This document shows, in pieces, positions 1-63,197 of a stretch of 63,197 nucleotides of DNA. Source of the stretch: an uncultured Candidatus Peribacteria bacterium (GTDB taxonomy: Bacteria > Patescibacteriota > Gracilibacteria > Peribacterales > Peribacteraceae); the NCBI GenBank assembly GCA_964558895.1, contig CAZLFU010000001.1, forward strand, positions 1 to 63,197, given 5' to 3'. Under the pieces are notes generated by a model. It had not been told where the DNA came from and did not search any database. It was given only the letters and a program-made list of their open reading frames with translations. The position numbers were made by a program, and so were the translations under genes. Positions within the stretch are counted from its first letter, which is position 1. Every line of letters begins with the position of its first letter.

Positions 1-1
1 A

Positions 2-1147
2 GATATCTGTATCCGCGGCTACTGCGTCGAAATCAATGATCAATACGGCGCTGATTTTTCAAATCTGTCACTTTCCACTCTTCCGAGAATAGACGTGCTG
101 ACGCTTTCTGAAGTGAAGTCGCAAATGTTACCAACGCAAACAGGTAGTACGATAGAAGACGAGAGTGGTACCGATACGGAATCGGACACAGAAGCGCAAG
201 GTGGAGATCCTCTGCTCGTCGCTGTTGCTGCATCTATTCCTACCTGCGATGGAATAACAGCGACAATCTATGTAAATAGCAGTGGCAGCATTGTTGGTGG
301 TCCGCAGAATGGACAGGCTTTTAGTGGTTCGCTACTTGGAACCGATGGTGACGATGTGATCGTCGGAACATTCGGAGACGATCGTATTTCTGGTGGCAAC
401 GGAGATGATGTGATCTGCGCCAGTGCAGGTAACGATGAAATAGATGCGGGTGCCGGAGAGGATCTGGTAAAAGGTGGTACGGGAAATGACACCATTCGTG
501 GAGAGCTCGGTGATGACCTTCTCTGTGGTGATGCAGGGAACGATCAGCTGGATGGCGGCGATGGTAACGATACCCTCTGTGGAAGCGACGGAGACGATCA
601 TCTGACAGGTGGTCTCGGGAACGATGAATTGGACGGAGGATCTGGAGTGGACGAGCTCTATGGGACGTCCGGTTTCAATACGTGTATGAATGGAGAAGTG
701 CTTTCCCAGTGCAAAAAAACGAAAATGATCAAAGCTTGCAACAAGCAGCCAGAACAGGAGGTTCCACCGGCAGATGGTGATGGAGATGACGACGGAGACG
801 GAGACGGTGATGGGGGCGGAAACGGCGATGACGACGGCGATGACAATCAGCCTCCTGCAGGGAATGGAGGAGGTGGTGGCGGTGGGGGAGGTGGAAATGG
901 TGGAGGTGGAGGCAGTGGACGGCGCCCTCGGGTTCCGCAGCCTTCTATTACTATTCCGTCTAGGCCCGAAGGAGGTAGTCCAGTTAGTATCCCAGTATCT
1001 ACACCGCTTCCGCCGCCGGTGGTTCCTACCGTGTTGCCCCCCGCAGGAAATGCTGGAACCGATCCAATTGCAGCTTTTGCAGCGTTCGGTTTCTGCCTTC
1101 TTCTTGTTGGCGCTTTATCCTGTGTGAGCTATGCGCGCCGGAAATAG
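2..1147 (+). CDS. RTX-like Ca-binding repeat surface protein with a C-terminal sortase sorting signal (5'-partial; frame is open to the window edge)
   Basis: Tandem GGxGxD-type repeats (GGNGDDVI, AGAGEDLV, GGTGNDTI, GDAGNDQL, GGDGNDTL, GSDGDDHL, GGLGNDEL). Asp/Gly and poly-Gly linker. C-terminus is LPPAGN + hydrophobic helix + RRK. The track start at 95 is GTG, and there is no in-frame stop upstream back to nt 2. Confidence 0.75.
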   Translation, partial: DICIRGYCVEINDQYGADFSNLSLSTLPRIDVLTLSEVKSQMLPTQTGSTIEDESGTDTESDTEAQGGDPLLVAVAASIPTCDGITATIYVNSSGSIVGGPQNGQAFSGSLLGTDGDDVIVGTFGDDRISGGNGDDVICASAGNDEIDAGAGEDLVKGGTGNDTIRGELGDDLLCGDAGNDQLDGGDGNDTLCGSDGDDHLTGGLGNDELDGGSGVDELYGTSGFNTCMNGEVLSQCKKTKMIKACNKQPEQEVPPADGDGDDDGDGDGDGGGNGDDDGDDNQPPAGNGGGGGGGGGGNGGGGGSGRRPRVPQPSITIPSRPEGGSPVSIPVSTPLPPPVVPTVLPPAGNAGTDPIAAFAAFGFCLLLVGALSCVSYARRK

Positions 1148-1808
1148 TGTGCGGTACATAATTGCTCGAGCAACTGCCGTCTGCGTGATAGCACTAGTTT
1201 TTACTGTTGCATTGCCGACGATAGAGCATGTGCTTTCTTCGGCATTGCCGAAAGAAGATGCGATAGTCACTCAAGATACCGCTGAGCCGGAGCAATCCTA
1301 TGGACGAGATAATTTACCGCCATCACCTATTCTTTCAGGAGTGGCAAAGGAGCAGCCGGTTCCCGCGGTGGAGATGCACCTGCAAATCGACCGCCTTGGG
1401 ATTGATGCGCCGGTGGTTCCAGTCGGCATGCGCAGCGATGGATCGATGGATATTCCTGCCGATCCCCTTACTGTTGGTTGGTATACACTGGGCAGGAGGC
1501 CTGGAGAGCCTGGCAATGCAGTGATGGCAGGGCATCTCGATGCACCGGGAGGAGTGCGTGGTGTTTTTTGGAATCTCAAAGAATTACAAGTGGGAGATAG
1601 TATTCTTGTGCGGGAGAAGGGGATCGTACGAGAATTTCGGGTGATTGATCTTCAATCCTTTATCTATAATGAGGCCCCTATGAAAGAGCTCTTTGGAGAA
1701 AATGAACATCAATTTCTACGCCTCATTACCTGTACTGGTGTATGGAATGCGAATGAAGGGATGTATGCAGAGCGTCTGGTTGTTTCTGCAAAAGCTGTGT
1801 CTCAATAG
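1131..1808 (+). CDS. Sortase (membrane-anchored transpeptidase)
   Basis: N-terminal TM helix; catalytic His context 'VMAGHLD'; 'LRLITCTG' Cys motif; downstream 'AERLVV' Arg. Overlaps the substrate gene by 17 nt. Confidence 0.85.
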   Translation: MRAGNSVRYIIARATAVCVIALVFTVALPTIEHVLSSALPKEDAIVTQDTAEPEQSYGRDNLPPSPILSGVAKEQPVPAVEMHLQIDRLGIDAPVVPVGMRSDGSMDIPADPLTVGWYTLGRRPGEPGNAVMAGHLDAPGGVRGVFWNLKELQVGDSILVREKGIVREFRVIDLQSFIYNEAPMKELFGENEHQFLRLITCTGVWNANEGMYAERLVVSAKAVSQ

Positions 1809-1954
1809 GAGATTCTACGTGCGCACGTTTCTACATGTCGAGGCTGTCGTCTTATAAAAGATGCGTGCTTTGTATATTTGGCTTACCAGCTTGCCTCCTT
1901 TTAGAACTAACGACAGCATATCCGGCCATTCAAAGCTTACGTCTTCCTGTAGTA

Positions 1955-1994
1955 CAAAAAAGCAGGATTGACATATTCAATCCTGCTTTTTTTC
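1955..1994. terminator. Bidirectional rho-independent terminator
   Basis: Stem agcaggatt (1961-1969) / aatcctgct (1979-1987), flanked by an A-run and a T-run. Lies between convergent genes. Confidence 0.7.
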
Positions 1995-1998
1995 ACGA

Positions 1999-2589
1999 TT
2001 ACTCAGCGTATCCCCAAGATTGCTGCCAGCTGCGCATTATATCAATTTCGCTCTTTTGGGTAGCAATAATATCCTCTGCCATATCTTTGATCTCTTGGTG
2101 CTTTGCAGACTGTTCTGCTGCACGAGCCATTTCAATTGCGCCTTGGTGATGGGGAATCATGCCCTCTATGAAAGCCTTATCGAAAGCGTCACCAGTTTTG
2201 CCTTTTAACATGGCAGACATGTCATCCATTGACATGCTCATCGCGTCACCACCCATGTGATGAGTAGTACCAGAATCATTTTGATCCATCATTCCTCCCA
2301 TCATTTTTTCCATCATCTGCATGTACATCATTTTTGTCTCAGAATTACTCATCATGCCTACGTCGCCCCATGGTGCTCCTCTCATGCCAATAGTTAGTAG
2401 ACACGCAATTGTCCCAATGACAGCCAGCGTAATACCCCATGTTTTAAGTTGATCTTGATTGAGAGTCTTTGCTGCCCACAAAATAAGCAGGATTACACCA
2501 ACAAAGAAGAGAATGACGGAGAGTACGTGAACTCCCCAAAGGGCAGCAAGGCCTACGCCTGTGCCGGTGCTGTTCATGGTGTGTATCAT
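1999..2589 (-). CDS. DUF305-family protein with N-terminal TM helices and a Met/His-rich segment (copper-associated)
   Basis: 'FDKAFIEGMIPHHQGAIEMARAA' DUF305-type motif. Met-rich tract 'KMMYMQMMEKMMGGMM...HHMGGDAMSMSMDDMSAM'. Adjacent to copA. Confidence 0.7.
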   Translation of the reverse strand: MIHTMNSTGTGVGLAALWGVHVLSVILFFVGVILLILWAAKTLNQDQLKTWGITLAVIGTIACLLTIGMRGAPWGDVGMMSNSETKMMYMQMMEKMMGGMMDQNDSGTTHHMGGDAMSMSMDDMSAMLKGKTGDAFDKAFIEGMIPHHQGAIEMARAAEQSAKHQEIKDMAEDIIATQKSEIDIMRSWQQSWGYAE

Positions 2590-2627
2590 AGAAATAAAGT
2601 GAAAAGAAATAAGAAAAAACAGGAAAG

Positions 2628-4955
2628 TTAGGAACTAATCCGTGCAAAGAACAGGAATAAGGCTGTAAAACTGATTGCCATAATCCAAGGCGCAAAATCG
2701 GAGATCCAGTTTCGGCGCACTGGATGGAAGCCCTTGAGTAGTAGGGAATTTGTGACAACAGCAACGGAACTGAAAGCCATGGCAAACCCCGCAAGTTCTG
2801 GCCGTAGAATAATGTCAAATTGTATGAAGGCTCGTGCAGCGATCGGTATACCTATCGCATTGAAGAAGAGTGCAAAGAACATGTTCTGTTTGATCTTGCT
2901 CACTGTTGCACGGCTCAATTTGATGGAGGTCACAACGTCGCGTAGGTCATTTTTCACGAGCACAATACCGCCTGTTTCCATTGCAATGTCTGTACCGCTA
3001 CCCATCGCAATGCCAAGATCTGCTTGCGCGAGTGCAGGGCTATCATTGATGCCATCACCAACCATCACAACTTTCTTTCCTTGTTCTTGGAGCTTCTTTA
3101 CCTCACTTGCTTTCTGTTCGGGTAGGACTTCTGCTAGTACGTTCTGAATGCCAATACTCGAAGCGATTGCCTTTGCCGTGCGACCGTTGTCACCCGTGAT
3201 CATGTAGACCTCAATGCCCATCTGCCGTAAGCGATCTATTGCTTCTTTTGAGGTTTCCTTTAGCGTATCGGCTACGGCAATGATGCCAAGCACCTTGGTC
3301 GTATCTGCAAGAAGCATGGCCGTCTTTCCTGCTTCTTCCAGTTTCTGAAGCACTGATTCATTCTCTCCAAGAGCAATCTGCTGTTTCTCCATGAGCTTGC
3401 GATTGCCGAGGTAGTAGAGCTTTCCTTCAACAGATCCTTCAACTCCATGTCCGGGTATCGCTTTGAATGCTTCGGCTCCACTCAGCGTGACATCCTTCTT
3501 TTTTGCACATTGTATGATGCTTTCGGCAAGCGGATGCTCTGAGCCTTGTTCTAGACTCGCAGCGATCTGCAGTACCTTCTCTTCGGTACTCTCGAACGCG
3601 AGGATATCCGTGACTTCTGGTTTCCCTTTAGTGAGTGTGCCTGTCTTATCAAAGACAATGGCAGAAATCTTGTTTGCCGCTTCTAAAGGTTCTCCGCCAC
3701 GGATCAAGATGCCATTTTCCGCGCCCTTACCAGTGGCAACCATAATGGCCGTTGGCGTCGCAAGTCCAAGAGCACAGGGGCAGGCAATCACGAGAACGGA
3801 GACAGCGGAAAGAAGGGAGAAGGTGAATCCCGCATCAAGGAACATCCAGATGGCAAAGGTAAGAATGGCAATGCCGATAACCGCAGGAACGAACCATGAA
3901 GACACCCAATCAGCAAAGTCTTGTATGGGAGCCTTCGATCCTTGGGCTTCCTCAACTAATGTAATGATTTGTGCGAGCGCTGTTTCGCTTCCTACTTTCT
4001 CTGCACGAAACTCTATAGAACCGTTGCCATTTATTGTCGCGCCAAAGACACGATCTCCATCTTTCTTTTCGACAGGAATGCTCTCGCCTGTGAGCATAGA
4101 TTCATCAACGGACGTGAGTCCTTTCATCACTATGCCATCGACGGGGATTTTTTCACCGGGACGGACGATGATAATGTCACCGACGATAACTTCCTCCATA
4201 GGTATATCAACTACCTCTCCGTTTCGCAGTACTCTGGCGGTCTTTGCTTGCAGCCCCATGAGCTTCTGAATTGCTTCCGATGTCGCGCCCTTCGCTCGCG
4301 ATTCCAGCCATTTTCCAAGAAGAACGAAAGTGATGAGCAACGCTGCGACCTCAAAGTAGAGATCGTGCATGTCTCCGATGGTCGTTCCTTCACTGAGAAA
4401 ATGCAAAATAAAGTTGAAGAGACTGTAGGCATACGCAGTCGAAGTACCGATCACAATAAGGCTATCCATACTGAAGGTCGCCATTTTCAAACTCGACCAG
4501 AAGCCTCTGTAGAAGCCAGCTCCAAGCCAGAATTGCACTGGAGTTGCAAGAATCAAGGATGCAATACCTGCATACGGCATAAGTACGGACATTAGAGGCA
4601 GTGTTGGCAGGAAGGTGCCGAGCATGAAATACAGCATCGGAAGGCTTAAGACGAGTCCAATAAAGAACTTGTTACGGTAATCAGCTATTTCGTCTTCTCG
4701 TCTCTTTCGATCCATCTCAATACCATGATGACCATGCTCATGTCGCATCTCAGCGCCGTATCCTGCTGATTGTACTGCAGCAATCAGACCTTCCTCGGTG
4801 ACCTGTGCAGGATCGTAGCGAACGCGCGCTTTATTGGCGGCGTAGTTCACATTCGCGTCTTCTACACCCGGCGTCTTTTTGAGCTTACGGGTGATGAGAG
4901 CGCTGCAACTGGCGCAGTGCATGCCGGTGATAGTGAGATCGCATTGAGTACTCAT
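2628..4955 (-). CDS. copA: Copper-translocating P1B-type ATPase
   Basis: N-terminal HMA 'GMHCASCS'; 'CPC' in a TM helix; 'DKTGTLT' phosphorylation site; '[10 protein letters not shown]' hinge. Confidence 0.95.
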
Positions 4956-5167
4956 AAAGTGGGGAGAATTTTGTATTTTGAATCAAGTGCCTCTATTTCA
5001 GTCGTCCATTTCTGCATATCAAAACTCTCATCGTGATCGAGTGTCACATTCCTTGTCTCAATATCGACATTAACGTTTTTGATAGCAGAAAATTCACTGC
5101 TTACATCTTTAATGAGAGCTGCACACGAAGCGCAGTGAATGCCGGGAATAGAAACGGTTGTTTGCAT
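4952..5167 (-). CDS. copZ: Heavy-metal-associated (HMA) copper chaperone
   Basis: '[11 protein letters not shown]' MxCxxC-type motif; 71 aa; 4-nt overlap with copA. Confidence 0.8.
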
Positions 5168-5187
5168 GGAGAAGTAAAGGAAAAGAA

Positions 5188-5457
5188 TTAACGACGAGAG
5201 AGACCGACAACATTCAGTACTTCATTGATGAAGGCCTCCTTGTCTGATGGAGAGGATAACTTCTTTGCTGCACACGTATGCAGATGGCTTTCGAGAACAG
5301 CTGATTGGATATGCTTGATGTGTCCCTGCATAGCGAGAGCGAGTTCAAGGATCTCTGCACAGTATGCATCTTCCTCGACCTGCTTTCGCAGTTTCACGGT
5401 CAGGCCTTCCAGCCGTTTAATCGCATCGAGTGTTTTTTTCTTGGCATCATCTCTCAT
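5188..5457 (-). CDS. csoR: CsoR-family copper-sensing repressor
   Basis: 'LKRLEGLTVKLRKQVEEDAYCAEILELALAMQGHI...LESHLHTC' (DUF156/CsoR Cys-His-Cys pattern). Start moved to the internal ATG at 5457; the track's N-terminal 42 aa read through the promoter region. Confidence 0.85.
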   Translation of the reverse strand: MRDDAKKKTLDAIKRLEGLTVKLRKQVEEDAYCAEILELALAMQGHIKHIQSAVLESHLHTCAAKKLSSPSDKEAFINEVLNVVGLSRR

Positions 5458-5473
5458 GATTGGAGGGGTAGGG

Positions 5474-5496
5474 GGTAGGGGTACTATATCCCTACC
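5474..5496 (-). promoter_or_regulatory. Candidate CsoR operator (7-9-7 inverted repeat)
   Basis: GGTAGGG-gtactatat-CCCTACC lies 17-39 nt upstream of the csoR ATG. It is a GC-rich pseudo-palindrome of the TACCC...GGGTA type known for CsoR operators. Confidence 0.45.
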
Positions 5497-5519
5497 ACTT
5501 CTAATGTCAAAGTAAGTGC

Positions 5520-5666
5520 TTAGAACTTGCCAATGAAAAAGCCGACGATCACGCCGACGAGTCCCATGGTGACTGCAAACCAAGGATTATTTACAGATGC
5601 ATTGGAAGCAGAATGCTTTTGCACAGGAGATTCGTCGGGCGAGTCTTGCCATTTGAGTTGAGCCAT
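5520..5666 (-). CDS. Possible small membrane protein (48 aa, C-terminal TM helix)
   Basis: Internal ATG at 5666, just after the stop of the upstream gene. C-terminal 'WFAVTMGLVGVIVGFFIGKF'. No family recognised. Confidence 0.3.
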   Translation of the reverse strand: MAQLKWQDSPDESPVQKHSASNASVNNPWFAVTMGLVGVIVGFFIGKF

Positions 5667-5680
5667 AAAAAAGAGAGAAG

Positions 5681-7048
5681 TTAGATCACGGTAAAGGAAC
5701 CTCGCACCATGCCCATGGAGCACATGAAGGCGAGTGTGCCGCGCTGCGGCGCAGTGAATTCAATAATATTTTCACCACTACGAAGTGGCTTAGAGATATT
5801 TAATGAGGGAATGGTGAGGATACTTGTACAGCCGTAGGCCTCTGTTCCATCAATCTTCCAACGGACTGGCACACCCGCTTTTATGGTGAGATTGCTTGGC
5901 TCGTAGTATCCGGCTTCTACCCTCATCGATACCTCCTGGACATCGCCGACCGTTGTCGGTGCAGGCGCGTTGCCTTGTTGATTGCTCGTGGCAAACACGT
6001 GAGACAGGTCAATACCTGTAAGTGCAAATCCGCTATGCAAATTGAAGAGTGCCAAGAGCAGTACGAGCGAACCAGAAAAGCGCAGGAATAACCGAGAGAA
6101 GTTGCCTGTAGCAGTTGAAGATATTGCACTGATTCCAATGAGAGACGGCAGTGTACCTAGGGCGAAAACGAACATGGTCATGGCTCCTGTAATAAAACTT
6201 CCCGAAGCCAAAGCAACAAGTTGTAAAGATTGTGTGAACCCACAGGGGAGGAAAAACGTGAAAGCACCAAGCACTAAAGGCGCTGCAGGATGGTCGCTCT
6301 CCGAGAGATTAGCGATCCAGCGTGAGAGTTTCTTTGGCGGTCTTAGCGGAAAGCTACCCTTTGGAATGACTTCAAGGATAGAGAGGGCAAGGTAGAGCAT
6401 GATCAGAGCCACGGCGATATTCAAGTAGCCCGTCATGCGTGTACTTAGCGTGATGGATTGCCCAAGAGTACCTACAAGCCCACCAAGGACGAAATACGAA
6501 GCTAGACGACCAATATTGAAGTGCAGAAGGGGTTGAAATTTCTGCCAAGGTGTCTCTGCCTGATGCAGTTCGTTATGTTTTGCGGCTAGTGCAAGTAGCA
6601 GGCCTCCTGTGACTGCAAGACAACTACTTGTGCCTGCGACTAGACCGATCAAAAGGACACCTCCAAGCGATAGAGCGCCAGAAGTAGATGGTGCAAGCGA
6701 AACAAGATCGAAAGCTTGAAGCAGTTTGTAGCCTGCAAAAATAATGAGAAGTGCAACACCAATTTCCATCCATTTCCTCTTATCGGGCGAGAGCGTAGTG
6801 ATGGACGGCGCATTTTCATCAATGATCATATAGCCAGCCTTTTCTATTGCGGCGGTAATGCGCTCAGCACTCGGGAGCTGGTCTGATTTGGCTGTGATAC
6901 GGGCAATTCCAGTTCTATGGCTGATGTCCACGTCTTTGATGCCTGGAATAGCTTTGAGCTTTCTTTCAAGCAGCAGCTCGCAACTGGCGCACGTCATTCC
7001 GCCTATACAGACTGTGGCATACCGTTCTTTTGGAGTATTTTCTGACAT
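5681..7048 (-). CDS. Fusion protein: HMA domain + polytopic DsbD_2/TauE-like membrane domain + C-terminal cupredoxin-like domain
   Basis: 'GGMTCASCELLLERKL' HMA motif; about 6-7 hydrophobic helices; C-terminal beta-rich domain ending 'LAFMCSMGMVRGSFTV'. Confidence 0.7.
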   Translation of the reverse strand: MSENTPKERYATVCIGGMTCASCELLLERKLKAIPGIKDVDISHRTGIARITAKSDQLPSAERITAAIEKAGYMIIDENAPSITTLSPDKRKWMEIGVALLIIFAGYKLLQAFDLVSLAPSTSGALSLGGVLLIGLVAGTSSCLAVTGGLLLALAAKHNELHQAETPWQKFQPLLHFNIGRLASYFVLGGLVGTLGQSITLSTRMTGYLNIAVALIMLYLALSILEVIPKGSFPLRPPKKLSRWIANLSESDHPAAPLVLGAFTFFLPCGFTQSLQLVALASGSFITGAMTMFVFALGTLPSLIGISAISSTATGNFSRLFLRFSGSLVLLLALFNLHSGFALTGIDLSHVFATSNQQGNAPAPTTVGDVQEVSMRVEAGYYEPSNLTIKAGVPVRWKIDGTEAYGCTSILTIPSLNISKPLRSGENIIEFTAPQRGTLAFMCSMGMVRGSFTVI

Positions 7049-7107
7049 GATGCGTAAGGAAGAAAAGTAAAAAGCGTGACGAATATCCGCACACGCGAAG
7101 TACTTTT

Positions 7108-7491
7108 CTACTGTCTAAGGACTATGGTTCTAATTCCTGTTTCAGGCGGTGGTCCCTCTGCAGTGAATTGCCAAGGGGGTTGATTAAGAATCGACTCAGG
7201 TAGTGTAACCAGCAAAACACTCGAAACTACAGGGGTTCGTATTTCAATAGTCATGCTTGATGACACCGATGTTTCTGATTTATGAGCAGACAAGCAATGT
7301 CCTGCATCACATGATGTCTTCTTTTCGGATTCATGCTCTTTATGGGGACAATCGTCACAATCTTCGTGCATCGAACTCACGTTTTGCATTGACAGTTCTA
7401 CTGGCATAGCATTTGCGATGGGCATCGTGCAGAAGCTACCGATGACAGCGTGAAGTCCAAAAGCCAGTGCAATCAGTTTTTTCTTGAACAT
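7108..7491 (-). CDS. Secreted Cys/His-rich protein (possible metal binding)
   Basis: Signal peptide 'MFKKKLIALAFGLHAVIGSFCTMPIANA'. 'HEDCDDCPHKEHESEKKTSCDAGHCLSAH'. Last gene of the copper cluster. Confidence 0.5.
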   Translation of the reverse strand: MFKKKLIALAFGLHAVIGSFCTMPIANAMPVELSMQNVSSMHEDCDDCPHKEHESEKKTSCDAGHCLSAHKSETSVSSSMTIEIRTPVVSSVLLVTLPESILNQPPWQFTAEGPPPETGIRTIVLRQ

Positions 7492-7651
7492 TTCACAGTG
7501 ATTATAGCGTATATTCGGAAATAATGGAGATATTGCTTTCGATGGTTTCGAGCCTCGTAATTTCAGATCAAAATTGGGAGATCAAATGGAAGAAACCCTT
7601 TGATGTAGTGGCAAAAACTACTAAAGCCAAGATGGGTAAACCGAAGTCTGA

Positions 7652-7805
7652 AATTGGCTCCGAACATTGAACCAAGCGAGAACCGAAATTAAGGACAATT
7701 GGGAAAGATTAGAAACAGCCTTTTCTTTGCCGCACAGAGCCGTAGCTTGATTGTTCTCCGATCCTGTTTTTTACAAAATGACACAAACGTGTCATGGTGA
7801 AGGCG
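7652..7805 (+). repeat. att-like module copy 1 (orphan 31-codon tail + hairpin)
   Basis: TGG at 7655 through TGA at 7748-7750 encodes WLRTLNQARTEIKDNWERLETAFSLPHRAVA*. Hairpin ATGACAC/GTGTCAT at 7778-7795. An in-frame TGA lies two codons upstream, so there is no gene body. Confidence 0.8.
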
Positions 7806-7849
7806 TGCTGGAATAATCTTCCATCCATTGCACACTAAATTTACCCTTT

Positions 7850-8272
7850 CTATTTCGCGTCAAAATCAATCATCCATTCAATGCCATATTTGTCTCTAAA
7901 CATTCCAAAATAGGAACCCCAAGGACTGTCAGCCATAGGCATTTCTATTGTTCCACCTGCTGAAAGTCCGTTAAAGAATTTGTCTGCTTCTTCTTTGCTT
8001 TCTGCACTGATTGAAATTTTACTTCTGTTTTCATTTTCGTTTACCTTCCCCAAAATTTCTGGAATGTCATTTGCTATTAAGATGTTTTTGCCGATAGGCA
8101 AAGCAATCCGCATTATTTTATTTTCCTCATTTTCTGCGACCGGAAATTCGGGGCTTGCTATGTCTTTGAAACGTATAATTTTTGCGAACTCTCCACCAAA
8201 TACTGATTTATAAAATGTAAATGCTTCTTCTGCATTTCCGTTGAAGTTAATCCAAGGATTGATAACTACCAT
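7850..8272 (-). CDS. VOC/glyoxalase-fold protein (PhnB-like)
   Basis: 'INPWINFNGNAEEAFTFYKSVFGG...MPMADSPWGSYFGMFRDKYGIEWMI' is typical of the PhnB-like family. Start set at ATG 8272 (the track start is GTG). Confidence 0.7.
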   Translation of the reverse strand: MVVINPWINFNGNAEEAFTFYKSVFGGEFAKIIRFKDIASPEFPVAENEENKIMRIALPIGKNILIANDIPEILGKVNENENRSKISISAESKEEADKFFNGLSAGGTIEMPMADSPWGSYFGMFRDKYGIEWMIDFDAK

Positions 8273-8326
8273 AATTTTTATGGTAAATAACACCTAACCA
8301 AAGTGCAAGTTATTTATGGTCGTACA

Positions 8327-8480
8327 AATTGGCTCCGAACGCTGTACGAAGCGAGAACCGAAATCAAGGAGACATGGCAAAGACTCGAAAGTGCATTTTC
8401 ACTGCTACACAGCGCCGCAGTTTAGCGTTTTAGCGATATCGAATTTCAAGAAATGACACGAAAGTGCCATGGTGCAGACA
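8327..8480 (+). repeat. att-like module copy 2
   Basis: TGG at 8330 through TAG at 8423-8425 encodes WLRTLYEARTEIKETWQRLESAFSLLHSAAV*. Hairpin ATGACAC/GTGCCAT at 8453-8470. Confidence 0.8.
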
Positions 8481-8596
8481 TATCTTTTTTAGGGATGTAT
8501 CTATCTTTATATGCTTTCTATTTGATCGCTGAAGCCGTTATAGCAATGTGAAACACATTATTTACAGTAGAAATTAATGTGGTAATATACACAATA

Positions 8597-9046
8597 ATGA
8601 AAACGCCGAATAACATCTTTGTATACGGCTCAATGCTATCTCCTGAAGTTGTTAAGGCGATAACAGGCGAGGAGGGTATTTCTGCAAGCGACGCATGTAT
8701 TAAGAACTTTGCGCGTAGAAAGCTTAAGGACAGAGATTATCCAGCAATAATTCAACACGAAGGCAGTATTGTAATTGGGAAAATTTTGCATGAGGTTCGT
8801 GAAGACTTAGTGCAGCTAATAGATACGTTTGAGGGTGATGAATATGTAAAAAAGGAAGTAAGAGCTGTACTCAGCGATGACTCTGAATTAAGTGCATTTG
8901 CTTATGTATGGAATGGTGACCCTGCAGATGTTCGTAATGAAGATTGGGATTTTGCGCATTTTGAATCACACAAATTACGCACTTTTCTTTTGCAAACTCT
9001 GGATATCATGTCGGGCAATCCATTAAAAGAACATTACAATGATTGA
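8597..9046 (+). CDS. Gamma-glutamylcyclotransferase-like (AIG2/GGACT family) protein
   Basis: 'NIFVYGSMLSPEVV', 'YPAII...GSIVIGKIL', 'LIDTFEGDEYVKKEV' match the AIG2-like fold pattern. Start at ATG 8597. Confidence 0.55.
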   Translation: MKTPNNIFVYGSMLSPEVVKAITGEEGISASDACIKNFARRKLKDRDYPAIIQHEGSIVIGKILHEVREDLVQLIDTFEGDEYVKKEVRAVLSDDSELSAFAYVWNGDPADVRNEDWDFAHFESHKLRTFLLQTLDIMSGNPLKEHYND

Positions 9047-10082
9047 CTATTCTTTTTACAGAAAAATAGGCACTGATGGAATTAAAGACGTTGCAGATAG
9101 TGGACTGCATCCAGATGATCTCTTGCATCAATTAGAAGCCTCTAGATCTGAACTTCCTTATGTCGATCAAATTGAAACAACAAATAACTGTAATTTGAGA
9201 TGTGTCATGTGTCCTCGCACAAAGCATATGACCAGAGCCATAATTAACAGTATGCGAATGGATTTGTTTTGCTGCATTATTGATGAAATTGAAGAATACG
9301 AACAAGAAAAGAAACATCTAGGTATTAGCGAAGCTGATTACAAGCTTAATGGCCCCTTCAATTTACAGTGGCAAGGAAGTGATCATGATATTTTTGATTT
9401 GAGATTGCATCACTTTGGAGCGCCACTTTTAGATCCAGAAATTATCAACAGAGTTCAGTATGTAACTGACAATGCATCTTTTGGCACGCAGTTATCTGAA
9501 ACAGTGATTAATTTAAAGATAGAAAAGGTTAGAGAACTTTTTCACGCAAATCTGCGTAGATTGATTATTGCAATCGATGCCACTAATGCCGATGAATTCA
9601 TTCAAATCAGAGGACGAAAAATTGATTTTGTAAAAGAAATGCAACGTGTTCAGGAAATTGTAGAATTAAAGAAAAAAGAAGGGGCATCAACAAAAATTGA
9701 TATTCAAGTAATCGAATTATCAAAGACAGATGCAGATGAATTCAGCAAGATTTGGGGGGCACATGAAAATGTTGGCATTCTTCGAAAGTCATTCTTCCCT
9801 TATCCTGATATTGATCGATCCTTGGGAAAGCAAAGTGAATCGGATTTTAGTGGTAGTTGTGACTTTCCTTATACGTCAATTACAGTGATGGCTGATGGCA
9901 GGGTTGTTCCGTGTTGTGCCGACTACAATGGCGAAGTGGTACTGGGAGATTTGAATACGCAAAATTTGTATGAAGTATGGAATGGAGATCCATTTAAATT
10001 ATTTAGAGAGAGATTTGTAAAATCTCTATTTTCTCCAAACGACTTATGTAAACGATGCGGCCACTATCCATTTAAGGATTAG
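9039..10082 (+). CDS. Radical SAM enzyme with a C-terminal SPASM-like Cys cluster
   Basis: 'ETTNNCNLRCVMCPR' (CxxxCxxC). C-terminal 'CDFPYTSITVMADGRVVPCCADYNG...CKRCGH'. Confidence 0.7.
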   Translation: MIDYSFYRKIGTDGIKDVADSGLHPDDLLHQLEASRSELPYVDQIETTNNCNLRCVMCPRTKHMTRAIINSMRMDLFCCIIDEIEEYEQEKKHLGISEADYKLNGPFNLQWQGSDHDIFDLRLHHFGAPLLDPEIINRVQYVTDNASFGTQLSETVINLKIEKVRELFHANLRRLIIAIDATNADEFIQIRGRKIDFVKEMQRVQEIVELKKKEGASTKIDIQVIELSKTDADEFSKIWGAHENVGILRKSFFPYPDIDRSLGKQSESDFSGSCDFPYTSITVMADGRVVPCCADYNGEVVLGDLNTQNLYEVWNGDPFKLFRERFVKSLFSPNDLCKRCGHYPFKD

Positions 10083-11109
10083 CTTCTTCAAAAAAATCAG
10101 ACAATATTGTTTTAAAAGTAAAATTGCGGATATTTTCTCTTATTTGATTTAGCGCTTCCGACGACTCATCTTTCGAATCGTCCAGATGTTCCTTGATCAT
10201 CTGCACAGCCTCCTCATTTGAACGGTATAAAAAATTTCTTGGGAAAAAATAGGGATAGCATTGATCGTCAGGCAGTACGGGGTGGCAACCAGAGAGAACA
10301 GATTTCATAACCGAATACCCAAATAGTTCCTGCTTTGCGCAGCTCAAAACGACTTTTGACGAGGCAAGCGTCAAGGCATGCTGTTCATCATTTTCACCAT
10401 GCAGTAATTCGATGTTATCCATTGCAGATAAGGCATCATAGTATTTGCTACCTTTCGCCTGATCCTGTTTTTGAGGAACTGGAATAGCAATTCTGGCTTC
10501 AGGTATACCTTTTGCTATATCAATCAAATCAACTATGCCCTTATCCTCATTTAATCGATGGGGGAATATAACGTCATATTTCTTGTCAGGTGAAGTCGCA
10601 GGTGAAAATGCATCCATGCCATGCGGCATAAACTGCGTCTTTTTCTTTAGTGGTTCTGGCAACTGCGACTCTATATATCGAGACGGCGTGTATATGCTGT
10701 CATACGTATTAGCCCAAGCTGTTTCGTAGCTGCTCAGCCAATCAAATGAATACAGATCTCCACTTAGGAACGAACCACCTGATAAAATAGACCCATATTT
10801 GCATCGGAGATCCCTTTGAAGATGTGCATACCTCAGTATGTCCAAACCTGGATTAAAGAAATCCAAGAATAGTACTTTTGCTAACCCTTTGCGTCTGGTG
10901 AGTTCTGAAATTACTGCGATTTGTCCTTCAATATAACTCTCATCATCCAACAGCTCTCCTTTTAGGTTATTTTCTAGGGGCTCAATTTGCCCTGTTATCT
11001 CAATGGGAATATTCATTTTCCCTGCGCTCACTACGAGAGCCTGTGTCATCTCATCAAACGATGTGCCTTTATAGTGCGGGGGAATTGCAATGACGTTTGA
11101 TGCTTCCAT
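10072..11109 (-). CDS. Glycosyltransferase-like protein (GT-B fold, GT4-like)
   Basis: C-terminal 'QELFGYSVMKSVLSGCHPVLPD' resembles the E(x7)E/GT1-GT4 motif; 345 aa. Overlaps the convergent radical SAM gene by 11 nt. Confidence 0.45.
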   Translation of the reverse strand: MEASNVIAIPPHYKGTSFDEMTQALVVSAGKMNIPIEITGQIEPLENNLKGELLDDESYIEGQIAVISELTRRKGLAKVLFLDFFNPGLDILRYAHLQRDLRCKYGSILSGGSFLSGDLYSFDWLSSYETAWANTYDSIYTPSRYIESQLPEPLKKKTQFMPHGMDAFSPATSPDKKYDVIFPHRLNEDKGIVDLIDIAKGIPEARIAIPVPQKQDQAKGSKYYDALSAMDNIELLHGENDEQHALTLASSKVVLSCAKQELFGYSVMKSVLSGCHPVLPDDQCYPYFFPRNFLYRSNEEAVQMIKEHLDDSKDESSEALNQIRENIRNFTFKTILSDFFEEANP

Positions 11110-11117
11110 ATGAAATA

Positions 11118-12173
11118 TTATGAAGAGAATCTAACTATGTCGCACTTATCCTTGTCTGGATGCATGCCGATAACTACATCATTCTGAGTGAGATCGCTGA
11201 CTGCATAATCTTCAAAATACTCCGAATGATCTTTATCTTTTTCATTCATCATTAGCGTAGGAATGCTTGCCGCTGTTAAGCGGATATTTGCTTCCAAGAT
11301 GCTTATGGTTGATCCATTTAACATGAAATCGATTCCAAAAAATCCTTCATAGTTTTCAATGAGAGGATGCAGTTTTTCAATACCAGACCTCAATTGCTCT
11401 TTTACTTCTGGCGTAATCGAATCCAAGCTCATCATTTCAGAGCCAGCGAAATGCTTGTTATCGATTATTTTTTGCTGTGAATACCCAAAAATGACAGTCC
11501 CTAGGGACTTACTTTTGACGACTTGTATGCTGGATGGAATACCTTGAACAGCATCTTCTACAAACCAGAGACTGAAACCATCATTGAAAATTTTATCCTT
11601 TATTTCTTCAACAGTACTAAACTCAGCAGATCGATGAAGAGTGTATCCGCCTGAACCGAATTGTCTTTTAAAATATACGTCACGTTTCAAGTAACTTTCA
11701 TCTACGCCTTCTGCATCAATTTTCCTCCATATTGGAGTCTGATCGCCCAACAGTTCTTTTTGAATTATCTTGTCGTTATTTTTTTTGAAATCGGAATATG
11801 AGTAATTAATGTTGAGATTATGATCAGTTGCAAAACGATCAGCATCTGGATGCGGAATGGCTACCCATAGCTCACTAACATTTTCTGGGATTTTTGCTGG
11901 TGACAATCGTTGGTAAACAGAAGAAGTTGCCTTCTCCGCCATGGGAATTTCCAAGAGAGAATTCGAAGAGCTATACTGGAGAGCACCTGAGAGCTCATTC
12001 GTTGCTACATGTTTGTTAGTGAGAACCCACGGCATGAGGTTTTCGTATTTCCACATGTCTACTATTTCCAAATCCAGTGATTCCCCAATCGCTCTGAAAT
12101 CAACCGAATATAAAGCGTGATCTCTTTGAAGAAAATCAATTTCCGAAGGCTTCAGAGCTTTGAAGGTAATCAT
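11118..12173 (-). CDS. ATP-grasp family ligase
   Basis: 'KRQFGSGGYTLH', 'FFGIDFMLNGSTISILEANIRLTAASIP' (ATP-grasp 'E-x-N-x-R' region). Confidence 0.55.
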   Translation of the reverse strand: MITFKALKPSEIDFLQRDHALYSVDFRAIGESLDLEIVDMWKYENLMPWVLTNKHVATNELSGALQYSSSNSLLEIPMAEKATSSVYQRLSPAKIPENVSELWVAIPHPDADRFATDHNLNINYSYSDFKKNNDKIIQKELLGDQTPIWRKIDAEGVDESYLKRDVYFKRQFGSGGYTLHRSAEFSTVEEIKDKIFNDGFSLWFVEDAVQGIPSSIQVVKSKSLGTVIFGYSQQKIIDNKHFAGSEMMSLDSITPEVKEQLRSGIEKLHPLIENYEGFFGIDFMLNGSTISILEANIRLTAASIPTLMMNEKDKDHSEYFEDYAVSDLTQNDVVIGMHPDKDKCDIVRFSS

Positions 12174-13231
12174 AAGTAATGTGTGTAAATAAGATGAGGA
12201 TCAATATAAGATTCCAGCTTACAGATATCAGGCTCTTCGGTCGAGAAGATGTATAGATTGGATGAGGAGCTATATTGTAAAGCCGAGGGATCAATTGAAT
12301 TGCTTTGCAGTAATTCGGATGCCCTACCTCTTTCAATGAAATTATCGGGCAATTCATATTGGCTAAAATTCTGACGTACTTCTTTTAGAGATATTCCACA
12401 TTCAGAAAGCATCTGATGTAAATTGCGCAAATTGCGCCCCATCATGGTAGGGTTAAGAATTACGTAAAATTCCTTTTCTTCCCTATCTTTCTTTAGGAAT
12501 TTCAACCCTGATGTGATGAAGGATAATGAGCCGTGTAGGGTATAGGGAGGATCTGTAATGAATGTATCTACCGTATCTACAATTGCTTCTTGTCCTAGTT
12601 CGGTTACATCACCTTCAATAATTCTCAAAGATGAATCTGCATTCTTTAAATAGCTGATGATTCTTGGATCTTTTTCAAAAACAACAACCTTCGCCCACGG
12701 CTCCCTGCCGAGTTCTGCACTCAGTAGATCGTCATCGCCAATGACAGCGACATTTAAATGTTCAACATTTGGATATCTTTCTTTTAGAAGAGCAACTCTC
12801 CGTATTCTGGAGGCAATATCACATGGAAACTGATTATACTCGGACATAGGTTCAATAGTTACTTGATGTTGGTCGTTTGCATTCAATATTTCGCCTCTTG
12901 TTCTAAACAATCGCTGGATTTGACCAGATGTATTAATGCTTATCAATTTCAGATTAAGAGACACTTCTAAAATTGGGCCAAGATTGTCGAAATCAGCGGC
13001 ACTCCTTTTTACAAAATCATCTAAATTTTCTGCATTCATCAGTATCTCCACTAATTGTGCGAATGCCAATCGACCTAGCCTGTTGTTACTCCTCCATGAT
13101 TCCACATTCCTTTGGTCGCCCCCTCTAAGATCGAGAGGAATGCTTTGCAAATAATCCTCATAAGCATGTTCAATTTCTGGCATAAAACGCAATGCTTCAT
13201 TGGGGCCAGATGATTGATTCTGAGTTTCCAT
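12170..13231 (-). CDS. BpsA/DUF43-like aminopropyltransferase (branched-polyamine synthase family)
   Basis: 'VAVIGDDDLLSAELG', 'VVVFEKDPRII', 'FITDPPYTLHGSLSF'. 4-nt overlap with the ATP-grasp gene. Directly downstream of the AdoMet decarboxylase. Confidence 0.55.
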   Translation of the reverse strand: METQNQSSGPNEALRFMPEIEHAYEDYLQSIPLDLRGGDQRNVESWRSNNRLGRLAFAQLVEILMNAENLDDFVKRSAADFDNLGPILEVSLNLKLISINTSGQIQRLFRTRGEILNANDQHQVTIEPMSEYNQFPCDIASRIRRVALLKERYPNVEHLNVAVIGDDDLLSAELGREPWAKVVVFEKDPRIISYLKNADSSLRIIEGDVTELGQEAIVDTVDTFITDPPYTLHGSLSFITSGLKFLKKDREEKEFYVILNPTMMGRNLRNLHQMLSECGISLKEVRQNFSQYELPDNFIERGRASELLQSNSIDPSALQYSSSSNLYIFSTEEPDICKLESYIDPHLIYTHYL

Positions 13232-13243
13232 AAAATTGAGGGA

Positions 13244-13645
13244 TTATCGCATTTTTCTTTCAAGTACACTTTTCACAATATTGTTGGATCTGAAGTGCGT
13301 ACTGATTTCATCAAACAAGGCATGAGCAGCTTCGCTGTTATCACGAGTATGATTGCAAACAAACAAATTAACGCTTACATAGCCTTCCATAGGCCATGTA
13401 TGTACGGCGAAGTGAGATTCTGCCAACGCAACGACTCCTGTAAAACCAACATCAAATTCATGATAAACAGACTGCAGCTCAGTGAGGTTATATTTATTGA
13501 GCAAATCTGATATTAGTTTTTTGAACTCAGTCATTTTAATACTTAAGAGGTATTCACAATCGCAGTCTTTGAGATCCCCAACTATCTCAATACCAGCAAT
13601 ATCTTGAGAATTGCCTGTGGGAAGCTCTGCGTCAGACATTGACAT
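13244..13645 (-). CDS. speH: S-adenosylmethionine decarboxylase proenzyme (pyruvoyl type, SpeH-like)
   Basis: 'VVALAESHFAVHTWPMEGYVSVNLFVC' contains the E-S self-cleavage site and HTWPE-type motif; 133 aa. Confidence 0.8.
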   Translation of the reverse strand: MSMSDAELPTGNSQDIAGIEIVGDLKDCDCEYLLSIKMTEFKKLISDLLNKYNLTELQSVYHEFDVGFTGVVALAESHFAVHTWPMEGYVSVNLFVCNHTRDNSEAAHALFDEISTHFRSNNIVKSVLERKMR

Positions 13646-13679
13646 ATTATTAAAAGATTGTTATAAATATGTCAAGTTT

Positions 13680-14012
13680 ATGGATAAATCCGATATTGAA
13701 GGCATATTAGAACGGGCCTATGAGTTTATTGAGGCCAATTCGGTCAGGGGTCATTCCACAGTGGATGATGTCATGATGGTCTCTCCTCATACTCATTCGC
13801 TCGATTCTGTACTGGCCTATATCTATCAGCAAAGAGCGGAAGTGGGTGATCAAATCACTCAGTTGCTCGAAACACGAATATTGGATCTGCGTAATGAAAT
13901 AGACATATTAGCCTTTTTATACCAAGCAGACGAGGATTCTTTGGCACGTGCTCATAAAGCCAAGCAGGATATAGCAGAAACTATTAGAGCGCATTTCCAC
14001 AAAACGACATGA
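13680..14012 (+). CDS. Hypothetical helical protein (110 aa)
   Basis: ATG at 13680 avoids overlap with speH. ATGA overlap with the next gene. No family recognised. Confidence 0.4.
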   Translation: MDKSDIEGILERAYEFIEANSVRGHSTVDDVMMVSPHTHSLDSVLAYIYQQRAEVGDQITQLLETRILDLRNEIDILAFLYQADEDSLARAHKAKQDIAETIRAHFHKTT

Positions 14013-14833
14013 ATTTACCAAGCCCTTTCGGTACGGATGAACCTCGTAAGGCAAGCGACTGTCGTCCAGGTGGAGATGATTTGGCGAATATCCAAAAAGA
14101 TCGCTCGGTTTTTCGAGCAGAGGAGGGTTCTCTGCGAGTATCGGGAGACAAGGTGTTCTATACAATTCAAGGGGAGGGCGTATCTATGGGTTCACCTGCA
14201 TCTTTTTTGCGTTTGCATAATTGCAATTTGAAATGTTCTTGGTGCGATGCATGGTACACATGGAATACGGATAGCGTAGAATTTTGGACGGAGAGCGTAC
14301 TGTGGACTATCGAAGAAACACGGAGAAATATTGAATCAAGTTGGGGATGCGAGAATGTTGCGATTTCCAAAAGATTGGTTGTGACTGGCGGCGAGCCATT
14401 GATTCAGCAGCAGGGAATTGAATCATTGTTAGGTGATATGAAAGATTGGTCTGTTGAAATAGAAACAAATGGCACTATTCTTCCCTCTGACTATCTTCTC
14501 AATCGTTGCCAATTTAATTGTTCCCCTAAACTAAGTAATTCTGGGAATCAGGTTCAGCGTCGCATCAGGGCAGATGTATTGAAAGTATTGAATCAGGCTA
14601 ATACGAATTTTAAATTTGTAGTACGCGACGAAGATGATGTTGAGGAAGTCGATACTGATTTTATCCAACCCCATTCTCTTGATGCGAATAAGGTTATTCT
14701 AATGCCCGAAGGCGTGACGATGGGGGAAGTGGCTGAGAATGCAAGGAAGGTAGTTGAGCTAACCAAAAAGAAGGGCTATCGCCTGCTTAATCGTTTGCAC
14801 TGCGATATATGGGGAGCAAAGCGTGCGGTATAG
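14009..14833 (+). CDS. QueE-like radical SAM enzyme (7-carboxy-7-deazaguanine synthase family) with a ~45-aa N-terminal extension
   Basis: 'FYTIQGEGVSMGSPASFLRLHNCNLKCSWCDAWYTW' is the QueE-type CxxxCxxC context. 'VVTGGEPLIQ'. Confidence 0.7.
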   Translation: MNLPSPFGTDEPRKASDCRPGGDDLANIQKDRSVFRAEEGSLRVSGDKVFYTIQGEGVSMGSPASFLRLHNCNLKCSWCDAWYTWNTDSVEFWTESVLWTIEETRRNIESSWGCENVAISKRLVVTGGEPLIQQQGIESLLGDMKDWSVEIETNGTILPSDYLLNRCQFNCSPKLSNSGNQVQRRIRADVLKVLNQANTNFKFVVRDEDDVEEVDTDFIQPHSLDANKVILMPEGVTMGEVAENARKVVELTKKKGYRLLNRLHCDIWGAKRAV

Positions 14834-14872
14834 GAAATGCAGTGTGTGACGTATTTGAATAAATATTTTATT

Positions 14873-15027
14873 CATTGGCTCCGAACCCTGTACCACGCGA
14901 GAACCGAGATTAAGGATACTTGGGAAAGACTTGAAACAGCGTTTTCCTTGCTGCACAGGGCGGCTGTTTGATTGTTTGTATTTTGCGTTTCTCGAACAAA
15001 TGACACATGTGTGCCATGGCGCAGCCG
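14873..15027 (+). repeat. att-like module copy 3
   Basis: TGG at 14876 through TGA at 14969-14971 encodes WLRTLYHARTEIKDTWERLETAFSLLHRAAV*. Hairpin ATGACAC/GTGCCAT at 15000-15017. Confidence 0.8.
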
Positions 15028-15072
15028 TGCCAAAGTTGATCAATCAAATAAAATATGTAAAAGTACTCTCTT

Positions 15073-15540
15073 ATGCAAAAGACGCATCAAGATAGAAAAT
15101 GGTTGGCGATTGCAGCGAGTTCAGTATTCGTGATTGCAGTGATCTTGGTTCAAATTATTTTCTTTCAAGGTGATTACATTTGGTGGATTTCATATCAACC
15201 ACTCTCTCCTTTGTCTTGGGATCAGATAGGCACTGTTACATTCCGCACGTTGGGCGCACTCCTTTATGGAACCGGATTTTATCTAGCGCTATATAGAGGC
15301 ATGAAAGCCCTGGGCTTTACTTTTGCGGATTATAAATACGTCAAACTCTTCGTTTGGCTTTCATTGATGGTGATTGTGGATTGGATACAGCGTTTCGTGG
15401 TTTATGGGTTCAACGAACTCTGGTCTCTATATTGGAATGTCATTCGATTGATAGTTTTTCTGTTTCCTTCTTACTGCATTATTATATTGGGATTCTTGGC
15501 ATTCTTCTTGGTTAGAAGAGCTTTGAAAAGAAAGATTTAA
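15073..15540 (+). CDS. Hypothetical integral membrane protein (4 predicted TM helices)
   Basis: Hydrophobic segments throughout; no family recognised. Confidence 0.5.
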   Translation: MQKTHQDRKWLAIAASSVFVIAVILVQIIFFQGDYIWWISYQPLSPLSWDQIGTVTFRTLGALLYGTGFYLALYRGMKALGFTFADYKYVKLFVWLSLMVIVDWIQRFVVYGFNELWSLYWNVIRLIVFLFPSYCIIILGFLAFFLVRRALKRKI

Positions 15541-15558
15541 CCGTGCAACAAATCATCT

Positions 15559-15780
15559 ATGAAGAAAAAGAGCCAAAAACCAGACATGATCATCAAGACG
15601 GGCAGAAGTGAAATACATCTCTATTCACACTATGAGAAGGACCCAGAGAAGGCGCGTCAGGCGAAAGAGGAATTCGACAGAGGACTCCGGTACATAGCCA
15701 AGCAGGGCGGTTGGCTAGATGCATTGGAAGAAAGGGATGCTGCTCTCGCAAGGCTTATGCAGTTATTGCCTCTCGATTAG
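15559..15780 (+). CDS. Hypothetical small protein (73 aa)
   Basis: ORF only; follows the membrane protein gene after 18 nt. Confidence 0.35.
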   Translation: MKKKSQKPDMIIKTGRSEIHLYSHYEKDPEKARQAKEEFDRGLRYIAKQGGWLDALEERDAALARLMQLLPLD

Positions 15781-16790
15781 CGACTGCGTTTTCTCTCCAA
15801 GAACAGGCTCTTTGATGGAACCCAGTCACGTGCGAGCTCATCAGCCTTTTGCAGCCAGCGATCAATTCTATCTTCAGGGGCTACGGATTCACCCCAGTAT
15901 TCAACGAACACTGCATCTTCGAGGCGTGCTGCTGCTTCCATCATTTCATTTTCAATGAGCTTCAGTGCGCGTTCAATATAGATTCCACCCTCATCGTCAT
16001 TATCAGGATTCGCCACGCTTCCAGCGGAAAACAGATCTCTTGCCTGATGGCAAAGAACGCCATGATAGGTAAGCAAATAGAGAACAGCATCATCGTACTT
16101 GTCCCTTGATCTGCCGGACTGCACGATCTTTGGACACAGCAATGCAGCTTCCGCACGCATTTTTGTTTTTTCTTCCATGGACAGTTTCGTGTAGAGGCGT
16201 GCTTGCACAGGAAGGGTGTGTCCAGGGTCGTCTGGTGAATCTTCCAACCACCACATGCGCTCACCTGGCTTTAAGCGACCACGCGCATAGGCGCGAATGT
16301 GGCGCATCTTGTCTTCCATCGGCAAGTCGCGGAATTCATCGTATGAAATTCCCATTTGCTCGAACAATGATTTCTCCGCTGCTATTTCCACTTCAAAGCG
16401 AGGAACGTGAGAAGTGCGCACATGCATAACGCATTTGTCGTATTCGTCCCATCGTACTTCGGGAGTTCCACCCATTTTGCCAAACACGAGGAAGATCTTT
16501 TTCACTTCCTTGATGCGGTTTGTTTCCAGCACGCTATTCGCAACGCTTCGCCAGGTGTCGCTCGTTGTGAATTTTACTTCAATGCCGAAATCGCCGATTG
16601 CTACATCTGGAAACGCTTGCGGATGCGGGTCAAAATCAATAGCCACTTTCATTCCCTTCATTATTTCCTGCGCGACTTCCCTAACTCGATCCTCAAATTC
16701 TTTGGAGGACTGAAATGGTTTTTGCCTAGCCTCTGCGGTCAATGTCTCGCAGATGGCTTTCAGTATTTTCTCAAAATCTTGCTGGGTCAT
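15777..16790 (-). CDS. Probable type II restriction endonuclease (PD-(D/E)xK)
   Basis: 'FPDVAIGDFGIEVKFT' gives a D...E-x-K catalytic pattern. Immediately downstream of a C5 methyltransferase on the same strand. Confidence 0.5.
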   Translation of the reverse strand: MTQQDFEKILKAICETLTAEARQKPFQSSKEFEDRVREVAQEIMKGMKVAIDFDPHPQAFPDVAIGDFGIEVKFTTSDTWRSVANSVLETNRIKEVKKIFLVFGKMGGTPEVRWDEYDKCVMHVRTSHVPRFEVEIAAEKSLFEQMGISYDEFRDLPMEDKMRHIRAYARGRLKPGERMWWLEDSPDDPGHTLPVQARLYTKLSMEEKTKMRAEAALLCPKIVQSGRSRDKYDDAVLYLLTYHGVLCHQARDLFSAGSVANPDNDDEGGIYIERALKLIENEMMEAAARLEDAVFVEYWGESVAPEDRIDRWLQKADELARDWVPSKSLFLERKRSR

Positions 16791-16824
16791 TGAGCGTTAT
16801 CTTGCTCGCAAACCGCATAATTGT

Positions 16825-17841
16825 CTATTTCTGCTTATCGAGGCAATCCTGTACCGCTTTTGCCAAATGCCAAGCAAAGACCGGCGCTACTGCATTGCCA
16901 ACCTGTCTTTCAGTTTCCCTTAACTTTGAATCAAAAATAAAGTCGTCTGGGAATGACTGGAAACGCGCTGCTTCTCTCATAGAGATGCGACGGCGCAGTT
17001 TGTAGTGGAACTGAATGTTGCCATGGCACTCTGCACGAATCGTATAGCCAGGACGTTCGGCAATTAGTTTCCTATTTCCCTGTTCGGAGCTTTTGTTAGC
17101 GCGACTCCAAACATGATTAAGATTTTCATTTTCAGGCATTGATTCCAGATCGCATATCGCCTCACGAGCAGTTATATGCTTATCCTTGGTTAAAGGTGCA
17201 ACAGGAGGATTGAAGTCAGCCACCTCTGGGCGAGTTCCTACAATAATCACCCTTTCGCGCGTCTGTGGAACGCCATAATCAGCCGCGTTGTAGAGCTTGA
17301 ACGAAATGTTGTAACCAAGAGCTTTAAAATCAGCAAGAACACGCTTTAAAGAATCTTCATTGTGCTTCATCAGCAATCCTTTCACATTTTCAGCCAAGAA
17401 AATCTTTGGCTGCACTCTTGATACCACTTCAACCATTGCCCGATAGAGACCGCTGCGCTTACCGTCTACACCGGCTCCTTTGCCGTTTACAGATATGTCC
17501 TGACAAGGAAAGCCCCCGATAACCACATCTGCCGTTTGGGGCATTTGATCCATTACTTGCCAAATATCTCCAGTCACGATGTCGGCCCCAACATTCTTTT
17601 TGTAGGTCCTGCAAGCAGCTTCATTAAGTTCATTCGCCCAAATGATTTCAAATGGCAAACGTTCATATTGCTTACCAAGAGACTTAAAATCTCCTCTGAA
17701 ACCCAAATCCATCCCGCCACAACCAGAGAATAGAGAAATAACCGAAAAAGTTCTTACTGGCTGCTGCATTCCAAGCTCAATGGCACGTTTAGTTATTGTT
17801 CCGATTTTTATTTCCTTTGGAGGTGCGATTGTTGGATTCAT
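16825..17841 (-). CDS. DNA (cytosine-5)-methyltransferase
   Basis: 'LFSGCGGMDLGF' (motif I), 'GGFPCQDIS' (motif IV), 'ENV', 'QTRER', 'GNAVAP'. Confidence 0.9.
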   Translation of the reverse strand: MNPTIAPPKEIKIGTITKRAIELGMQQPVRTFSVISLFSGCGGMDLGFRGDFKSLGKQYERLPFEIIWANELNEAACRTYKKNVGADIVTGDIWQVMDQMPQTADVVIGGFPCQDISVNGKGAGVDGKRSGLYRAMVEVVSRVQPKIFLAENVKGLLMKHNEDSLKRVLADFKALGYNISFKLYNAADYGVPQTRERVIIVGTRPEVADFNPPVAPLTKDKHITAREAICDLESMPENENLNHVWSRANKSSEQGNRKLIAERPGYTIRAECHGNIQFHYKLRRRISMREAARFQSFPDDFIFDSKLRETERQVGNAVAPVFAWHLAKAVQDCLDKQK

Positions 17842-17980
17842 CGGTGCGAATTATACATGGTTAACTCGGCACGCCCCACGCAAAATATGTCATTCTGGCA
17901 ACAAAGTAGCAGTTTTTCATATCCCATTCAGATAAACAGACGTTCTATATGCTCATAGAACAATCTGATAGATCGGTATA

Positions 17981-18406
17981 ATGATCAAGATGGAAACTCG
18001 TCGCAGAATAGGCAGACAAAGTGGTCGCCCTTCCAGTGCTACACCAGAAAAATTAGCAGTACTTATCGCTGCTATAGAGCATGGCTTTAGTTTAATTGAA
18101 TCGCTCCAACAAGCTGCATTATCGGATGATGCCTATCGGCGACTGATTAAAAAAAGCCCCAAGTTCCGTCAGGAAATTACAGCTGCCAAGATGAAATTAG
18201 TAATGCTTGCTCGTTCTAGTGTTGCCCGTTCAATCAATGAAGGGGATATGGCTACCGTTCGTTGGTATCTTGAACGGAAATGCCCAGAGGAATTCAGTAT
18301 GAGAGTTGTTAAAGATAAATCAGACAATCCACTGCCAGAAGGCACGGTGATTGTGCTGCCTGGTAGTCACCCTCATCCGCGAATTATCCCCGAAGAAAAG
18401 GATTAG
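17981..18406 (+). CDS. HTH DNA-binding protein (small-terminase-like / regulator)
   Basis: N-terminal basic HTH-like region. 'ATVRWYLERKCPEEF' resembles the C-terminal motif of phage small terminase/HTH proteins. Assignment is tentative. Confidence 0.4.
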   Translation: MIKMETRRRIGRQSGRPSSATPEKLAVLIAAIEHGFSLIESLQQAALSDDAYRRLIKKSPKFRQEITAAKMKLVMLARSSVARSINEGDMATVRWYLERKCPEEFSMRVVKDKSDNPLPEGTVIVLPGSHPHPRIIPEEKD

Positions 18407-18442
18407 ATCTAAATTCTCGCTATGTCCAACACAGCCGGAATG

Positions 18443-20236
18443 CTACTTCCAATGCTTACCAAACAATGGATGTTTGGGTGTAAGGACTATTACTGCCTCA
18501 TCTTCGATTTTACCTCCTGTGAGCTGTTCGGCTCCTGTGCCAAAATCCAAATCCTTAATTGTTCCCTCTTGATTCAAAGTAACTATGTATTGGAATTTTA
18601 AACCTTCACCTTCTTTTTTCATTAAAAAATTATAAAGGTGAACGAAATGTGCCTTATCAATCCCATCAAAAATTCCATCGTGAATTAAAAAGCGAGGACA
18701 ATGTATATTTTTTTCAATTGCATGGAATAAGACTGCAAGATCATAAATCAATGTGCGCCCCTTATTCTTACCGTATGAAAGATTTGATGGAATTATTACA
18801 TCCATATTAACCTTGGAATCCTTGTTCTTATTTGCAGAAAATACAAAATTTGCCTCATCTTTATTCTCTGCATAAATAGCATCGTGAACAAAGAAAAATA
18901 TCCTTCTAAAATCTTTTAACTGTTCTTTTATCTCAATACAAAATTGTTCGATCTCTGCATAGAGTGTAATGCTCGCTTTCTCCCTCTCTGTTACTTCTCT
19001 GCTTAAATCCTGATAAGTTTTTAGCTTTCCTTCAAGATCACTCAACCTCTCTCTTTTTTTACTTAAATCTAAATATGCTTCTGACAAATCCTTAATAGCC
19101 TCTTTGGCAGAGAGAAATTCGAAGAGTTGAGCACGTTTCTTTTCAAGCTCGGAAATCCGTTTTTCTTTTGTAGAAATTGTCGCTGTTAATTCAGTAACTT
19201 CTGATTCTAAAAATTCTTTCCTTGATTGTGCGATCTTCTTTCTGAATTTAATCGCCTCTTCCAAAGTTTTCTTGATATTATTTGCTAGCAGCTCATTCAA
19301 TTCCTTATACAGATTCTTTATCTTTGTGGGACGTATATCCTCATCGTCATAAGAAAAGCTTTCCTGATAGGCTTCAATTTGTTTGCGATCAGTAAAATTC
19401 TGATGCCAAAGCTCCTTAATCTCTTCGGTTAATTTATTCGATTGTGCTTCTACATCGGCATACTGACTAGCTAATTCAAACTTCCGTATGTGCTGCTCAA
19501 AGACAGAGATATTAGCTTGTAATTTATCCAGTTCACTTTCAGCCTGTCCGATGTCTTTCAAGTTATAAGTATCCTCCACGAGAGATTTAACTTCTCTTAA
19601 TGCCGGTTTCTTTGCTTTTATTTCCGAAATGATTTCGTAATTTTTCTGAAACAACCTATTGCTGATTCCCAGCAAAAATAAATGCAATGGTATTAGTTCA
19701 ATTTCTTTCGCTCTATCATGCAAATAGTTGATCGGATCTTTAAAGTTAGTTTTCGTATTAGACGATTGCGCTTTAATAAAAAAAGGCATTAATTTCCTAA
19801 ACCACGTATTTGAATATTTCCCTTCATAAGTCTCATTCTTAAAAATCAGATCACAAAGAATTTTGCTCAATTCATGATCGGTAGAAGTATGCCTGTATTC
19901 ATTTAGAGTTCCCGTCTTTTTGCCAAACATGATTTCTTTATTTGGATTCTGGAAACCTCTTTTTATAACATAAAGATCGTCCCCAACATAAAACTCAAGA
20001 ACAATCTTGTATTCTTCCAAATCATTATTCGCCTTTGCAGATTTAATATGACTAGTCTCACCAGACAGAAGGCAATAATCAATTAGGTTTAATAGCAAAG
20101 ATTTTCCTAAACCATTCAATGACTTCCTGCTGTCTCCATCTTCACCCTTTTTTGCATATACGAAATTGAATCCAGGCTTGAATTCAACGGCTTCAAATAA
20201 ACCTGCCGGCTCTGAATATAATTTATGCAGGAACAT
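18443..20236 (-). CDS. SMC-like ABC ATPase with long coiled coil (DUF2326 / ABC-three-component-system type, tentative)
   Basis: Walker A 'LNGLGKSLLLNLI'; ~250-aa coiled-coil-like Lys/Glu-rich middle; C-terminal 'RFLIHDGIFDGID' (Walker B/D-loop-like). Confidence 0.55.
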   Translation of the reverse strand: MFLHKLYSEPAGLFEAVEFKPGFNFVYAKKGEDGDSRKSLNGLGKSLLLNLIDYCLLSGETSHIKSAKANNDLEEYKIVLEFYVGDDLYVIKRGFQNPNKEIMFGKKTGTLNEYRHTSTDHELSKILCDLIFKNETYEGKYSNTWFRKLMPFFIKAQSSNTKTNFKDPINYLHDRAKEIELIPLHLFLLGISNRLFQKNYEIISEIKAKKPALREVKSLVEDTYNLKDIGQAESELDKLQANISVFEQHIRKFELASQYADVEAQSNKLTEEIKELWHQNFTDRKQIEAYQESFSYDDEDIRPTKIKNLYKELNELLANNIKKTLEEAIKFRKKIAQSRKEFLESEVTELTATISTKEKRISELEKKRAQLFEFLSAKEAIKDLSEAYLDLSKKRERLSDLEGKLKTYQDLSREVTEREKASITLYAEIEQFCIEIKEQLKDFRRIFFFVHDAIYAENKDEANFVFSANKNKDSKVNMDVIIPSNLSYGKNKGRTLIYDLAVLFHAIEKNIHCPRFLIHDGIFDGIDKAHFVHLYNFLMKKEGEGLKFQYIVTLNQEGTIKDLDFGTGAEQLTGGKIEDEAVIVLTPKHPLFGKHWK

Positions 20237-20465
20237 TTGTTTGCTTTAGAAAGATTTTATAATCATTGATTTCTATCAGATCTGCCGACCAAAGAAAGGT
20301 AAGCAAATCAAAATATCTTTTGATATTTAATTTTTTATTCCTCTCACTCAATTCCTGAAAAAGACTTTCAATATCATGCACCCTTTGTTTCAGCGCAGCA
20401 ATTGCCCACCCTCCCATTACAAGAAGATTGTCGTTAATATTCTCATATTTGGTTGGATAAAGCAT
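20223..20465 (-). CDS. Small helical protein, candidate ABC-3C 'middle component'
   Basis: 80 aa. Overlaps the ATPase gene by 14 nt and lies 2 nt after the upstream gene. The position matches the 3-gene architecture. Confidence 0.4.
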   Translation of the reverse strand: MLYPTKYENINDNLLVMGGWAIAALKQRVHDIESLFQELSERNKKLNIKRYFDLLTFLWSADLIEINDYKIFLKQTNVPA

Positions 20466-20467
20466 AG

Positions 20468-21061
20468 TTAGAAAAGTTGAGGATTTTGAGAATTTGCTCT
20501 TTCCGTTTCAGTTGCAGTCTTCTTGCCTATGTCACACTTCTCAAACACCAACAAGATGATCGCAATGCAAATATACAGAGCCTTTGAATTACCTCGATGA
20601 GTTTCTGGGAGATAATGTTTTGCCAAATCAACGATATGGTTTGCATCTTCCATTTTGTGATCACAACTTTCACTGTTGCAAAGAGATCTATATTCCCTTT
20701 GGACATCGAATACGAATCCAGTGACCACTTCTGGTTCTTTATCTCCTAATAAAACTTCGATTTCATTTTTATGTATCCATACCTTGCGAAACATAAGCTT
20801 AACATCCGTGGCTGCATTCGCAGTAAAATTTAATTCGATCTTCTCTTTTAAATCTCGCAGATAATCCGTGCCTGTCTGCATTGTTGAATCTTCAGGCGTA
20901 ACAGTTTGATTGGCAAAAATATGTTCCAGTATTTCAACGACTAATATTCTATCCGCTTCCTCTGTCTTTGCTTCCTCTGAATAATTCAAATTAACAGTGC
21001 TTCCACCATCTGCTTGAACTTGTATGGATTTGTTGCCGGCAGATTGATTCTGATCACTCAT
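20468..21061 (-). CDS. Candidate effector component of the ABC-3C-like operon (197 aa, no recognised domain)
   Basis: Operon position. The N-terminal 'QNQSAGNKSIQVQA' motif is shared with the upstream small TM protein. Confidence 0.35.
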   Translation of the reverse strand: MSDQNQSAGNKSIQVQADGGSTVNLNYSEEAKTEEADRILVVEILEHIFANQTVTPEDSTMQTGTDYLRDLKEKIELNFTANAATDVKLMFRKVWIHKNEIEVLLGDKEPEVVTGFVFDVQREYRSLCNSESCDHKMEDANHIVDLAKHYLPETHRGNSKALYICIAIILLVFEKCDIGKKTATETERANSQNPQLF

Positions 21062-21261
21062 GAATTTCCTCCGAGATGGATTTTTGAGTCATTTTGAGCT
21101 TGATACTGCTTCGATCCATTTCCTGCTGATTGATTCTGCGTATGATGAATCTTTGTAATATTTTTATTAGTCACAAAAAACCCAATAACAGCCACGAGTG
21201 TCGTGACTAACAGGGAGATTAATTCAGTAAGTGCGGGGTTGGCGTTTAGGTATTCAAGCAT
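21058..21261 (-). CDS. Small single-pass membrane protein (67 aa)
   Basis: TM helix 'LISLLVTTLVAVIGFFV'. ATGA overlap with the next gene. First gene of the 4-gene operon. Confidence 0.45.
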   Translation of the reverse strand: MLEYLNANPALTELISLLVTTLVAVIGFFVTNKNITKIHHTQNQSAGNGSKQYQAQNDSKIHLGGNS

Positions 21262-21471
21262 GGGCGCGAGTTTACCCTTTTTATATCCGCAGTTGTACTA
21301 GAAATTTGCTACCCCTTGCAGAATATCGCCACTGCACAAGTAACCAATGCCTTGGGAGGCTTTTGGATATACCCCAGACGCATCTTTGCTTCTTGAATGA
21401 CAAAGGGTGCATCGCGAAGATTCGGATACACCACAGGTCGTTTATGCAGACCGAAGCCCTGACAAATAATG

Positions 21472-21741
21472 CTACTTATTTGCCAGTATCCATTGTTGGG
21501 CTTTGTTCGCCCACGTTAGCGGCAGTTTCACTTTTGCCAGTTCTGCGCCGTTCCCAATGATCTTCAACATGCCTTTGCCCCATCCTAAACCGTCTACGGA
21601 TACTGTCGTAACATCTTTCAATGGCACACGAAAATTGTGGCTGTATACATCCTTAAATTCCAAGAAGCCGTTTTCGATGATCAATGTCTTGCCGCCGAGT
21701 AAGCCGCCAACGCGGTACTTTTTCTTTTCACTGTTTGCCAT
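21472..21741 (-). CDS. Bacterial PH-domain-like small protein (89 aa)
   Basis: 'KTLIIENGFLEFKD...VPLKDVTTVSVDG...GMLKIIGNGAELAKVKL' resembles the bPH/YokE-like beta-sandwich + helix pattern. Tentative. Confidence 0.4.
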   Translation of the reverse strand: MANSEKKKYRVGGLLGGKTLIIENGFLEFKDVYSHNFRVPLKDVTTVSVDGLGWGKGMLKIIGNGAELAKVKLPLTWANKAQQWILANK

Positions 21742-21782
21742 GGAAAGAGGGGGGAAGAGGCAGAACAGGTGGTATCGCCAAA

Positions 21783-21912
21783 GCGGGTATCCGACCTGGT
21801 AGCCTCAACATCGTTGCCCCGAAGAGCTAGACAGTGAGCAGGTGGATACCCGCTACGACCGTCTAGGAGCGCATAAATGCGCCCACGGAGCTTAAATAAC
21901 GATGGAGGCTAC
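21783..21912 (-). ncRNA. Candidate structured RNA or DNA element with crossing (pseudoknot-type) helices
   Basis: Helix gcgggtatcc (21783-92) / ggatacccgc (21844-53). Helix gtagcctc..atcgtt (21799-815) / aacgat.gaggctac (21898-912). Helix ctagac (21827-32) / gtctag (21861-66). C(UUCG)G-type hairpin on the minus strand (21816-27). G-U pairs favour the minus strand. Confidence 0.3.
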
Positions 21913-22049
21913 GGATGCATTATATGTTTTTACGGGTAAAAGTACACAAATGAGGTTTTTCAGTGCTTGGAATCCGCGAAATAGAAATAAGGATTAAGGT
22001 TTTAAATAAGCCAAATCTTTCAAAAATTGCATGAAATACCGCGGATAAA

Positions 22050-22817
22050 ATGCGGCATTTAAGGCGGCGATCTTTTGAAGAGAAAATGTATAATTACCGT
22101 GCTTTCCACTCAACATTGATCACAAAAGACTCCATTGGCGAATTGCGTGAGATTCATAAAAGACTCATGGCTATCGCCAAGCCTGGCATGGAAATTTATG
22201 CGGTCCTTGCCAATGACTTTGTTCCTTTCCTTGAATCGCATTCTTTCTTAAAGGAGGAATTTCAAAGGCGAGCGGAATATGAACAAGACCCCAATGAATT
22301 CATGGCTTATGATCTTTTTGAGAAGACGCCATCATTCAGATTTGTATCTGAATTATTGAAAGATTCCGATCACCGGCTTTCCAATCTGATTGATAGAGAA
22401 GAATTTTTTAGGGCTCAACAATTCATTTCTGATGTGTGCCTTGAATTGATTTCGTTCGCTGCCACAGCTTCGAAAAAAGCAGTACCCATTGAAAAGAATA
22501 AACGTGGCAAGGGAAGACCAAAGGAGTCCCAGTTCAAGAACGGCAACATTTACACCGCTATGGCAACTGTAAAAATCCGAAGTAATCCTCCCGTGACTCG
22601 CCTGTGCGAGAAAATGTTTGGAGTACCGATCGGCAAAACGATTCATTGGATTGATTTGTATGCACACGTGTACGAAGAGACTGAATCACCGCGCGATGGC
22701 TGGAGAAAGCTCGTTGCGATTATTCAGCGAATCAATGAAAACATGACCAACAGCGGCGAGGAGCCGATATTTAAGTTTGAAGGAGTAGAAAGCGGGAAAA
22801 TCACTAGGCTCTACTGA
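22050..22817 (+). CDS. Hypothetical protein (255 aa), basic C-terminal half possibly DNA-binding
   Basis: ORF with 'KNKRGKGRPKES' basic patch; no family recognised. Confidence 0.45.
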   Translation: MRHLRRRSFEEKMYNYRAFHSTLITKDSIGELREIHKRLMAIAKPGMEIYAVLANDFVPFLESHSFLKEEFQRRAEYEQDPNEFMAYDLFEKTPSFRFVSELLKDSDHRLSNLIDREEFFRAQQFISDVCLELISFAATASKKAVPIEKNKRGKGRPKESQFKNGNIYTAMATVKIRSNPPVTRLCEKMFGVPIGKTIHWIDLYAHVYEETESPRDGWRKLVAIIQRINENMTNSGEEPIFKFEGVESGKITRLY

Positions 22818-22884
22818 AATTTGCCGTGACCGTTGCCGTGACTCCCGTGACTAGGCGTGATTTTCGTTGCCTACGATCGCGGCG

Positions 22885-23493
22885 ATGGAAAGCCTGGTCG
22901 CCGTCGGCAATGCGTTGAATCTCTATCTTCGAGAAGTCGAAGCGCAGCGTGCATTGTGTGAAAAGTATTTGCCGACTGCTGCTATTCACAGCAAAGGACA
23001 GGAGTTACAGATATATCGTCAGTTTGATCGTCGTGAAGAAACCGCAGCATCCATCCGTAAATTTGGAGACTTACTGCCCAGTTGGGATACGACACTCGAA
23101 TGGGCAACGCAGAAGAATCATTTGATCAAAGTGCAAAAATCCATAGAAAGGAGAATGGAGAAGCATTCAAGACAGCATCCGATCTACACACGCGGTGTTG
23201 AGTGGGAACATCGTCCAGTTCTGATACATGCTTACAAATTTGAACCTGACCCGATATTAAAATTGGAGATTGTACTGCCTGTGGTAAAACGACACATCGA
23301 AGAATTGTCAGTGCATGTTCTTTGCTGTGCTCTGCGATGTCACGAGTACCTTGTTCCTGAATTCGTTGCACCGGCAAAGCCACCGTATGAAAGACATGAA
23401 ACAGAATTTTTAACACTCACAGAATACTTGTCGCAAACGATGCCGAAAGGGCTGCATGTGACAGAGGCAATTTCTTTCATCAAACCAAAATGA
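22885..23493 (+). CDS. Hypothetical protein (~202 aa)
   Basis: ORF; first ATG at 22885 (track start 22867 is TTG); followed by a hairpin. Confidence 0.4.
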   Translation: MESLVAVGNALNLYLREVEAQRALCEKYLPTAAIHSKGQELQIYRQFDRREETAASIRKFGDLLPSWDTTLEWATQKNHLIKVQKSIERRMEKHSRQHPIYTRGVEWEHRPVLIHAYKFEPDPILKLEIVLPVVKRHIEELSVHVLCCALRCHEYLVPEFVAPAKPPYERHETEFLTLTEYLSQTMPKGLHVTEAISFIKPK

Positions 23494-23522
23494 AAATAGA
23501 TACAAGTTAAACGTGCGTAGTG

Positions 23523-23582
23523 GGGATGCCCTGCACTCTTTCACGAGTGGAAAGCCAGGGCATCCCTTCTGTGCATTTTTTA
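23523..23582 (+). terminator. Probable terminator hairpin
   Basis: gggatgccctg (23523-33) / cagggcatccc (23556-66), an 11-bp stem followed by a T-rich tract. The loop is long (22 nt). Confidence 0.4.
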
Positions 23583-23601
23583 TTTTTATCCCCCATTTGT
23601 T

Positions 23602-23910
23602 ATGACAATTGACGCATTAGAATTATCGAATGACTCAACAATAAAAGAAGTTTTTGCATCCGATAAAGACTTTCAAAAGGCAGTATCAGAATTAACCAGC
23701 GCAGTCGCCGATGTTGATTTTGGTCATGTCTGCACATCTGTTTTGGGTGATGGTATCGCGATTGTCTTTATCGAGAGATGTATGCTTCAAGATTTAAAGA
23801 AATACGTTGATCAAACTGAAGACGGAAAAGAAACGCTCAAAGCCATGATCAATTATATGGAGACGAATTATGCCGAGGAGTCCCTTATTTTCAGAGTGAT
23901 AGAAGGCTGA
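23602..23910 (+). CDS. Hypothetical acidic protein (102 aa) directly upstream of the recombinase
   Basis: ORF only. The position is compatible with a recombination directionality factor or regulator (inference). Confidence 0.4.
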   Translation: MTIDALELSNDSTIKEVFASDKDFQKAVSELTSAVADVDFGHVCTSVLGDGIAIVFIERCMLQDLKKYVDQTEDGKETLKAMINYMETNYAEESLIFRVIEG

Positions 23911-23969
23911 ATTGGCTTACAAAAGCCAAGATAGACGATATAAGAATCCTATTTTTCCACCAATATTCT

Positions 23970-25502
23970 ATGAAACATGTCCAATCCTTCACCATTGGCT
24001 ACATCCGAAAGTCCACGGACACCGAGGACAAACAAGTGCGTTCATTGGAAGACCAGGAAAAACTCGTGCGGGAACAATATGAAAGTATGCCGCCAGAAGA
24101 AAAATTATTTCCGCTGAAAATAATGCTGGAATCAAGAAGTGCCTACCATCCTGGTAGACCGGTGTTTAATGAGATAATAGAAATGGCGGATAGAAAACAG
24201 GTTCATCGCATTATGGTTCTTGATCCAACACGACTTTCCCGCAATATGGAAGATGCTGGAAAGCTCATACAGAAATTAGCCGACGGTAAAATCCAAGACA
24301 TTCTTACCGCCAGCGGAAAGACTTATTGTCGAAGCGATACAGGGCAACTCCTGATGCTCATGCTTGAAACGACAATGGGCTGGAAAGATAGTGCCGACAA
24401 AGGAGCGCGAGTAAAAATTGGCATGAGGCAGAAAGCAAAAGAAGGCGGTTCAACCGGTCCTGCGCCCATTGGTTACAGGAACGTTGGAATGACCAAAGGG
24501 AAGAAATGGCTAGAAATTGACCCCGACACAGGACCCAAAGTGAAGAGTTTGTTTCTTCTGGCATCCACTTCTGCCTATTCATTGTCTGCTCTTTGTGTAG
24601 AAGCAAAGAAAATCGGTTTACGGACAAAGCCCACAAGGAAGCACATACATGGATTGCCAATCAAGCAAAGCACCATGCATCAAGTACTTCGGAATCCAAC
24701 CTATAAGGCGCTTAAAGTGTATCAAGGTGAAAGGTGTCAGGCATCTCATGCCCCCTTGGTGGAAACCGAAGTATGGGAGCGTGTGCAGATTATTCTTTCG
24801 GGACGCAGAACCAACACATGCAGATCGAAAGATGAATTGAAGCGCGAATTGTTCCTCCTTGCGGGATGCACTCGCTGCGGCAAGTGTAAGACTCACACGA
24901 TGAGTCCCGAAGGACCCAAGAAGGGGAAGTACATTTACTATTCCTGCAAGAATCGTAATTCACATTGCCGGAACTCCATTGAGCAGACCGTTCTCATGGA
25001 TCAGTTCCATGAAAAGCTCTCTCTATTGCAGGTGGAAGATGAGGATATGCCTTTCATGCGAGAGACGATGAAGAAAGACCATGAGCTGTATTACAACAAC
25101 TTCCAGGGTAAGCGCGAAGCCCTGGAGCGTGAGTATGCGCAGAACGAAAAGGACATTGGTGATATTTTCGCCCAGAGAGAGGATGCCCGTAAAATGGGCG
25201 TCCTCGATACGATAGATGCCAAACTGGTTACTCTGAAAGCAAAGAAAGAAGAGATACAGAACGCCTTAAATGAACTGCATGACACCAGCAATGACTGGAT
25301 TAATCATGTTTTGAGATGCTTCGAACTCGTGAAATTGGCTCAAGAAGCCATAAAGTATGGGTCTCCCGTTACCAGGAGCGCAATCATCAAATCGCTCGGC
25401 TCGAACTTCTATGTATGTGACGGGAAGCTAGTCTGTGATTGGGTTTCTCCCTTCCGACAGAAGGCAGAAAGTGAGGGTCGTACAATATGGCTCCCCCGGT
25501 AG
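23970..25502 (+). CDS. Large serine recombinase (integrase)
   Basis: 'IGYIRKSTDTEDKQVRSLEDQ' catalytic Ser region; 'RIMVLDPTRLSRN'; recombinase domain; Zn-ribbon 'CTRCGKC...YYSCKNRNSHC'; coiled-coil region. The last 15 nt overlap tRNA-Asn. Confidence 0.9.
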   Translation: MKHVQSFTIGYIRKSTDTEDKQVRSLEDQEKLVREQYESMPPEEKLFPLKIMLESRSAYHPGRPVFNEIIEMADRKQVHRIMVLDPTRLSRNMEDAGKLIQKLADGKIQDILTASGKTYCRSDTGQLLMLMLETTMGWKDSADKGARVKIGMRQKAKEGGSTGPAPIGYRNVGMTKGKKWLEIDPDTGPKVKSLFLLASTSAYSLSALCVEAKKIGLRTKPTRKHIHGLPIKQSTMHQVLRNPTYKALKVYQGERCQASHAPLVETEVWERVQIILSGRRTNTCRSKDELKRELFLLAGCTRCGKCKTHTMSPEGPKKGKYIYYSCKNRNSHCRNSIEQTVLMDQFHEKLSLLQVEDEDMPFMRETMKKDHELYYNNFQGKREALEREYAQNEKDIGDIFAQREDARKMGVLDTIDAKLVTLKAKKEEIQNALNELHDTSNDWINHVLRCFELVKLAQEAIKYGSPVTRSAIIKSLGSNFYVCDGKLVCDWVSPFRQKAESEGRTIWLPR

Positions 25503-25562
25503 GATTCGAACCTACGACCCAGCGGTTAACAGCCGCTTGCTCTACCACTGAGCTACAGGGGA
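25488..25562 (-). tRNA. tRNA-Asn (anticodon GTT), CCA encoded
   Basis: The reverse complement folds as a cloverleaf: acceptor TCCCCTG/CGGGGGA, D arm GCTC-AGTGGTA-GAGC, anticodon loop CTGTTAA, T arm GTAGG-TTCGAAT-CCTAC, then G-CCA. Length 75 nt. Confidence 0.9.
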
Positions 25563-25713
25563 ACGATGTACCGTATCAAAGAACGCGTCACGTATTATAC
25601 GGAAGAGGCTGGTTTTCAATAGAAAAATACGAGAAAAGTTCGCGTAGCGCTCTTCTAGAGAGATTTTCACTCGAAAACTACTATATTACAAGTTTTTTAC
25701 CGATAATTAGCGC

Positions 25714-27033
25714 TCAATGGACTATTTTGCAGCTTCCGTCTTTGCATCGCGGCCTTCTGTCTGCAATGTATTGGTAGACCCTTCTGCCTATTGGAGCGAC
25801 TCCAGGAAGGTGCAACAGGGGCTTGAGAGGCCAGAGAGTTGGTAGAGATCCTGCCAAGGATCGGAAGGCATCAAAGCCATCGAGAAGGTGGCCATCTGGC
25901 AGGCGGATATGAAGAGAGGTGAGCAACTCGTTCTTTGTCTTCGCGGGTGCATATTTTTTTCTCATGGCTGCATCATGCAAATTTACGATGCGTATGCGCT
26001 GCAGATGATCTGCAATACTTAGGAGAAACACAGATCGCATACAGAGAGAGCACTGCCCATCGTACAAAATAACGACAGAGTCTTTTGTATGCCTGTTGAA
26101 CCATGTACGAAGCACAGAGAAGTCTCTTTCTTGTAACGCGCCAAGGTATGCAGTGAACATAGCAAAGCAAAAAGAGCCCACATTCATGAGTATAAAAATA
26201 CTGCCGTGGAACAGAATGCCAAAGAACAGAAGAATGCGTTTGAGCGAATGTCGGCGAATCCAGAGTGGTAATTTTTGAGTGACAGAACGAGGGGTCAGAA
26301 GGAGCACCCACAAAAACTGCCACACAAGTGTGAGGTGGGTAGGGAGAGAAGAGTACGTTGCGAGTACGTCCATCACAGGCTTGGGCCATTTTGCAAAATG
26401 TGTATGGTGAAGTGCTGTTGCAATCGCAGTACCATCGTGCCACATATCACCCAAATATTTATCCCATGCAGAGGTGATGTATACCACTATCAATTGCCAG
26501 ATAAGAAGTCGATAGGGCCAGATGGACATAGTGAGAGGTGGCAGTAGCTTCTTATTCTTTTGCCACGATTTCCACTGATCCCCCAAACGATCGAGGGAGA
26601 AGGCTCTCAATTCTGGACTGATAAGCAGAAGGAAACCAACAACCCGAAGCATCGTATCTCCTCCATTGAGAGGTAGTCCATTGCGTTCATGAAAGGAAAA
26701 AAGAAGAAGAACACTCAAGCTAGTAGTAATGCGTGTCCACTTTCCAAGAGCGCAGCAGATGAGGAGTAGGATCAGAAGAATATAGAGTGCGTACACTGCT
26801 TCTGGTTTCGTGATGATATCCAGAATACTAAAGCGGTCATGAATGCGGGTGATAAGAGAAAGATCATCAACTGGTACCATCCCAGCATTGGAATAGAGCC
26901 ACCAAACATCCGGAGCTTTGAAGAGAAAGAACCCCAAGGTGATTGTTGCCCACGCAATGCGCATCATGCCAAAGCCACTTGCAGAAATAGACTGAAAGAA
27001 AAAAGCCTGGATGGAGAGGAAAAATTTACGCAT
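25714..27033 (-). CDS. HTTM-domain membrane protein fused to a C-terminal DCC-family thiol-disulfide oxidoreductase
   Basis: 'FGMMRIAWATITLGFFLF...WWLYSNAGMVP' is HTTM-like with multiple TM helices. C-terminal 'VILYDGQCSLCMRSVFLL' is DCC/DUF393. Start set at ATG 27033; the track N-terminus reads through a palindromic repeat. Confidence 0.65.
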   Translation of the reverse strand: MRKFFLSIQAFFFQSISASGFGMMRIAWATITLGFFLFKAPDVWWLYSNAGMVPVDDLSLITRIHDRFSILDIITKPEAVYALYILLILLLICCALGKWTRITTSLSVLLLFSFHERNGLPLNGGDTMLRVVGFLLLISPELRAFSLDRLGDQWKSWQKNKKLLPPLTMSIWPYRLLIWQLIVVYITSAWDKYLGDMWHDGTAIATALHHTHFAKWPKPVMDVLATYSSLPTHLTLVWQFLWVLLLTPRSVTQKLPLWIRRHSLKRILLFFGILFHGSIFILMNVGSFCFAMFTAYLGALQERDFSVLRTWFNRHTKDSVVILYDGQCSLCMRSVFLLSIADHLQRIRIVNLHDAAMRKKYAPAKTKNELLTSLHIRLPDGHLLDGFDAFRSLAGSLPTLWPLKPLLHLPGVAPIGRRVYQYIADRRPRCKDGSCKIVH

Positions 27034-27628
27034 AAGATGGGTGTATGGCACTGATAGTTGGGAATATGGGTTTCGGGTTTCGGGTTTCGGGTTTATCCTC
27101 TTTTTCAATTTCGAACCCGAATTTCGAACCCGAACCCGATACTTCTGGACAACTTGAATCCACTTCAATTCTACTATCCCACTCTGGTTTCCAATTTCTC
27201 CACCACGAGACAGACATCTGGATGCCTTCTTTGGGGATGACATGCCAATGACGGATGAGTCGTATCGGAGTAGTAGGCATCAGACGTAAATTGTCACAAA
27301 ACCGCAACAGATAGCGCTCTTTCAAAATGCCATACTTTGAGTTTTTTTCGTCTAACCTACGTATAATCTTCAAATTATATGCTCTGTTCCACCAGTGAAA
27401 ACTTTCGTGAGATATTCTCTTCTTTTCTTTCCAGGTTTCGTTTTCCAACACTTCCACACTAAATTCTGTTACACGTCTGGTTGGGTTGGGTGCAAAAATA
27501 TTCCAGAGTTGCCACTGGCTGGTTTGTAACACATACGGGACAATCACTTCTCGTGGATGATCTTTGAGCCACTTTGTGAAAGGATCTTTGGCATCTGGTG
27601 CTAGTGCATAGAGCGCAATTGCCGCCAT
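27026..27628 (-). CDS. Hypothetical protein upstream of the HTTM gene; the C-terminal ~40 codons read through a heptamer palindrome
   Basis: ORF with 8-nt overlap to the HTTM gene. The C-terminus 'SGSGSKFGFEIEKEDKPETRNPKP' is encoded by the repeat at 27067-27136. Confidence 0.5.
   Translation of the reverse strand: MAAIALYALAPDAKDPFTKWLKDHPREVIVPYVLQTSQWQLWNIFAPNPTRRVTEFSVEVLENETWKEKKRISHESFHWWNRAYNLKIIRRLDEKNSKYGILKERYLLRFCDNLRLMPTTPIRLIRHWHVIPKEGIQMSVSWWRNWKPEWDSRIEVDSSCPEVSGSGSKFGFEIEKEDKPETRNPKPIFPTISAIHPSYA
27067..27136. repeat. Palindrome built from heptamer repeats
   Basis: (GGGTTTC)x3+GGGTTT at 27067-27093 faces CGAACCCGAATTTCGAACCCGAACCC at 27111-27136. Confidence 0.85.
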
Positions 27629-27761
27629 GTGCCAAAGGCAGAAGAGAATGATGACAGTTTGGCCAATAGGCGTGAGCCTGCTGAGGAGCTTGGTTGAGGA
27701 GGGTTTGATTCTTCTAGTGTAGCAGGATGAAGGCTAGAGGTCGAAGGCTATGTTTTGTCTA

Positions 27762-28020
27762 AGGTCAAAAGTCTAAAGTCGGATGTCATGTTTTGACCCA
27801 TCGATACCTCGGAGTAAACTTATTCAAGACACTACCACGACATCTCACAGCACAAATTCTTTTAAGCATCACCCTCACCCCGCCTCTGATGAGGCACCCC
27901 TCTCCCGTCCTTCGACAGAGCTCAGGATGACACGGGAGAGGGGAAGACCCCGTAAAGACGGGGTCGGGGGTGAGGGTAAATGAAAAAGTAAAAAGCCCTA
28001 CAACTTATGACTTTTGACCT
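27762..28020. repeat. MITE/REP-like intergenic element with 12-bp terminal inverted repeats and nested GC hairpins
   Basis: AGGTCAAAAGTC (27762-73) / GACTTTTGACCT (28009-20). Inside: accctcacccc (27871-81) / ggggtgagggt (27967-77); cccctctcccgt (27897-908) / acgggagagggg (27932-43); gaccccgt (27946-53) / acggggtc (27958-65). Confidence 0.6.
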
Positions 28021-28027
28021 ACAACCA

Positions 28028-29290
28028 TCACTTTTTCGGTCTCAGCATCACAATTTCTCTTCCCAAGAACTGATCTGGTCTACGATAGAGGAGCGATGTA
28101 CGTCCAATGAGAGTAGGGGATACTCCTGGTGGTAAGACTGCTTCGTATCCTGCATCATCAATAGCTTTCCAAATTTTTTCGAGCATGACGCTGTCTTTGC
28201 TTCCGTACCATACTGGCCATGTGCATACCAATGGAACACCAGGGAGTGACTCCTTTGCGTTTTGTAGAAAGCTAGATTCTATCTTTTCCAGTTCTGCTCG
28301 GGCTGAAGTGATTTCTTTCTGAGTGGGACGTTTGGAAAAATTTGGTCCCAATGTTGTTTCTGTCACGATGACATCGGGGAAAGTTTTGAGAGCAAATTCT
28401 TTAAGAGCATCCTGTTTCCAAATAGTACACTCCACATCTTTCTTTAAAATTTTCTCTTCCTTGCGGAACCACTCAATGTTTTTGGTACAGCCATTGACTG
28501 CTTTCTGCGAGGAATCGGAAGCGAGACTGTGCCAACCGCGAGCAAGGCATTCCATTGGAATGACTCCAGTACCACAGAAGGGATCAAGCACAGTGAGAAC
28601 TTTTTTCTTCCACCGCTTCTTTGTAGGTTTGGATGATTGCACGTCTTCTTCTAGCCACAATCCAAAATTGAGAAGTATCTGAGCAAGCTTGGGAGGGAGG
28701 AGTCCTACAGTAGTATCGCGAACAGGTTTCTTGATGTCTCGTTTGGTATAGGCATTTACATCTTGTGCACCCATTGTTCTTCCGACCCAGAAGAAATTTT
28801 CATCTACCAAAATAGTCAGTTCGCAGCCATTTTTTCCAGTGAGCATATCGTGATCATGGAGCATTACAGGAAGAGCAGGCTTTTTCTCGTTGCCGATGTA
28901 CCGGCATCCACGACCTTTTTTCTTAAAGGCATCTTTCGTCACACGGTAGAGTGTATGGACAGCTTTTGGGGACACACCAATAGTGCGTATAGCAAAGACA
29001 ACCTTTCCTCGCGCTCCGGAAATTTGATCCACAAATGCTTTGGGGATTTCTTTGAGTGAATCTACTTTCGGTTCTAGTTGCTGTGCGAGAACAATGGTTC
29101 CACCAAGGCATCGCATAAAGTCTGCATCTAGCTCTTCTTCACTTTGAAAGACCACAAACTGCTTCTCTAGCACTCGCTCTAGTGAAAAACCGGGAACAGA
29201 TGCGGAAAGCTCCGCAATACTGATGTGTGGCTGGTGACCGAGGAACGCTGCATAACTTGGCATGCCAAGATGATACAGTGAGCGCTCCAA
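28028..29290 (-). CDS. SAM-dependent methyltransferase, probably RNA-modifying (UPF0020/Trm11-like)
   Basis: 'VLDPFCGTGVIPMECLARGW' SAM-binding motif I after a ~200-aa N-terminal domain. Confidence 0.5.
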   Translation of the reverse strand: MERSLYHLGMPSYAAFLGHQPHISIAELSASVPGFSLERVLEKQFVVFQSEEELDADFMRCLGGTIVLAQQLEPKVDSLKEIPKAFVDQISGARGKVVFAIRTIGVSPKAVHTLYRVTKDAFKKKGRGCRYIGNEKKPALPVMLHDHDMLTGKNGCELTILVDENFFWVGRTMGAQDVNAYTKRDIKKPVRDTTVGLLPPKLAQILLNFGLWLEEDVQSSKPTKKRWKKKVLTVLDPFCGTGVIPMECLARGWHSLASDSSQKAVNGCTKNIEWFRKEEKILKKDVECTIWKQDALKEFALKTFPDVIVTETTLGPNFSKRPTQKEITSARAELEKIESSFLQNAKESLPGVPLVCTWPVWYGSKDSVMLEKIWKAIDDAGYEAVLPPGVSPTLIGRTSLLYRRPDQFLGREIVMLRPKK

Positions 29291-29324
29291 AGTGGGAGAT
29301 GGTCTGTATTGCTCTGTTTCGTCT

Positions 29325-30725
29325 TTATTCCATTATTATAGTATCTTCTTGTTTCGAGAAAACTGGCTGAAGCAGAAGAACAATCAAAAAAACGATACAG
29401 GGAACCAGGTGGAGAAGCCCACGGGCATATCCGGTTTGTCTCAGTGCTTCTTGAGAGAGACTTGTGAAGAGGAAGAGGAATAGCTGGCCAAAGTACACAA
29501 TGAGAATGAATCCAGTGAGGACTACCAGCACACTGCGAAAAGCTTGTTTTGCTCGGGCGATCAGTAGGCCTATAAAGACTGCAAAGAGGAGTAGCCAGTT
29601 GCCTTCGAAGAATGTATTGATCCACACAGCTCGTACTACACCTGGCTGCCAGCCCAGTGTCATTCCTGTTACTTCTTTTGCATTCCCAAAGGTGAGACCA
29701 TGCGAGACTTTGTAGAGTACCCATGGAACAAGCACAGCGAGAATCGCGAGGGTGTACCACAAAATCATGCTTTTGAGTGGCAGTGAACGATTGCGAACCA
29801 AGCTGATAATAAGAATGAGAACAAGTGGTGGAAGATAGAGGAGAATTGCTTCGTTCTTTGTGAAGATGAGAAGACCGAGTGCAAGGGCAGCAATACGAAT
29901 GAATGCTTTTTGCGCATCTCCTTCTGCTCGCAGAACGTGCAAGATCATACTGAGAGCCAAAAAGAGATGTACCGAGAGAAAGACATCTGCATAGGCATTT
30001 GCTCCGTGCATCAAATAGAGTGGCAAACTAGCAAGGAGATATGTCCCAAGTGCAGACCATAGAACATTCACGTAACGTCTCAGCGCAAAGAAGAGCAGTA
30101 CAAGGGCGCTACAGTACCAGAGGAGATGAATGGAATTTACTAAGCCTTCGTCCCATGTTCCTGCAAGGGAAGCAAGCCATGCTTTGACCATAGGAACGGT
30201 TGGAGGATACGAACTTACCGCAGTAGAAGAGACAATTTCGTTCCCAAGTTCCAAATTGAGGACGATTTCTTGCTCCACAAAGAAAGCCTTTCCTCGCATA
30301 TTCCAGTTGTTGTAGACATCATCAAAGTAAGGAGGACTAAGCACCAGGAGCACACCTGCAATACTGACTTTGAGGAGAATCCATGCTCCCACTACTGCGC
30401 AGAGAGTTTTTATCCAGGGGGGAATTCCTGGAGAAGCCGCTGCCGTTACTCCTTCCATGGGTACTCTATTCCAGAACCAAATTCCACCACACACAAGTGT
30501 GAGAAGGCATTGCACAGAGAAGAAGCCTATAAAATTAAGTGAGATAAGTCCGCAGACATGCGTTAAGAAGGTAACGTACATCGTGAGTGTCAGCCCTAGT
30601 ACAAAGCCGATAGCCCATCGTTCTGTTCGAAAAAGAACAGATGTGTGTCCTTCCAGAATACGCAGAAGCAACCAACCTGTGAGAGTGGGAAGTGCGATGC
30701 CAATAGGGAGGAAGAGAAGATTCAT
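29325..30725 (-). CDS. Polytopic membrane protein, ArnT/PMT-like glycosyltransferase (tentative)
   Basis: About 12 hydrophobic helices; size and topology resemble GT39/GT83-type enzymes. Confidence 0.45.
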   Translation of the reverse strand: MNLLFLPIGIALPTLTGWLLLRILEGHTSVLFRTERWAIGFVLGLTLTMYVTFLTHVCGLISLNFIGFFSVQCLLTLVCGGIWFWNRVPMEGVTAAASPGIPPWIKTLCAVVGAWILLKVSIAGVLLVLSPPYFDDVYNNWNMRGKAFFVEQEIVLNLELGNEIVSSTAVSSYPPTVPMVKAWLASLAGTWDEGLVNSIHLLWYCSALVLLFFALRRYVNVLWSALGTYLLASLPLYLMHGANAYADVFLSVHLFLALSMILHVLRAEGDAQKAFIRIAALALGLLIFTKNEAILLYLPPLVLILIISLVRNRSLPLKSMILWYTLAILAVLVPWVLYKVSHGLTFGNAKEVTGMTLGWQPGVVRAVWINTFFEGNWLLLFAVFIGLLIARAKQAFRSVLVVLTGFILIVYFGQLFLFLFTSLSQEALRQTGYARGLLHLVPCIVFLIVLLLQPVFSKQEDTIIME

Positions 30726-31915
30726 TGTAGGTTGGATTCGAATAGAAACGTACCAGGTTCAAATTCATGAACGATGCGGCCAGGGAGTGATACTACTTGC
30801 CCCTCAACAACCAAAGCACCTTCGGAGTTCAGCAGAATATCTGGTCTCTCATAGACAACCCAGAGTCGTAGACCATCTTGCAGAGCTCTCTCTGGCATCG
30901 TTGGAAGAGATGGATACGTGTAATATCGAATGAGCCCTAAATAAGGCCATCTCTCCGATGCCATGAAGACATATTTGTCGTGGAGAACTGTGTACGATTG
31001 CACAGTCTCTGCAAATTGTATGAAGTGTTTTCGCTCACGGAAGATTGCTCTACTTGGAGTTTCTAAGTGGTATGTTTTCCAGTCATGCTGTGCGTAGCTG
31101 ATGATCTCTGCACCCATACGAATATCGTAGAGAAACCAGAGACCAGCAAGAAGAAGGAAAAATTGTAGAATTGCTTTCTGCTTCTTCTCCGGTTGGTCTT
31201 TTTCTTTTGTTAATTTGATTATCAACCACATGAAACCAATTCCAAGCAGTACGTAGAGCAGGCGATTGGCGGAGTGAGAGAGAGGTGGTAGATGAAGGAA
31301 GAGCTCTGCTCGTTCTACGGGTGAAAATCCAAGAAGGGGGCCCCAGAGAAAATTGATGCTATAAGGACGAAGAGAATCAAATGTCCAAAAGGAAATAAAT
31401 GCTTCTCGCAACTTTTCTACAGGATTCCATCCCCGGAATTCTATATCTGCAATAAGCACATTGCTCCCCGGTTCAAATGCAATTCCGAGTACATCTGCAC
31501 GTGGATCCCATTGTCTCATTGGTGCAATGTTGAGATCCATCTGCTGCATTCCATTTGTTGTAGTGAGTGTAAAAGGAAATTGCACCAGATCATTCTCTGG
31601 CGTACCACGAACATGCCAGAGGAGATATGCCTTCGTATCGGTATAGGCGGTATAGGTAAGGTGTACAGCATCGACGCGGTGTGACCACTCGGTGGAACGC
31701 GTCATCTTCCCCAGTGTGTTCGTGACAATATGAACACCCTGTCCCGTCGGCGTGATATTCGTTAAGCCTTTTACTTCCCATTCTCCAGGCACTGTTCCCT
31801 GGAAGTTCCATACAGTATTTTTCTCTGCGTGGGCAGAGAAGGGGATAATAAGAAGGAATAACAATGCAAGATATCGAGGGTGCATGGGATTCATTGTACG
31901 TGGTTCTACGGGCAT
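30722..31915 (-). CDS. Hypothetical secreted/membrane protein coupled to the ArnT-like gene
   Basis: Signal peptide 'YLALLFLLIIPFSAHA'; internal TM helices; 4-nt overlap with the downstream gene. Confidence 0.5.
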   Translation of the reverse strand: MPVEPRTMNPMHPRYLALLFLLIIPFSAHAEKNTVWNFQGTVPGEWEVKGLTNITPTGQGVHIVTNTLGKMTRSTEWSHRVDAVHLTYTAYTDTKAYLLWHVRGTPENDLVQFPFTLTTTNGMQQMDLNIAPMRQWDPRADVLGIAFEPGSNVLIADIEFRGWNPVEKLREAFISFWTFDSLRPYSINFLWGPLLGFSPVERAELFLHLPPLSHSANRLLYVLLGIGFMWLIIKLTKEKDQPEKKQKAILQFFLLLAGLWFLYDIRMGAEIISYAQHDWKTYHLETPSRAIFRERKHFIQFAETVQSYTVLHDKYVFMASERWPYLGLIRYYTYPSLPTMPERALQDGLRLWVVYERPDILLNSEGALVVEGQVVSLPGRIVHEFEPGTFLFESNLQ

Positions 31916-31920
31916 TCAAA

Positions 31921-33747
31921 TCATTTCTTTTCTTGTGCTACCTCTATTTCTTCTGGTCCACCTTCTACTACTGCTTTGATTCTTCGCACGCCAGAAGAAG
32001 AACTCTCTTCTTTGAGGATTTTAAAGGAACCTAACATGCCGGTACGGGCAACATGTGGGCCGCCGCAAATTTCTTTACTGAATGCATTTGAGCCCTCTCC
32101 CATAGAGTAGACCTTTACCTCTTCTGCGTAACGGTCATCAAAGACACCGATAGCCCCTTCTTCTTTTGCCTGCTCTACTGTTGCCATGTGGTAGGAGATA
32201 GGGAGGTCTTTTTCTATTGCAGAGTTTACGAGTCTTTCTACCTCCGCAATCTGTTCTGATGTCATTTTATCATCGTGAGAGAAGTCGAAACGGAGACGTT
32301 CTGTAGTTATGTTTGAGCCCTTCTGGTAGACGTGATCCCCCAATACATTTCGCAGAGATGCATTGAGAAGATGTGTAGCAGTATGCAACTTTGTTGTTTC
32401 TCCAGAATGATCAGCGAGCCCTCCTGCAAAACGTTTCTCTGCACCTTGACGAGATTTCTCCTGATGTTCCTCAAATGCTTTTTGAAATCCAGCTTCGTCT
32501 ACAATGCATCCTCTTTCCGCTGCGATATCTTTGGTAACCTCTAGTGGAAAGCCATACGTATCGTACAAATGAAAGGCAGTGATACCATCAATCACTGTTG
32601 TCTTGAGAGTTGCAATAGTCTTCTCAAATTGTTTTAGCCCTTCCTGTAGCGTTTTTCCGAACTGTTGCTCTTCGTGCGAGAGAACGTCGGAAATATGTTT
32701 TTTCTTCTGGAGAAGATGTCCATACGTGTGTCCATACTGCTCTATGATGGTGCTAGCAACACTCGCACAGAACATACCAGTGTGTTCTATTCCTAGCTTA
32801 CGAGCAGATCGAATGGCTCTACGAATAAGTCGTCGTAGAACATATCCTTGGTCTACATTGGAAGGCTGAATACCATCACCAATAATGAATACTGCTGCAC
32901 GGAGGTGATCGGTAATGATTCGCGCATCTCCCATCATCTTTGCTTTACCAGATTCTGTCATGGCAGAGAGCGCTAGTGTTGCCTGTACAATAGGTTGCAA
33001 TCGATCTGTTTCGTAGACTGTCTCAACTCCCTGTAACACTTTGGCTACTCGCTCTAGCCCCATGCCAGTGTCCACATTTTGTTGCGCCAAAGGTATAAAC
33101 GATCCATCTTCTTTTTTGTTGTACTGCATAAACACATCATTCCAGATTTCTAGCCAATCATCTTTGTGTGTTTCGGGGTTTCCTACAGGTTCACCTTTGC
33201 CTATCCAATAAAACATCTCTGTATCTGGACCACAGGGCCCAGTTTGGCCTGCTGGCCCCCACCAGTTATCTTTTTTGGGAAGGAAGCCGATACGATCAGA
33301 ACTCACACCATGACTCATCCAGTAGCCCGAAGCTTCTGTGTCTTGCGGCGCATCGTCATCTCCACGAAAGCACGTAAATGCCAGATGATCTTTCGGAATT
33401 TTGAGAATTTCCGTGAGAAATTCGAAGCTCATCGCGATCGCTTCTTTTTTGAAGTAATCACCCAAGCTCCAGTTTCCAAGCATTTCAAACATAGTAAGGT
33501 GGCTCGCATCTCCAACTTCGTCGATATCCTGTGTTCGCACGCAGCGCTGTACATTTGTGAGTCTGGTTCCTGCAGGATGTGTTTCTCCTAAGAGATACGG
33601 AACAAGTGGATGCATACCAGCAGTGGTAAAGAGCACCGTAGGGTCATTCTCTGGGATGAGTGATGCTCCAGGAATCACCGCGTGGCCTTTGCTCTGGAAA
33701 AAATCCAAATAGGCTTGCCGAATCTCATCTGTTGTCATTGGCTTCAT
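31921..33747 (-). CDS. alaS: Alanine--tRNA ligase, short form (608 aa)
   Basis: 'DEIRQAYLDFFQSKGHAVIPGASLIPENDPTVLFTTAGMHPLVPYLLG'. Editing-domain motifs 'HTATHLL' and 'CGGPHV'. Ends soon after the editing domain. Confidence 0.9.
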   Translation of the reverse strand: MKPMTTDEIRQAYLDFFQSKGHAVIPGASLIPENDPTVLFTTAGMHPLVPYLLGETHPAGTRLTNVQRCVRTQDIDEVGDASHLTMFEMLGNWSLGDYFKKEAIAMSFEFLTEILKIPKDHLAFTCFRGDDDAPQDTEASGYWMSHGVSSDRIGFLPKKDNWWGPAGQTGPCGPDTEMFYWIGKGEPVGNPETHKDDWLEIWNDVFMQYNKKEDGSFIPLAQQNVDTGMGLERVAKVLQGVETVYETDRLQPIVQATLALSAMTESGKAKMMGDARIITDHLRAAVFIIGDGIQPSNVDQGYVLRRLIRRAIRSARKLGIEHTGMFCASVASTIIEQYGHTYGHLLQKKKHISDVLSHEEQQFGKTLQEGLKQFEKTIATLKTTVIDGITAFHLYDTYGFPLEVTKDIAAERGCIVDEAGFQKAFEEHQEKSRQGAEKRFAGGLADHSGETTKLHTATHLLNASLRNVLGDHVYQKGSNITTERLRFDFSHDDKMTSEQIAEVERLVNSAIEKDLPISYHMATVEQAKEEGAIGVFDDRYAEEVKVYSMGEGSNAFSKEICGGPHVARTGMLGSFKILKEESSSSGVRRIKAVVEGGPEEIEVAQEKK

Positions 33748-33860
33748 ACGAGAGGGGAGTGTAACAGCCCTTCTGCGATGAGGCGAGAAACCTCTGAATA
33801 AATTTAAAAGTCAAATGCTATAAACTTGAATAATGTCAACTTTTGTGTAAAGTGTCGCAA

Positions 33861-34610
33861 ATGTTAGATTTTACTTCTCGAAAAGGCGGAGATATTACGG
33901 AAAGATTTCAAGTAGGGCCTCTTTCCGAAGAGCAATTTAGATCATTAGAAACAGACCTACGTCTTGGGATTTATTTTGCACTTACAAACAGAGAGAAGAA
34001 AAGAGATGGGATAGAGGTGCCAAGATTAAAAATTGGTGAGATGCCTTCGAATCTCATTCCTCAGGAAATAGATCGCCAGATGAAAGAAGTGCATTCGGAA
34101 ATACTGGGTGCAGCTAGAACCATTTTAGGAAGCGATATTTTCTCTTTTGATTCTATTCAGCAAAGACTTGGTACAACCTCTAATGTTTCTGGAATCCAGG
34201 AAAATGCTCTCAAATCTGCAACTTATGATATTGCAATGGCCGTAATGGAAGCACTTAAAAATTGTGCAGAACATGGTAATATCGATCCACGAAAAAGGAT
34301 TGAAGGCGATTATGCATATCATGAAGCTGAAAAGTTATTTCAAGTAACAATGTGGGACGAAGGGTGGGGCTTCTCGCCATCAAAACTCCTAGATGCAGAT
34401 GTAAAAAGCTGCAAAGGAAGAGGTATAAAGCTCATGCTTATTCATAGCGATGACTGTAGATTTGGTTTTGGTAATTCTACTGGTGCGTATGGTTCAAGTG
34501 TTGAACTTGATTTTTATCTCGATGAAAAGAGAAATAGAATAAAAAAAGGACTGGAAGAAATAGATCAAATGAGGAAAAAGGGATTCCTAAGAAGGTTATT
34601 GGGATCTTGA
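33861..34610 (+). CDS. HATPase-like protein (anti-sigma-factor/Ser kinase-like), tentative
   Basis: 'ALKNCAEHGN', 'VTMWDEGWGFS', 'GRGIKLM' resemble the N, G1 and G2 boxes of GHKL ATPases. Confidence 0.4.
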   Translation: MLDFTSRKGGDITERFQVGPLSEEQFRSLETDLRLGIYFALTNREKKRDGIEVPRLKIGEMPSNLIPQEIDRQMKEVHSEILGAARTILGSDIFSFDSIQQRLGTTSNVSGIQENALKSATYDIAMAVMEALKNCAEHGNIDPRKRIEGDYAYHEAEKLFQVTMWDEGWGFSPSKLLDADVKSCKGRGIKLMLIHSDDCRFGFGNSTGAYGSSVELDFYLDEKRNRIKKGLEEIDQMRKKGFLRRLLGS

Positions 34611-34886
34611 ATTGTCACTCTTTTCCTTTCGCTTCAAATCCTCATATTTCTCCAAGTACGATTCACCTAGATTCCCAAAGAAGGAAATGGTTCCCTTGGC
34701 AGCCTCTTTTGCTGTTTTGATGTACGGATTATTAGTATCATTCTTTTTCTGCTTGGTATCTGGTTGATCACCCAAATCTTTCATAGCGTGAAAAGCCCAT
34801 TTACCAAGGTTATCTAGTCCATTTTGGACATGGGCAAAACCATATCCCAATTGCTTTGCCAGAAACTTGAATTCTTGCTTTGCCAT
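34596..34886 (-). CDS. Hypothetical small protein (96 aa)
   Basis: ORF only. Confidence 0.35.
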   Translation of the reverse strand: MAKQEFKFLAKQLGYGFAHVQNGLDNLGKWAFHAMKDLGDQPDTKQKKNDTNNPYIKTAKEAAKGTISFFGNLGESYLEKYEDLKRKEKSDNSRSQ

Positions 34887-34940
34887 GCTTATAGCATAGT
34901 AATTTTGGCTCCAATATGCTATAATAATCGGATATCTTTT

Positions 34941-36353
34941 ATGTCAAAAACACATTCCAGATTCCTCTCCAAGGCATACTTTTTCTTTCCAGTCATTATG
35001 GTGCTTGGAGTGATAGGCTTTATGAGCTTGCTTCTTTTTACGAGAAGTAACGCGGTGATGTCACAAGAATTGAAACTACGCTTACAGAGTACGGCTGCAG
35101 TGGCCGCACTGCCATTTTCTGTCGATGATATAGAGCAGGTGTGGACAATGGCAGATATGCAGAAGCCTGTCTTTCGGAGTCTTGTCTTGCAGCTTCAACA
35201 AATTCGCGAAGTTATTCCTCATATTCGGTATGTGTACATCATGCGGAGAACAAGTGACCCAATGGTTCTCTCTTTTGTCGCAGATGCGGATGCTCTCAGT
35301 TCTGTAGAAGATTTGGATGAGAATGAGAATGGAGTTATCGACCCAGATGAACAGGTTTCTTATCCTGGCGATACGTACCCCATCGATGATATTGCAGCAC
35401 TTCGGCATGATGCTTTTTTGTTTCCAACTTCCGATGAGGAAATTACCTATGACCAATGGGGTGCATTGATTTCTGGATATGCACCTATTCGCGATAGCCG
35501 TGGTGAGACTGTGGCCATTCTTGGTATCGATATGGAAGCAGGGGAATATTTACGACAAGCTCGTAGGATCTTCTCTCCCTATATCATTTTACTCATTACT
35601 CTCATCGGAGTACTCCTTGCTGTGTACATTCTTCTCTTTCTTCGAGATAGGCGCATCAGCATGTTGCAGAAGCTCAACCAGGAACGAAGTGCTATGATGG
35701 ATCTTGCATCACATCAACTTGGAACACCTCTCTCTATTTTTAAATGGTGGGTAGAAATCATGAAAGAAAACCAAGGAAAAGTGACAGATACGCAAGAGGT
35801 GTGCACGCAGATGGAAAAGGGAATTGAGCGTATGGAATCTATTATGGATGCAATGCGAAAAGTGAATAACATGCACAAAAAATCTCATGTATCTACTTCG
35901 GGAGAAACTTCTTTGGACAGAGCAGTGAGGGAAGTGCAAGATCATCTACAATTCCAGCTGCAGAAGAATAAGCAAACTCTGAAGCATTCATTAGGAAAGG
36001 GGATCATGGTGAAAATGGAAAAAGAATTGCTTACAGGTGTTCTCGATGAAGTGCTGATGAATGCACTCTCCTATTCTCCAGAAGGTGAGACTATTTTCAT
36101 TCGTGCAAAAGCACAGAGAAAATTTGTGCAGATAGAAGTGGAAGATCGTGGTTGTGGAATCCCCGAAGATGATATCGATCATGTCTTCGAAGAATTTCGT
36201 CGTGGTTCCAACGCGGCAAAGTGCCAACCTGTTGGAAATGGCATAGGACTCTTTGTCGCCAAAGGTATTATAGAAACAGTGGGTGGCAAAATTTGGTTGA
36301 AGACACAGGAGGGGAAAGGCACAACAGTGTTCATAAAATTGCCGACGGAATAA
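34941..36353 (+). CDS. Sensor histidine kinase
   Basis: Two TM helices flank a periplasmic domain. H-box 'LASHQLGTPLS'; N-box 'VLMNALSYS'; 'VEDRGCGIP'; 'GNGIGLFVAKG'. Start at ATG 34941. Confidence 0.85.
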   Translation: MSKTHSRFLSKAYFFFPVIMVLGVIGFMSLLLFTRSNAVMSQELKLRLQSTAAVAALPFSVDDIEQVWTMADMQKPVFRSLVLQLQQIREVIPHIRYVYIMRRTSDPMVLSFVADADALSSVEDLDENENGVIDPDEQVSYPGDTYPIDDIAALRHDAFLFPTSDEEITYDQWGALISGYAPIRDSRGETVAILGIDMEAGEYLRQARRIFSPYIILLITLIGVLLAVYILLFLRDRRISMLQKLNQERSAMMDLASHQLGTPLSIFKWWVEIMKENQGKVTDTQEVCTQMEKGIERMESIMDAMRKVNNMHKKSHVSTSGETSLDRAVREVQDHLQFQLQKNKQTLKHSLGKGIMVKMEKELLTGVLDEVLMNALSYSPEGETIFIRAKAQRKFVQIEVEDRGCGIPEDDIDHVFEEFRRGSNAAKCQPVGNGIGLFVAKGIIETVGGKIWLKTQEGKGTTVFIKLPTE

Positions 36354-36647
36354 TGGGAGGATCATAATTTTCGTGATACATTGTTCTTCTCATTCGTCAG
36401 CTAGGCTGACTACTGAGGACGTGAAGGTGTAGTTCACTTAAACAACTGGGGATGACCCGCCTACATCCGCCTGAGGCAGATTACGGACGGGCAAGAGGAG
36501 AAAGTAATGATTTTCATTATTTGTAGCTCATTTACACCACTGGGGATGATCCTCCTTCGTCAGCGTTGGCTGACTACGGAGGACAAGCAGGCGACCTAGG
36601 AGGAGTCTCCTTCGTCACTTTTACAATATTTATGTCGCTTAGATTAT

Positions 36648-37095
36648 GGGGATGACAGGTATCGACAGCGTGAATCTAGGTATTGATCGCCCTGCACCAG
36701 ACACTTTGTGTCGATGCTGGGCAAGCTTCTGTTCGGGATGGCAACGGTTCCCGATACCCACTTGTTGCACCAACAATTGCAAACACTGCAATGAATGCTT
36801 TCCGTAACGCTGCTGCTAGAGGACAGGAACTCGCAAGAGGATTTGTTCTTCAGCCAGCTATGGTAGCTTAGTTCGCCCTTGCGCGAACACGTCTCTCCTT
36901 TGATCCTCGCTAAGAGGATGAGGCGTCACTAGCGAGGTGGGAATACACTTGATGTGATGTATTCCGTCATACAGCATCAACCCTCTCTTTTGTTCTTCGT
37001 CCGCTTCTTATAAAAGAGAGTATCGAAACGGACATGACAGTATGAGCACAGTGTCTACACGTTGGACCCGGGTTCAAATCCCGGCATCTCCACCA
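36648..37095 (+). ncRNA. ssrA: tmRNA (transfer-messenger RNA)
   Basis: 5' GGGGATGACAGGTATCGACAGCG. 3' GGACCCGGGTTCAAATCCCGGCATCTCCACCA (T arm CCGGG-TTCAAAT-CCCGG). Acceptor GGGGATG/CATCTCC has one G-U pair. Internal tag frame ends ...LQPAMVA-TAG at 36869-36871. Confidence 0.85.
36781..37095 (+). repeat. 315-bp direct repeat, copy 1 (3' part of the functional tmRNA)
   Basis: Identical by eye, base for base, to 44100-44414. Confidence 0.9.
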
Positions 37096-37171
37096 ACGGC
37101 TTTAGTAAGCCATTTTATAATGATTGACTAAATTTGCTAATATTTAAAAAAAGTGTATTGTAATTATTCCT

Positions 37172-38887
37172 ATGCGTAGTATTGAAAATGATAGGGAGTT
37201 GAATCCAGTTAGCCAAAACCCCTTTGCTACAGAGATATCACTTTATGAAAAAAATAGAAGTGCTGGAGATATTCCTGTGGCCGTAAGTGTCCCAGATTTT
37301 TACCCAGTTGCATTTCCGAATATTGGACATCAGATCATTGAAAAACGGGTGAATGATATGCAGGATTATTTTGCTTATCGATGCTACTTGTCGACTGATT
37401 ACAAAATACTTAGAGAATCTCAAATCCCTTCGGAACTCGTTCTTATTTCCATGAGTTATGAAGGTTCCTACATACGGGCTCTACGTGTTCTCGATCAATT
37501 AGGCATCCCATTAGAAGCAAACAAAAGAACTGAGGAAGATCCAGTGGTGGTTTTCGGAGGCCGTGCTGTTTCTATAAATCCGCTACCACTTTTTGATACA
37601 GCTGATGTAATTGGAATTGGAGATGGTGAAGAACTTATAGTAGAAATTTGTGATGCTTTTCGTGCAGCTCGAACATGTCGAAGTAAATTATTTGAACTTC
37701 TTAATGGTAAAAGGGGAATTGTAATTCCTTCGCGTTATCATGTTGAAACAGAAGGAGGTTATTTGAAAACTTGGGAACCAAAAAACGCGCCGCTAGATAT
37801 TGAGCCAAATCGAGGCTCATCGTTTCCTCATTCTTGGTATCTTTCTTCAGAAACAGATTATAACGATATTGGTTACTACGAAGGTCAAACATTTTTTTCA
37901 ATGGAGATTGTCAAAGCATGCGCTTCCAAATGTCTATTTTGTGCTGAAGGATTTAATAACGGAAGAATGCGTTTTACTGACGACACTGAAAATATTACGA
38001 AGCTTGGTAGTTGGGCAAAAGACAAAGGTGCTGACCTCGTAAAATTATTTTTTCCAGCGAATTCGACTGTGGAAACGACAAAAAATATCGTTCGCTCGTT
38101 ACTTGATCTTGGTTTACAACCACGAGTTGGCTCTGCAAAAGCTGAAAAAATAGATCGTGAATATATCGAGTTTGTAGGTAAATCAGGACAAGAAAAAATT
38201 GCTTTCGCCCCTGAAACTGGCGATTACGAACTGAGGAAGAAATTAGGAAAGCCCGGCATGACAAACGAAGTCTTGGATACAGTAATTACTAATGCTTTAG
38301 AAGCTGGTATTCCGAATGTTGATTTTTACTTCATTATGAACCTTCCTGGTGAGACACCTGAAAGCTTCCAAAGAACTGTAGATTTGATTGGACATTTTAG
38401 GGATCTTACTAGGAGGCTTGGGATGAAAGGAAGAATGAGAATGTCTGCACCGAATTTCTTTCCAAAGGCTTGGACTCCTTTCCAATATGCACCTTCCGGC
38501 GATATAAATTTATATAACGATAAAATTCATATGATCGAAGCGGTGCACGGAGACGGTGTTAAAGTTAGTAATATGCAGGGAAATGTTGATTTACTGTCAC
38601 AAAATATAATGTCCAGAGGCGGCAATGAAGTTGGCTCTTTACTCCGAAGGGTTTATGAAAGACAAAAGGAACGAGAGGCTCATACAGGCCAATTCACACC
38701 TGATACTTTCGAAGATTGGAGAGTGGCACTGCAAGAACTAGGATTGTCCGAGGAACAGTATTTTTCAGCAAAGGAAGGAGATTTGCCTTTGCCATGGCAC
38801 CATATACGAATGCACAATTCAGTTGATTCCTTACATAAAGCATGGGAAGTCTTCAAGGGTAGAACTATTCCTCTCCCTGTTATATGA
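37172..38887 (+). CDS. Radical SAM protein with an N-terminal B12-binding-like domain (TIGR03960-like family, function unknown)
   Basis: 'MEIVKACASKCLFCAEG' (CxxxCxxC). N-terminal 'VVVFGGRAVSINPLPLFDTADVIGIGDGEE'. Confidence 0.6.
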   Translation: MRSIENDRELNPVSQNPFATEISLYEKNRSAGDIPVAVSVPDFYPVAFPNIGHQIIEKRVNDMQDYFAYRCYLSTDYKILRESQIPSELVLISMSYEGSYIRALRVLDQLGIPLEANKRTEEDPVVVFGGRAVSINPLPLFDTADVIGIGDGEELIVEICDAFRAARTCRSKLFELLNGKRGIVIPSRYHVETEGGYLKTWEPKNAPLDIEPNRGSSFPHSWYLSSETDYNDIGYYEGQTFFSMEIVKACASKCLFCAEGFNNGRMRFTDDTENITKLGSWAKDKGADLVKLFFPANSTVETTKNIVRSLLDLGLQPRVGSAKAEKIDREYIEFVGKSGQEKIAFAPETGDYELRKKLGKPGMTNEVLDTVITNALEAGIPNVDFYFIMNLPGETPESFQRTVDLIGHFRDLTRRLGMKGRMRMSAPNFFPKAWTPFQYAPSGDINLYNDKIHMIEAVHGDGVKVSNMQGNVDLLSQNIMSRGGNEVGSLLRRVYERQKEREAHTGQFTPDTFEDWRVALQELGLSEEQYFSAKEGDLPLPWHHIRMHNSVDSLHKAWEVFKGRTIPLPVI

Positions 38888-39552
38888 ATAAAAGAATCAG
38901 CCATATCTTATTGGATCTCGACGGCACATTAACCAATAGCATGGATATTTTTTATGAGGTTGATAGACAATTCCTTGCAGCAAATAAAATAGAGCTGACC
39001 GAAGAAGATCTGGCACAGATGCAGCTTGAAGATGGGTTCGAGGTGCTTCGTTCGATTTTAGATACACGATCTAATTTAACAGAAGATGAAAAAGTTAAGA
39101 TTATGCAAAAAATTTTAGAGGCAAGTGTTAATGAATTAGCTGAGAAAGTGAGGTGGTATTCCGATGTTGAGCCATTCGTAAAAGACAGTTTATTGTATCC
39201 TGTAACTATCGGGATTGTTACTAGATCCAATGCACGAGATTTAGATACTATGCAGCATCAAATTCCTGTTCGCTCATTAATCCCTATTATAGTTCAAGGT
39301 GAAGATACCAAGGGTCGCCATAAGCCTAATCCTTATCCACTTATTCTGGCTGCAGAGAGATTAAATGTGGATCCAGAGAATTGTATTTATGTTGGTGATC
39401 ATCAAAATGATCTTCGTGCAGCTAAAGCAGCAAGTATAAAGAGTTGTATTATATTGAGAAAGCATGTTCCACAAGAACTTATACAGAAAGCGGATTTTTC
39501 AATAAATTCTCTTTCTGAACTTTTTTCAATTGCCCTAAACGAAAATGAATGA
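38884..39552 (+). CDS. HAD-superfamily phosphatase
   Basis: 'ILLDLDGTLTNS' motif I; 'VGDHQNDLRAAKAA' motif IV; 4-nt overlap with the upstream gene. Confidence 0.7.
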   Translation: MNKRISHILLDLDGTLTNSMDIFYEVDRQFLAANKIELTEEDLAQMQLEDGFEVLRSILDTRSNLTEDEKVKIMQKILEASVNELAEKVRWYSDVEPFVKDSLLYPVTIGIVTRSNARDLDTMQHQIPVRSLIPIIVQGEDTKGRHKPNPYPLILAAERLNVDPENCIYVGDHQNDLRAAKAASIKSCIILRKHVPQELIQKADFSINSLSELFSIALNENE

Positions 39553-40711
39553 ATTCACATTCCATTCTGCAGAATCCGTATTTCGCGGCCATCCGGATAA
39601 GATAGCTGATCAAATTAGCGATTCAATTGTTGATGCATATCTTCAACAGGATAAATATTCTAAGGTTGCCTGTGAAACGTTGGTAAAACAAAATTTAATT
39701 GTCGTAGGTGGTGAAGTAACATCTGCAATCGAGGTAAATATTGATGAGGTAGTTTGTGAAACAGTGAAGCGAATCGGATACACTGATTCTTCTAAAATTT
39801 TTAACGTTAATAATTTAGAAATAATTAAACGTATTACAGCTCAAAGTCCAAGTTTTACTGAAAAAATCGGCAATAAACAGCGTCAGGATGTCGTGGCATC
39901 TGACCAGGGTATTTTATATGGATTTGCATCAAATGAATCACCCACAAAGATGCCGTTGCCAATGTATTTGGCACAAAGTATTACGCAGGAAATCGAAAAT
40001 GCACGCGTCACTAAGCAATTGCCTTACCTTCAACCAGATGGGAAATGCCAAGTTACTGTAGCGTATAGTAAAAATAATCAGGTAGACCATGTTCATTCGG
40101 TGGTTGTTTCAGCTCAGCACAAGCCAGAGCAAGATCCTGAAAATGTCATTGCTGATATCCGATATCTTCTTGATGGAATTTTTGATCCACATTTGATTAC
40201 TCCTAACACTAAATTCTTCATTAATCATTTCGGAAAATTTATAAATGGTGGACCTGAATTTGATTGTGGAATAACAGGTAGGAAACTTTTAATCGATACG
40301 TATGGTTCTGCTGCAAGGCATGGCGGTGGAGCATTTTCCGGGAAGGATCCGAGTAAATTGGATCGTTCTGGTGCTTATGCTGCCCGATGGATTGCAAAAA
40401 ATATTGTTTCTGCAGATTTAGCAGCGCAATGTGAAGTTGAGTTAGTTTACGCGATGGGATATGAACAGCCGATCTCTATCGGTATTCAGGCAAAAGGTAC
40501 GGAAAAAGTTTCCATTAGCAAAATTGAAAAAGCTGTGAGGGGGGCATTTGATTTGAGACCATCTGCAATAGTAGAAGAGCTTGGTTTACGGGATATTTCT
40601 TCATATAAAGATCTCGCCTTCGGTGGCCATATGGGTCGTCATGATCTTACAATGCCTTGGGAATCAACTCAAAAAGCATCATTACTTTCAAAGGTGTTAC
40701 ATGGCTCATGA
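39545..40711 (+). CDS. metK: S-adenosylmethionine synthetase
   Basis: 'SAESVFRGHPDKIADQISDSIVDA', 'GAFSGKDPSKLDRSGAYAARWIAKN'. Confidence 0.95.
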   Translation: MNEFTFHSAESVFRGHPDKIADQISDSIVDAYLQQDKYSKVACETLVKQNLIVVGGEVTSAIEVNIDEVVCETVKRIGYTDSSKIFNVNNLEIIKRITAQSPSFTEKIGNKQRQDVVASDQGILYGFASNESPTKMPLPMYLAQSITQEIENARVTKQLPYLQPDGKCQVTVAYSKNNQVDHVHSVVVSAQHKPEQDPENVIADIRYLLDGIFDPHLITPNTKFFINHFGKFINGGPEFDCGITGRKLLIDTYGSAARHGGGAFSGKDPSKLDRSGAYAARWIAKNIVSADLAAQCEVELVYAMGYEQPISIGIQAKGTEKVSISKIEKAVRGAFDLRPSAIVEELGLRDISSYKDLAFGGHMGRHDLTMPWESTQKASLLSKVLHGS

Positions 40712-41852
40712 TTTGAAAAATTCAGGAGAATCTAATCAAGAAAACTGCATTGTTTTCACAGGAGCACCTTGTTCAGGTAAAACATCTACGCTTCGCTTGC
40801 TTCAACAAAGCGGATTTGGGATTTGTGACGAAGCTGCTGACTTATACGTTGTTAATGAATTAAATAAGGGTAAGACAATTGAAGATATTTTAGCTGACCG
40901 CTTATCTCTAGAAATTGGTGTTACGCGCCTTGCTTTAATACGAGAGGCAGGCATTGCCCCGGATGCCCTTCATTTTCTTGATCGTTCTGCAATTGACTCC
41001 GTAGGTTATTCAAGAACATATAATATCGATCCGATCCCCTTTGAAAGTGAGATTCGCAATAAAAGATATAATCCTAATGTTTTTTTCTTTGATCGATTGG
41101 GCCTGCTTAATAATAGGCTGGAAAGAAGTGAAATTGAAGTATTGGAGCTGGAAGGGCAATTAGAAGCTGCATATAAAGAACTCGGGTATGAAATTATCCG
41201 CGTTCCTTTAATGAGTGTTCGGCATCGAGCGTGGTTCATTCTCACGGAAATTCAGAAGAGGATAACGGATGTTAAATTTGGTGAAGCATTAAGCAGACGA
41301 TTGGGAATTTCCGAAGCATTGCGCTTAAATTATGAGAACTTTCAATTTTACGCGCCAAATAGAAGATTTGATGAACAAAGTGACGAACTGCTTAGGGTAA
41401 AAGCATCGCGTGAGGGTATATCTGGAATAAATATTAATATCATTGTTGTGAATGATAAAAATCATATTCTCTTTCTTAAGCGTGCCCTTCATGATTCTCA
41501 TGCCCCGGGAAGTATCGGATTGCCAGGTGGCACCCGTGAACCAGAGGAATCTCTGATTATTACTATGGAAAGAGAAATGAAAGAGGAAACAGGTATACAA
41601 GCGTCCGAAGAACTATATTTAGTGGGCTCATATGATATTGCTTCTGAAACAGCAACATGGAGATCTTTTACTTTCTTAAATAAAATTCAAGGATCAGAAG
41701 TATTATTAGATCCTGAAGAGCATTCTGGTTATTTTTGGGAGAATTTTTCTGACGAAAAAATGTTGCTGAGAACTGAATTACATAGTCCTGGTGAAATGAT
41801 TATGATTCATAATACTCAGGCAAATCTTTTGGCTAAGAGATTAATAGTATAA
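40701..41852 (+). CDS. P-loop ATPase (AAA_28/NadR-like) fused to a Nudix hydrolase domain
   Basis: 'FTGAPCSGKTST' Walker A. C-terminal Nudix box 'GLPGGTREPEESLIITMEREMKEETG'. Start set at ATG 40701 (the track start lies inside metK). Confidence 0.7.
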   Translation: MAHDLKNSGESNQENCIVFTGAPCSGKTSTLRLLQQSGFGICDEAADLYVVNELNKGKTIEDILADRLSLEIGVTRLALIREAGIAPDALHFLDRSAIDSVGYSRTYNIDPIPFESEIRNKRYNPNVFFFDRLGLLNNRLERSEIEVLELEGQLEAAYKELGYEIIRVPLMSVRHRAWFILTEIQKRITDVKFGEALSRRLGISEALRLNYENFQFYAPNRRFDEQSDELLRVKASREGISGININIIVVNDKNHILFLKRALHDSHAPGSIGLPGGTREPEESLIITMEREMKEETGIQASEELYLVGSYDIASETATWRSFTFLNKIQGSEVLLDPEEHSGYFWENFSDEKMLLRTELHSPGEMIMIHNTQANLLAKRLIV

Positions 41853-42293
41853 AAATCATATCCGTTCTAATGTTGGAGAATCTAGATTCTTTGTAATGCA
41901 CCAAGTTGCTTCGCCCATCCCATAATCAACTGCTCAAGGCGGTGTAAACTTTTTCGCAGCACCTCCACCAACCTCCGCAGGAGGTTGTCAACCATAGCCT
42001 CCGCGCAGCGGAGCAGTTGTTGACCTCTTTGGGCAACACTTCTTAGCTACGGTTGGTGGTCCTGCGGAATCATACGCGGCGGCTATCACACCTGGCTATG
42101 ACATGACATACTCATGACGTATCAAGGCAATGAATACAGATATCGCACAAGCACTAATGGTTCTATCGTTCGAGTCGAATAAGACTGCTTTTTCTTTCTG
42201 GTTGCTACTGTGAATCGATTGATTCTTTTAAAAGCTTATGCCCCATTCCATTCATCTCATTCAATAGATTCAAACTTTTCGTACCGATTCTAC

Positions 42294-42321
42294 AAAAAAC
42301 CCGACCATATGGTCGGGTTTT
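42294..42321 (-). terminator. Rho-independent terminator
   Basis: cccgacc-atat-ggtcggg flanked by A6 and T4. On the minus strand it follows the stop of 42346..43140. Confidence 0.75.
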
Positions 42322-42345
42322 AAAGACACTAGGTTTCAATATAAA

Positions 42346-43140
42346 CTACCGAATCCAGAAGACGTCGGTGATGATCTTGTTGCCGTTACCGAGATCGCGC
42401 TCGTATCGGTGGTCACTTATTTGTCGACCCCATGCTGAGGGGTTGTTGAGATCAATATCCTGCCCTACATTCGCGGGCTTTCCATTTCCTTTACCATTGC
42501 CACCTCCATCACTGCCACCACTGATAATGTATGTATTTACACTATCGAGGTGAGCGTAAATCGCTGTGAGCTGGTCATAGTCATGCTGGTTTGGATGCTG
42601 ATTTGGCGTTGGATCTGGGTCGGTGTAATCCATACACGTTCCGAGAGGAGCATTACCAAAATCTTCATCTTGATGACCAAGACCAAATATATGGCCAATT
42701 TCCTGACAGGTTACAAGACTTCTCCAAGCGGTTGTGTTGTACTTCGCAGTATTAAAGTATGTATCGTTGAGCTTTACTACTCCTTGAGTGATGTGGCCTC
42801 CACTGATCCAAATTTGAGCGATGCCGAGCCAGCCGGTATTACCATATGTACTATTACAGATTTCTGCACGGCCATTCGTTGCACTGCAGTTGCGAGGCTT
42901 TGATTTACCAGCCACAACAGAGGTATGAAGTACAGAAGAGAGATTCCAGTCGCTACTTGCAAGAGAAAGATGGCTATCCCATACATTGGAAACGTTATCA
43001 CCTAGTTCAAGTGGAAGGGGGTTTGCTGTGCGTCCCCAGTGATAACTAGCCCACGAGTGGCTAGCGTATGCACTAACGACAAAGGTCAATGAAGTTAAAA
43101 CAACTCCAGCTGATAGGAATGCATGTGAATATTTCTTCAT
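42346..43140 (-). CDS. Secreted metzincin-like protein with a variant zinc motif (QEIGHIFGLGH)
   Basis: Signal peptide 'MKKYSHAFLSAGVVLTSLTFVVSAYA'. 'QEIGHIFGLGHQDE' fits HExxHxxGxxH except that the first His is Gln (codon CAG read directly). Confidence 0.6.
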   Translation of the reverse strand: MKKYSHAFLSAGVVLTSLTFVVSAYASHSWASYHWGRTANPLPLELGDNVSNVWDSHLSLASSDWNLSSVLHTSVVAGKSKPRNCSATNGRAEICNSTYGNTGWLGIAQIWISGGHITQGVVKLNDTYFNTAKYNTTAWRSLVTCQEIGHIFGLGHQDEDFGNAPLGTCMDYTDPDPTPNQHPNQHDYDQLTAIYAHLDSVNTYIISGGSDGGGNGKGNGKPANVGQDIDLNNPSAWGRQISDHRYERDLGNGNKIITDVFWIR

Positions 43141-43210
43141 ACAATGAAATGTTATAGATAATAGGATATAATTATACTCTAAAATAACATCAAGTCAACA
43201 ATATTTAATT

Positions 43211-43946
43211 GGTTCATTTCTAGTTTAGAGGTCTTTTTCGAAAGAGCTTTAGTAACAAATTATAGAGGTTTTCCTTTCGATGGTTAAATCGAAATTCACA
43301 TTCCTTGAGATGAAGGTAGAAAGTAGATTTATGCATGCCTCTTGCTCTAGTCAGACGTACTTTTGCCAATCCCCAGAAGTTCTCAATGCCATTGATATGA
43401 CTTTTCCCACGAGCAAATTCATTGTCTCCATGGTGCACTCGATAATGTTTACGATAGCCAACGTCTACAAGTCCATCATACGCTTTCCAGTTGTCACTGT
43501 AGATAATACTGTCAGGATCAACTTTTCCCTTAATAATGCTATGAAGTGTATATCTATCTGCTTCTTCAATGATCTTTGTGTATACCTTTCCCTGTCTTTT
43601 TAGGAGTCCAAATACTGGTGTTTTCTTCCCTGCACCACGTCCTCTCTTCCCGCGTACACGCCTTGGATCAAAGTAGGATTCATCAACTTCAATATCACCC
43701 TTAAACAGAGATTCATTCTCACACTCCTCTGCAATACGCTTACGAATGATTTGGAAATATCGATGCACGGTGTTCGCATTTAAACCTGTTAATTCCACTA
43801 CTTTCGTTGCCTCCAAATCGAGACAAAAATACTTCAAAAGAGCTCTGAATTTCTCTTCAGAAATATGGGCTCTGTTGATGTAACGATTTTTTGGCTTCAT
43901 GGAGCTAAGAGAAGGATACCATCCTCTTCTTAACTAGAAATGAACC
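43211..43946 (-). mobile_element. IS1595-family insertion sequence (736 bp) with 15-bp perfect TIRs and an 8-bp target duplication
   Basis: TIR GGTTCATTTCTAGTT at 43211-25 and its reverse complement at 43932-46. Direct repeat ATTTAATT at 43203-10 and 43947-54. Confidence 0.85.
43220..43900 (-). CDS. IS1595-family (ISXO2-like DDE) transposase
   Basis: 'IEVDESYFDPRRVRGKRGRGAGKKTPVFGLLKRQGKVYT', 'IYSDNWKAYDGL', 'HINGIENFWGLAK'. Confidence 0.8.
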   Translation of the reverse strand: MKPKNRYINRAHISEEKFRALLKYFCLDLEATKVVELTGLNANTVHRYFQIIRKRIAEECENESLFKGDIEVDESYFDPRRVRGKRGRGAGKKTPVFGLLKRQGKVYTKIIEEADRYTLHSIIKGKVDPDSIIYSDNWKAYDGLVDVGYRKHYRVHHGDNEFARGKSHINGIENFWGLAKVRLTRARGMHKSTFYLHLKECEFRFNHRKENLYNLLLKLFRKRPLN

Positions 43947-44099
43947 ATTTAATTTTTTTGTGAATATTTTTCCAAACCCTCAAGAGTAGTCCTCAATTCC
44001 AGATACCAATCCATCATCTCCTCCATGTGGTTCTAGTTATTTTCTACCCCAATTAATCATGACTGAAGAAGACTGGAAACATGACGGTGAGCAATGGAT

Positions 44100-44414
44100 A
44101 AACACTGCAATGAATGCTTTCCGTAACGCTGCTGCTAGAGGACAGGAACTCGCAAGAGGATTTGTTCTTCAGCCAGCTATGGTAGCTTAGTTCGCCCTTG
44201 CGCGAACACGTCTCTCCTTTGATCCTCGCTAAGAGGATGAGGCGTCACTAGCGAGGTGGGAATACACTTGATGTGATGTATTCCGTCATACAGCATCAAC
44301 CCTCTCTTTTGTTCTTCGTCCGCTTCTTATAAAAGAGAGTATCGAAACGGACATGACAGTATGAGCACAGTGTCTACACGTTGGACCCGGGTTCAAATCC
44401 CGGCATCTCCACCA
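44100..44414 (+). repeat. 315-bp direct repeat, copy 2 (orphan tmRNA 3' fragment)
   Basis: Identical to 36781-37095. It lacks the tmRNA 5' part (no GGGGATG acceptor strand upstream). Confidence 0.9.
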
Positions 44415-44470
44415 CATTTAACCAACACACAATAAAGTGCTATCATCCCTATCCTATAATTCAATGAACT

Positions 44471-44989
44471 ATGTCGACAATCCGCTTTACAGCTACACCA
44501 TTGAACATAGGGTCATGGACTATTCTCGTGCTGCCAAAAACTGCAAGTACGAAGTTTCCGTCGCGCGGCATGGCTATGGCCGAAGGAACCATCAATGGTT
44601 TCCACTTTCAGACTGCTCTCGAACCGGACGGGAAGGGGAGTCACTGGTTCAAGATCGAAAAAGCTATGCCGGTAACTGCTGGAAAAGAAGTGACACTTGC
44701 GATCGAGCCTGTGAAAGAATGGCCCGATCCCAACGTACCCACAGATTGGAAGAGCGCACTTGCGGCCAATCCGAAGGTGCAAAAACTTTGGAAGGAAATT
44801 ACTCCGATGGCTCGCTGGGACTGGATTCGCTGGATACGAATGTCTAAAAACCCCGAGACGCGCAAGAAACACATTGTGGTGGCTCTTTCCAAGATGAAAG
44901 CGGGAGAGCGACGACCATGTTGTTTTAACCGTAGCATGTGCACAGAACCGGATGTATCGCAGAATGGAAAGCTCCTTGATCCGGCGTAA
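44471..44989 (+). CDS. DUF1905 + YdeI-like domain protein
   Basis: 'GSWTILVLPKTASTKFPSRGMAMAEGTINGFHFQTALEPDGKGSHWF' is DUF1905-like. C-terminal 'WIRWIRMSKNPETRKKHI' is YdeI-like. Confidence 0.6.
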   Translation: MSTIRFTATPLNIGSWTILVLPKTASTKFPSRGMAMAEGTINGFHFQTALEPDGKGSHWFKIEKAMPVTAGKEVTLAIEPVKEWPDPNVPTDWKSALAANPKVQKLWKEITPMARWDWIRWIRMSKNPETRKKHIVVALSKMKAGERRPCCFNRSMCTEPDVSQNGKLLDPA

Positions 44990-45025
44990 ACGACGGGCGG
45001 TCTCTTTCTATTGAGGGGACAAACA

Positions 45026-45616
45026 TCACTCATAACCTCTCTGTTGTACCGACGCTACGTCCAATGTTTCAACCTCAACAGTTATTGGAGTGGAGATATA
45101 CTCCATTCTACTTACATCTGCAAGCATGATCGTGGCGTCCTGTACAGTGAAGTGCTCGCCCCGAATGTGGCTGATATCTTTTGTAATTGCAGTTATGGTA
45201 TTGGCAGAACCACGGAGGTCTACAGAGGAATTGTCCTGAGTATTGACTGCGATAGCACTGAGAGAGACATCAGCTTCCACGTATGCGATATCTTGCGTCG
45301 TAATTGTCATGCTACTTCCCGAAAAGCTCTCGAGCCTGATGTACGAGCCATCCTCTGCAACGGCAGAATCGAGAGAAGGCATGGTTACATGCAATGTACT
45401 TTTACGGGAGAGACAAAAGATAACGCAGCGATCATTATTATCCGGGAGTGTTTGCAGAGACACTATGCCATTTTCGACAATCGGTTTGTGAGTTACTTGT
45501 GCGCGTTGAGTTCCTTCAAGGGTGACAGAGAATTCCGGTCCCTGCGTAACGAAGATCTGCTGAATTCCATTCGCAGAGACTCTAGTAAAATCCTCAAGTT
45601 CGAAAGACTCTTGCAT
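45026..45616 (-). CDS. DUF2807/GIN-domain-like beta-helical protein (tentative)
   Basis: Repetitive beta-strand pattern of the 'GPEFSVTLEG...' type. Confidence 0.4.
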   Translation of the reverse strand: MQESFELEDFTRVSANGIQQIFVTQGPEFSVTLEGTQRAQVTHKPIVENGIVSLQTLPDNNDRCVIFCLSRKSTLHVTMPSLDSAVAEDGSYIRLESFSGSSMTITTQDIAYVEADVSLSAIAVNTQDNSSVDLRGSANTITAITKDISHIRGEHFTVQDATIMLADVSRMEYISTPITVEVETLDVASVQQRGYE

Positions 45617-45664
45617 GATGAGATAGTATTTCTCCTTATGCGTTAAAAATCATATAATACGCCT

Positions 45665-46039
45665 ATGCGATATAAGAATTACAAAAGCGTAGATGACTAC
45701 ATCACATCACAAGAAACGCAAGTTCAACCGCTTCTTGCGAGTCTTCGTAGTATCATCCTCAAGGCAGCACCCAAGGCAGAAGAGGGCATCAGTTACAGTA
45801 TGCCAGGGTACAAATACATGGGAGTTCTCGTGTATTTTGGCGCATTCAAGCATCATATAGGTTTCTTTCCTGGTCCAGCTGCAATCATCAAATTTGCGAA
45901 AGAACTCAAAGCGTATGAGGTATCCAAAGGGACAATCCGATTTCCATTGGATGCCCCTCTTCCTCTCGACCTTGTGAAGAGAATTGTGCGGTACCGAGTG
46001 GAGCAGAACGAGGAAAAGGCGAAGAAAAAAAAGAAGTGA
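45665..46039 (+). CDS. DUF1801 (YdhG-like) protein
   Basis: 'VDDYI...LRSIILKAAPKAEEGISYSMPGYKYMGVLVYFGAFKHHIGFFP'. Confidence 0.7.
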   Translation: MRYKNYKSVDDYITSQETQVQPLLASLRSIILKAAPKAEEGISYSMPGYKYMGVLVYFGAFKHHIGFFPGPAAIIKFAKELKAYEVSKGTIRFPLDAPLPLDLVKRIVRYRVEQNEEKAKKKKK

Positions 46040-46135
46040 AACTCTAGAATCTTATTGAAATTCTGAGTACCTCTGTAGGTTGCCAAAGCTTTTGGAGCAG
46101 ACTCCTCTATAACAACAGCCCAATTTCGCACTCTC

Positions 46136-46522
46136 TTACGACCAGAGTGGCTTGTACTTCTCTTTGTTGATCCATAGGAAGTACGCATTGAGAACGAGCA
46201 AGATGTACGCAGGAATCGCAGGAGCACTGATAGTCGCTGCATCTAGGAATAAGTGGAAGCCAATTACATTCACCGTAAATGGTGCGAGGAGAGCTGCAGC
46301 GAGTGCAGTGCGATTCATCAAGAAGAGCACGCCACACACGAGGGAGAGCAGCGCAATCAATGGCATCATATATCCAGTATTCATGAGCGCAGACATAAAT
46401 GCCCAGCCTTCTGGTGAGTACATCTCTGCTGTTGGCTCAGGGAACAATTTCAAAGCGCCTGCTACTGGCATCAACAAAAAGAGGCCGAGAAGAATACGCA
46501 GAACCAAGTTGGTAGTTTTCAT
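46136..46522 (-). CDS. DoxX-like small membrane protein
   Basis: Four hydrophobic helices; 128 aa. Confidence 0.5.
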   Translation of the reverse strand: MKTTNLVLRILLGLFLLMPVAGALKLFPEPTAEMYSPEGWAFMSALMNTGYMMPLIALLSLVCGVLFLMNRTALAAALLAPFTVNVIGFHLFLDAATISAPAIPAYILLVLNAYFLWINKEKYKPLWS

Positions 46523-46620
46523 AGGGTAAGAGGAAGGAATAGAGGAATTGTAAAGAATGGAAAGGAGAAAGTCGATCGAAGGATTCTTGCCACTGGAAGG
46601 AGAGTGATATCATTTCCCAC

Positions 46621-47244
46621 ATGAGTGCTTGGCAAAAGGGGATCCTTGGCATTGGCATCGTTTTAATTCTTGGTATTGGTATCTGGGAGTACCAGTGGGA
46701 TTTTACCGTGATTTCGGATGTACTGAGACAGCATCCTTTTCTCGGTGCAGTTCTTTACATCGTTTTGCTCATTACGTCGGTTGTATTGCTACCACTTTCT
46801 TCATTGCCACTTCTTCCCCTGGCTGCCCATATCTTTGGCGTTTGGGTGACTGCGATCCTCAGCATTCTTGGTTGGTGGCTTGGGTGTCTTATTGCGTTTT
46901 CCATTGCAAGACGTGGAAGAGTGTACCTGGAAAAAATTGTATCGCTGGAGGCAGTGGATAGACTGGAGAAGAAAATTCCTGAGGATATCGGATTTGCGGG
47001 CATTGTCATCCTCCGCATGACACTCCCTGTAGACATCACCAGTTTTGCCCTTGGTCTCCTCAAGAAATTGCCATTTTCTACTCACGCCATTGCATCTTTT
47101 ATTGGGATCGTTCCCTTTGCATTGATGTGGAGCTATGCAGGTGGAGAAATTGCAGAAGGGGAGTACCTTCTTGCTCTCGTCATTTTCATCGTGATGACAT
47201 TTTTTGTAGTAGTCATTCGACGTGCATCGCGTCATCGTGATTAA
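46621..47244 (+). CDS. VTT/DedA (TVP38/TMEM64-like) membrane protein
   Basis: Multi-TM; 'LPLSSLPLLPLAAHIFG' is typical of the SNARE-associated/VTT domain. Confidence 0.55.
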   Translation: MSAWQKGILGIGIVLILGIGIWEYQWDFTVISDVLRQHPFLGAVLYIVLLITSVVLLPLSSLPLLPLAAHIFGVWVTAILSILGWWLGCLIAFSIARRGRVYLEKIVSLEAVDRLEKKIPEDIGFAGIVILRMTLPVDITSFALGLLKKLPFSTHAIASFIGIVPFALMWSYAGGEIAEGEYLLALVIFIVMTFFVVVIRRASRHRD

Positions 47245-47768
47245 AATTTTCGACTATCGTATGCCCAGTGTAGGAGTGCTTGTCGTTGTTTTTTCCGACA
47301 GAGAAAATCCCCTGGAATGCAGTTTCGTTGTATCTGGACGATGTGGCGCTTCATGGCAAGCCACCTGCGAATTTGCTTTTCATCCTCTTCTGGCATTCTG
47401 CGACCCATGTAGTACCGGCAGTACCACTGAAACCATCCTCTAGGATCTGCAGGGTGGATCCATCCTTTCCTTCTCCACTCAGAGAGTGGCTGGCTCGCAT
47501 TGATGCCAAACAAGTTGAGCTTTGGATCATGTTTCTCTGGGCAGAGCTTTGCATGTGCGAACCAATCTTTGGGAAATTCTTCTCTACAGTCTGTCATATA
47601 TTTTCCTCCAAAAACTCCCAGTTCTAACATTTCCTTTGGTGTGAGATCCGGTTTGAATCTTGGATCAAAGTTTGTACCCATTGGCGCGGTAAGCACATAC
47701 CGAGCAGTTTGCATCTTGTCTTTCACAGATACTGTGTATGGTCGTGCTTGGAGAGATTGTGTATCCAT
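47241..47768 (-). CDS. Conserved hypothetical protein
   Basis: Well-formed ORF ('GWIHPADPRGWFQWYCRYYMGRR'). Start set at ATG 47768. Family not recognised. Confidence 0.5.
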   Translation of the reverse strand: MDTQSLQARPYTVSVKDKMQTARYVLTAPMGTNFDPRFKPDLTPKEMLELGVFGGKYMTDCREEFPKDWFAHAKLCPEKHDPKLNLFGINASQPLSEWRRKGWIHPADPRGWFQWYCRYYMGRRMPEEDEKQIRRWLAMKRHIVQIQRNCIPGDFLCRKKQRQALLHWAYDSRKF

Positions 47769-48171
47769 CAATTCTGTAATTCTTTCATGATTGTAATCAG
47801 TTTGGCAACATAACCAAAGCCAACGCAATTTACTCCAAACATCCTCGTGTCCGCTGCACATGTTTGAGCGCGAAGCACTACATCAGTATTCTCCTTTCTA
47901 GCGCTCGAATGCCAAGTTGCGTAAGCAAGCTTGGTTGAGAGCGCGCACAGGTCTGTAAGAAAGAAGGATGGCTTTGCGCGAGCTTGCAGCGGACAAAGGC
48001 TTTTTGGTTCTTTTTAGCCTGTCCTGAGCTTGTCGAAGGGGCTCTCAAAAAGAACAAAGAGTATTGAGAAGCATGCTGCAACGGAGGTACCAGGAAGGAA
48101 ATTGTTTTGTATCACGAATTCTATTAGCTTAACTATACATGTGCGATTCTTCTCTTCGAGTGCTACTGTAG

Positions 48172-48777
48172 ATGTATATGGCCTTCTGTTCACTTCTTCC
48201 ACCTGGTTCCCAAAATATCCAATCGAAGCTGAAGAAGATCGAGGCGTATTCCGGCACTATTGCCGAGGCCCTCTTTGCTGGAGGATGCTTCTGGTGCATA
48301 GAATCTGCTTTTGAAGAGAAGGATGGCGTAGTAGCTGCTGTGTCTGGCTATACAGGAGGAGAAGAACAGCAAGCAAATTACGAGCAAGTTTCCTCTGGTT
48401 CTACCAAGCACTACGAAGCAGTGCTCGTTGTGTACGATCCCGAAAAAGTGTCCTACAAGGAGCTTGTAGACTACTTCTGGAAACAGATTGATCCTACCGA
48501 TGAGTATGGTCAATTTGCGGACAAGGGACATCAATACCGTACCGCACTACTATATTTTTCTGATGAGCAGAAGAGGATTGCAGAAACTTCCAAACAGGAA
48601 CTAGAAGCCTCTGGAAAATTTTCGAAACCAATTGCAACCACTATTCTTCCTGCAACTCCTTTCTATCCTGCCGAGGAATATCATCAGGACTACTCTAAAA
48701 ATAATCCTATTCGTTACTACGCGTACCGCACAGGTTCTGGTCGTGAAGGTTTTTTGAAGGAGACGTGGGGTCGATAA
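48172..48777 (+). CDS. msrA: Peptide methionine (S)-sulfoxide reductase
   Basis: 'LFAGGCFWCIESAFE', 'GYTGG', 'HYEAVLVVYDP', 'DPTDEYGQFADKGHQYRTA'. The exact start is uncertain. Confidence 0.9.
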   Translation: MYMAFCSLLPPGSQNIQSKLKKIEAYSGTIAEALFAGGCFWCIESAFEEKDGVVAAVSGYTGGEEQQANYEQVSSGSTKHYEAVLVVYDPEKVSYKELVDYFWKQIDPTDEYGQFADKGHQYRTALLYFSDEQKRIAETSKQELEASGKFSKPIATTILPATPFYPAEEYHQDYSKNNPIRYYAYRTGSGREGFLKETWGR

Positions 48778-48799
48778 AAACAAGGCGAGTTTTTTTGTT

Positions 48800-49090
48800 T
48801 TACCTTCTCAATAAGCTTTTTATTCTTCCTAAGAATCCTGCTTTTTTTGACATGATTCCAATCTGTACCAAGTGCGCCTCTAGAGCTCTTCTATGGTCTT
48901 CACTGAGTGGAGAATCTGATTTATCAAAAGCAGCAATAAGTATCCTGTCTTCAGCATCACTTCTTTCGAGAACCCCTGGTTGTTGCTGACGAAATTTCTC
49001 TCTGGCTTGCGAAACATCTGGATGATAGCGTAGTAGTTCACTTGCTTCGCCATATGTACGTGGCAGTGGAATTGAAGTTATAGTTTCCAT
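48800..49090 (-). CDS. Hypothetical protein (96 aa)
   Basis: ORF only. Confidence 0.35.
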   Translation of the reverse strand: METITSIPLPRTYGEASELLRYHPDVSQAREKFRQQQPGVLERSDAEDRILIAAFDKSDSPLSEDHRRALEAHLVQIGIMSKKAGFLGRIKSLLRR

Positions 49091-49284
49091 TGATTAGATA
49101 TAGAGAAGATACGCACACTTTTTATAACAGGTATCGTTTTTGATCAATATAGAGTATGAAGGTGATTGCACTGTTTGTTCATATTCTGAACATCAAATAG
49201 ATTTGTTCTGAGAACTATTCATAAGCAAATAACAAACATAGAATTGTATAGTCAAATAATTTTACAATTTGACAGAAGTAAATT

Positions 49285-50403
49285 CTATAGTTTTATAACT
49301 TTGAACGTCTCAAGGAGGCGATCAAATTCACGTTCTACCTTGGGGTCACTTTTTCCACAATTTGCTGTGAGACGGAAGAGGGAAGTATCGGTAAGGATCA
49401 GAGCCTTCTTAGAAACACAGTTTGCACCTTTTTCCTCATAGACCACAGTAAACGTAGTATTTGTTTCCCTATCAGAGAGAATGGTAACAGAGGTATCTAC
49501 CACTAGACCACCTACGGCATCATCCCAAATTTCGGGATCATATCCATCGATGAAGTAATCTCGTTCGATCACTTCGCCGTATCCTGTTGTCTCGTACTTG
49601 GGTCCGAGATAGAGCCTCCACAGAGAGCGTGCATAGGGAGATCTCTCGTCGTAGACACCACGTCCAAGGTAGATAGGTTCGCCCCATTGGCTGGGATACA
49701 AAAGTTGAAAACCATGTGTGGTATTGGAATAGGAAGAGAGGGGAGATTGTGTCACCAAGTCGGAATATGTTCGATAGCCTGTTGGATCTTCTGTTCGATT
49801 TGTATCCCACAGACGATAGATCATCTCTGCCATTTCTCCACGACGCACTGGTTGTTCGAAGGAAACGATACTTGGGGGAATGGCTTTCAGATCTTCCAAT
49901 GTTTTGACGTATGGTCGGTACCAGAGCTCGTTTAATTCTCCCAGGTTTGGCAGGTTTACGACATTGAGGTGAAAGGCGATGGAGAGAATTTTTGCAGCTT
50001 CTACGATAGAAATGCGCTGCTCCGGGCGAAATGTTCCATCCAAGTAGCCTCCTATAAGTCCAAACATTTGCGCTGTGCAGATACTTGGTCCGTACCAAGC
50101 ATCGTAGTCGATATCAAAAAAATGTAATTTCTCGTAGAGCGCTGTGTTGTTTTTAAAATCTGGTACACACTGTGCTATCACATGATAGGGGTACATCATG
50201 GACACAATAATTTTGGTAAATTCTGCACGATTGATTATCGCATCTGGTTTAAAAGTGCGATCGTTATAGCCACTGACAACTTGCTTTTCTTCAAGGAAGC
50301 GTATGGCATCTCGGTACGGGTAGTCATCATCCACATCTGCAAACTTGGCGTGTGCAGTAGGGGCAAACAGTACCAAGAGAAGAAGAAGTGCTCGCAAACT
50401 CAT
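49285..50403 (-). CDS. Secreted protein with two N-terminal SLH (S-layer homology) domains
   Basis: Signal peptide 'LLLLLVLFAPTAHA'. 'FADVDDDYPYRDAIRFLEEKQVVSGYNDRTFKPDAIINRAEFTKII' and a second 'GYLDGTFRPEQRISIVEAAKIL'. Confidence 0.65.
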   Translation of the reverse strand: MSLRALLLLLVLFAPTAHAKFADVDDDYPYRDAIRFLEEKQVVSGYNDRTFKPDAIINRAEFTKIIVSMMYPYHVIAQCVPDFKNNTALYEKLHFFDIDYDAWYGPSICTAQMFGLIGGYLDGTFRPEQRISIVEAAKILSIAFHLNVVNLPNLGELNELWYRPYVKTLEDLKAIPPSIVSFEQPVRRGEMAEMIYRLWDTNRTEDPTGYRTYSDLVTQSPLSSYSNTTHGFQLLYPSQWGEPIYLGRGVYDERSPYARSLWRLYLGPKYETTGYGEVIERDYFIDGYDPEIWDDAVGGLVVDTSVTILSDRETNTTFTVVYEEKGANCVSKKALILTDTSLFRLTANCGKSDPKVEREFDRLLETFKVIKL

Positions 50404-50506
50404 GGATAGCAGTATAGCAGGTTCTCCTCACTTCTCGGGTGCAGGTGCATGTGGCAGAAAAGTGCAGTCTGTTGTACGATGGCACTATCTTTTTCCTTCA
50501 TGCGCT

Positions 50507-50701
50507 ATGGATCAGAAAGAAATTGAAAAACGAGTAGCAGAGTTCCTGAAATCACTGGGAGTTCCCGCTTTCATCATTTTTGGATGGCAGAAGGCAGATA
50601 AAGAATTTGGCGTGGTATCCTCTCAGCACAAAATGCCACCCAAGGTAGCAATCAAAGGAATTTCCTGGGCGTTGAATGATGTGATTAATCGGAATCTTTA
50701 A
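50507..50701 (+). CDS. Hypothetical small protein (64 aa)
   Basis: ATG at 50507. The upstream part of the track ORF overlaps the SLH gene start. Confidence 0.35.
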   Translation: MDQKEIEKRVAEFLKSLGVPAFIIFGWQKADKEFGVVSSQHKMPPKVAIKGISWALNDVINRNL

Positions 50702-50800
50702 GTGAGTAGGCTGGTAGGTGGTAGGAAAGTAGGAAGTAGGTTTTTCGCTTTTTGAAATTACTACTTGTCTACAATCTACCTGCCTACCAGCCCTACTCAC
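50702..50800. terminator. Long imperfect palindrome between convergent genes (bidirectional terminator / REP-like)
   Basis: gtgagtaggctggtaggt (50702-19) pairs with cctaccagccctactcac (~50783-800). The arms are built from GTAGG / CTAC iterations. Confidence 0.55.
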
Positions 50801-50807
50801 CTACCTG

Positions 50808-51215
50808 CTAAACATGTTTCTCTCTATTGAGTAATTCCTTCACCAGCCAGTTGCCGATTCCAAATGCGGAGGCGATGACTATCCAGCCCCAGAGGCCGCC
50901 AAAAATTTCAAAACTGATGAGCTCTGGATCCATTTGAATGACAATCAAATGTGTAATCCATACGAAAATACCATTCACAATAATGACAGCGAGCAGCCTT
51001 GCAAAAATTTTGAGAGGTAGAGTGAGAAGATCCAATACAGGACGTACAAACAAGTTCATCAATGTAAGGAGTGATCCTACAATGACGTACGCAGCTGCGC
51101 CTCCTGTAAGTTGAAAGTACTTATCCAAAAATCGCGCAAGCAACCACACCAGCAGCATGTTGAGCAGCACTGTGAGAAGAATCTTAAGCGGGAGAGAGAT
51201 GCCTTCACCTTTCAT
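50808..51215 (-). CDS. Phage-holin-IV/DUF360-like 4-TM membrane protein
   Basis: 'LLTLMNLFVRPVLDLLTLPLKIFARLLAVIIVNGIFVWI...GLWGWIVIASAFGIGNWLV'. Start at ATG 51215. Confidence 0.6.
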   Translation of the reverse strand: MKGEGISLPLKILLTVLLNMLLVWLLARFLDKYFQLTGGAAAYVIVGSLLTLMNLFVRPVLDLLTLPLKIFARLLAVIIVNGIFVWITHLIVIQMDPELISFEIFGGLWGWIVIASAFGIGNWLVKELLNREKHV

Positions 51216-51250
51216 TACGAAGAGTGTAGCAGAAAAAAGAATTTGGACTA

Positions 51251-51367
51251 CCCTCACCCCAACCCTCTCCCGTCACGGGAGAGGGAGCACTATTGCTGGA
51301 CTAATAATACGTATTAGTAAAATAGTGCACCCTTCTCCCTCACAGGGAGAAGGGACGGGGATGAGGG
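51251..51367. repeat. REP-like nested palindrome (same family as the core of 27871-27977)
   Basis: ccctcacccc...ggggatgaggg is the outer pair. Inner hairpins are ccctctcccgt-cac-gggagaggg and cccttctccct-cac-agggagaaggg. gcactatt/aatagtgc and ctaata/tattag are central. Confidence 0.7.
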
Positions 51368-51376
51368 CAGTCCCTA

Positions 51377-54300
51377 TTACTTCTTCTCAAACGCAATCAC
51401 GACTTTTCGCCCATCCAAATCTACTTCGGTCTTCTCCCCTTTATTAGCTCCCAATTGAGATTTGGTTTCCTGTGTAATCATCTCTTCGTATTCTGCAAGT
51501 ACATCATCTGCACCCTCGATGGTCAGGAGGACTGTATCGGTAAATTGGAATCCGCGCTCTTTTCGCAAACGTTGAATAGATCGAATGATATCTCTCGCTA
51601 TCCCCTCTGTTTCCAAGGTTTGCGAAATTTCTGTATCTAGACTCACTACAATGCCACGATCTGCAGCAATGTCCTGCCCTTCTTTTCCTCGGTACATCAC
51701 CTGTGCTTCTTCCGGGCTCAAGACTTCATCCAGAATCAAAATGGAGCCGTCGTCCTGTACGGTATAGTTACCAGCCTTTCCTGCTTGAATAATTTCCTGC
51801 ACTCGTGCACCCAGGCGAGGACCAACCTTGCGTGCGTCTACCTGCATAATCGCTTCTGCAAGCGTTTCTGGGTCATTGGAAAATTCAATATCCTTCACAT
51901 TGAGTTCCTGCATAAGTACTTGCAAATCTTCTTCTCCAAATCGAACCTGGCTTAACTGACTTGGGGGAATAGCCACAACTGCTTTTTGTAATGGCTGCCT
52001 TATTTTCACTGTTTTCTCCGAGCGGATTTTATTACCCAGAGACACGATCAATCTTTGTAAGCGTGTCTTCTCCAGCAAAGCATGTTCTTCTGCATTTAGC
52101 TCTCGCGTTGCAGGCCAGTCGGTAAAGTGAATGGAACCATGTTCATCTGGAACCAAGTTGAGATAAATTCCCTCTGTAATGTAGGGGCAGAAGGGAGCGA
52201 GTAACTGCGAAATAGTGAGGAGCACGTCGTACAATGTATGCAGTGCATCCTGTCTTTCCTCAGGATTTTCTTTTCCTGCAAAGCGTCTCCTCGAAAGACG
52301 CACGTACCAGTTGGTGAGTGCATCGATCGTTTCGTGTAGTTCGTTGCAAGTGGCAGAGAGGTCGTACGCATCTAGCTCCTTTGTCATACGATTCACTAAA
52401 TCTTGTACCTCAGCGCGAATCCACAAATCAAGCGGGTGTGTAGAATGCTTCCTATTATCTATTGGCTCAAAAGAGCAGGCGTTTGCATACGTTACGAAGA
52501 AGCTATACGTATTCCATAGTGGCAGCAAAACTGCTCGCAGGGATTCCTCTACCAACTTTTCCGAAATCCGTAGATCTTCTGCACGCACCGCAGGGGAACT
52601 CATAAGGGTAAAGCGGATGGCATCTGCACCGTACTTATTGGCAAGCTCCATAGGATCTGGATAATTCTTGAGGCGCTTACTCATCTTCTTACCATCTTCT
52701 GCCAGTACGATTCCATTGACAACACAGTGCTGAAAAGGGGATTCATCGAAGAGTGCAGCCCCCAAGACTGTAAGCGTATAGAACCAACCACGCGTTTGAT
52801 CTGTTCCTTCTGCAATGAAATCCGCAGGGAACCCCTCTGGCTTGGTTAAACCTTTGTGCTTGAGTTCAAAAGGAAAATGCTGCTGTGCATAAGGCATGGA
52901 GCCAGATTCAAACCAGCAGTCGAAGACTTCTGGAATGCGTTTAAAGTGAGGATGTACTATGCACTCGTAGATTGTTGCATTTTCTACAGCTGCATCCACT
53001 CCTTCCCTGTACGACAAATTTTCTAGGAGCGTGCGCATTGCTTGTACATATCCACCATGTCCAACGATGAGTACTTTTTTCCCTGCATATTCTCTTAAGA
53101 GTGTATTGAGAAAATTCTGTGTACGTTGCAAAAATGCAGAGACACTTTCACCTTTTGGCGGAATGACGGGATGGAACGCAAAGCTCTTCATGGGAATATT
53201 CGTAAGTTTATTTTCCACTTCTGAATGTAACTTCCCCTGCCACTGACCGAAGTTTCTCTCTCGTAGTATTTCCAGCTGTTTTGCATCTGTAAGCCCGAGT
53301 GATTTGGTAATAATCTCTGCTGTTTGAACTGTTCGATCCAAATCTGAACAAAGGCAGACATCAAACTCTTTCCCTTTTAGTTTTGCAGCAGCTTTTGCTG
53401 CTTGCTCTTTTCCTACATCAGTCAACTGAGGAGACGTTTCTTGACCTTGAATGCGACCATCTTTATTCCATGTACTCTCTCCATGTCGTACAAAGGTCAC
53501 TTCTACACTTTTCTTCGACTGTGAACTTGGGAAGACGATATCATCGATACTATGTTTATGAAGATCCATCTGCGCTCGTTTATCGTGATCCCAAAAGAAC
53601 GTGTAGGGAGTAGCATAGTATGGGTATGGCTGATGCGATAATTTAACAGGGTCTTCCTGTGTAAAGAAGTGGCGAATGTTTTGGAGAGGGTCTGCATGGG
53701 TGACTACCACCACGTGTTCACTACGATGCTTGGGCAGAATTTCCTCCATAAAATTCGACATGCGCTTGTAAACGTTTTCCCATGTTTCCATTCCTTCAAA
53801 ATGATAGATGCTTTCTGGCTGGTTTTTGGCAAGCTTATGAGCGCGACGTGCTTTGAGGAATGTAAGATCATTAAAGTCCACACTCTTTCCTTCGTGCTTA
53901 CCAAATTCCACTTCTCGCAATCTCTCGTCGATGACAATCTCTGCGCCTGTCGCTTTCGCGATAGCTTCTGCAGTTTGCAGTGTTCGTGCCATCGGTGAAC
54001 AGTAGATGATATCAACCTTCTCATTCTCAAACATGGTGGTAGCGTGTTCTGCCTGCTCTCTTCCGCGATCAGTCAAATTTGTCCCTGGGAGTTCTCCTTG
54101 ATAAATGGGAATCAGATTTCCTTCGCTCTCGCCATGTCGCAAAGCTGTCAGTTTGGTGAAGCGAATTTTTTTCTGTTGCATGAGGGCATCTCTGCTCCCA
54201 AGAATCGTGATGTCTCCAGAGTCTTCCTCTCGCCAGAGAGGGAGGGGAGTACCCCAGTACCTATTGCGGGAGATGGCCCAATCGCGTGCGCCTTCCAACC

Positions 54301-55741
54301 AGTTTCCAAATCGTCCATCGCGTAGATGTGCAGGTACCCATTCTGTTTTGCTATTGGCATCTAGTAACTTCTGCTTAATCTGCTCTACCTTCACAAACCA
54401 AGAGCTGGTTGCATAGTTGAGCAGAGGGGAGTCGCAACGCCAACAGTGTGGATAACTGTGCTTATATTTCTGTGTCGAAAACACTGCGTTCTGTTTATGC
54501 AAGTACTCGATAAGTTTTCGATCGGTTTTCGAAGGGTCATCTGCAGGTTTCACATCCATGCCTGCGAAGTCGGTCACTGCGCTTATAAATTTCCCCTCCA
54601 TTGTTACGTGCTGTAGGAGTTCCACTTGTTGTGCTTTTCCTATTTGGAAGTCGTCCTCGCCAAACCCCGGAGCAATATGCACAACCCCTGTTCCTTCTGT
54701 TGTTGTCACAAAATCACCTTCCACAATGGTAAAGCATTGTGAGTACTTGTTTTCAAAGTATGGAAAGAGTGGCTTGTAGGTTCTACCAAGAAGATCTTTC
54801 GCATGCATCGTTTCGACGACCTCATGCTCTTTTCCTTTGAATACAGTTTCGACCAAGTCCTTTGCAAGGATATAGTAAGCATTTTCTGATGAGACTTTGA
54901 CGTAAGGAATATGTTTTCCTACTGCAAGAAACAGATTGCCCGGCAGTGTCCATGGTGTTGTAGTCCAAGCAAGAATAAACGTATTTGGGGTATCAGAAAG
55001 TGCAAATTTTGCTATAACAGATTGATCGGTTATATCGATATATCCTTGAGTCACTTCAAAATTACTGAGAGGCGTAACACAGCGTGGGCAGATGTGCATC
55101 GGCTTGTGCCCTTCGTATACCAATCCTTTTTTGTGAAGTTGCTCAAAAACCCACCAGATACTTTCCATATAGTCGGGGTCCATCGTGCGGTAATCCCAGT
55201 CCATATCTACCCATCTTCCCATGCGCTCCACAATCATTTGCCATTCTTTGGCATAGCGTTGGACAGAGCCTCTACAGAGCTCGTTAAATGCAGCAATTCC
55301 CATGGCTTCTATTTCCTGCTTGTTTTGAATGGAGTGTTCCTTCTCTACAAGATTTTCAATAGGGAGACCATGGCAGTCCCACCCAAAGCGTCTTTCCACA
55401 TACTTTCCCTTCATGGTTTGATAACGCGGAATTACATCCTTGATAGTTCCTGCGAGCAGATGTCCGTAATGAGGGAGGCCTGTGGCAAAGGGGGGACCGT
55501 CATAAAACGTAAAGGTCGAAGGTCGAAGGTCGAAGGCTCCCCCTTGTGCGGATGACTGAGGGCTCTTCGACTTTTGACTGATTCCCGGAGTGTTCAAAGC
55601 ATCCGCATTTCCATCATTCTGCTTTCTTCTGTGCATAGACCTCTTGAAGGTATCTTCTTCCTTCCAGTACTGCAAAATTCCTTCTTCCAACTTGGGAAGA
55701 GATTGTTTAGGGTCGACAGGGTCGAAGGAAGGTTTTGCCAT
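51377..55741 (-). CDS. ileS: Isoleucine--tRNA ligase (eukaryote-like type) carrying two inserted histidine-phosphatase (PGAM-like) domains
   Basis: '[20 protein letters not shown]' (HIGH), '[16 protein letters not shown]', '[21 protein letters not shown]', 'KMSKRLKN' (KMSKS). Inserts carry 'LRHGESEGN...VVVVTHADP' and 'VRHGESTWN...LIVGHGGY'. Start at ATG 55741. Confidence 0.9.
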   Translation of the reverse strand: [1454 protein letters not shown]

Positions 55742-55832
55742 GCAGAGCAAGTGTAGGGAATTTTCTTCTTTTAAACTACTTTTAATGGCAAAAAGTACAA
55801 CCAACAATTCCTTAAAAATTGCAGAAAATTTT

Positions 55833-57077
55833 TTACTCTGTTAGCTTTCCAGGAAAACTTGCTATTTTTTTTAAAAATGGAATTACACGATAATCGATAC
55901 TACCTACACTTACACATTCGTTACGAGTATGCTCGCCTGTTCCGAGTGGTGGAAAAACAATTGCTGGGATGTGTTTTGCGTGAGCTATAATTGCCTCATC
56001 TGCGACTGGCTTTGCTGCTTTTATGGCAACAGGCTGATTGTATACTTCACCTGCTAACATGTGTGCATTTCTAACAAAAGGGCTGTCTTCGGTTTCCAGC
56101 CACGGTTTAGTAAAGGGTATCTCTGAATGTCTCTTTTCAAATTTTACAGTGAAGTTATCGTCGCCCAATGCACTGCGAATTGCTTCTCGTACCATATGCT
56201 GAATTTCTGTTTTTGTTAATTCAGGATCTGTATAGAAAGCATTAATTTGAAATCTCCCTTCCGTAACAACACTTAGTGCTTGTGGATTTATTGATCCCCA
56301 TCTTCCAGGAACTAATATTGGTTTTCCTAGTTTTGCATCATAAGGGTGCTCGGAAAATCTAAATCCATTAAGTGCAAGTTTAGCTTTGGCATCTCTTGTC
56401 CATGATAAGCCATCAAGCATTTCGTGTGTCACTCCTCCGGAGTGTGTTGATGGTCCTTCTATGGTAACATCTAATCCAACGCGACCTTGCCTTCCAATAT
56501 ATATTGCTGGAGGGTCTTCCAATTGACCCTTCACTGGAATTTCGGTTGATACAACACATGATGCCCCATCTAGAAGATCATTATCTGGATGCAAAGCTGC
56601 ATGAGTACCTTCAGATTGATTTTCTTCTCCCCATACCAATAGAATTCTTATTTTTCTGTGAGTAGCAACTTGCAATTCGCGTGCAGCTTTGAGATAAGCA
56701 GTGACTCCACCAAGCATATCGTATGCTCCAAGGCCGTACACAATATCTGAATTTCTTTCATCCACGATTAATTCATGCGGATTGCGTTTAAAACCTTTAT
56801 ATTCTTCCGGAGGAGGAACTGTATCAAAATGACCATGGAAGATAACTAGTTCTTCTTCTCCGTCTCCAAAATCAATTGTTATATTCCTTGGTCTAGGATC
56901 TTGATCTGCAAAGCTGGCCCCAGTTGGAAACTCGTGAATTTTGAGGTCACCATGAATCCATCTGTCATTCATTTGCTTAATGACGTTCACCATGTTTACT
57001 TGCCCCTGTTGTGTAAATGATTTCACGGCTATCAATTCACCCAGCACATCCTGTGTTGATGGAAATTCAGTAGACAT
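55833..57077 (-). CDS. M20-family metallopeptidase/deacylase (ArgE/DapE-like)
   Basis: 'LVIFHGHFDTVPPP', 'LLVWGEENQSEG'. Confidence 0.7.
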   Translation of the reverse strand: MSTEFPSTQDVLGELIAVKSFTQQGQVNMVNVIKQMNDRWIHGDLKIHEFPTGASFADQDPRPRNITIDFGDGEEELVIFHGHFDTVPPPEEYKGFKRNPHELIVDERNSDIVYGLGAYDMLGGVTAYLKAARELQVATHRKIRILLVWGEENQSEGTHAALHPDNDLLDGASCVVSTEIPVKGQLEDPPAIYIGRQGRVGLDVTIEGPSTHSGGVTHEMLDGLSWTRDAKAKLALNGFRFSEHPYDAKLGKPILVPGRWGSINPQALSVVTEGRFQINAFYTDPELTKTEIQHMVREAIRSALGDDNFTVKFEKRHSEIPFTKPWLETEDSPFVRNAHMLAGEVYNQPVAIKAAKPVADEAIIAHAKHIPAIVFPPLGTGEHTRNECVSVGSIDYRVIPFLKKIASFPGKLTE

Positions 57078-57282
57078 AACTCATAGACGCGAAGATAAGA
57101 TATAATCTTCTTTGAAAAAACTTCTTCCCACAAGAAAAATCTGAGTGATATGTTGTACTGAGTGTATTAATACTATTATTAACAAAAAAGAAAAATTACA
57201 TTGTAAAGCGTATTTTCCATTCAAATTTCATGTTTTAATGTTTGACAAATAAGTCAAAAAAGAGAGAATATTTGTCCGTTTC

Positions 57283-57660
57283 ATGTTTTTTATGATTCAA
57301 AGACGTGAGGTAGATCATGGGCGCAATTCAGATGGTACCAGGTCTGAAGACTTAGTTGGAGAAGAGCTATTATCTACCATGCTTAGTAGAATTGATGGGC
57401 AAGACTTTATTGTGAGTGGAAGTGTATCAACTGCGTTTGACGTTGTTACTGAGGTAGAGAAGAAGATGGGTGATGTAGGATTTGGTGCGTTTCTAGCAGA
57501 AAAAGGGATTTCAAGAGAGCAATTAGTAACATCGTTAGCACATGATATTGCCGAAAATGTTGAAGCTGAAGGGCGTATTCCAACGCAAAGACTCAAATCA
57601 GTCATTAGTGCGATTGCGGGAAGGTTAAAAGACATTTTTGGTAAAGCCGCGATAGTTTGA
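57283..57660 (+). CDS. Hypothetical protein (125 aa)
   Basis: ORF only. Confidence 0.35.
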   Translation: MFFMIQRREVDHGRNSDGTRSEDLVGEELLSTMLSRIDGQDFIVSGSVSTAFDVVTEVEKKMGDVGFGAFLAEKGISREQLVTSLAHDIAENVEAEGRIPTQRLKSVISAIAGRLKDIFGKAAIV

Positions 57661-57796
57661 ATGCTAACACAATGTGAATTAATGGTGGTTCAATGACAAT
57701 TTTCTAGAACATTGATTAAGGGTTTTTTTGTTGCGTAGCTATAAACAAGAGTTATGATACTCTCGGACGATTTTTATAGTTTTCCCAGATTGTAGT

Positions 57797-58927
57797 TTGA
57801 CGGGCGAAAAACCATTTGAAGGGCATGAACCCCCTCAAGAAAGCGCTGAAAAGCGACTTTCTCAGGGCGGCGAACCTTTGCAAACATCTAGTGAAACCAG
57901 TGGATTAAGAGAAAAGGTTACTATTAAAGTCGCTCAAGTTCTTGAAAAAGAAAATAGAACAAGTAATTTCAAAGAATCAGATTTTGAGTTGATTACTCAA
58001 CATACTGAAAGTAGGGAATTAACACCAGATGATTGGGAAGCCGTTGGTGAACTTTATCAGAAGAGTGAAATGTCTACTGAAGTGTTTCAACATCTGGCAA
58101 ATAAAGATTATATAAGTGCGGAGCAAGAAGCAGCAAAGGGAGGAATGATAGATAAATGGATTTCTAATCCAAGAGAATTGCAAGCACTTAGAAATAGAAA
58201 TCCAGCGTATATTTCTTCTGGAGAAGAAATGTTGCGTTTTCTGAAAAGAGAATACAAGCCGGAATCGTCTGAGGCAGGAAAAGGTCGAGTGGCAGATTTT
58301 CGTATGTGGGGACAATTTGATAGAGATAAAAAGTTACGATCAGCAGCAGCCGCGTTTTTACCACCAAAAGATTCTGATTTACTAGAACGTCACACCGAGC
58401 AGATTCAGAAGCTTTTTACTGGTCAGTATACATATGATAGGCATGGAATTCAGTTTTACCCATCTGGCAAAAATTCTTTTTCGTATGCCGATGAACATCA
58501 AAAAAGAGCTCCAACAACAGCAGAATTTTATTTAATTCTACAGGATGTAAAAGGATCTGGAGCATTTATTATTCAAAAGATGCTGCAGGATCTGAAGGAT
58601 GAGGAGATGCAGATTACCGATTGGTACCTTTTGCGGTTTGGAGCATTGAAAGTACTAGAGCCGGAAGAGGATACGCGTTTAGCAAATTCCCTCGAAAATG
58701 ATGCAAGCAAAAGATTTTTTAAACACAGAGGGTTTAGAGATGTGGGAGTGTTTTCTTATAAGGATCAAATAGCAGCAAGAGAAGTTGGTAGTAGTGTTGT
58801 AATTGTAGAACCTGAATGGAAAGTTATGTGGAGTTCAAATGATGAGTTTGCATCTGGTAATGCTACCGAAGTCGCAGAAATATATAGAAAGGCAGAAGAG
58901 CATAAACCTCGAAGGGCTAGATCCTAG
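57797..58927 (+). CDS. Hypothetical protein (376 aa; TTG start in the track)
   Basis: Long ORF, no family recognised. Confidence 0.45.
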   Translation: MTGEKPFEGHEPPQESAEKRLSQGGEPLQTSSETSGLREKVTIKVAQVLEKENRTSNFKESDFELITQHTESRELTPDDWEAVGELYQKSEMSTEVFQHLANKDYISAEQEAAKGGMIDKWISNPRELQALRNRNPAYISSGEEMLRFLKREYKPESSEAGKGRVADFRMWGQFDRDKKLRSAAAAFLPPKDSDLLERHTEQIQKLFTGQYTYDRHGIQFYPSGKNSFSYADEHQKRAPTTAEFYLILQDVKGSGAFIIQKMLQDLKDEEMQITDWYLLRFGALKVLEPEEDTRLANSLENDASKRFFKHRGFRDVGVFSYKDQIAAREVGSSVVIVEPEWKVMWSSNDEFASGNATEVAEIYRKAEEHKPRRARS

Positions 58928-58935
58928 CTTGGAGT

Positions 58936-61698
58936 TTATTTTTTTGAAAATAACATTGGCAGCATTGCCCCAATACTTACTAGTACAGCTGCAATTAATG
59001 TTAGTGGACTAATAGGTGCCAATTCAGGAATGATAAGTACTTGACCAAGCATTGTCGAGAAGATAATGAGGAATGAGTATCTCAATACAAAATCAATTTG
59101 TTTATATGAGAGAAGATAGTAATACACATAATATGGTAATCCTGCAAAGACTATACTAAAAAGAATCATATCTGCGATAACGTAAGATTCATACGTATTG
59201 AGTGTTGAAAATGGTAGAAATGGTAGTGTCAGAATGGCGCTTAAAATAGAAAGCAGTAAAAAATACTGTGCAGAGCGGGAAGCTACATGCTGTTGTCTTT
59301 TGTATTGTTCACTCACAACAGAGAATGCAGAAAATGCTACAACAGCCAATAGCGTATAAACCATTCCCTTCAATGACCAACTTGGAGAAAATAGTGTAAT
59401 AATTGATGCTCCCAATATAAGCAAACCCCATGTTACTAGAAGAATGTTTTTGCGGTGCTTATTGACAATAGAAGTCAGGAGAACACCTCCTGTAGTCATT
59501 GGAATAGAGTAATGAATGGGGTAGGTTGATTGTAATGCTTCGTACGTGAAGAATGCGATGCATGCTAACAGAAAGACAGTAATAAGCAGTGAGCGATCAA
59601 TAATGGGTAAACGTATTTCAGGTAGATCATCGTGTGCTTTTTTCCAAAGAACCAGTACAGCACTTATGCAAGTGAGTGATAAGAAGCGGATGATGGTTAA
59701 GTCGAGTGCTGCAATATCATATGCATGAATAAGTTTGTATCCCACAGCTGGATCGAACCCCCATAAAACAAGAAGGAAAGCAATTCCTGTGCTGTGCCAA
59801 AGCTTCGACGAAGCATTACCAATATATACGTTTGTAGCTCCTATTGCCTCTAAAGATTTTTTTAATGCCTTTTGCTCATCCATAGTAAGCGGATGTTTTA
59901 TGGTTATATTCCCATGCATCATTGCAAATGGTTTAAATTTGAGAGAGCGTATATTTATTTTAAATTTCTTATACAATTGAATCGTATGGGTTACTGTGTC
60001 AATATCGTTTATATCCAATGAAAATTTAATGAGACTTTGTGTTTTATTCATGTCTTTGGTTTCTCTTTTTATTTCTCCAAACAGTAGTTCATAAGCATCA
60101 GTTGGCTTTAAGTGACCATCTGCTATGGCTTCATAGATCGTTTGCAAAGATTTATAACTTGTTCCAATTAGTTTTTCTTCAAGTTTTTTCTGGTTAAATT
60201 CTTCTATAAATCCTCTACGCTTTTCTGTCATTACTTCTTGAAAAATCTCTTTACCTATTGAATATTTTGTAGTGTCTGATTGATTTGAAAGTGCCTTACG
60301 AATTGTGGCGGTAGCTAATCCAGTATTAACGAAATTTAACCACGATCGATCTACAGTTTCATCTTTGTTAAATTCTGCGCGGATAGATTCTGCGTTACGC
60401 AATTGAGTATTGAATCCAACTTTTTTGCCATTAACTGTAATGGTAAGAATGTTAAGGGCCTTGTCTCCAAAACAGTAAAAAGCACCATCGAGAGCAGTGG
60501 CATCTTTTGGAATGAGAATGGCGAGATCTCCTGCACCATGAACAATAATAGAATCTCCCAAAATATCACTTTTCAAGCTTTCCCAAAATTCTCCACTGTG
60601 TTCAGCTGTATCTTCAGATAAAGAAGAAATACGCCCTGCCCATGGTAGATAATTTTGCAATCCCATTGATGTATTATCAAAGCAGAGCGAGGCAATTCCC
60701 ATATGGTGATACTCATGCATTCCTTCTGTGCGTATTTTACATCTGATACGTGTGCCATCCTCCATAATCATTGTTGTGTGTATTGCTTGATATCCGTTAA
60801 TTTGAGGTGAGTTGATAAAGTCTTGAAAAGAGAGAGTTTCTCGTTGCCACTGTTGATGTAGCATTCCTAAAACAAGGTAACAGCTTGGTATATCTTTGCA
60901 GATAAATACAATGGTATACTCCGAGAGACCAGTGATTGCAGAACCGCCTGCCTGTAGTTGTAGTTTTACCTTGTCCCATATTTTTGGTTCATAGAGCATT
61001 TTGATATCGCCCCATTGGTTGGGGTGTGTAACAGAGAATACTTCGTGGATTTTTTGAATGATTCCAATCACTTTTTTTTCATTCGCTTTTCGTAATTCGG
61101 AAAGCTGTGTAAATAACTCTGGTTCCAGAGTTTGCAAGCAGAGTCCTTCCATTTCGTCTCGTAAGTCCTGCATCGAAAGTCGATCTGCAATTTTTACAAA
61201 CACTTCCATTGTCTCTTGTGCATATGTTAATTGCCTCTCGGGTGACATATACTCAATGGTTTGCATGTTATGCAACCTATCTACCAATTTAATGATCATG
61301 ATGCGCACATCCTTTTCCATCTGTGTAAAAATTTTGCGAAGAGTTTCTATTTCCTCTTCCAGTGTTACATTGTCATCGATGTATTTCGATTTCAATTTGG
61401 TAACACCATCGATCAACATGGCAACATCCGAATTAAACTGCGCATCAATTTCTTTCAGTGTCAGGTTTGTATCCTCGATAGTATCGTGCAGAAGTGCTGC
61501 GATCAGGGTATCTGGATCTGCACCCATGTCTGCAAGCATATGTGCCACCGCAATAGGATGAGTGAAGTAAGGATCGCCCGACTTTCTTTTTTGATCTTTA
61601 TGGGATACTTTTCCAAGTTCAAACGCCTGTTCTACACGTGCTTGATCCTCTGTAGAGAGGTGCCGAATATGCGATCGAAACTCATTCCAGCGCATCAT
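58936..61698 (-). CDS. rel: RelA/SpoT homologue (HD hydrolase + synthetase + TGS + ACT-like) fused to a C-terminal ~10-TM membrane domain
   Basis: 'HPIAVAHMLADMG...LLHDTIEDT' (HD), 'GYQAIHTTMIMEDGTRIRCKIRTEGMHEYHHMGIAS' (synthetase), 'VNGKKVGFNTQLRNAESI' (TGS-like). The last ~294 aa are hydrophobic helices (EamA/DMT-like). Start at ATG 61698. Confidence 0.8.
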   Translation of the reverse strand: MMRWNEFRSHIRHLSTEDQARVEQAFELGKVSHKDQKRKSGDPYFTHPIAVAHMLADMGADPDTLIAALLHDTIEDTNLTLKEIDAQFNSDVAMLIDGVTKLKSKYIDDNVTLEEEIETLRKIFTQMEKDVRIMIIKLVDRLHNMQTIEYMSPERQLTYAQETMEVFVKIADRLSMQDLRDEMEGLCLQTLEPELFTQLSELRKANEKKVIGIIQKIHEVFSVTHPNQWGDIKMLYEPKIWDKVKLQLQAGGSAITGLSEYTIVFICKDIPSCYLVLGMLHQQWQRETLSFQDFINSPQINGYQAIHTTMIMEDGTRIRCKIRTEGMHEYHHMGIASLCFDNTSMGLQNYLPWAGRISSLSEDTAEHSGEFWESLKSDILGDSIIVHGAGDLAILIPKDATALDGAFYCFGDKALNILTITVNGKKVGFNTQLRNAESIRAEFNKDETVDRSWLNFVNTGLATATIRKALSNQSDTTKYSIGKEIFQEVMTEKRRGFIEEFNQKKLEEKLIGTSYKSLQTIYEAIADGHLKPTDAYELLFGEIKRETKDMNKTQSLIKFSLDINDIDTVTHTIQLYKKFKINIRSLKFKPFAMMHGNITIKHPLTMDEQKALKKSLEAIGATNVYIGNASSKLWHSTGIAFLLVLWGFDPAVGYKLIHAYDIAALDLTIIRFLSLTCISAVLVLWKKAHDDLPEIRLPIIDRSLLITVFLLACIAFFTYEALQSTYPIHYSIPMTTGGVLLTSIVNKHRKNILLVTWGLLILGASIITLFSPSWSLKGMVYTLLAVVAFSAFSVVSEQYKRQQHVASRSAQYFLLLSILSAILTLPFLPFSTLNTYESYVIADMILFSIVFAGLPYYVYYYLLSYKQIDFVLRYSFLIIFSTMLGQVLIIPELAPISPLTLIAAVLVSIGAMLPMLFSKK

Positions 61699-61799
61699 AG
61701 TGACTGTAAATTTTACACGTCGCTTTGCCAAAAGAACAGGAGTTTTGTGACTTATTTTGCCTATTTAAGCCAAAACTACTTATTCATTGTTCAAAAAAA

Positions 61800-62276
61800 T
61801 TACAACGCCAACAGCAGATACTTCTTCACATTGGCAAAAATATCTTTTTCTTCATCCAGTGCCTCTATCTCTTCCTTCGTAAACCATCTCAAGTCACTAC
61901 TTTCTTCTTCTGCCAATTGCAGCATTTGAGATTCGTCGAGTAGTTTTGCAAGAAAGAGAAAATCCATATGCTGGTGTGCTGGCTCTCCTCGTACCTCGGA
62001 TGCAGGGATATTCTCCAGGAGCATGGCAAAAGGCTTGGTAAGCATCATGCCTTCGCTTGGATCCGTTGCAAACAAATCCTTCTGGTCTTCGCCTATAATT
62101 TCGACGTCCAAACCTGTTTCCTCTTTACATTCCCTGCATGCTGCCTCTTGTGGTGTTTCATCTGGATCAATGTGTCCACCTGGTGGCATCCATCTCTCCA
62201 ATCGCTTATGCCATAAAAGCAATGTTCTCTTTTGAGAATCGATAATGAATGCTGTTGCGGTAAAGTGTTTCATCAT
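61800..62276 (-). CDS. Nudix hydrolase
   Basis: Nudix box 'GGHIDPDETPQEAACRECKEETG'. Confidence 0.8.
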   Translation of the reverse strand: MMKHFTATAFIIDSQKRTLLLWHKRLERWMPPGGHIDPDETPQEAACRECKEETGLDVEIIGEDQKDLFATDPSEGMMLTKPFAMLLENIPASEVRGEPAHQHMDFLFLAKLLDESQMLQLAEEESSDLRWFTKEEIEALDEEKDIFANVKKYLLLAL

Positions 62277-62363
62277 TAGTAGAGTGGAGTGTACTGTGGA
62301 ATCGGGTATGGGGCTATATAATTATGATTTCATGGCTACATGATTAAAGGGTTCAATGATGAC

Positions 62364-62454
62364 ATGACTACATGATTAGAATGTTGATGCAGTATTTGAT
62401 GTCTAGCGAAGTGGAGAAAAACATATGTAATTCGCTTGCGAATCATGTAGTCAT
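62364..62454. promoter_or_regulatory. 14-bp inverted repeat in a divergent promoter region (candidate operator)
   Basis: ATGACTACATGATT (62364-77) / AATCATGTAGTCAT (62441-54). A partial direct copy CTACATGATTA lies at 62336-46. Tandem CATGCATT follows at 62452-70. Confidence 0.35.
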
Positions 62455-62530
62455 GCATTCATGCATTCATGTAACAATGTAAACCAGCAACAAAGCATGG
62501 TATACTCAGTCCCTCCTTCCAAATCTCCTT

Positions 62531-63085
62531 ATGGTACTCATCAATGATAACTCTACTGTGCTTGCTATTGGTGACCCTCTTCCAAGTTTTTCCTTGCCAG
62601 CGACCGATGGAATGACTGTCGATTCACACATGATTAAAGACCCAGTTCTTGCAGTCATCTTCACATGCAATCACTGTCCGTATGCCCAAGCGTACGAAGA
62701 TCGGCTCATCGCGCTTGCGAATCATTTTGATGAAGAAGGTGTCCAGTTTGTGCTGATCAATAGTAATGATGCGACAAATTATCCAGAGGATTCCTTCGAG
62801 CAGATGACTGTGCGTCACGATGAAAAGAATTTCCCATTTCCCTACTGCCATGATGAGTCACAGGAGGTTGCCAAAGCTTTTGGAGCTCTCTGTACACCAC
62901 ACTGTTTTGTATTCAATCGAGACAGAGTGCTTAAGTATAAAGGAAGAGTAGATGACAGTTGGAATGATGAAGGTGCTGTCACCGAGAAAAATTTGTACAA
63001 CGCCTTAACTGCACTCGTACAAGACGAAGAGCCACCGGCACATGAAGCAAATGCAATTGGGTGCTCTATAAAGTGGAAGGATTGA
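62531..63085 (+). CDS. Thioredoxin-fold protein (AhpC/TSA-redoxin-like)
   Basis: 'VLAVIFTCNHCPYAQAY' CxxC motif in a redoxin-like context. Confidence 0.65.
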   Translation: MVLINDNSTVLAIGDPLPSFSLPATDGMTVDSHMIKDPVLAVIFTCNHCPYAQAYEDRLIALANHFDEEGVQFVLINSNDATNYPEDSFEQMTVRHDEKNFPFPYCHDESQEVAKAFGALCTPHCFVFNRDRVLKYKGRVDDSWNDEGAVTEKNLYNALTALVQDEEPPAHEANAIGCSIKWKD

Positions 63086-63197
63086 TAGAGCCTGAGGAAT
63101 TTTGAATTCTTAATGAGAAATTTTAAATTAAGAATTAAAAATTCGTACTGTCCTTCTTTACTTCCAGCACCATAATCTCAGGTGGTGCGAGTAACCT

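Follow-up and report, generated by a model that had tools for sequence, protein, structure and literature searches.

The window considered here, a stretch of 63,197 nt from an uncultured Candidatus Peribacteria bacterium (assembly GCA_964558895.1, contig CAZLFU010000001.1), raises the question of how the coding ends of a gene can be present, conserved and repeated where no gene body precedes them. A repeat search and an nhmmer profile, both applied to the whole window, place three modules of ~150 bp on the same strand (~7652-7805, 8327-8480 and 14873-15027). The repeat search delimits them as 7651-7802, 8326-8477 and 14872-15023; the profile finds exactly these three, as 7653-7805, 8328-8480 and 14874-15027 (E about 1e-48, with the runner-up at E = 0.1). 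Read from a TGG at 7655, 8330 and 14876, each is open for 31 codons to a stop at the identical position, and the next 60 nt or so are conserved and untranslated. The modules are the severed 3' ends of large serine recombinase (LSR) genes, and it is very likely that these ends were split off by integration at a tRNA-Asn gene through an attP located inside the LSR gene. The features on which this reading depends are as follows.

7652..7805, + strand: module copy 1, an attL-type site, core TGGCTCC at 7655-7661
7655-7750, + strand: 31-codon tail and stop of copy 1
7778-7795, + strand: palindrome of copy 1, ATGACAC-N4-GTGTCAT
7655..8329, + strand: recombinase-less segment of 675 bp between copies 1 and 2
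7850-8293, - strand: glyoxalase-family gene, the sole gene of that segment
8318..8480, + strand: module copy 2, a complete attP-like site, core at 8330-8336
8318-8327, + strand: P-arm of copy 2, GGTCGTACAA, identical to the LSR gene end
8330-8425, + strand: tail and stop of copy 2
8453-8470, + strand: palindrome of copy 2
8330..14875, + strand: recombinase-less segment of 6.5 kb between copies 2 and 3
14873..15027, + strand: module copy 3, attL of the complete element, core at 14876-14882
14876-14971, + strand: tail and stop of copy 3
15000-15017, + strand: palindrome of copy 3
14876..25494, + strand: complete integrated element of 10.6 kb, bounded by copy 3 and the LSR gene
23970..25502, + strand: LSR gene (510 aa) with Resolvase, Recombinase and Zn-ribbon domains
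25476..25494, + strand: attR junction, with GGTCGTACAA at 25476-25485, then TA, then TGGCTCC at 25488-25494
25488..25562, - strand: tRNA-Asn (GTT), the integration target, whose last 7 nt form the core

The modules vary in the manner of coding sequence. Of the 93 nt, 17 differ between copies 1 and 3 (3, 4 and 10 over the three codon positions), and nine of the 15 changed codons are synonymous; the differences between copies 2 and 3 fall 3, 1 and 14, and the variable columns of all three copies 6, 5 and 14. When three further copies from other contigs are included, dN/dS comes to 0.03-0.3, and among seven tails it lies between 0.03 and 0.31 in 20 of 21 pairs. These codon-phased substitutions support purifying selection on the tails. 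The antisense frame, which shares the same third positions, is likewise open across the conserved part, although neither a start nor a stop is conserved in it and it replaces residues less conservatively than the + frame. The similarity begins abruptly at TGGCTCC, with a TGA two codons 5' of the TGG in copy 1, and all eight tails examined start at one common nucleotide, which is the point where every integrated LSR gene turns into tRNA sequence. An earlier note, made from the letters of this DNA, had described the three copies, their orientation, peptides and common stop, the counts for copies 1 and 3, the upstream TGA and the abrupt edge, all of which were reproduced; its argument for purifying selection on the peptide is upheld.

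The same note regarded the tails as gene 3' ends detached from any 5' part. The first half of this proposal holds, whilst the second does not, as the body belonging to copy 3 lies in the same window. This LSR carries the Pfam domains PF00239, PF07508 and PF13408, which place it in the large serine recombinase/serine integrase class, and the alignment of the family shows almost no variation at residues Y, R, K, S and T close to the N-terminus. The protein ends ...GRTIWLPR*, and the final 15 nt of its gene are antisense to tRNA-Asn: the gene closes ...GGTCGTACAATA TGG CTC CCC CGG TAG, and the codons from TGG onwards are complementary, in reverse, to the 3' end of the tRNA. The modules open with TGG CTC CGA ACN CTG, with the core in the same frame (W-L) as at the LSR gene end. 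TGGCTCC is itself the reverse complement of the tRNA 3' terminus GGAGCCA, and, as the core provides the final 7 nt, the tRNA gene is left whole. Across all 63 kb the sequence GGTCGTACAA is present at just two places, each 12 nt upstream of a TGGCTCC. A match to a known gene having an intact copy elsewhere and no tie to recombination had been named as an outcome that would overturn the note's proposal; here the link between body and tail is recombination itself.

Homologues of the recombinase are found in two states. Most end in W-L-P-R-L-D-S-N-Q..., which is the tRNA read antisense, and in all six loci of P0020 and P0010 with available 3' flank the LSR 3' end overlaps a tRNA-Asn(GTT) on the opposite strand. 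A homologue of 39% identity reads into tRNA-Tyr instead, its W-W junction being TGGTGG, the reverse complement of CCACCA. In the second state, P0028-P0033 and P0036 read on beyond the Trp codon, and a homologous tail follows, W[CW]..L.DVRTEV.DT...LE.A. A profile of the 31-aa tail, run exhaustively against 1.84 billion proteins, gave seven matches, three of them multi-stretch and apparently repetitive. Among the matches was P0006, a 376-aa LSR fragment whose C-terminus, GKIWLHRLYEARTQITDTYRRMETAFPLLHAA, is the tail; it bears out the comparison with serine recombinase C-termini proposed in the earlier note, as do the distant full-length LSRs with a homologous tail. P0003 is a 96-aa ORF that continues in frame past the Trp codon, with about 65 residues before the tail in which no recombinase similarity was detected, and P0001 is an orphan-tail ORF. 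The full-length examples are distant (24-57% identity) or come from truncated genes; within the close clade (at least 75% identity) no LSR was found joined to its own tail and no excised circle was observed. Decayed genes joined to tails also exist: the L008 gene has no catalytic domain, and at L026 about 65 residues of unconfirmed origin remain upstream of the tail.

In the AlphaFold model of the full-length homologue P0029 (mean pLDDT 87.8), residues 502-507, including the junction Trp, form a disordered linker that is followed by one terminal helix at 511-537, and the fold matches solved full-length serine integrases with E down to 1e-17. The homologous tail is therefore predicted to form a single terminal helix. 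The 31-aa peptides had no match in Pfam or NCBIfam. A scan of the contig collection with a 20-mer returned one true and four chance matches, scans of JGI metagenomes and IMG/VR with tail peptide patterns confirmed no relative, and in viral contigs the hairpin pattern gave one chance match.

The common core and frame at the LSR end and the module start, coupled with the two states of the homologues, argue that crossover takes place at TGGCTCC, the core of an attP contained within the coding frame of the LSR. In the window the core is flanked by inverted half-sites, GTCGTACA...TGTACCAC, and copy 2 has a perfect inverted repeat, CGTACA-N16-TGTACG, centred on the core. The corresponding half-sites are GTCGTTCAGC-N12-GCTGACCGAC in L019 and GTCGTCCTGG-N12-CCTGGACGAC in L021, and they covary across three subclades about a single dyad centre, between T and C of TGGC-TC-C. 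This layout of a 7-bp core and imperfect inverted half-sites with no long direct repeats is typical of serine integrases. The crossover point is probably the TC dinucleotide at the dyad centre, and the first ~25 nt of the tail may also serve as the P' half-site to which the recombinase binds.

With attP inside the LSR gene, an element that inserts beside tRNA-Asn cuts that gene in two, and the tail ends up on the element's far side. In the proposed mechanism, attP would recombine with the 3' end of the tRNA gene, which is kept whole; the LSR body would then abut the tRNA and its protein would end in a few residues read antisense from it (WLPR* here), whilst the last 31 codons would be carried to the opposite end to form attL. 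Excision would re-join body and tail into a full-length LSR with the conserved terminal alpha-helix, and a neighbouring second element could restore it likewise. The tails would evolve like coding sequence because an unsplit gene makes use of the peptide and because of the overlap with the P' half-site. Candidate roles for the terminal helix are integration competence, directionality or protein stability; that the tail acts as a degradation tag is conjecture. It is possible, although doubtful, that the split represents an evolved state switch, in which full-length enzyme arises only from a circle or tandem junction and the integrated, helix-less form differs in activity, directionality or stability. 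If so, arrays of spare tails would offer several alternative partner sites to one recombinase, which could gain or drop adjacent recombinase-less cargo blocks, a serine counterpart of cassette accretion at tRNA genes.

The 10.6-kb element contains, in order, the tail, a 155-aa membrane protein (for which an exact look-up matched one 778-bp contig only), a restriction-modification pair, a DUF2326 protein, conserved unannotated backbone ORFs and the LSR. The order of tail, cargo and LSR recurs in two other contigs, with a tail-to-LSR distance of 9.6-11.8 kb over all three. One is CAZOAX010000028, at about 11.8 kb, with an LSR 98% identical and a tail plus downstream gene 95% identical to those of the window, the homology beginning exactly at the left edge of the module. 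In L018 the tail lies at 1939-2091 and the LSR at 10001-11644. The restriction-modification pairs differ between copies of the same element. The conserved backbone ORFs matched no Pfam family, and Pfam searches of them identified no recombination directionality factor or partner recombinase; in eight unannotated ORFs of the element scanned with Pfam, including those upstream of the LSR, no second Resolvase domain was found. The segment between copies 2 and 3 is a cluster of seven genes, encoding GGACT, rSAM-SPASM, glycosyltransferase, ATP-grasp, BpsA-like, AdoMet decarboxylase and rSAM proteins; an exact-protein look-up of the rSAM-SPASM gene found no record. At copy 2, 12 nt of the upstream LSR gene remain, and apart from six codons there no LSR pseudogene remnant was found in 7000-15100. 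Copies 1 and 2 bound two segments that lie further from the tRNA, most likely older members of a tandem array whose recombinase genes were lost. No P-arm remnant is present to the left of copy 3, such that a tandem-array history requires deletions ending at the core.

A rival origin is that the modules are random pseudogene debris, recombinase 3' remnants left by ordinary deletions and unrelated to an attachment site. Copies 1 and 2 indeed come without a recombinase gene, L008 and L026 show partly deleted LSR genes fused to tails, and the private changes of copy 1 are five non-synonymous to three synonymous. Random deletions would nevertheless not share one endpoint in eight of eight tails, nor leave dN/dS well below 1 and a covarying dyad symmetry centred on the junction, and this origin is very improbable. 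Slighter still is the chance of a merely incidental codon-like pattern in what would be a structured non-coding RNA or cis-regulatory element. The modules do occupy intergenic positions and carry a conserved 7-bp hairpin after the stop, with a compensatory change in L008 (ATGGCAT/ATGCCAT in place of ATGACAC/GTGTCAT); this palindrome drew no call in a promoter/terminator scan. Against an RNA stand the absence of any Rfam 15 match (all modules at the gathering threshold, copies 1 and 2 at E up to 10), folding energies no better than those of shuffled controls (z -1.1 to +1.1), RNAalifold covariation terms that are positive, and thus penalising, on both strands with the small hairpin alone supported, and the homology of the 93-nt part to LSR C-termini at the protein level. 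An independent small protein of about 40-44 aa is equally remote. In-frame starts do exist upstream of copy 2 (GTG 8303, 40 aa) and copy 3 (ATG 14837, 44 aa), but in-frame stops lie two to three codons ahead of the tail in copy 1 and in the L001 copy, the L018 copy has a TGA and a TAA within three codons, the upstream sequences are mutually unrelated, and a concatenated two-tail query was unmatched in a word-indexed search of a 5.8-billion-protein set.

A rival compatible with integration through a gene-spanning attP, and at odds with the main reading only over what copies 1 and 2 are, is that these are working alternative attL sites, or cassettes, moved in trans by the single LSR to give nested products of 10.6, 17.2 and 17.8 kb. 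The intact P half-site and perfect inverted repeat of copy 2 and the open frame and common stop kept in both tails speak for it, as does the proposal that att-bounded, recombinase-less islands in the Dehalococcoides ssrA arrays are cis-mobilisable (PMC3146451). Copy 1, by contrast, has a damaged P' half-site (TGAAC in place of TGTAC) and a peptide with L26P and Y6N, and the single look-up for the segments elsewhere, of one gene between copies 2 and 3, was empty. Working sites at copies 1 and 2 are credible but unlikely.

Several known repeat types were rejected. Integron cassettes employ the tyrosine recombinase IntI and attC sites with paired R''/L'' and L'/R' boxes in an imperfect long hairpin; the module has no overall hairpin, and no integron integrase is present among the scanned ORFs. 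Diversity-generating (DGR) repeats lie near a reverse transcriptase, with mismatches confined to adenines of one copy; here the differences involve all bases, mostly at third positions, and the scanned ORFs include no RT domain. Classical Islander-type tRNA islands possess a tyrosine integrase and a displaced piece of tDNA some 15 bp long or longer, whereas this recombinase is serine-type and merely 7 nt of tRNA are repeated at the far end. Guide-RNA remnants of IS200/IS605 and a tmRNA-like tag frame were considered and dropped.

It was stated in 2014 that serine integrases were not known to target tRNA genes (PMC4383910). The present LSR family targets tRNA-Asn and tRNA-Tyr with a mere 7-bp overlap, so island finders that seek displaced tDNA fragments would miss such elements, whose cargo includes defence genes (restriction-modification pairs). 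They also present an annotation pitfall, in that the recombinase seems odd at its C-terminus and the tails pass for unexplained intergenic repeats. An LSR gene rebuilt only upon excision would offer an element a simple way to sense its integration state, and adding or removing the helix in serine-integrase tools could probe directionality.

The closest described system is that of the Dehalococcoides ssrA islands (McMurdie et al. 2011, PMC3146451), compared here through their published description. Their recombinase DsiB is an LSR of about 500-540 aa whose gene 3' end always overlaps the att site, and the authors suggested that it is perhaps fully functional only on a circle or beside an island supplying the 3' fragment (PMC3146451). 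Both systems thus place the LSR 3' end over att and form tandem arrays, with some recombinase-less units, beside a single RNA gene. DsiB differs in targeting ssrA (tmRNA) with a 20-bp direct repeat, in contrast to tRNA-Asn (or tRNA-Tyr) and a 7-bp core, and in being accompanied by the small serine recombinase DsiA and a ParB/Mom module, whereas Pfam searches found no partner recombinase here. The displaced 3' fragment, hypothesised for DsiB, is here identified with a conserved 31-codon helix that appears to be under purifying selection.

Staphylococcal SCC composites (CcrAB, at the 3' end of rlmH/orfX) are likewise tandem serine-recombinase elements, with repeated att sites between them and some units lacking a recombinase, all stacked at the 3' end of a single conserved gene; PMC3146451 discusses them too. 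Integration leaves the ccr genes unsplit, and the target is protein-coding, whereas here the LSR is split and the target is a tRNA gene. In mycobacteriophage BPs, attP lies within a coding sequence and integration removes a C-terminal segment and alters protein behaviour, giving integration-dependent immunity (PMC4557955); there the split gene is the repressor and the integrase is of the tyrosine type, whilst here it is the serine recombinase itself that is split. The SSV1-type archaeal integrases and IntP of myxophage Mx8 have attP inside the integrase gene, as cited in PMC4383910, and share with the present element a recombinase gene split or altered by integration at a tRNA gene, the Mx8 insertion changing the C-terminus of IntP. 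They are tyrosine recombinases with long blocks of tDNA identity, whereas the present enzyme is of the serine type, its core 7 bp long and its half-sites dyad-symmetric. From the sequences, the hallmarks of attP-spanning recombinases are present on both sides of the event: an ORF crossing the core into a further coding segment in P0006, P0003, P0028-P0033 and P0036, and a replaced C-terminus with the 3' segment displaced to the far end in the window element. A gene-spanning attP therefore has precedents in SSV1, Mx8 IntP and DsiB, and the present element is a variant of this known type.

Exactly three copies of a module of ~154 nt are found in the window, each of which carries one palindrome, ATGACAC-N4-GTG(T/C)CAT:

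7652-7805, plus strand, module copy 1 (TGG at 7655); palindrome at 7778-7795
8327-8480, plus strand, module copy 2 (TGG at 8330); palindrome at 8453-8470
14873-15027, plus strand, module copy 3 (TGG at 14876); palindrome at 15000-15017

Similarity between the copies begins abruptly at TGGCTCC, and from the TGG all three read 31 codons to a stop at a common position, encoding the tail peptides WLRTLNQARTEIKDNWERLETAFSLPHRAVA (copy 1), WLRTLYEARTEIKETWQRLESAFSLLHSAAV (copy 2) and WLRTLYHARTEIKDTWERLETAFSLLHRAAV (copy 3). The counts from which the earlier note had argued for purifying selection on a peptide are exact, as 17 of the 93 nt differ between copies 1 and 3, and nine of the 15 altered codons are synonymous. 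The differences between copies 2 and 3 are distributed 3, 1 and 14 by codon phase. Among the window copies and the tails of four related loci (L001, L018, L010 and L008), dN/dS was 0.03-0.31 for 20 of the 21 pairs. The part of the module beyond the stop consists of ~30 variable nt, the conserved palindrome and ~12 further conserved bases, beginning GG(T/C)G(C/A)AG. A symmetric change in both halves of the palindrome (ATGGCAT/ATGCCAT) is found in L008 (about 11160-11180), and a variant also occurs in another related locus, L026 (3150-3180). The terminator scan made no call at the palindrome, which may serve as an operator, bind an accessory factor or act as a weak terminator on the minus strand.

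Other readings of the modules fare less well. Against a structured RNA, Rfam has no match over the modules, they fold no better than shuffled sequence, and alignment folding of either strand supports a small hairpin only. A free-standing small gene is rejected because no start codon is conserved and stops lie just upstream in copy 1 and in two related copies elsewhere. The antisense frame sharing the same third positions, a caveat raised in the earlier note, is indeed open, but has neither a start nor a stop shared by the copies, and it implies harsher replacements.

The parent of the tails is a large serine recombinase (LSR) gene of the window that overlaps a tRNA gene:

23970-25502, LSR gene with Resolvase, Recombinase and Zn-ribbon domains
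25488-25562, strand opposite to the LSR gene, tRNA-Asn(GTT)

The LSR C-terminus reads ...SPFRQKAESEGRTIWLPR to its stop, and the gene closes with TGG CTC CCC CGG TAG, the reverse complement of the tRNA 3' end (..CCGGGGGAGCCA). The modules open with this TGGCTCC, read in the same frame as W-L, and go on to encode RTLY.... Furthermore, the bases before copy 2, GGTCGTACAA, also precede the core in the LSR gene; this 10-mer is found at only two places in the 63 kb, each 12 nt upstream of TGGCTCC. In the proposed mechanism, attP lies inside the LSR reading frame, so that integration at tRNA-Asn would split the gene and move its tail to the far end of the element.

Homologous proteins bear on this reading. 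A profile of the three tails, searched exhaustively with HMMER against 1.84 billion representative proteins, gave seven matches, three of which are multi-stretch and apparently repetitive. P0006 is a 376-residue LSR fragment ending ...SGKIWLHRLYEARTQITDTYRRMETAFPLLHAA, P0003 has ~65 residues before the tail, its detected similarity to P0006 being confined to the tail and a few preceding residues, and P0001 is the ORF of an orphan tail. Searching with the reconstructed full-length LSR identified ~30 family members (34-98% identity), whose C-termini fall into two classes. Most end W-L-P-R-L-D-S-N-Q-x-P..., an antisense reading of a tRNA acceptor stem and T-arm. The second class, P0028-P0033 and P0036 (37-44% identical), reads on past the Trp codon into a homologous tail, W(C/W)..L.DVRTEV.DT...LE.A(F/Y/H), which makes the tail an old, conserved part of the LSR family. 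This view is supported by the AlphaFold model of P0029 (mean pLDDT 87.8), which predicts the tail to be a single 27-residue terminal helix (511-537) and the junction Trp to lie inside a low-confidence linker (502-507), and whose remainder matches solved serine integrases. Candidate roles for the helix include integration competence, directionality and a C-terminal degradation signal, the last being a conjecture from the endings AAV, AVA and HAA by analogy with PMC4557955.

The whole element in the window measures 10,612 bp, from the copy 3 core (14876) to the core at the LSR/tRNA junction (25488). The same element is present on contig CAZOAX010000028 (L001 and L011), with a tail at one end, an LSR (98% identical) at the other and ~11.8 kb between them; the backbone is ~95% identical, and homology to the window begins exactly at the left edge of the module, the sequence further left being unrelated. 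Within a backbone 95-98% identical, the restriction-modification cassette at the same position differs, comprising a C5 methylase and a 337-aa ORF in the window (15777-17841) and an N6/N4 methylase, a 215-aa ORF and a Cas4/RecB-like nuclease in the MAG contig (L011, 691-3876). The layout recurs in L018 (LSR 85% identical), with its tail at 1939-2091 and its LSR at 10001-11644. Where this LSR gene ends (11528-11650), it is succeeded by TGGCTCCCCC and then by unrelated sequence, with a DUF2779 gene, GmrSD and, further on, a second partial recombinase. No tRNA was found there; the match to the tRNA 3' end is limited to 10 nt, the rest perhaps having been replaced by another insertion. Directly upstream of the window LSR, at 22050-23910, are three ORFs (255, 208 and 102 aa) to which Pfam assigns no family; their position is conserved in L011, L012, L015 and L018, and they are candidate accessory or directionality factors.

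In each of the six loci of two homologues (P0020 and P0010; L012-L017) for which 3' flanking sequence was available, the 3' end of the LSR gene overlaps an opposite-strand tRNA-Asn(GTT). The 39%-identical homologue P0035 instead reads into tRNA-Tyr(GTA); in its locus, L023, the LSR (6359-8083) runs antisense through the whole tRNA gene (7892-7977), and since its W-W junction, TGGTGG, is the reverse complement of the CCACCA at the end of this tRNA, the design of a split gene is not confined to one tRNA target. In P0033, a full-length relative, the tail comes after the same W-W. The reconstructed attP carries inverted half-sites around the core, differing between subclades yet still complementary.

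Half-sites around the core (left, spacer, right)
Window LSR and copy 3: GTCGTACA, 16 nt, TGTACCAC
Copy 2: CGTACA, 16 nt, TGTACG
L019: GTCGTTCAGC, 12 nt, GCTGACCGAC
L021: GTCGTCCTGG, 12 nt, CCTGGACGAC

The dyad centre is identical in the four sites, between T and C of TGGC-TC-C. As judged from these repeats, the layout is the architecture expected for a serine-integrase attP, and the crossover dinucleotide is likely to lie inside the 7-bp core. The tRNA survives integration intact, as its final 7 nt are those of the core, and the duplication amounts to no more than 7 bp. The rebuilt attP junction is predicted to read GGTCGTACAATATGGCTCCGAACCCTGTACC and the empty attB GAAGTCTGAAATTGGCTCCCCCGGTAGG, or a local equivalent; for the close LSR clade, no excised circle was seen, and no empty site either.

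The simplest history for copies 1 and 2 would be repeated integration at one tRNA, the newest element adjoining it, with subsequent loss of the older recombinase genes. A 675-bp segment with a glyoxalase-family gene runs from copy 1 to copy 2, and a 6.5-kb segment from copy 2 to copy 3, with a seven-gene biosynthetic cluster as its cargo (8579-14833: GGACT cyclotransferase, rSAM-SPASM, glycosyltransferase, ATP-grasp, BpsA-like aminopropyl transferase, AdoMet decarboxylase and a second rSAM). No recombinase remnants were found in either segment beyond six codons at copy 2, a decay stage in which the P (left) half-site is all that is kept. L008, where an LSR lacking its catalytic domain is joined to the tail, is a decay intermediate, and L026, where the tail follows ~65 codons of unconfirmed recombinase origin, is a candidate. 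The P' (right) half-site of copy 1 is damaged (TGAAC), and its private changes, five amino-acid against three synonymous, suggest relaxed constraint, although the numbers are small. The dyad of copy 2 is intact, and this copy may still be a recombination substrate.

Elsewhere in the window, the final 315 nt of the tmRNA gene (36648-37095), which run from the start of an unusually long tag frame (30 aa) up to and including CCA, recur with 100% identity 7.3 kb downstream (44100-44414). As the target duplication of a tmRNA island, this repeat is perfect and very long; the interval contains rSAM, HAD, MetK, AAA-NUDIX and an IS1595-type transposase and lacks an integrase.

Among tyrosine recombinases, those of SSV1 and Mx8 are described as having genes that span attP (cited in PMC4383910), and the same paper, on Islander, stated that serine integrases were not known to use tRNA genes. 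The closest serine-recombinase precedent is Dehalococcoides DsiB, whose gene at ssrA always overlaps the att repeat and has been proposed to be complete perhaps only in the circular form or next to a further island; the ssrA arrays are shared with recombinase-less islands (PMC3146451). Whereas DsiB targets ssrA, the family described here targets a tRNA 3' end. It further differs from the known cases in having a core of just 7 bp, no recognisable partner recombinase and a displaced fragment that is demonstrably a conserved, selected helix.

Follow-up and report, generated by a model that had tools for sequence, protein, structure and literature searches.

An eight-gene cassette between direct repeats

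The window, that is, the whole 63,197-nt stretch of Candidatus Peribacteria DNA that was analysed, carries eight open reading frames at positions 8597–14833 (Table 1), all of which were recovered in a check of its ORFs. The families given to them in the first-pass annotation were retained for all eight genes after profile and structure searches. Packing is tight: within each transcription unit, neighbouring genes overlap or are spaced by no more than 12 nt (g2 starts 8 nt inside g1), and the convergent units overlap by 11 nt. The promoter-like site of the g6-g5-g4-g3 operon is the top-scoring one of the region.

Table 1. Features of the cassette and its borders in the window
Feature	Position	Strand	Evidence or remark
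Junction repeat, copy 1	7651–7802		Three-copy family of ~152-nt direct repeats; beyond the neighbouring glyoxalase-family cassette
Glyoxalase-family single-gene cassette	7850–8293	-	Pfam Glyoxalase
Junction repeat, copy 2 (left boundary)	8326–8477		~152-nt imperfect direct repeat; L145 similarity begins at 8451
Promoter-like site before g1-g2	8561–8588	+	TTTACA-16-TAATAT with extended TG; consensus match only
g1, GGACT/AIG2-like gamma-glutamyl(amine) cyclotransferase	8597–9046	+	PF06094, 8.7e-19, 68.7 bits (cutoff 22.8)
g2, radical SAM with C-terminal twitch/SPASM auxiliary-cluster domain	9039–10082	+	PF13186, 1.1e-15
g3, GT-B (GT4-like) glycosyltransferase	10072–11109	-	PF00534 Glycos_transf_1, 4.4e-6, barely over cutoff
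g4, ATP-grasp carboxylate-amine ligase	11118–12173	-	PF02655 ATP-grasp_3, 6.8e-9; weak MfnD match
g5, BpsA-like dcSAM-dependent aminopropyltransferase	12170–13231	-	PF01861 BpsA_C, 6.7e-20
g6, class-1 (SpeH-type) pyruvoyl AdoMet decarboxylase	13244–13645	-	PF02675 AdoMet_dc, 2.2e-20
Promoter-like site, g6-g5-g4-g3 operon	13646–13675	-	TTGACA-18-AATAAT, 11/12 matches; consensus match only
g7, 110-aa protein, no family	13680–14012	+	Overlaps g8 start by 4 nt
g8, QueE (7-carboxy-7-deazaguanine synthase), divergent phage-like type	14009–14833	+	phrog_2076, 5e-56
Junction repeat, copy 3 (right boundary)	14872–15023		~152-nt imperfect direct repeat; L145 similarity stops at 14874

The GC content of the cassette is 37–40% against 45–49% in the flanks. 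The repeats at its two ends are 6546 nt apart and share 81% identity over 96 nt and 80% over 30 nt. Strain L145 is 97.6% identical to the block 8451–14874, beyond which no similarity is found and the flanks differ; it has its own copy of the repeat, which at its right junction is reduced to the conserved 3′ core. Low GC, repeats on both sides and identity to L145 with differing flanks mark the eight-gene block as a discrete unit. Directly after it come a type II restriction-modification (R-M) pair (REase_II, 2.6e-153, and a C5 methyltransferase) and a PDC-M68B/LmuB-like gene, and the cassette is located in a defence island. Its earlier description as a mobile cassette next to defence genes is thus borne out by the boundaries in L145, the junction repeats and these neighbours.

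Protein families of the cassette

The AdoMet decarboxylase (AdoMetDC) g6 has the AESH...HTWP processing and catalytic motif and scores 69.3 bits against TIGR03330, slightly below the cutoff of 75.65; in other lineages it is fused with the BpsA-like or the ATP-grasp protein. A set of 1.84 billion representatives contains 62 clusters (50% identity) of the g5 family, whose profile matches the BpsA structure 5xnc (4e-20). The family retains the G[DE]DD motif, with G165, D167 and D168 invariant, but the acidic carrier cluster at the C-terminus of true BpsA is absent from it. The model of g4 (pLDDT 93.9) has SAOUHSC_02373, PurD, PurK and L-amino-acid ligases as top folds, and its family, frequently fused with AdoMetDC, is present in 33 of the 43 lineages described below. 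For g3, the AlphaFold model (pLDDT 93.5) retrieves BshA, SenB, GlgM, MshA, PglA and BGluT, the closest folds being small-acceptor GT4 enzymes (BshA, SenB, MshA and tetrahydrobiopterin glucosyltransferase); the g3 family is small and cassette-specific (73 matches) and is found in 37/43 lineages. These folds leave the substrates of the glycosyltransferase (GT) and the ATP-grasp ligase unspecified. All cassette proteins are predicted to be soluble, and the core proteins have no hydrophobic segment, which, together with the small-acceptor GT4 folds, suggests a pathway acting on small molecules. Modification of the cell surface, one of the functions initially considered, is disfavoured because the proteins are predicted to be soluble and because no flippase or polymerase family recurs in the neighbourhoods (BLAST clustering).

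The g1 protein shows YGS and FEG motifs, and its phage match, phrog_2520, is independent of phrog_2076. The radical SAM protein g2 carries CNLRCVMC at residues 51–58; its top PDB match is BtrN (9.5e-11), covering residues 270–342 of the auxiliary-cluster domain only. It is kept in close strains only, the radical SAM/SPASM genes near other loci being non-orthologous. The g7 protein has no match in Pfam, NCBIfam, PHROGs or PADLOC and no similarity to a Peribacteria-specific small protein, and was seen only in close, near-identical strains. Therefore the eight genes are not a unit across phyla: g7 and the radical SAM protein g2, which is of the twitch type, are additions specific to the lineage.

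The g8 protein, with QGEG and CNLKCSWC motifs, matches the QueE structures 6nhl (6e-13), 5tgs and 4njg (range 6e-13 to 1e-7) and scores under the NCBIfam QueE equivalog cutoffs. It is 39.7% identical to QueE of Cellulophaga phage phiSM, which belongs to a FolE/DpdA/QueC/QueD/QueE cluster, and it resembles functional phage QueEs. Orthologs of g8 adjoin the module described below in loci L006 and L009, where orthologs of g1 are also found.

Conservation of the module and its neighbours

With dereplication at 85% identity, a five-family module, consisting of the BpsA-like aminopropyltransferase, AdoMetDC, ATP-grasp ligase, GT-B glycosyltransferase and GGACT-like cyclotransferase, is present in at least 43 lineages, mostly of CPR bacteria, and six of the cassette's eight families co-recur in distant lineages. 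The order BpsA-like, ATP-grasp, (AdoMetDC), GT1 is constant across distant loci, being kept in Saccharibacteria, Peribacteria, Paceibacterota, Komeilibacteria and Gracilibacteria, and also in Acetivibrio, Gammaproteobacteria, Bacteroidetes, Longimicrobium and a Tara marine organism. Practically no member of the GT1 or ATP-grasp family occurs outside this context. Fusions join the enzymes (AdoMetDC-BpsA, GT2-BpsA, ATP-grasp-AdoMetDC and AdoMetDC-GT2-BpsA), which indicates that they belong to one pathway; the aminopropyltransferase of most other lineages bears a fused GT2 domain. GGACT-like genes are found only alongside ATP-grasp, in 19 of the 34 lineages with this ligase versus 0 of the 11 without it, and remote relatives of g1 adjoin the module elsewhere (family A4; PF06094 in L017, L019, L090, L091 and L012). 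In a variant, type B, a GNAT and an amidohydrolase-like gene stand in place of ATP-grasp/GGACT. The fusions and the GGACT distribution favour the previously suggested scheme of decarboxylated SAM (dcSAM) production and aminopropyl transfer, amide formation by ATP-grasp and amide removal by the GGCT-like protein, and the order conserved in dozens of loci speaks against chance juxtaposition of the BpsA-like, ATP-grasp and GT genes. No published description of the cassette was found in a literature search; the set, which combines dcSAM production, aminopropyl transfer, formation and removal of an amide, and sugar transfer, is conserved but undescribed.

The genomic contexts vary. Very small CPR genomes keep the module among housekeeping genes (TsaD, a CysRS fragment, ABC-F, sigma-70), and the non-CPR copies lie within R-M and CRISPR islands; that of the Tara organism sits between type I R-M and Cas9-Cas1-Cas2. 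Recombinases are found near loci, the slot beside the cassette in L145 holds a different MTase/helicase system, and the relative L001 has a decayed remnant only.

The QueE-like gene, first read as generic tailoring, is the key clue, as the module is repeatedly tied to genes for 7-deazaguanine synthesis and salvage. Such a gene lies in or beside the module in 13/43 lineages versus 2/77 loci with more distant BpsA homologs, the latter two being probably truncated orthologs. A YhhQ-type transporter adjoins the module in nine lineages, in at least four arrangements and with both module variants, and is often operonic, abutting or overlapping the next gene in several loci; the Vut_1/YhhQ protein matches TIGR00697, 'queuosine precursor transporter', with 113.5 bits (cutoff 51). 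With an assumed chance rate of 2%, the binomial P of at least 9/43 is 1.6e-7, the lineage counts being not fully independent because the loci are phylogenetically related. In two lineages (five loci), QueF is encoded directly upstream of the BpsA-like gene; these proteins have the cysteine of CPMTG as well as the motif ELKSLKFY and score under the NCBIfam equivalog cutoffs. QueE and GGACT occur together in the window and in Peribacteria. The Acetivibrio MAG L012 has the order GT2-BpsA / ATP-grasp / GT1 / ... / QueD / QueE / FolE / QueC / GGACT on a single strand, no gap exceeding 61 nt, so that the full FolE-QueD-QueE-QueC set is in the operon, and its QueE is above the equivalog cutoff (313 bits vs 260). 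QueC, QueD, FolE and QueF are absent from the 63-kb window, so that the pathway would rely on host genes elsewhere. A search of the window and of eight loci gave no preQ1 riboswitch, and no 7-deazaguanine gene lies within 10 kb of the widely sampled Tara locus, L146 or L147. Since only ~30% of the lineages have an adjacent 7-deazaguanine gene, the link may be lineage-specific or indirect.

A possible pathway and its alternatives

The module stands beside genes for 7-deazaguanine synthesis or import in many bacteria, which points to a new decorated form of 7-deazaguanine as its product. The protein families, their intact motifs, the co-conservation and fusion of the genes and their linkage to 7-deazaguanine genes are observed; from them we infer the substrates, step order and product of a pathway of soluble cytoplasmic enzymes in which the queuosine precursors preQ1 or 7-carboxy-7-deazaguanine (CDG) would be aminopropylated, glycosylated and transiently gamma-glutamylated, with a probability of about one half. 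QueE would raise the CDG supply, and host QueC and QueF would convert CDG onward to preQ1. AdoMetDC would produce dcSAM, from which the BpsA-like enzyme would move an aminopropyl group onto a primary amine, most likely the 7-aminomethyl nitrogen of preQ1. The ATP-grasp ligase may then put an acyl group, probably gamma-glutamyl, on an amine that the intermediate carries, the GT-B enzyme would attach a sugar (another would be added in most other lineages by the GT2 domain fused to the aminopropyltransferase), and the GGACT-like enzyme would take the gamma-glutamyl group off as 5-oxoproline. Alternatively, ATP-grasp may link the CDG carboxylate with an aminopropylated amine. As product, either a free metabolite or a base for later insertion into tRNA is conceivable. 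Aminopropyltransferases are not known to accept a nucleobase, and a literature search found no such paper, which counts against this pathway. The protect-and-deprotect cycle of g4 and g1 would resemble that of butirosin synthesis, in which BtrG strips a protective gamma-glutamyl group (bioRxiv 10.1101/2025.01.15.633182). Tailoring of 7-deazapurines is exemplified by huimycin, through a glycosyltransferase, and by roseomycin A, through amide formation on CDG (bioRxiv 10.64898/2026.04.15.718813).

Ordinary polyamine synthesis by SpeH and an aminopropyltransferase, with unrelated genes adjacent by chance, is already contradicted by the co-conservation data and hardly tenable. AdoMetDC stands beside the BpsA-family gene at 31 of the 77 control loci, but gene order and fusions (to GT2, GT1 and ATP-grasp) that recur in several phyla, the near restriction of the GT1 and ATP-grasp families to the module, the travelling of the eight-gene block as a unit and the missing acidic carrier cluster of g5 all oppose it. 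A glycosylated, acylated polyamine or amino-sugar metabolite without 7-deazaguanine, made by aminopropylation of a diamine or sugar amine, is rather improbable; the Que and YhhQ genes would then be neighbours for another reason. Its logic would be that of mycothiol and bacillithiol (GT4, deacetylase, ATP-dependent ligase and GNAT) or of aminoglycosides such as butirosin (GT4, BtrN-type radical SAM, ATP-grasp BtrJ and cyclotransferase BtrG). It agrees with the proximity of the GT model to BshA, SenB and MshA, with the GT1, amidohydrolase-like and GNAT genes of type B (cf. MshA/MshB/MshD), with BtrN as top match of g2, with the BtrJ/BtrG-like ATP-grasp and GGACT pair, with the ~70% of lineages without a nearby 7-deazaguanine gene, and with the fact that AdoMetDC and a BpsA-family enzyme alone make a polyamine module. 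However, it leaves unexplained the operonic transporter, seen in nine lineages and in four arrangements, the position of QueF just upstream of the aminopropyltransferase gene and, in L012, the complete preQ0 operon collinear with the module; in addition, no aminotransferase, carrier-protein, thiol-ligase or cyclitol-synthase family recurs in the neighbourhoods clustered by BLAST, and the similarity to BtrN spans only 73 residues.

That the enzymes act on nucleic acid, aminopropylating and then glycosylating preQ1 in tRNA position 34 or in DNA, is unlikely. This would be a new queuosine-like hypermodification replacing or supplementing queuosine, especially in CPR bacteria, those with very small genomes keeping the module beside housekeeping genes; the flanking YhhQ and QueF salvage genes otherwise serve tRNA queuosine, and outside CPR the module is located in R-M and CRISPR islands. 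QueA alkylates the same preQ1 amine on tRNA using SAM, vertebrate QTMAN and QTGAL (a GT-B and a GT-A enzyme) glycosylate queuosine, and bacterial TGT tolerates N-substituted preQ1. On the other hand, no recurrent TGT or DpdA gene is found around the loci (a tblastn search with phage DpdA gave none), the BpsA-like family was not found in the IMG/VR phages searched, no nucleic-acid-binding domain was detected in the core proteins, the GGACT and ATP-grasp relatives of known function use small molecules, and none of the 50 top folds retrieved with the GT model has a tRNA or DNA glycosyltransferase as its description. Still less probable is anti-phage defence or counter-defence, in which a small molecule such as a deazapurine or polycationic nucleoside analogue would stop phage replication. 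The cassette does lie between the glyoxalase cassette and the R-M and PDC-M68B/LmuB-like genes, with junction repeats and nearby recombinases, and both the different neighbouring system in L145 and the position of the Tara copy fit this role, as does weak similarity of the QueE-like genes to viperin models. However, residence in a variable island is a weak argument, the module is found among housekeeping genes in CPR, L001 retains only its remnant, and no PADLOC model matches the other seven proteins, the pVip match of g8 (1e-6) being generic radical-SAM similarity. The observation underlying the first-pass annotation is confirmed and its interpretation partly supported.

The eight-gene cassette and its surroundings

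All eight genes of the cassette at 8597-14833 were found by ORF listing exactly where the first-pass annotation had put them, and its family labels were each upheld by profile searches. In gene order they encode a GGACT-like protein, a radical SAM/SPASM enzyme, a glycosyltransferase (GT1), an ATP-grasp ligase, a BpsA-like aminopropyltransferase, an AdoMet decarboxylase (AdoMetDC), a 110-aa protein and a QueE-like enzyme. Neighboring genes within each transcription unit overlap or are separated by 12 nt at most, and the GC content of the cassette is 37-40%, against 45-49% in its surroundings. The same eight genes occur on an 18-kb Logan contig from a second strain (L145), with 97.6% nucleotide identity over window positions 8451-14874, beyond which the identity stops. 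Downstream of the cassette L145 carries other genes (DUF4238, DUF8370/8371, a DEAD/ResIII helicase and an N6/N4 methyltransferase), and this different methyltransferase/helicase set fills the slot that holds the restriction-modification (R-M) and PDC-M68B/LmuB-like genes in the window (15777-20236). Three copies of an imperfect direct repeat separate the cassettes, the second and third flanking the eight-gene block and the first bounding a neighboring single-gene cassette; L145 likewise carries copies of its own, and a 3′ core of the form AAAnnGCACAAAAGTGCCATGGTGCAG is shared. The identity block with a different flank, the bracketing repeats and the R-M and LmuB-like neighbors together identify a mobile cassette in a defense island, as the first-pass annotation had described it.

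Features around the cassette in the window
Feature	Position	Strand	Remark
Imperfect direct repeat, copy 1	7651-7802		~152 nt; 64-81% identity among the three copies
Glyoxalase/bleomycin-resistance-family gene	7850-8293	-	sole gene of the neighboring cassette
Imperfect direct repeat, copy 2	8326-8477
Imperfect direct repeat, copy 3	14872-15023
Type II restriction enzyme	15777-16790		directly after the cassette; 2.6e-153
C5 methyltransferase of the type II R-M pair	16825-17841		directly after the restriction-enzyme gene
PDC-M68B/LmuB-like DUF2326 gene	18443-20236		follows the R-M pair
Large serine recombinase gene	23970-25502	+	3′ end within tRNA-Asn(GUU)
tRNA-Asn(GUU)	25488-25562	-	overlaps the end of the serine recombinase gene
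tmRNA gene	36648-37095

Integron cassettes carry at each end an attC site, which forms a long imperfect hairpin, and have intI nearby; an eight-gene bidirectional cassette is atypical of them. The consensus of the junction repeats folds weakly (-19 kcal/mol) with no whole-length hairpin and is not an obvious attC, and the recombinase near the cassette is a serine recombinase, not IntI. The overlap of this recombinase gene with tRNA-Asn(GUU) probably marks a further integration junction. Four tRNAs bear queuosine, and that tRNA-Asn(GUU) is among them may be a coincidence. Further downstream, the last 300 nt of the tmRNA gene (36781-37080) are duplicated exactly at 44100-44399, 7.3 kb away. An exact repeat of the 3′ part of tmRNA is the usual mark of an island integrated into ssrA, and the duplication here is the usual footprint of one at about 37081-44399. 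A metagenomic locus (L001, JGI Ga0557774_000352) has the same copper-resistance genes as the window at 2628-7048 and, at its own positions 8643-10414, just an ATP-grasp gene and a BpsA-like gene shortened at its N-terminus (to residues 114-353), at ~68% identity. GT1, AdoMetDC and QueE are missing there, and its content looks like the remnant of a decaying cassette.

A recurrent module around a BpsA-like enzyme

No record matches the exact sequence of the window's BpsA-like protein. A collection of 5.8 billion sequences contains only 54 relatives of it, several of them fused to AdoMetDC or to a GT2 glycosyltransferase, and an exhaustive profile search among 1.84 billion representatives gave 62 clusters (50% identity) at E ≤1e-30. 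About half of these clusters are GT2 fusions of ~630 aa, and one is a 727-aa AdoMetDC-GT2-BpsA fusion. The ortholog set, drawn from species-representative genomes and JGI metagenomes, comprises 66 loci, which fall into 43 lineages at 85% identity. Most belong to CPR bacteria (Saccharibacteria, Peribacteria, Paceibacterota, Komeilibacteria and Gracilibacteria), the others to Acetivibrio, Gammaproteobacteria, Bacteroidetes and Longimicrobium MAGs and to a marine organism present in many Tara samples. Complete genomes that carry the module include OZ246412.1 (Saccharibacteria) and OY760177.1 (Gracilibacteria). The recurrent gene order is (GT2-)BpsA-like, ATP-grasp(-AdoMetDC), GT1. GT1 occurs in 37 of the 43 lineages, ATP-grasp in 33 and a GT2 domain in 31, the misses falling largely on truncated contigs, and the GT1 and ATP-grasp families are small (73 and 39 matches) and essentially confined to this context. 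Since the order recurs and these two families are module-specific, the trio of BpsA-like, ATP-grasp and GT genes is co-conserved and a chance juxtaposition, which the first-pass annotation had allowed for, can be rejected.

Variants of the module were also seen. A Tara Oceans form (L142-L144, 6121-11080) is reduced to three genes, the 727-aa fusion, ATP-grasp and GT1, with a divergent NUDIX gene, and is flanked by a type I R-M system and by HTH genes, an integrase and Cas9-Cas1-Cas2; its GT1 protein is indexed in 97 blocks of the collection. One lineage (L147, 3708-11029) has GT2-BpsA and GT1 without ATP-grasp or AdoMetDC, adjoining genes for a LodA-like protein and an FAD-dependent enzyme, with HipA and E2/ThiF-type genes near.

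The BpsA-like enzyme of the cassette matches PF01861 (BpsA_C; 6.7e-20, 71.8 bits against a cutoff of 27), and its family profile matches the structures 5xnc (4.1e-20) and 2qm3 (2.3e-20). G165, D167 and D168 of the G[DE]DD motif are invariant among 30 sequences, and GDDD or GEDD is found in all but one of the 66 loci. In BpsA, GDDD positions the aminopropyl group of decarboxylated SAM (dcSAM), and the aminopropyl carrier of the Thermococcus enzyme Tk-BpsA is a flexible C-terminal acidic cluster (E339, D342, D343, E344 and E345; PMC12979288). BpsA converts spermidine to N4-(bis)aminopropylspermidine. The acidic cluster is absent from the C-terminal 40 residues in 30 members of the BpsA-like family, in which the maximum per stretch of seven residues is 0-4 acidic ones (mostly 2) and acidic residues are conserved at no alignment column. 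In place of the acidic tail there are an invariant YSSSS (window residues 321-324) and a conserved IY(E)HY end (349-352). The BpsA/AdoMetDC pair of Thermococcus and Thermus (EC 2.5.1.128) resembles the module in its homologous catalytic C-terminal domain, its G[DE]DD motif and its adjacent or fused AdoMetDC, but the N-terminal ~105 residues of the BpsA-like family are unalignable with BpsA, half of the family carries a GT2 fusion, and its hosts are mesophiles (CPR and other bacteria) rather than thermophiles. Because the catalytic domain and GDDD are shared but the acidic carrier cluster is missing, the family is judged from its sequence to be BpsA-like and not BpsA. Its acceptor is probably not a polyamine. 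A DPPY motif was discarded as a sign of a nucleobase-amine substrate, as distant BpsA homologs also have DPPYT and the loci had been selected by a pattern containing DPPY.

The other module proteins are assigned with varying precision. AdoMetDC matches PF02675 (2.2e-20) and has the Glu-Ser self-processing site followed by HTWP (AESHFAVHTWP in the window and most orthologs), scores slightly below the curated TIGR03330 equivalog cutoff (69.3 against 75.65 bits), and is assigned its predicted substrate from fusions to aminopropyltransferases elsewhere. The ATP-grasp protein (ATP-grasp_3, 6.8e-9; weak match to the tyramine-glutamate ligase MfnD) is modeled as a complete three-domain ligase (pLDDT 93.9) whose nearest folds are an uncharacterized S. 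aureus protein and then PurD, PurK and amino-acid ligases; kinship of the family to any characterized ligase is distant. GT1 (Glycos_transf_1, 4.4e-6) has no extra N-terminal domain in a Pfam profile search, and its confident model (pLDDT 93.5) is that of a GT-B enzyme. Its closest folds, with TM-scores of only 0.6-0.7, are GT4 enzymes with small acceptors, namely BshA, SenB, MshA, PglA and a tetrahydrobiopterin glucosyltransferase, and the descriptions of its 50 best fold matches name no tRNA enzyme. Profile searches yielded just generic matches to GT4 and ATP-grasp proteins, PDB sequence searches with GT1, the GT2 domain and a separate GT2 protein gave nothing usable, and sequence prediction found no hydrophobic segment in any of the proteins. 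The GGACT-like protein matches PF06094 (8.7e-19, 68.7 bits against a cutoff of 22.8) and carries VYGSML and FEGDEY, the YG(S/T)L loop and the catalytic Glu.

Two cassette genes stand apart from this core. The radical SAM enzyme has CX3CX2C and a SPASM/twitch C-terminus (PF13186, 1.1e-15), and its best PDB match is BtrN, within the auxiliary-cluster domain only. Orthology to radical SAM/SPASM genes near five module loci (L016, L071, L077, L078 and L095) was rejected, the similarity being generic (E ≥0.001), and a "QueE" match in L078 probably represents the N-terminal part of a gene of this kind. The 110-aa protein has no match anywhere in profile searches and no similarity to the Peribacteria-specific small protein. 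Unless evidence to the contrary appears, both genes are best taken as strain-level additions.

GGACT-like genes were seen only in company with ATP-grasp. In 12 lineages GT1 is followed by a small protein (family A4) that has no Pfam match, and its alignment shows a YGTL...(F/Y)EG signature with invariant YG and EG; by hhalign this family matches the GGACT-like protein of the window at 84% probability (E 7e-6), and in a further group of loci the position is taken by a PF06094 protein. Altogether, a GGACT-like gene is present in 19 of the 34 lineages that have ATP-grasp and in none of the 11 that lack it, or in 13 of 21 and none of 7 when limited to flanks of at least 2 kb. A second architecture without either gene consists of GT1, an amidohydrolase-like protein (a weak match of 24 bits, under the cutoff), GT2-BpsA, AdoMetDC and a GNAT protein. 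One acylating and deacylating pair is thus exchanged for another, as expected if an amine of the pathway is transiently N-acylated. In butirosin synthesis, BtrG strips off a protective γ-glutamyl group (bioRxiv 10.1101/2025.01.15.633182). The butirosin enzymes (BtrJ ATP-grasp, BtrG cyclotransferase and the radical SAM dehydrogenase BtrN, with the acyl carrier protein BtrI and the decarboxylase BtrK as partners) resemble the module in the pairing of ATP-grasp with a GGCT-fold enzyme, and the window also has a GT-B glycosyltransferase and the BtrN match. However, that match does not extend beyond the auxiliary-cluster domain, characterized ligases are no more than distant relatives of the ATP-grasp family, and the module loci are without 2-deoxystreptamine genes. 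BLAST clustering of the neighborhoods found no recurrent carrier-protein, decarboxylase or aminotransferase family.

Linkage to 7-deazaguanine genes

In the first extra locus (L004), the BpsA-like gene is directly preceded by genes for a Vut_1 transporter and a QueF-like protein. Vut_1 adjoins the module in nine lineages and, at 113.5 bits, exceeds the cutoff (51) of the NCBIfam equivalog "queuosine precursor transporter"; at an assumed chance rate of 2%, P(≥9/43) is 1.6e-7, the lineages being not fully independent. The gene lies upstream in the same orientation, touching or overlapping the gene that follows, or is divergent together with QueF, or lies downstream of GT1, or downstream of GNAT in the second architecture. 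QueF, with the catalytic cysteine of CPMTG and an ELKSLKFY motif, is immediately upstream in two lineages (five loci), and the module has QueE and GGACT genes (~43% identity) beside it both in the window and in Peribacteria. The fullest set is in an Acetivibrio MAG (L012, CAYXPB010000088.1), in which ten genes lie on one strand with gaps of no more than 61 nt, in the order GT2-BpsA, ATP-grasp, GT1, HGD-D/double-cubane-type, activase, QueD, QueE, FolE, QueC and GGACT; its QueE scores 313 bits, above the cutoff of 260. Overall, 13 of 43 module lineages have a 7-deazaguanine gene, whereas only 2 of 77 loci with more distant BpsA homologs do, and these two are probably truncated orthologs. The long-contig contexts of three more loci (L146, L147 and L148) added no 7-deazaguanine genes, a weak ECF-transporter match beside L146 gained no NCBIfam confirmation, and no preQ1 riboswitch was found in the window or in eight Que/YhhQ loci at the Rfam gathering threshold. 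The two proteins between GT1 and QueD in L012 (7249-9038) are an HGD-D/double-cubane-cluster-type protein and a BcrAD/BadFG-type activase, and the operon is without QueF; it might be speculated that this ATP-driven low-potential reductase stands in for QueF on the nitrile of preQ0.

The QueE-like protein of the window has the motifs FYTIQGEG...CNLKCSWC and aligns with the E. coli-type QueE 6nhl. It matches the phage QueE family phrog_2076 (5e-56) and QueE crystal structures (6e-13), and falls far under the QueE equivalog cutoffs (best TIGR03963, 87.2 against 260.1 bits). It is 33-40% identical to phage QueEs such as those of phiSM and CAjan, and the phiSM gene lies in a cluster of FolE, queuine-tRNA-ribosyltransferase-like, QueC, QueD and QueE genes. 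Because of this identity and this cluster it is treated, despite the scores, as a real synthase of 7-carboxy-7-deazaguanine (CDG) of a divergent type. A tblastn search of the 63-kb window found no QueD, QueC or FolE.

With Dpd and phage DNA modification the cassette shares a QueE most similar to those of the 7-deazaguanine-modifying phages phiSM, CAjan and Seurat, and a location in an R-M island. Unlike in these systems, no DpdA/TGT, DpdB/C, QueC or QueD was found in the window or the related loci, and the module is absent from IMG/VR, in which a BpsA-like profile scan found no ortholog; a phage origin was rejected on this ground. A tblastn search with phiSM DpdA, which has low sensitivity for distant TGTs, gave no match in the window or ~145 loci at E up to 1, and neighborhood clustering found no recurrent TGT/DpdA, flippase or polymerase family.

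A possible 7-deazaguanine tailoring pathway and its alternatives

The module is read here as a 7-deazaguanine tailoring pathway that makes its product on the free base, for which we infer all substrates and the order of the steps; a probability of about 0.5 is given to this reading. In the cytoplasm, AdoMetDC would supply dcSAM, with which the BpsA-like enzyme would aminopropylate a primary amine. The putative acceptor is the 7-aminomethyl group of preQ1, since it is the sole primary alkyl amine of the linked pathway and preQ1 is the product of QueF, which precedes the transferase in some operons. ATP-grasp would then N-acylate the product, probably with a γ-glutamyl group, the glycosyltransferase(s) would attach sugar, and the GGACT-like enzyme would take the acyl group off. 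In the window, QueE would feed CDG to QueC and QueF of the host. Alternatively, ATP-grasp might couple the CDG carboxylate to an aminopropylated amine, like the CDG amide of roseomycin A, whose cluster includes an ATP-grasp (bioRxiv 10.64898/2026.04.15.718813). The tubercidin and roseomycin clusters start from CDG without the preQ0-forming QueC (bioRxiv 10.64898/2026.04.15.718813), and the window may do likewise.

QueA alkylates the amine of preQ1 with the ribosyl group of SAM. The proposed aminopropylation is also a SAM-derived alkylation of this amine but would use dcSAM as the donor. QueE (window and Peribacteria), QueF, the YhhQ-type transporter or, in L012, the whole preQ0 set are common to the queuosine pathway and the module loci, but tgt, queA, queG and queH were not seen near the latter. 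Among the tRNA derivatives of queuosine are GluQ, mannosyl-queuosine and galactosyl-queuosine. QTMAN and QTGAL are GT-B and GT-A fold glycosyltransferases acting on the queuosine side chain in tRNA. The module matches them in fold class, through the GT-B model in the window and the GT2 domain fused in other lineages; the window has no GT2, and the closest folds of its GT1 have small-molecule acceptors. PreQ0/CDG core genes and tailoring enzymes are likewise combined in the 7-deazapurine clusters for huimycin, dapiramicin, roseomycin A, tubercidin and toyocamycin, and in huimycin synthesis a glycosyltransferase (PF13439) acts on a preQ0 derivative (bioRxiv 10.64898/2026.04.15.718813). These metabolite clusters come from actinomycetes, no AdoMetDC, aminopropyltransferase or GGACT enzyme is reported in any of them, and the words "polyamine" and "spermidine" are absent from their survey (bioRxiv 10.64898/2026.04.15.718813). 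Here, in contrast, the tailoring module is the core and the deazapurine genes are optional neighbors.

A further-reaching version of this pathway, in which a glycosylated N-aminopropyl-preQ1 base is placed in tRNA or DNA as a new queuosine-like hypermodification, is doubtful. On this version many CPR bacteria would normally put salvaged preQ0/preQ1 to this use, other phyla would have gained it by horizontal transfer, and the aminopropyltransferase would be the first with a nucleobase acceptor. Less likely than the free-base pathway is a conjugate of an aminopropyl-sugar or polyamine without deazapurine, built by mycothiol-, bacillithiol- or aminoglycoside-like logic; it agrees with the fold matches and with the 70% of lineages without Que genes but leaves the linkage to the transporter, QueF and the preQ0 operon unexplained. 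That the enzymes act on preQ1 already in tRNA or DNA would be attractive for CPR bacteria but is unlikely, there being no supporting transglycosylase or nucleic-acid-binding domain. A defense role, argued for by the island location only, has very little probability, and plain polyamine synthesis, contradicted by the gene fusions and the cassette-specific families, is the most improbable of all.

The statement in the first-pass annotation that the gene combination is not a described pathway agrees with the literature searched, in which no description of a BpsA-like/ATP-grasp/GT module was found, including papers on YhhQ in CPR bacteria or on echiguanine. Full-text searches found no paper tying dcSAM or aminopropyl transfer to 7-deazaguanines, and the module goes unmentioned both in a survey of 7-deazapurine clusters and in a review on BpsA, each from 2026. 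So far, dcSAM is known solely as a polyamine building block. The free-base pathway, if true, would be a new branch of 7-deazaguanine metabolism in which dcSAM extends a nucleobase, with a possible new tRNA/DNA modification or deazapurine metabolite as its outcome, and would give a function to a gene set kept by ultra-small CPR bacteria despite extreme genome reduction. It is directly testable, as the module is small (three to eight genes), its proteins are predicted to be soluble, and preQ1 and dcSAM are obtainable. Even without the deazaguanine link, the BpsA-like/ATP-grasp/GT-B/GGACT-like module is a widespread pathway without an assigned product.

A NUDIX gene lies within a few kb of the module, in variable position, in about 12 loci (L006, L007, L008, L019, L065, L069, L070, L073, L077, L087, L090 and L142), and has no specific NCBIfam assignment. 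A nucleotide-sugar or nucleotide intermediate could be the substrate of its product, or its recurrence could be due to chance in CPR genomes.

Follow-up and report, generated by a model that had tools for sequence, protein, structure and literature searches.

A large serine recombinase gene of a Candidatus Peribacteria island that probably contains its own attP and exchanges its C-terminus on integration into tRNA-Asn

Background

Large serine recombinases (LSRs) are valued for genome engineering as strictly directional enzymes, and a separate factor is believed to determine that direction. In the integration-dependent immunity of mycobacteriophages, reportedly described by Broussard et al. 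in 2013, attP is said to lie in a coding sequence and the C-terminus removed on integration to be a degradation tag. The SSV-type (fusellovirus) archaeal tyrosine integrases have attP in the integrase gene, whose ORF is cut in two when the element enters a tRNA gene and made whole again by excision (PMC8371274). Among LSRs, the Dehalococcoides ssrA islands have a recombinase gene, dsiB, whose 3' end overlaps attL in every case (McMurdie et al. 2011, BMC Genomics 12:287, PMC3146451); these authors suggested that dsiB is possibly fully functional only on the circle or beside the 3' fragment of a neighbouring island, and they found its end divergent and doubted its functionality (PMC3146451). A sequence-only reading of the locus described here, which had proposed an integration-dependent swap of a recombinase C-terminus, was aware of no precedent among LSRs; this was incorrect, as the dsiB overlap was published in 2011 (PMC3146451).

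The locus belongs to an uncultured Candidatus Peribacteria bacterium (CPR; assembly GCA_964558895.1, contig CAZLFU010000001.1), and the window analysed is the whole stretch from position 1 to 63,197 (63,197 nucleotides). We consider it highly probable that the LSR gene of an island in this window holds attP, that integration into tRNA-Asn exchanges the C-terminus of the recombinase and that the array of islands at this tRNA has grown by accretion.

Results

The recombinase gene runs into tRNA-Asn

The predicted product of the recombinase gene (Table 1) has the catalytic, recombinase/zinc-ribbon and coiled-coil features of an LSR. Pfam recognised Resolvase (E 1e-14, residues 9-160), Recombinase (E 1e-8) and Zn_ribbon_recom (E 1e-4, 22.9 bits, slightly under the cut-off of 25.3), and in a 25-sequence family alignment R13, K14, S15 and T16 were invariant, indicating a catalytic domain with its nucleophilic serine, as were C303, C306, C326 and C333, the four cysteines of the zinc ribbon. 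An AlphaFold model had long helices at residues 359-401, 412-436 and 440-463 (pLDDT 70-90) that qualify as the coiled coil inserted in the zinc-ribbon domain, and the nearest solved structure was SPbeta YokA/SprA (E 7e-11, aligned over residues 8-439).

The ORF encodes 510 amino acids, with the body of the gene extending to 25487 and the final 15 nt complementary to the 3' end of tRNA-Asn. Translation and ARAGORN together confirmed that the ORF ends within the tRNA gene, its C-terminus reading ESEGRTIWLPR before the stop. ARAGORN assigned minus-strand positions 25488-25562 to tRNA-Asn; the five terminal codons (TGG CTC CCC CGG TAG) therefore complement the tRNA 3' end, which bears out by coordinates what had been read from the letters, and the TGG is the complement of the tRNA CCA.

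Table 1. Positions in the window of the recombinase gene, its tRNA target, the tails and the island segments
Feature	Position	Strand	Basis
Possible 3' remnant of a still older recombinase body, one frame off tail 1 (weak)	7488..7654	+	
Older island segment E1: tail and one glyoxalase-family gene (minus strand)	7655..8329	+	
Tail 1, putatively the oldest and most decayed orphan tail	7655..7750	+	
Palindromic motif after tail 1	7778..7797	+	
Tail 2, preceded by 12 nt of recombinase-like sequence	8318..8425	+	
Older island segment E2, between tails 2 and 3	8330..14875	+	
Palindromic motif after tail 2	8453..8472	+	
Element E3, integrative island of ~10.6 kb	14876..25487	+	Comparison with L001, L003, L008, L009, L031
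Tail 3, predicted attL of the current element: core, then displaced last 30 recombinase codons and stop	14876..14971	+	
Palindromic motif after tail 3, ATGACAC-N4-GTGNCATGG	15000..15019	+	
LSR gene, integrated, C-terminally swapped form	23970..25502	+	Pfam, translation, family alignment
Putative attR core TGGCTCC, common to recombinase/tRNA junction and tails	25488..25494	+	
tRNA-Asn(GTT), integration target, B' side of attR	25488..25562	-	ARAGORN

Three orphan tails share the core and the reading frame

TGGCTCC occurs on the plus strand at 7655, 8330, 14876 and 25488, and the three upstream copies lie within a family of direct repeats of ~150 nt (7651-7802, 8326-8477 and 14872-15023) that are 64-73% identical. 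That three tails open with TGGCTCC in the same codon phase was therefore upheld, as the tails are the starts of these repeats and are all in the same frame; translation from the TGG gives WLRTLNQARTEIKDNWERLETAFSLPHRAVA, WLRTLYEARTEIKETWQRLESAFSLLHSAAV and WLRTLYHARTEIKDTWERLETAFSLLHRAAV, each closed by a stop codon. The fused product that the sequence-only reading had written out is what 25487 joined to 14876 would encode. We also looked for dyad symmetry around the core, and the centre TGGCT|CC recurs at the four sites, but with 9-11 of 21 positions it is no better than other centres and was rejected.

About 30 nt past each tail stop codon is a palindromic motif which is found solely behind the tails (3 in the window compared to 0.13 expected), and one such motif also follows each tail of the related loci L003, L008, L009 and L031. 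On a circular form of the element it would lie directly downstream of the full-length recombinase gene.

The tails are the C-terminus of the recombinase family

Homologues of the LSR were found at 98% down to 35% identity, and at 9 of 9 related loci, with tRNA-Asn, tRNA-His and tRNA-Tyr as the targets, the CCA end of the tRNA provides the same in-frame Trp codon closing the recombinase body; across the family alignment this Trp never varies. In close homologues (46-98% identity) the protein runs out into tRNA-encoded sequence (WLPRLDSNQ..., WGERWG.NPRP..., WWAGLDSNQ...), whereas in full-length homologues (25-40% identity) it goes on past that Trp as W(C/W)xxLxDVRTEVx(D/E)TxxxLExA(Y/F), a stretch that aligns without gaps to the tails of the window. 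The motif W...(D/N)VRT is still present in representatives at 25-30% identity. Homologues carrying the tail thus exist, where their absence had been put forward as grounds for rejecting the swap, and the tails, which might have been the 3' end of an unrelated chromosomal gene, are instead the C-terminus of the recombinase family. Many database "recombinases" of this family hence end in translated tRNA (...LDSNQ...), with their real C-termini kilobases away.

Displaced tails were found 8 kb upstream of the recombinase in L003 and exactly 10 kb upstream in L009, and L031 also has a tail copy. Common cores were legible at the junctions, of 7 bp in the Asn type and 10 bp in the His type, the latter represented by L012 with the core TGGGGCGAGC. 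The ends of the tails are rich in Ala and Val (AAV, AVA, AAI; TAA in L012). Two recombinases, P0002 and P0005, have long C-termini that are neither tRNA nor tail; in L003 a long non-tRNA C-terminus arises because the recombinase is followed by no more than 10 nt of the tRNA end (TGGCTCCCCC) and then by the unrelated DNA of another island. At least one full-length homologue, L013, is chromosomal and lies 4.6 kb upstream of a second orphan tail, the nearest tRNA being more than 10 kb away, and so some "full-length" genes may be fusions of an old body to a new tail.

The heptamer alone is not significant, with 7 matches in the window compared to 6.3 expected, and this near-chance frequency would suit the reading that the overlap and the common heptamer are mere coincidence. 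That reading is hardly credible and is refuted by the family of 150-nt repeats, by the full-length homologues with which the tails align in frame and by the recurrence at at least nine loci over three tRNA targets.

Island borders fall at the core

Homology of sister elements to the window begins exactly at 14876, as in L003 and L031, and stops at ~25497; outside these limits the flanks are unrelated. L001 departs from the window only inside the host tRNA, the identity ending right after TGGCTCCCC at the point where the host tRNAs differ. Of the proposal that TGGCTCC is the junction core, the part that rests on homology breakpoints stands, as these fall at the core; the junction itself is placed indirectly, and from these borders we infer that crossover occurs within TGGCTCC.

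The island so delimited, E3, carries a type II restriction-modification pair, a conserved three-gene module, a DUF2326/LmuB-like system with an ABC-3C-type middle component, and the recombinase (Pfam, PADLOC). Three conserved genes upstream of the recombinase (22050-23910) are candidate recombination directionality factors. The recombinase beside the tRNA is an intact ORF that is kept at 75-98% identity in several other assemblies, and E3 is probably still mobile. Two contigs, CAZOAX010000028.1 and CAZRZK010000067.1, comprise little more than the element with flanks of ~50 nt, a pattern resembling branch points of an assembly graph. An exact-pattern scan of JGI metagenome contigs for the circular attP junction of a close relative (CGTACAANNTGGCTCCGAAC) gave chance matches only, the 10 matches being in high-GC DNA with no recombinase homology, and the same P-core-P' pattern had 0 matches in IMG/VR viral contigs. 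A word-indexed search for a close full-length recombinase, with the C-terminal 88 residues of the fused protein as query, yielded one candidate, an ORF reading through an orphan tail; this search missed even the 98%-identical homologue, and so its result is not evidence of absence. Species-representative genomes searched with the right-flank gene (25714-27243) for an empty tRNA-Asn site yielded no relative. Viral contigs searched with the family alignment gave a single distant match of 26% identity, suggesting that the family is not typical of predicted phages.

Older islands at the same tRNA

Segment E2 has no recombinase; its genes are GGACT, radical-SAM/SPASM, glycosyltransferase and ATP-grasp (Pfam). 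Directly upstream of tail 3, within E2, nothing resembled a recombinase 3' end. The 12 nt before tail 2, GGTCGTACAAAT (GRTN), match the recombinase codons before the Trp, GGTCGTACAATA (GRTI), and tail 2 reads as a P-core-P' junction that resembles attP and dates from an older tandem insertion; to retain 12 nt of the recombinase body is what tandem insertion predicts. Upstream of tail 1, 7488-7654 gave the second-best six-frame match of the family HMM in the window (HMM positions 477-509), with an E of only 0.25. A repeat, 7519-7547/43257-43285, was considered as an IS1595 fragment upstream of tail 1 and was rejected, tblastn with the transposase finding nothing there. The window also contains a tmRNA island, which has no LSR.

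Taken at sequence level, the two extra tails point to older, decayed islands and to tandem accretion, and we infer the order of the insertions from them. To our knowledge attP and attR are not a substrate pair for canonical serine integrases, and tandem accretion therefore requires relaxed recognition of the non-tRNA arm.

The body-like 12 nt before tail 2, the weak body remnant that may precede tail 1 and the lack of recombinases in E1 and E2 could be expected if the tails were not attL sites but what random deletions had spared of the 3' ends of recombinase pseudogenes, and the recombinase beside the tRNA were truncated and dead. We find this very improbable and largely refuted: in tail 3, L003, L031 and L012 the similarity opens exactly at TGG with unrelated left flanks, both ends are precisely common to sister elements, the in-frame CCA/Trp arrangement recurs with three different tRNAs, and the ORF beside the tRNA is intact and maintained across assemblies, as described above.

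Selection on the tail

Base differences among five tails were distributed 40/20/114 over first, second and third codon positions, i.e. mostly in third positions, which establishes, as far as codon comparison can, selection on the tail reading frame. In codons 11-31, outside any plausible att arm, the distribution was 28/20/93.

The gene split may be real without the tail having a protein function, its conservation then lying in the DNA (the P' arm of attP and a downstream regulatory site) and the recombinase working equally with or without it. Nucleotides 1-11 and 22-30 (GCGAGAACC) of the tail are indeed invariant or nearly so, synonymous sites included, and the second block resembles the tRNA T-loop TTCGAACC, its distance from the core exceeding that of the T-loop in the tRNA by 5 bp. 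Such an offset between attP and attB is expected of the zinc-ribbon-domain (ZD) motifs of serine integrases (PMC3783163). Integrated copies in many genomes also retain intact tail-less ORFs, and AlphaFold confidence for the tail is low. However, the third-position bias remains strong past a ~25-bp att arm, and homologues of 25-40% identity have diverged in DNA yet conserve the tail as protein; the +5 bp offset is the best for the T-loop motif in the His and Tyr types (9/18) but not in the Asn type, for whose sites the signal is statistically unconvincing. On balance we think it quite unlikely that DNA-level constraint is the whole explanation.

In the AlphaFold model of the fused protein the tail is a helix (residues 514-536) of low confidence (pLDDT 40-59), and thus no structural role can be read from the model.

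Discussion

A model for the split gene

We regard the anatomy of the locus, the homology of tails and C-terminus, the positions of the junctions and the selection on the reading frame as demonstrated by these comparisons. An attP inside the recombinase gene is strongly suggested because the Trp is conserved, the tails are homologous, the differences are biased to third positions and the borders of homology are exact. E3 would be an integrative defence island moved by its own LSR, with attP inside the last ~30 recombinase codons and a core, TGGCTCC, that is the complement of the last 7 nt of tRNA-Asn (GGAGCCA). Integration at the tRNA 3' end would restore the tRNA and split the recombinase gene, such that the body remains beside the tRNA, now closing W-L-P-R-stop on tRNA-derived codons, while the natural 30-residue tail (WLRTLYHARTEIKDTWERLETAFSLLHRAAV) ends up orphaned at the opposite border of the island (attL). 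Excision would bring body and tail back together. The further two tails would stem from earlier insertions at the same tRNA whose recombinase genes have since been deleted, giving an accretion array. If the tails are the native C-terminus and the junctions lie at TGGCTCC, then the two forms must encode different C-termini, as the letters had suggested; these comprise 3 tRNA-derived residues after the Trp in the integrated form and 30 element-derived residues in the excised form.

The tail would be an ancestral part of the protein under past purifying selection. It could be translated solely from the circle, or where an older body has become joined to the tail of a newer element, and so it would have to matter at that stage; its role is most likely in integration, or in control of the level or activity of the recombinase. 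That it is a regulatory, directionality or degradation determinant, as first proposed, is speculation. A combined proposal, in which the tail is a directionality or dosage switch, the clade recognises the tRNA T-loop/CCA and the Arg-Thr codons double as a ZD motif, is tentative and on the whole doubtful. Were the switch true, only the excised circle would make a full-length, integration-proficient (or rapidly turned-over) recombinase and the integrated island only the tail-less form, excision-competent or inert, and the physical state of the element would set the activity of the enzyme without, or alongside, a separate recombination directionality factor. The other two parts, if true, would have the clade recognising the universal T-loop/CCA end of tRNAs, with the invariant Arg-Thr codons of the tail serving also as the T-loop-like ZD motif of attP.

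In this clade the enzyme itself would be altered on integration, and the part exchanged is conserved and selected; state-dependent control of recombination could thus be tested with short DNA sites and a pair of defined proteins. In CPR (Peribacteria/Peregrinibacteria), about whose mobile elements little is known, the family is apparently one of the main carriers of defence and biosynthetic islands. As the target is the near-universal CCA/acceptor end of a tRNA, it may also interest designers of new landing sites.

Comparison with known systems

The recombinase has the same domain organisation as A118/LI, Bxb1, phiC31 and SPbeta SprA, for which one expects att sites that are short and share a small core, but in these canonical phage integrases attP is intergenic, the protein is identical before and after integration and a separate RDF sets direction. 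Like the Ccr recombinases of SCCmec it is an LSR whose composite islands would be arrayed in tandem at the 3' terminus of a conserved gene, whereas the Ccr att lies in rlmH (orfX) and not in the recombinase gene; NCBIfam CcrA/CcrB scored 42-45 bits on it compared to cut-offs of 700-900, and so it is not a Ccr. As in the mycobacteriophages, a protein C-terminus would be altered by integration, and the tails here end Ala/Val-rich, but there it is a repressor gene that is cut and the integrase is a tyrosine recombinase.

The likeness to SSV is in an attP that appears to lie within the integrase ORF and a gene that is partitioned on tRNA integration. In contrast, this enzyme is a serine and not a tyrosine recombinase, with different chemistry and att architecture, and falls outside the SSV family; and while the SSV split gives two large, inactivated parts, here only the last 30 of 537 codons would be exchanged, leaving the catalytic and DNA-binding domains intact.

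DsiB is likewise an LSR of ~540 amino acids at an island edge, with an ORF crossing att into the target RNA gene or an adjacent island, the target being the tRNA-like 3' end of a stable RNA gene, and its tandem islands are also marked by direct repeats, some having no integrases. The Dehalococcoides islands use the tmRNA T-loop with a 20-bp repeat, unlike the CCA/acceptor end of tRNA-Asn with a 7-bp core here (tRNA-His and tRNA-Tyr in relatives). The larger E3 ORFs scanned with Pfam included no DsiA-like small serine recombinase, and the DsiB six-gene module (DsiA, RecF-like, ParB-like, Mom-like) was absent among them (Pfam, PADLOC, PHROGs). Comparing the systems by their published description, the displaced 3' fragment here, unlike that of dsiB, is a conserved and selected C-terminus, and the hosts are CPR Peribacteria and Planctomycetes. 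What is new relative to 2011 is therefore a demonstrably conserved tail, a target at the CCA end of a tRNA and a spread over CPR and Planctomycetes.

The recombinase gene, tRNA-Asn and the displaced tails

The 510-amino acid large serine recombinase of the window (Pfam Resolvase, Recombinase and zinc-ribbon domains) was found by translation to end in ...ESEGRTIWLPR*, its final five codons being the complement of the 3' end of a tRNA-Asn(GTT), and its Trp codon TGG that of the tRNA-encoded CCA. The TGGCTCC heptamer is by itself at chance level in the window (7 versus 6.3 expected); at three further sites it starts a family of ~150-nt direct repeats (64-73% identity), each of which, read in the TGG frame, gives a 30-residue peptide and then a stop. 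ARAGORN, translation and these repeats thus confirm the observation of the sequence-only reading that the ORF ends inside tRNA-Asn and shares an in-frame TGGCTCC with the tails.

Coordinates of features in the window and in loci from other genomes
Feature	Sequence	Position (nt)	Strand or remark
Recombinase ORF	window	23970-25502	+
tRNA-Asn(GTT)	window	25488-25562	opposite to recombinase
TGGCTCC of tail 1	window	7655	
TGGCTCC of tail 2	window	8330	
TGGCTCC of tail 3	window	14876	
E1, older island segment	window	7655-8329	
E2, older island segment	window	8330-14875	
E2 gene set	window	8579-14833	
E3, current ~10.6-kb island	window	14876-25487	
T-loop-like block	window	14897-14905	tail 3; equivalents in other tails
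E3 cargo	window	15777-21061	
Small-terminase-like gene	window	17981-18406	
Palindrome copies	window	7778-7797, 8453-8472, 15000-15019	
Palindrome copy	L003	2064-2083	
Palindrome copy	L008	55-74	
Palindrome copy	L009	74-93	
Palindrome copy	L031	10362-10381	
Orphan tail	L003		8 kb upstream of recombinase
Orphan tail	L009		exactly 10 kb upstream of recombinase
Orphan tail	L012		tRNA-His type; 6.5 kb upstream of recombinase
Orphan tail	L031		
Full-length recombinase locus	L013	11486-11566, 16197-16274	
Truncated tRNA junction	L003	11527-11700, 11603-21644	
tmRNA and repeat of its 3' part	window	36648-37095, 44100-44414	

The tail as part of the recombinase protein

The recombinase body fused to tail 3 was searched against a 5.8-billion-protein collection, with a further exhaustive HMMER search over 1.84 billion cluster representatives. 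Homologues formed two classes, parting at one invariant Trp (W507 of the family alignment, A3). Close relatives (46-98% identity) continue as WLPRLDSNQ..., WLPDLDSNQEPSR, WGERWG(L/S)NPRP... or WWAG(L/R)DSN..., these ends being the translated reverse complement of tRNA acceptor stems and T-arms. Distant, tail-bearing relatives (25-40% identity), many of them from the planctomycete Frigoriglobus, continue as W(C/W)xxLxDVRTEVx(D/E)TxxxLExA(Y/F)..., which aligns without gaps to WLRTLYHARTEIKDTWERLETAFS of the window, and the W...(D/N)VRT signature is still present in homologues of 25-30% identity (P0147, P0151, P0152, P0172, P0192 and P0262). The gapless alignment and the persistence of this signature show that the tail is an ancestral part of the protein, and the proposal that it is the recombinase's own C-terminus stands, as it is carried by homologues at 25-40% identity.

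Pairwise differences among five tails were distributed over the codon positions as 40/20/114 and, for codons 11-31 alone, chosen as lying outside any plausible ~25-bp att arm, as 28/20/93. Because the integrated island cannot translate the tail, selection on it must act while the gene is whole, either on the excised circle or where an older body is joined to a newer element's tail. Such selection is the strongest argument that the C-terminus swap is biologically meaningful. AlphaFold modelled the tail, at low confidence (pLDDT 40-59), as a helix (514-536) behind a disordered linker.

Recurrence at other loci and tRNAs

Loci were gathered by identity look-up and a scan of species-representative genomes, and came mostly from Candidatus Peribacteria/Peregrinibacteria MAGs. 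Wherever a tRNA abuts the recombinase (9/9 loci; tRNA-Asn, tRNA-His or tRNA-Tyr), its CCA is the in-frame conserved Trp codon. The post-Trp residues of the tails follow the target tRNA type, with tail and tRNA having WL (TGGCTCC) in common for the Asn type and WGE (TGGGGCGAGC) for the His type, and Frigoriglobus tails beginning WWSGL/WWAGL, resembling the tRNA-Tyr end. Orphan tails at the opposite island end were also present in four independent genomes (Table).

L013, a locus of Frigoriglobus (Planctomycetes), has a full-length recombinase whose tail is contiguous, while 4.6 kb downstream, on that strand too, lies a second tail, an orphan; a tRNA is absent within 10 kb. This locus may be a tandem array viewed from the other side, and thus some "full-length" genes may be fusions within tandem arrays rather than attP forms. 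At L003 the tRNA-Asn end is reduced to 10 nt (TGGCTCCCCC) behind the recombinase; another island, which has DUF2779, GmrSD and a serine recombinase fragment of 259 aa, comes next, there being no tRNA within 10 kb. The odd C-terminus ...IKxILLDAxY... common to homologues P0002 and P0005 results from a junction of this type.

Element boundaries

By BLASTN against the window, sister-element homology in L003 and L031 starts exactly at the TGG of tail 3, that of L003 stops at 25497, and the flanks on both sides are unrelated. L001 is 95% identical to the window across 7.7 kb, and is identical to it through TGGCTCCCC, after which a different host's tRNA-Asn sequence follows. These breakpoints and unrelated flanks argue that the mobile unit is E3, bounded by the core; core-bounded breakpoints are a prediction of site-specific recombination within TGGCTCC and not of random deletion. 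The structural interpretation offered by the sequence-only reading, with attP inside the gene and a C-terminus swap on integration, is well supported by the in-frame CCA/Trp codon, the breakpoints and the tail homology, and we consider it likely to be correct.

No circular junction, empty site or close full-length relative was found by narrow searches using exact patterns and word indexes, and because of that narrowness the failure is weak evidence. Two contigs, CAZOAX010000028.1 (L001/L007, 11917 nt) and CAZRZK010000067.1 (L008, 11688 nt), consist of the element with only ~50-nt flanks, beginning ~48-49 nt left of the tail and ending 50-55 nt into the tRNA. Their ends resemble assembly-graph branch points at both att sites, a picture that would agree with presence/absence polymorphism, or with several contexts, in the samples concerned.

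Probable accretion of tails and tentative att-site architecture

Directly before tail 2, GGTCGTACAAAT (GRTN) matches the recombinase GGTCGTACAATA (GRTI), and the start of this tail (repeat from 8326) is a P-core-P' junction, as would be formed if a newer element had inserted at an older element's tRNA-proximal junction. Upstream of tail 1 (repeat from 7651) the frame ...ILLSMVSSLVISDQNWEIKWKKPF... ranked second among six-frame matches with the family HMM, at only E = 0.25, and aligned at the correct C-terminal positions. Neither E1, which has a glyoxalase gene, nor E2 contains a recombinase, and we infer an order of insertions and recombinase deletions for the array. The non-tRNA arms of attL in the window (repeat from 14872), L003, L031 and L012 have no obvious similarity, and therefore target recognition may rest mainly on the tRNA half-site, which would permit repeated insertion beside the tRNA. 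Accretion in this pattern has been reported from the ssrA islands of Dehalococcoides (McMurdie et al. 2011, PMC3146451).

Conservation of the tails extends to synonymous sites at nt 1-11 and nt 22-30 (GCGAGAACC), while nt 12-21 are freely variable. The second block, of invariant Ala/Val-Arg-Thr codons (GCGAGAACC; GTTCGAACC in L015), resembles the tRNA T-loop TTCGAACC (8/8 in L015, 6/8 in L012 and L002) and its distance from the core exceeds that of the real T-loop in the target tRNA by 5 bp. In serine integrases the zinc-ribbon-domain (ZD) motif is 5 bp nearer the centre in attB than in attP (Rutherford et al. 2013, PMC3783163), and the block as an attP ZD motif would be an attractive fit, explaining the invariant Arg-Thr of the tail. 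In an offset scan +5 was best only for the His and Tyr types and is not statistically convincing for Asn-type sites, and so we retain this shift as an idea rather than a result.

Island cargo and other features

The E3 cargo is a defence set. It combines a type II restriction enzyme, matched by PADLOC at E 3e-153, and a C5 DNA methyltransferase with a DUF2326/LmuB-like protein of 597 aa (PDC-M68B), which lies beside an 80-aa ABC-3C "middle component"-like protein. A 141-aa protein matching phage small terminase subunit families (PHROG 4102, E 8e-9) could hint at phage-assisted island transfer. Three conserved genes lie immediately upstream of the recombinase, as also in L001, L003, L004 and L009, and one of them could be a recombination directionality factor. 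Each Asn-type tail has, ~30 nt past its stop, the palindrome ATGACAC-N4-GTGNCATGG and then G(A/C)AGnCGTGC. The palindrome occurs nowhere else, and on the circular form it could serve the full-length recombinase gene as a terminator or operator.

E2 encodes a GGACT-like cyclotransferase, two radical-SAM proteins (one with a SPASM domain), a glycosyltransferase and an ATP-grasp protein, and looks like a small biosynthetic cluster. Elsewhere in the window, the 3' ~315 nt of tmRNA, which span the tag-coding region and reach the CCA end, are exactly repeated 7.3 kb downstream, a perfect repeat (~300 nt) much exceeding the usual att repeat length. The repeats bracket an island with radical-SAM, HAD, SAM-synthetase and AAA/NUDIX genes and an IS1595-family transposase, without a recombinase. 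A frame with an ATG start at ~44060 continues in frame into the tag-peptide sequence of the second copy.

Comparison with known systems

The nearest solved structure to the recombinase is that of SPbeta integrase; identity as Ccr was rejected, with 42-45 bits against NCBIfam cut-offs of 700-900. With SSV-type archaeal integrases the system has the attP-in-gene logic in common, although those enzymes are tyrosine recombinases, and with integration-dependent immunity the C-terminus-swap logic, although the gene affected there is a repressor. The sequence-only reading was aware of no case among large serine recombinases, but a precedent does exist: DsiB, from the ssrA islands of Dehalococcoides, is the closest (McMurdie et al. 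2011, PMC3146451). In those islands the 3' end of dsiB always overlaps attL, and the authors proposed that full function might require the circular element or the 3' fragment of an adjoining island. A full-text literature search found no other description. The target there is the tmRNA T-loop rather than the tRNA CCA/acceptor end, and the E3 ORFs scanned included no companion module of the DsiA type. The displaced DsiB end is divergent and its functionality was doubted by those authors, whereas in the window this end is conserved, is under selection and has its homologue in the C-terminus of full-length relatives. What was an aside in 2011 becomes a defined system that can be tested, with evidence for the importance of the exchanged piece.
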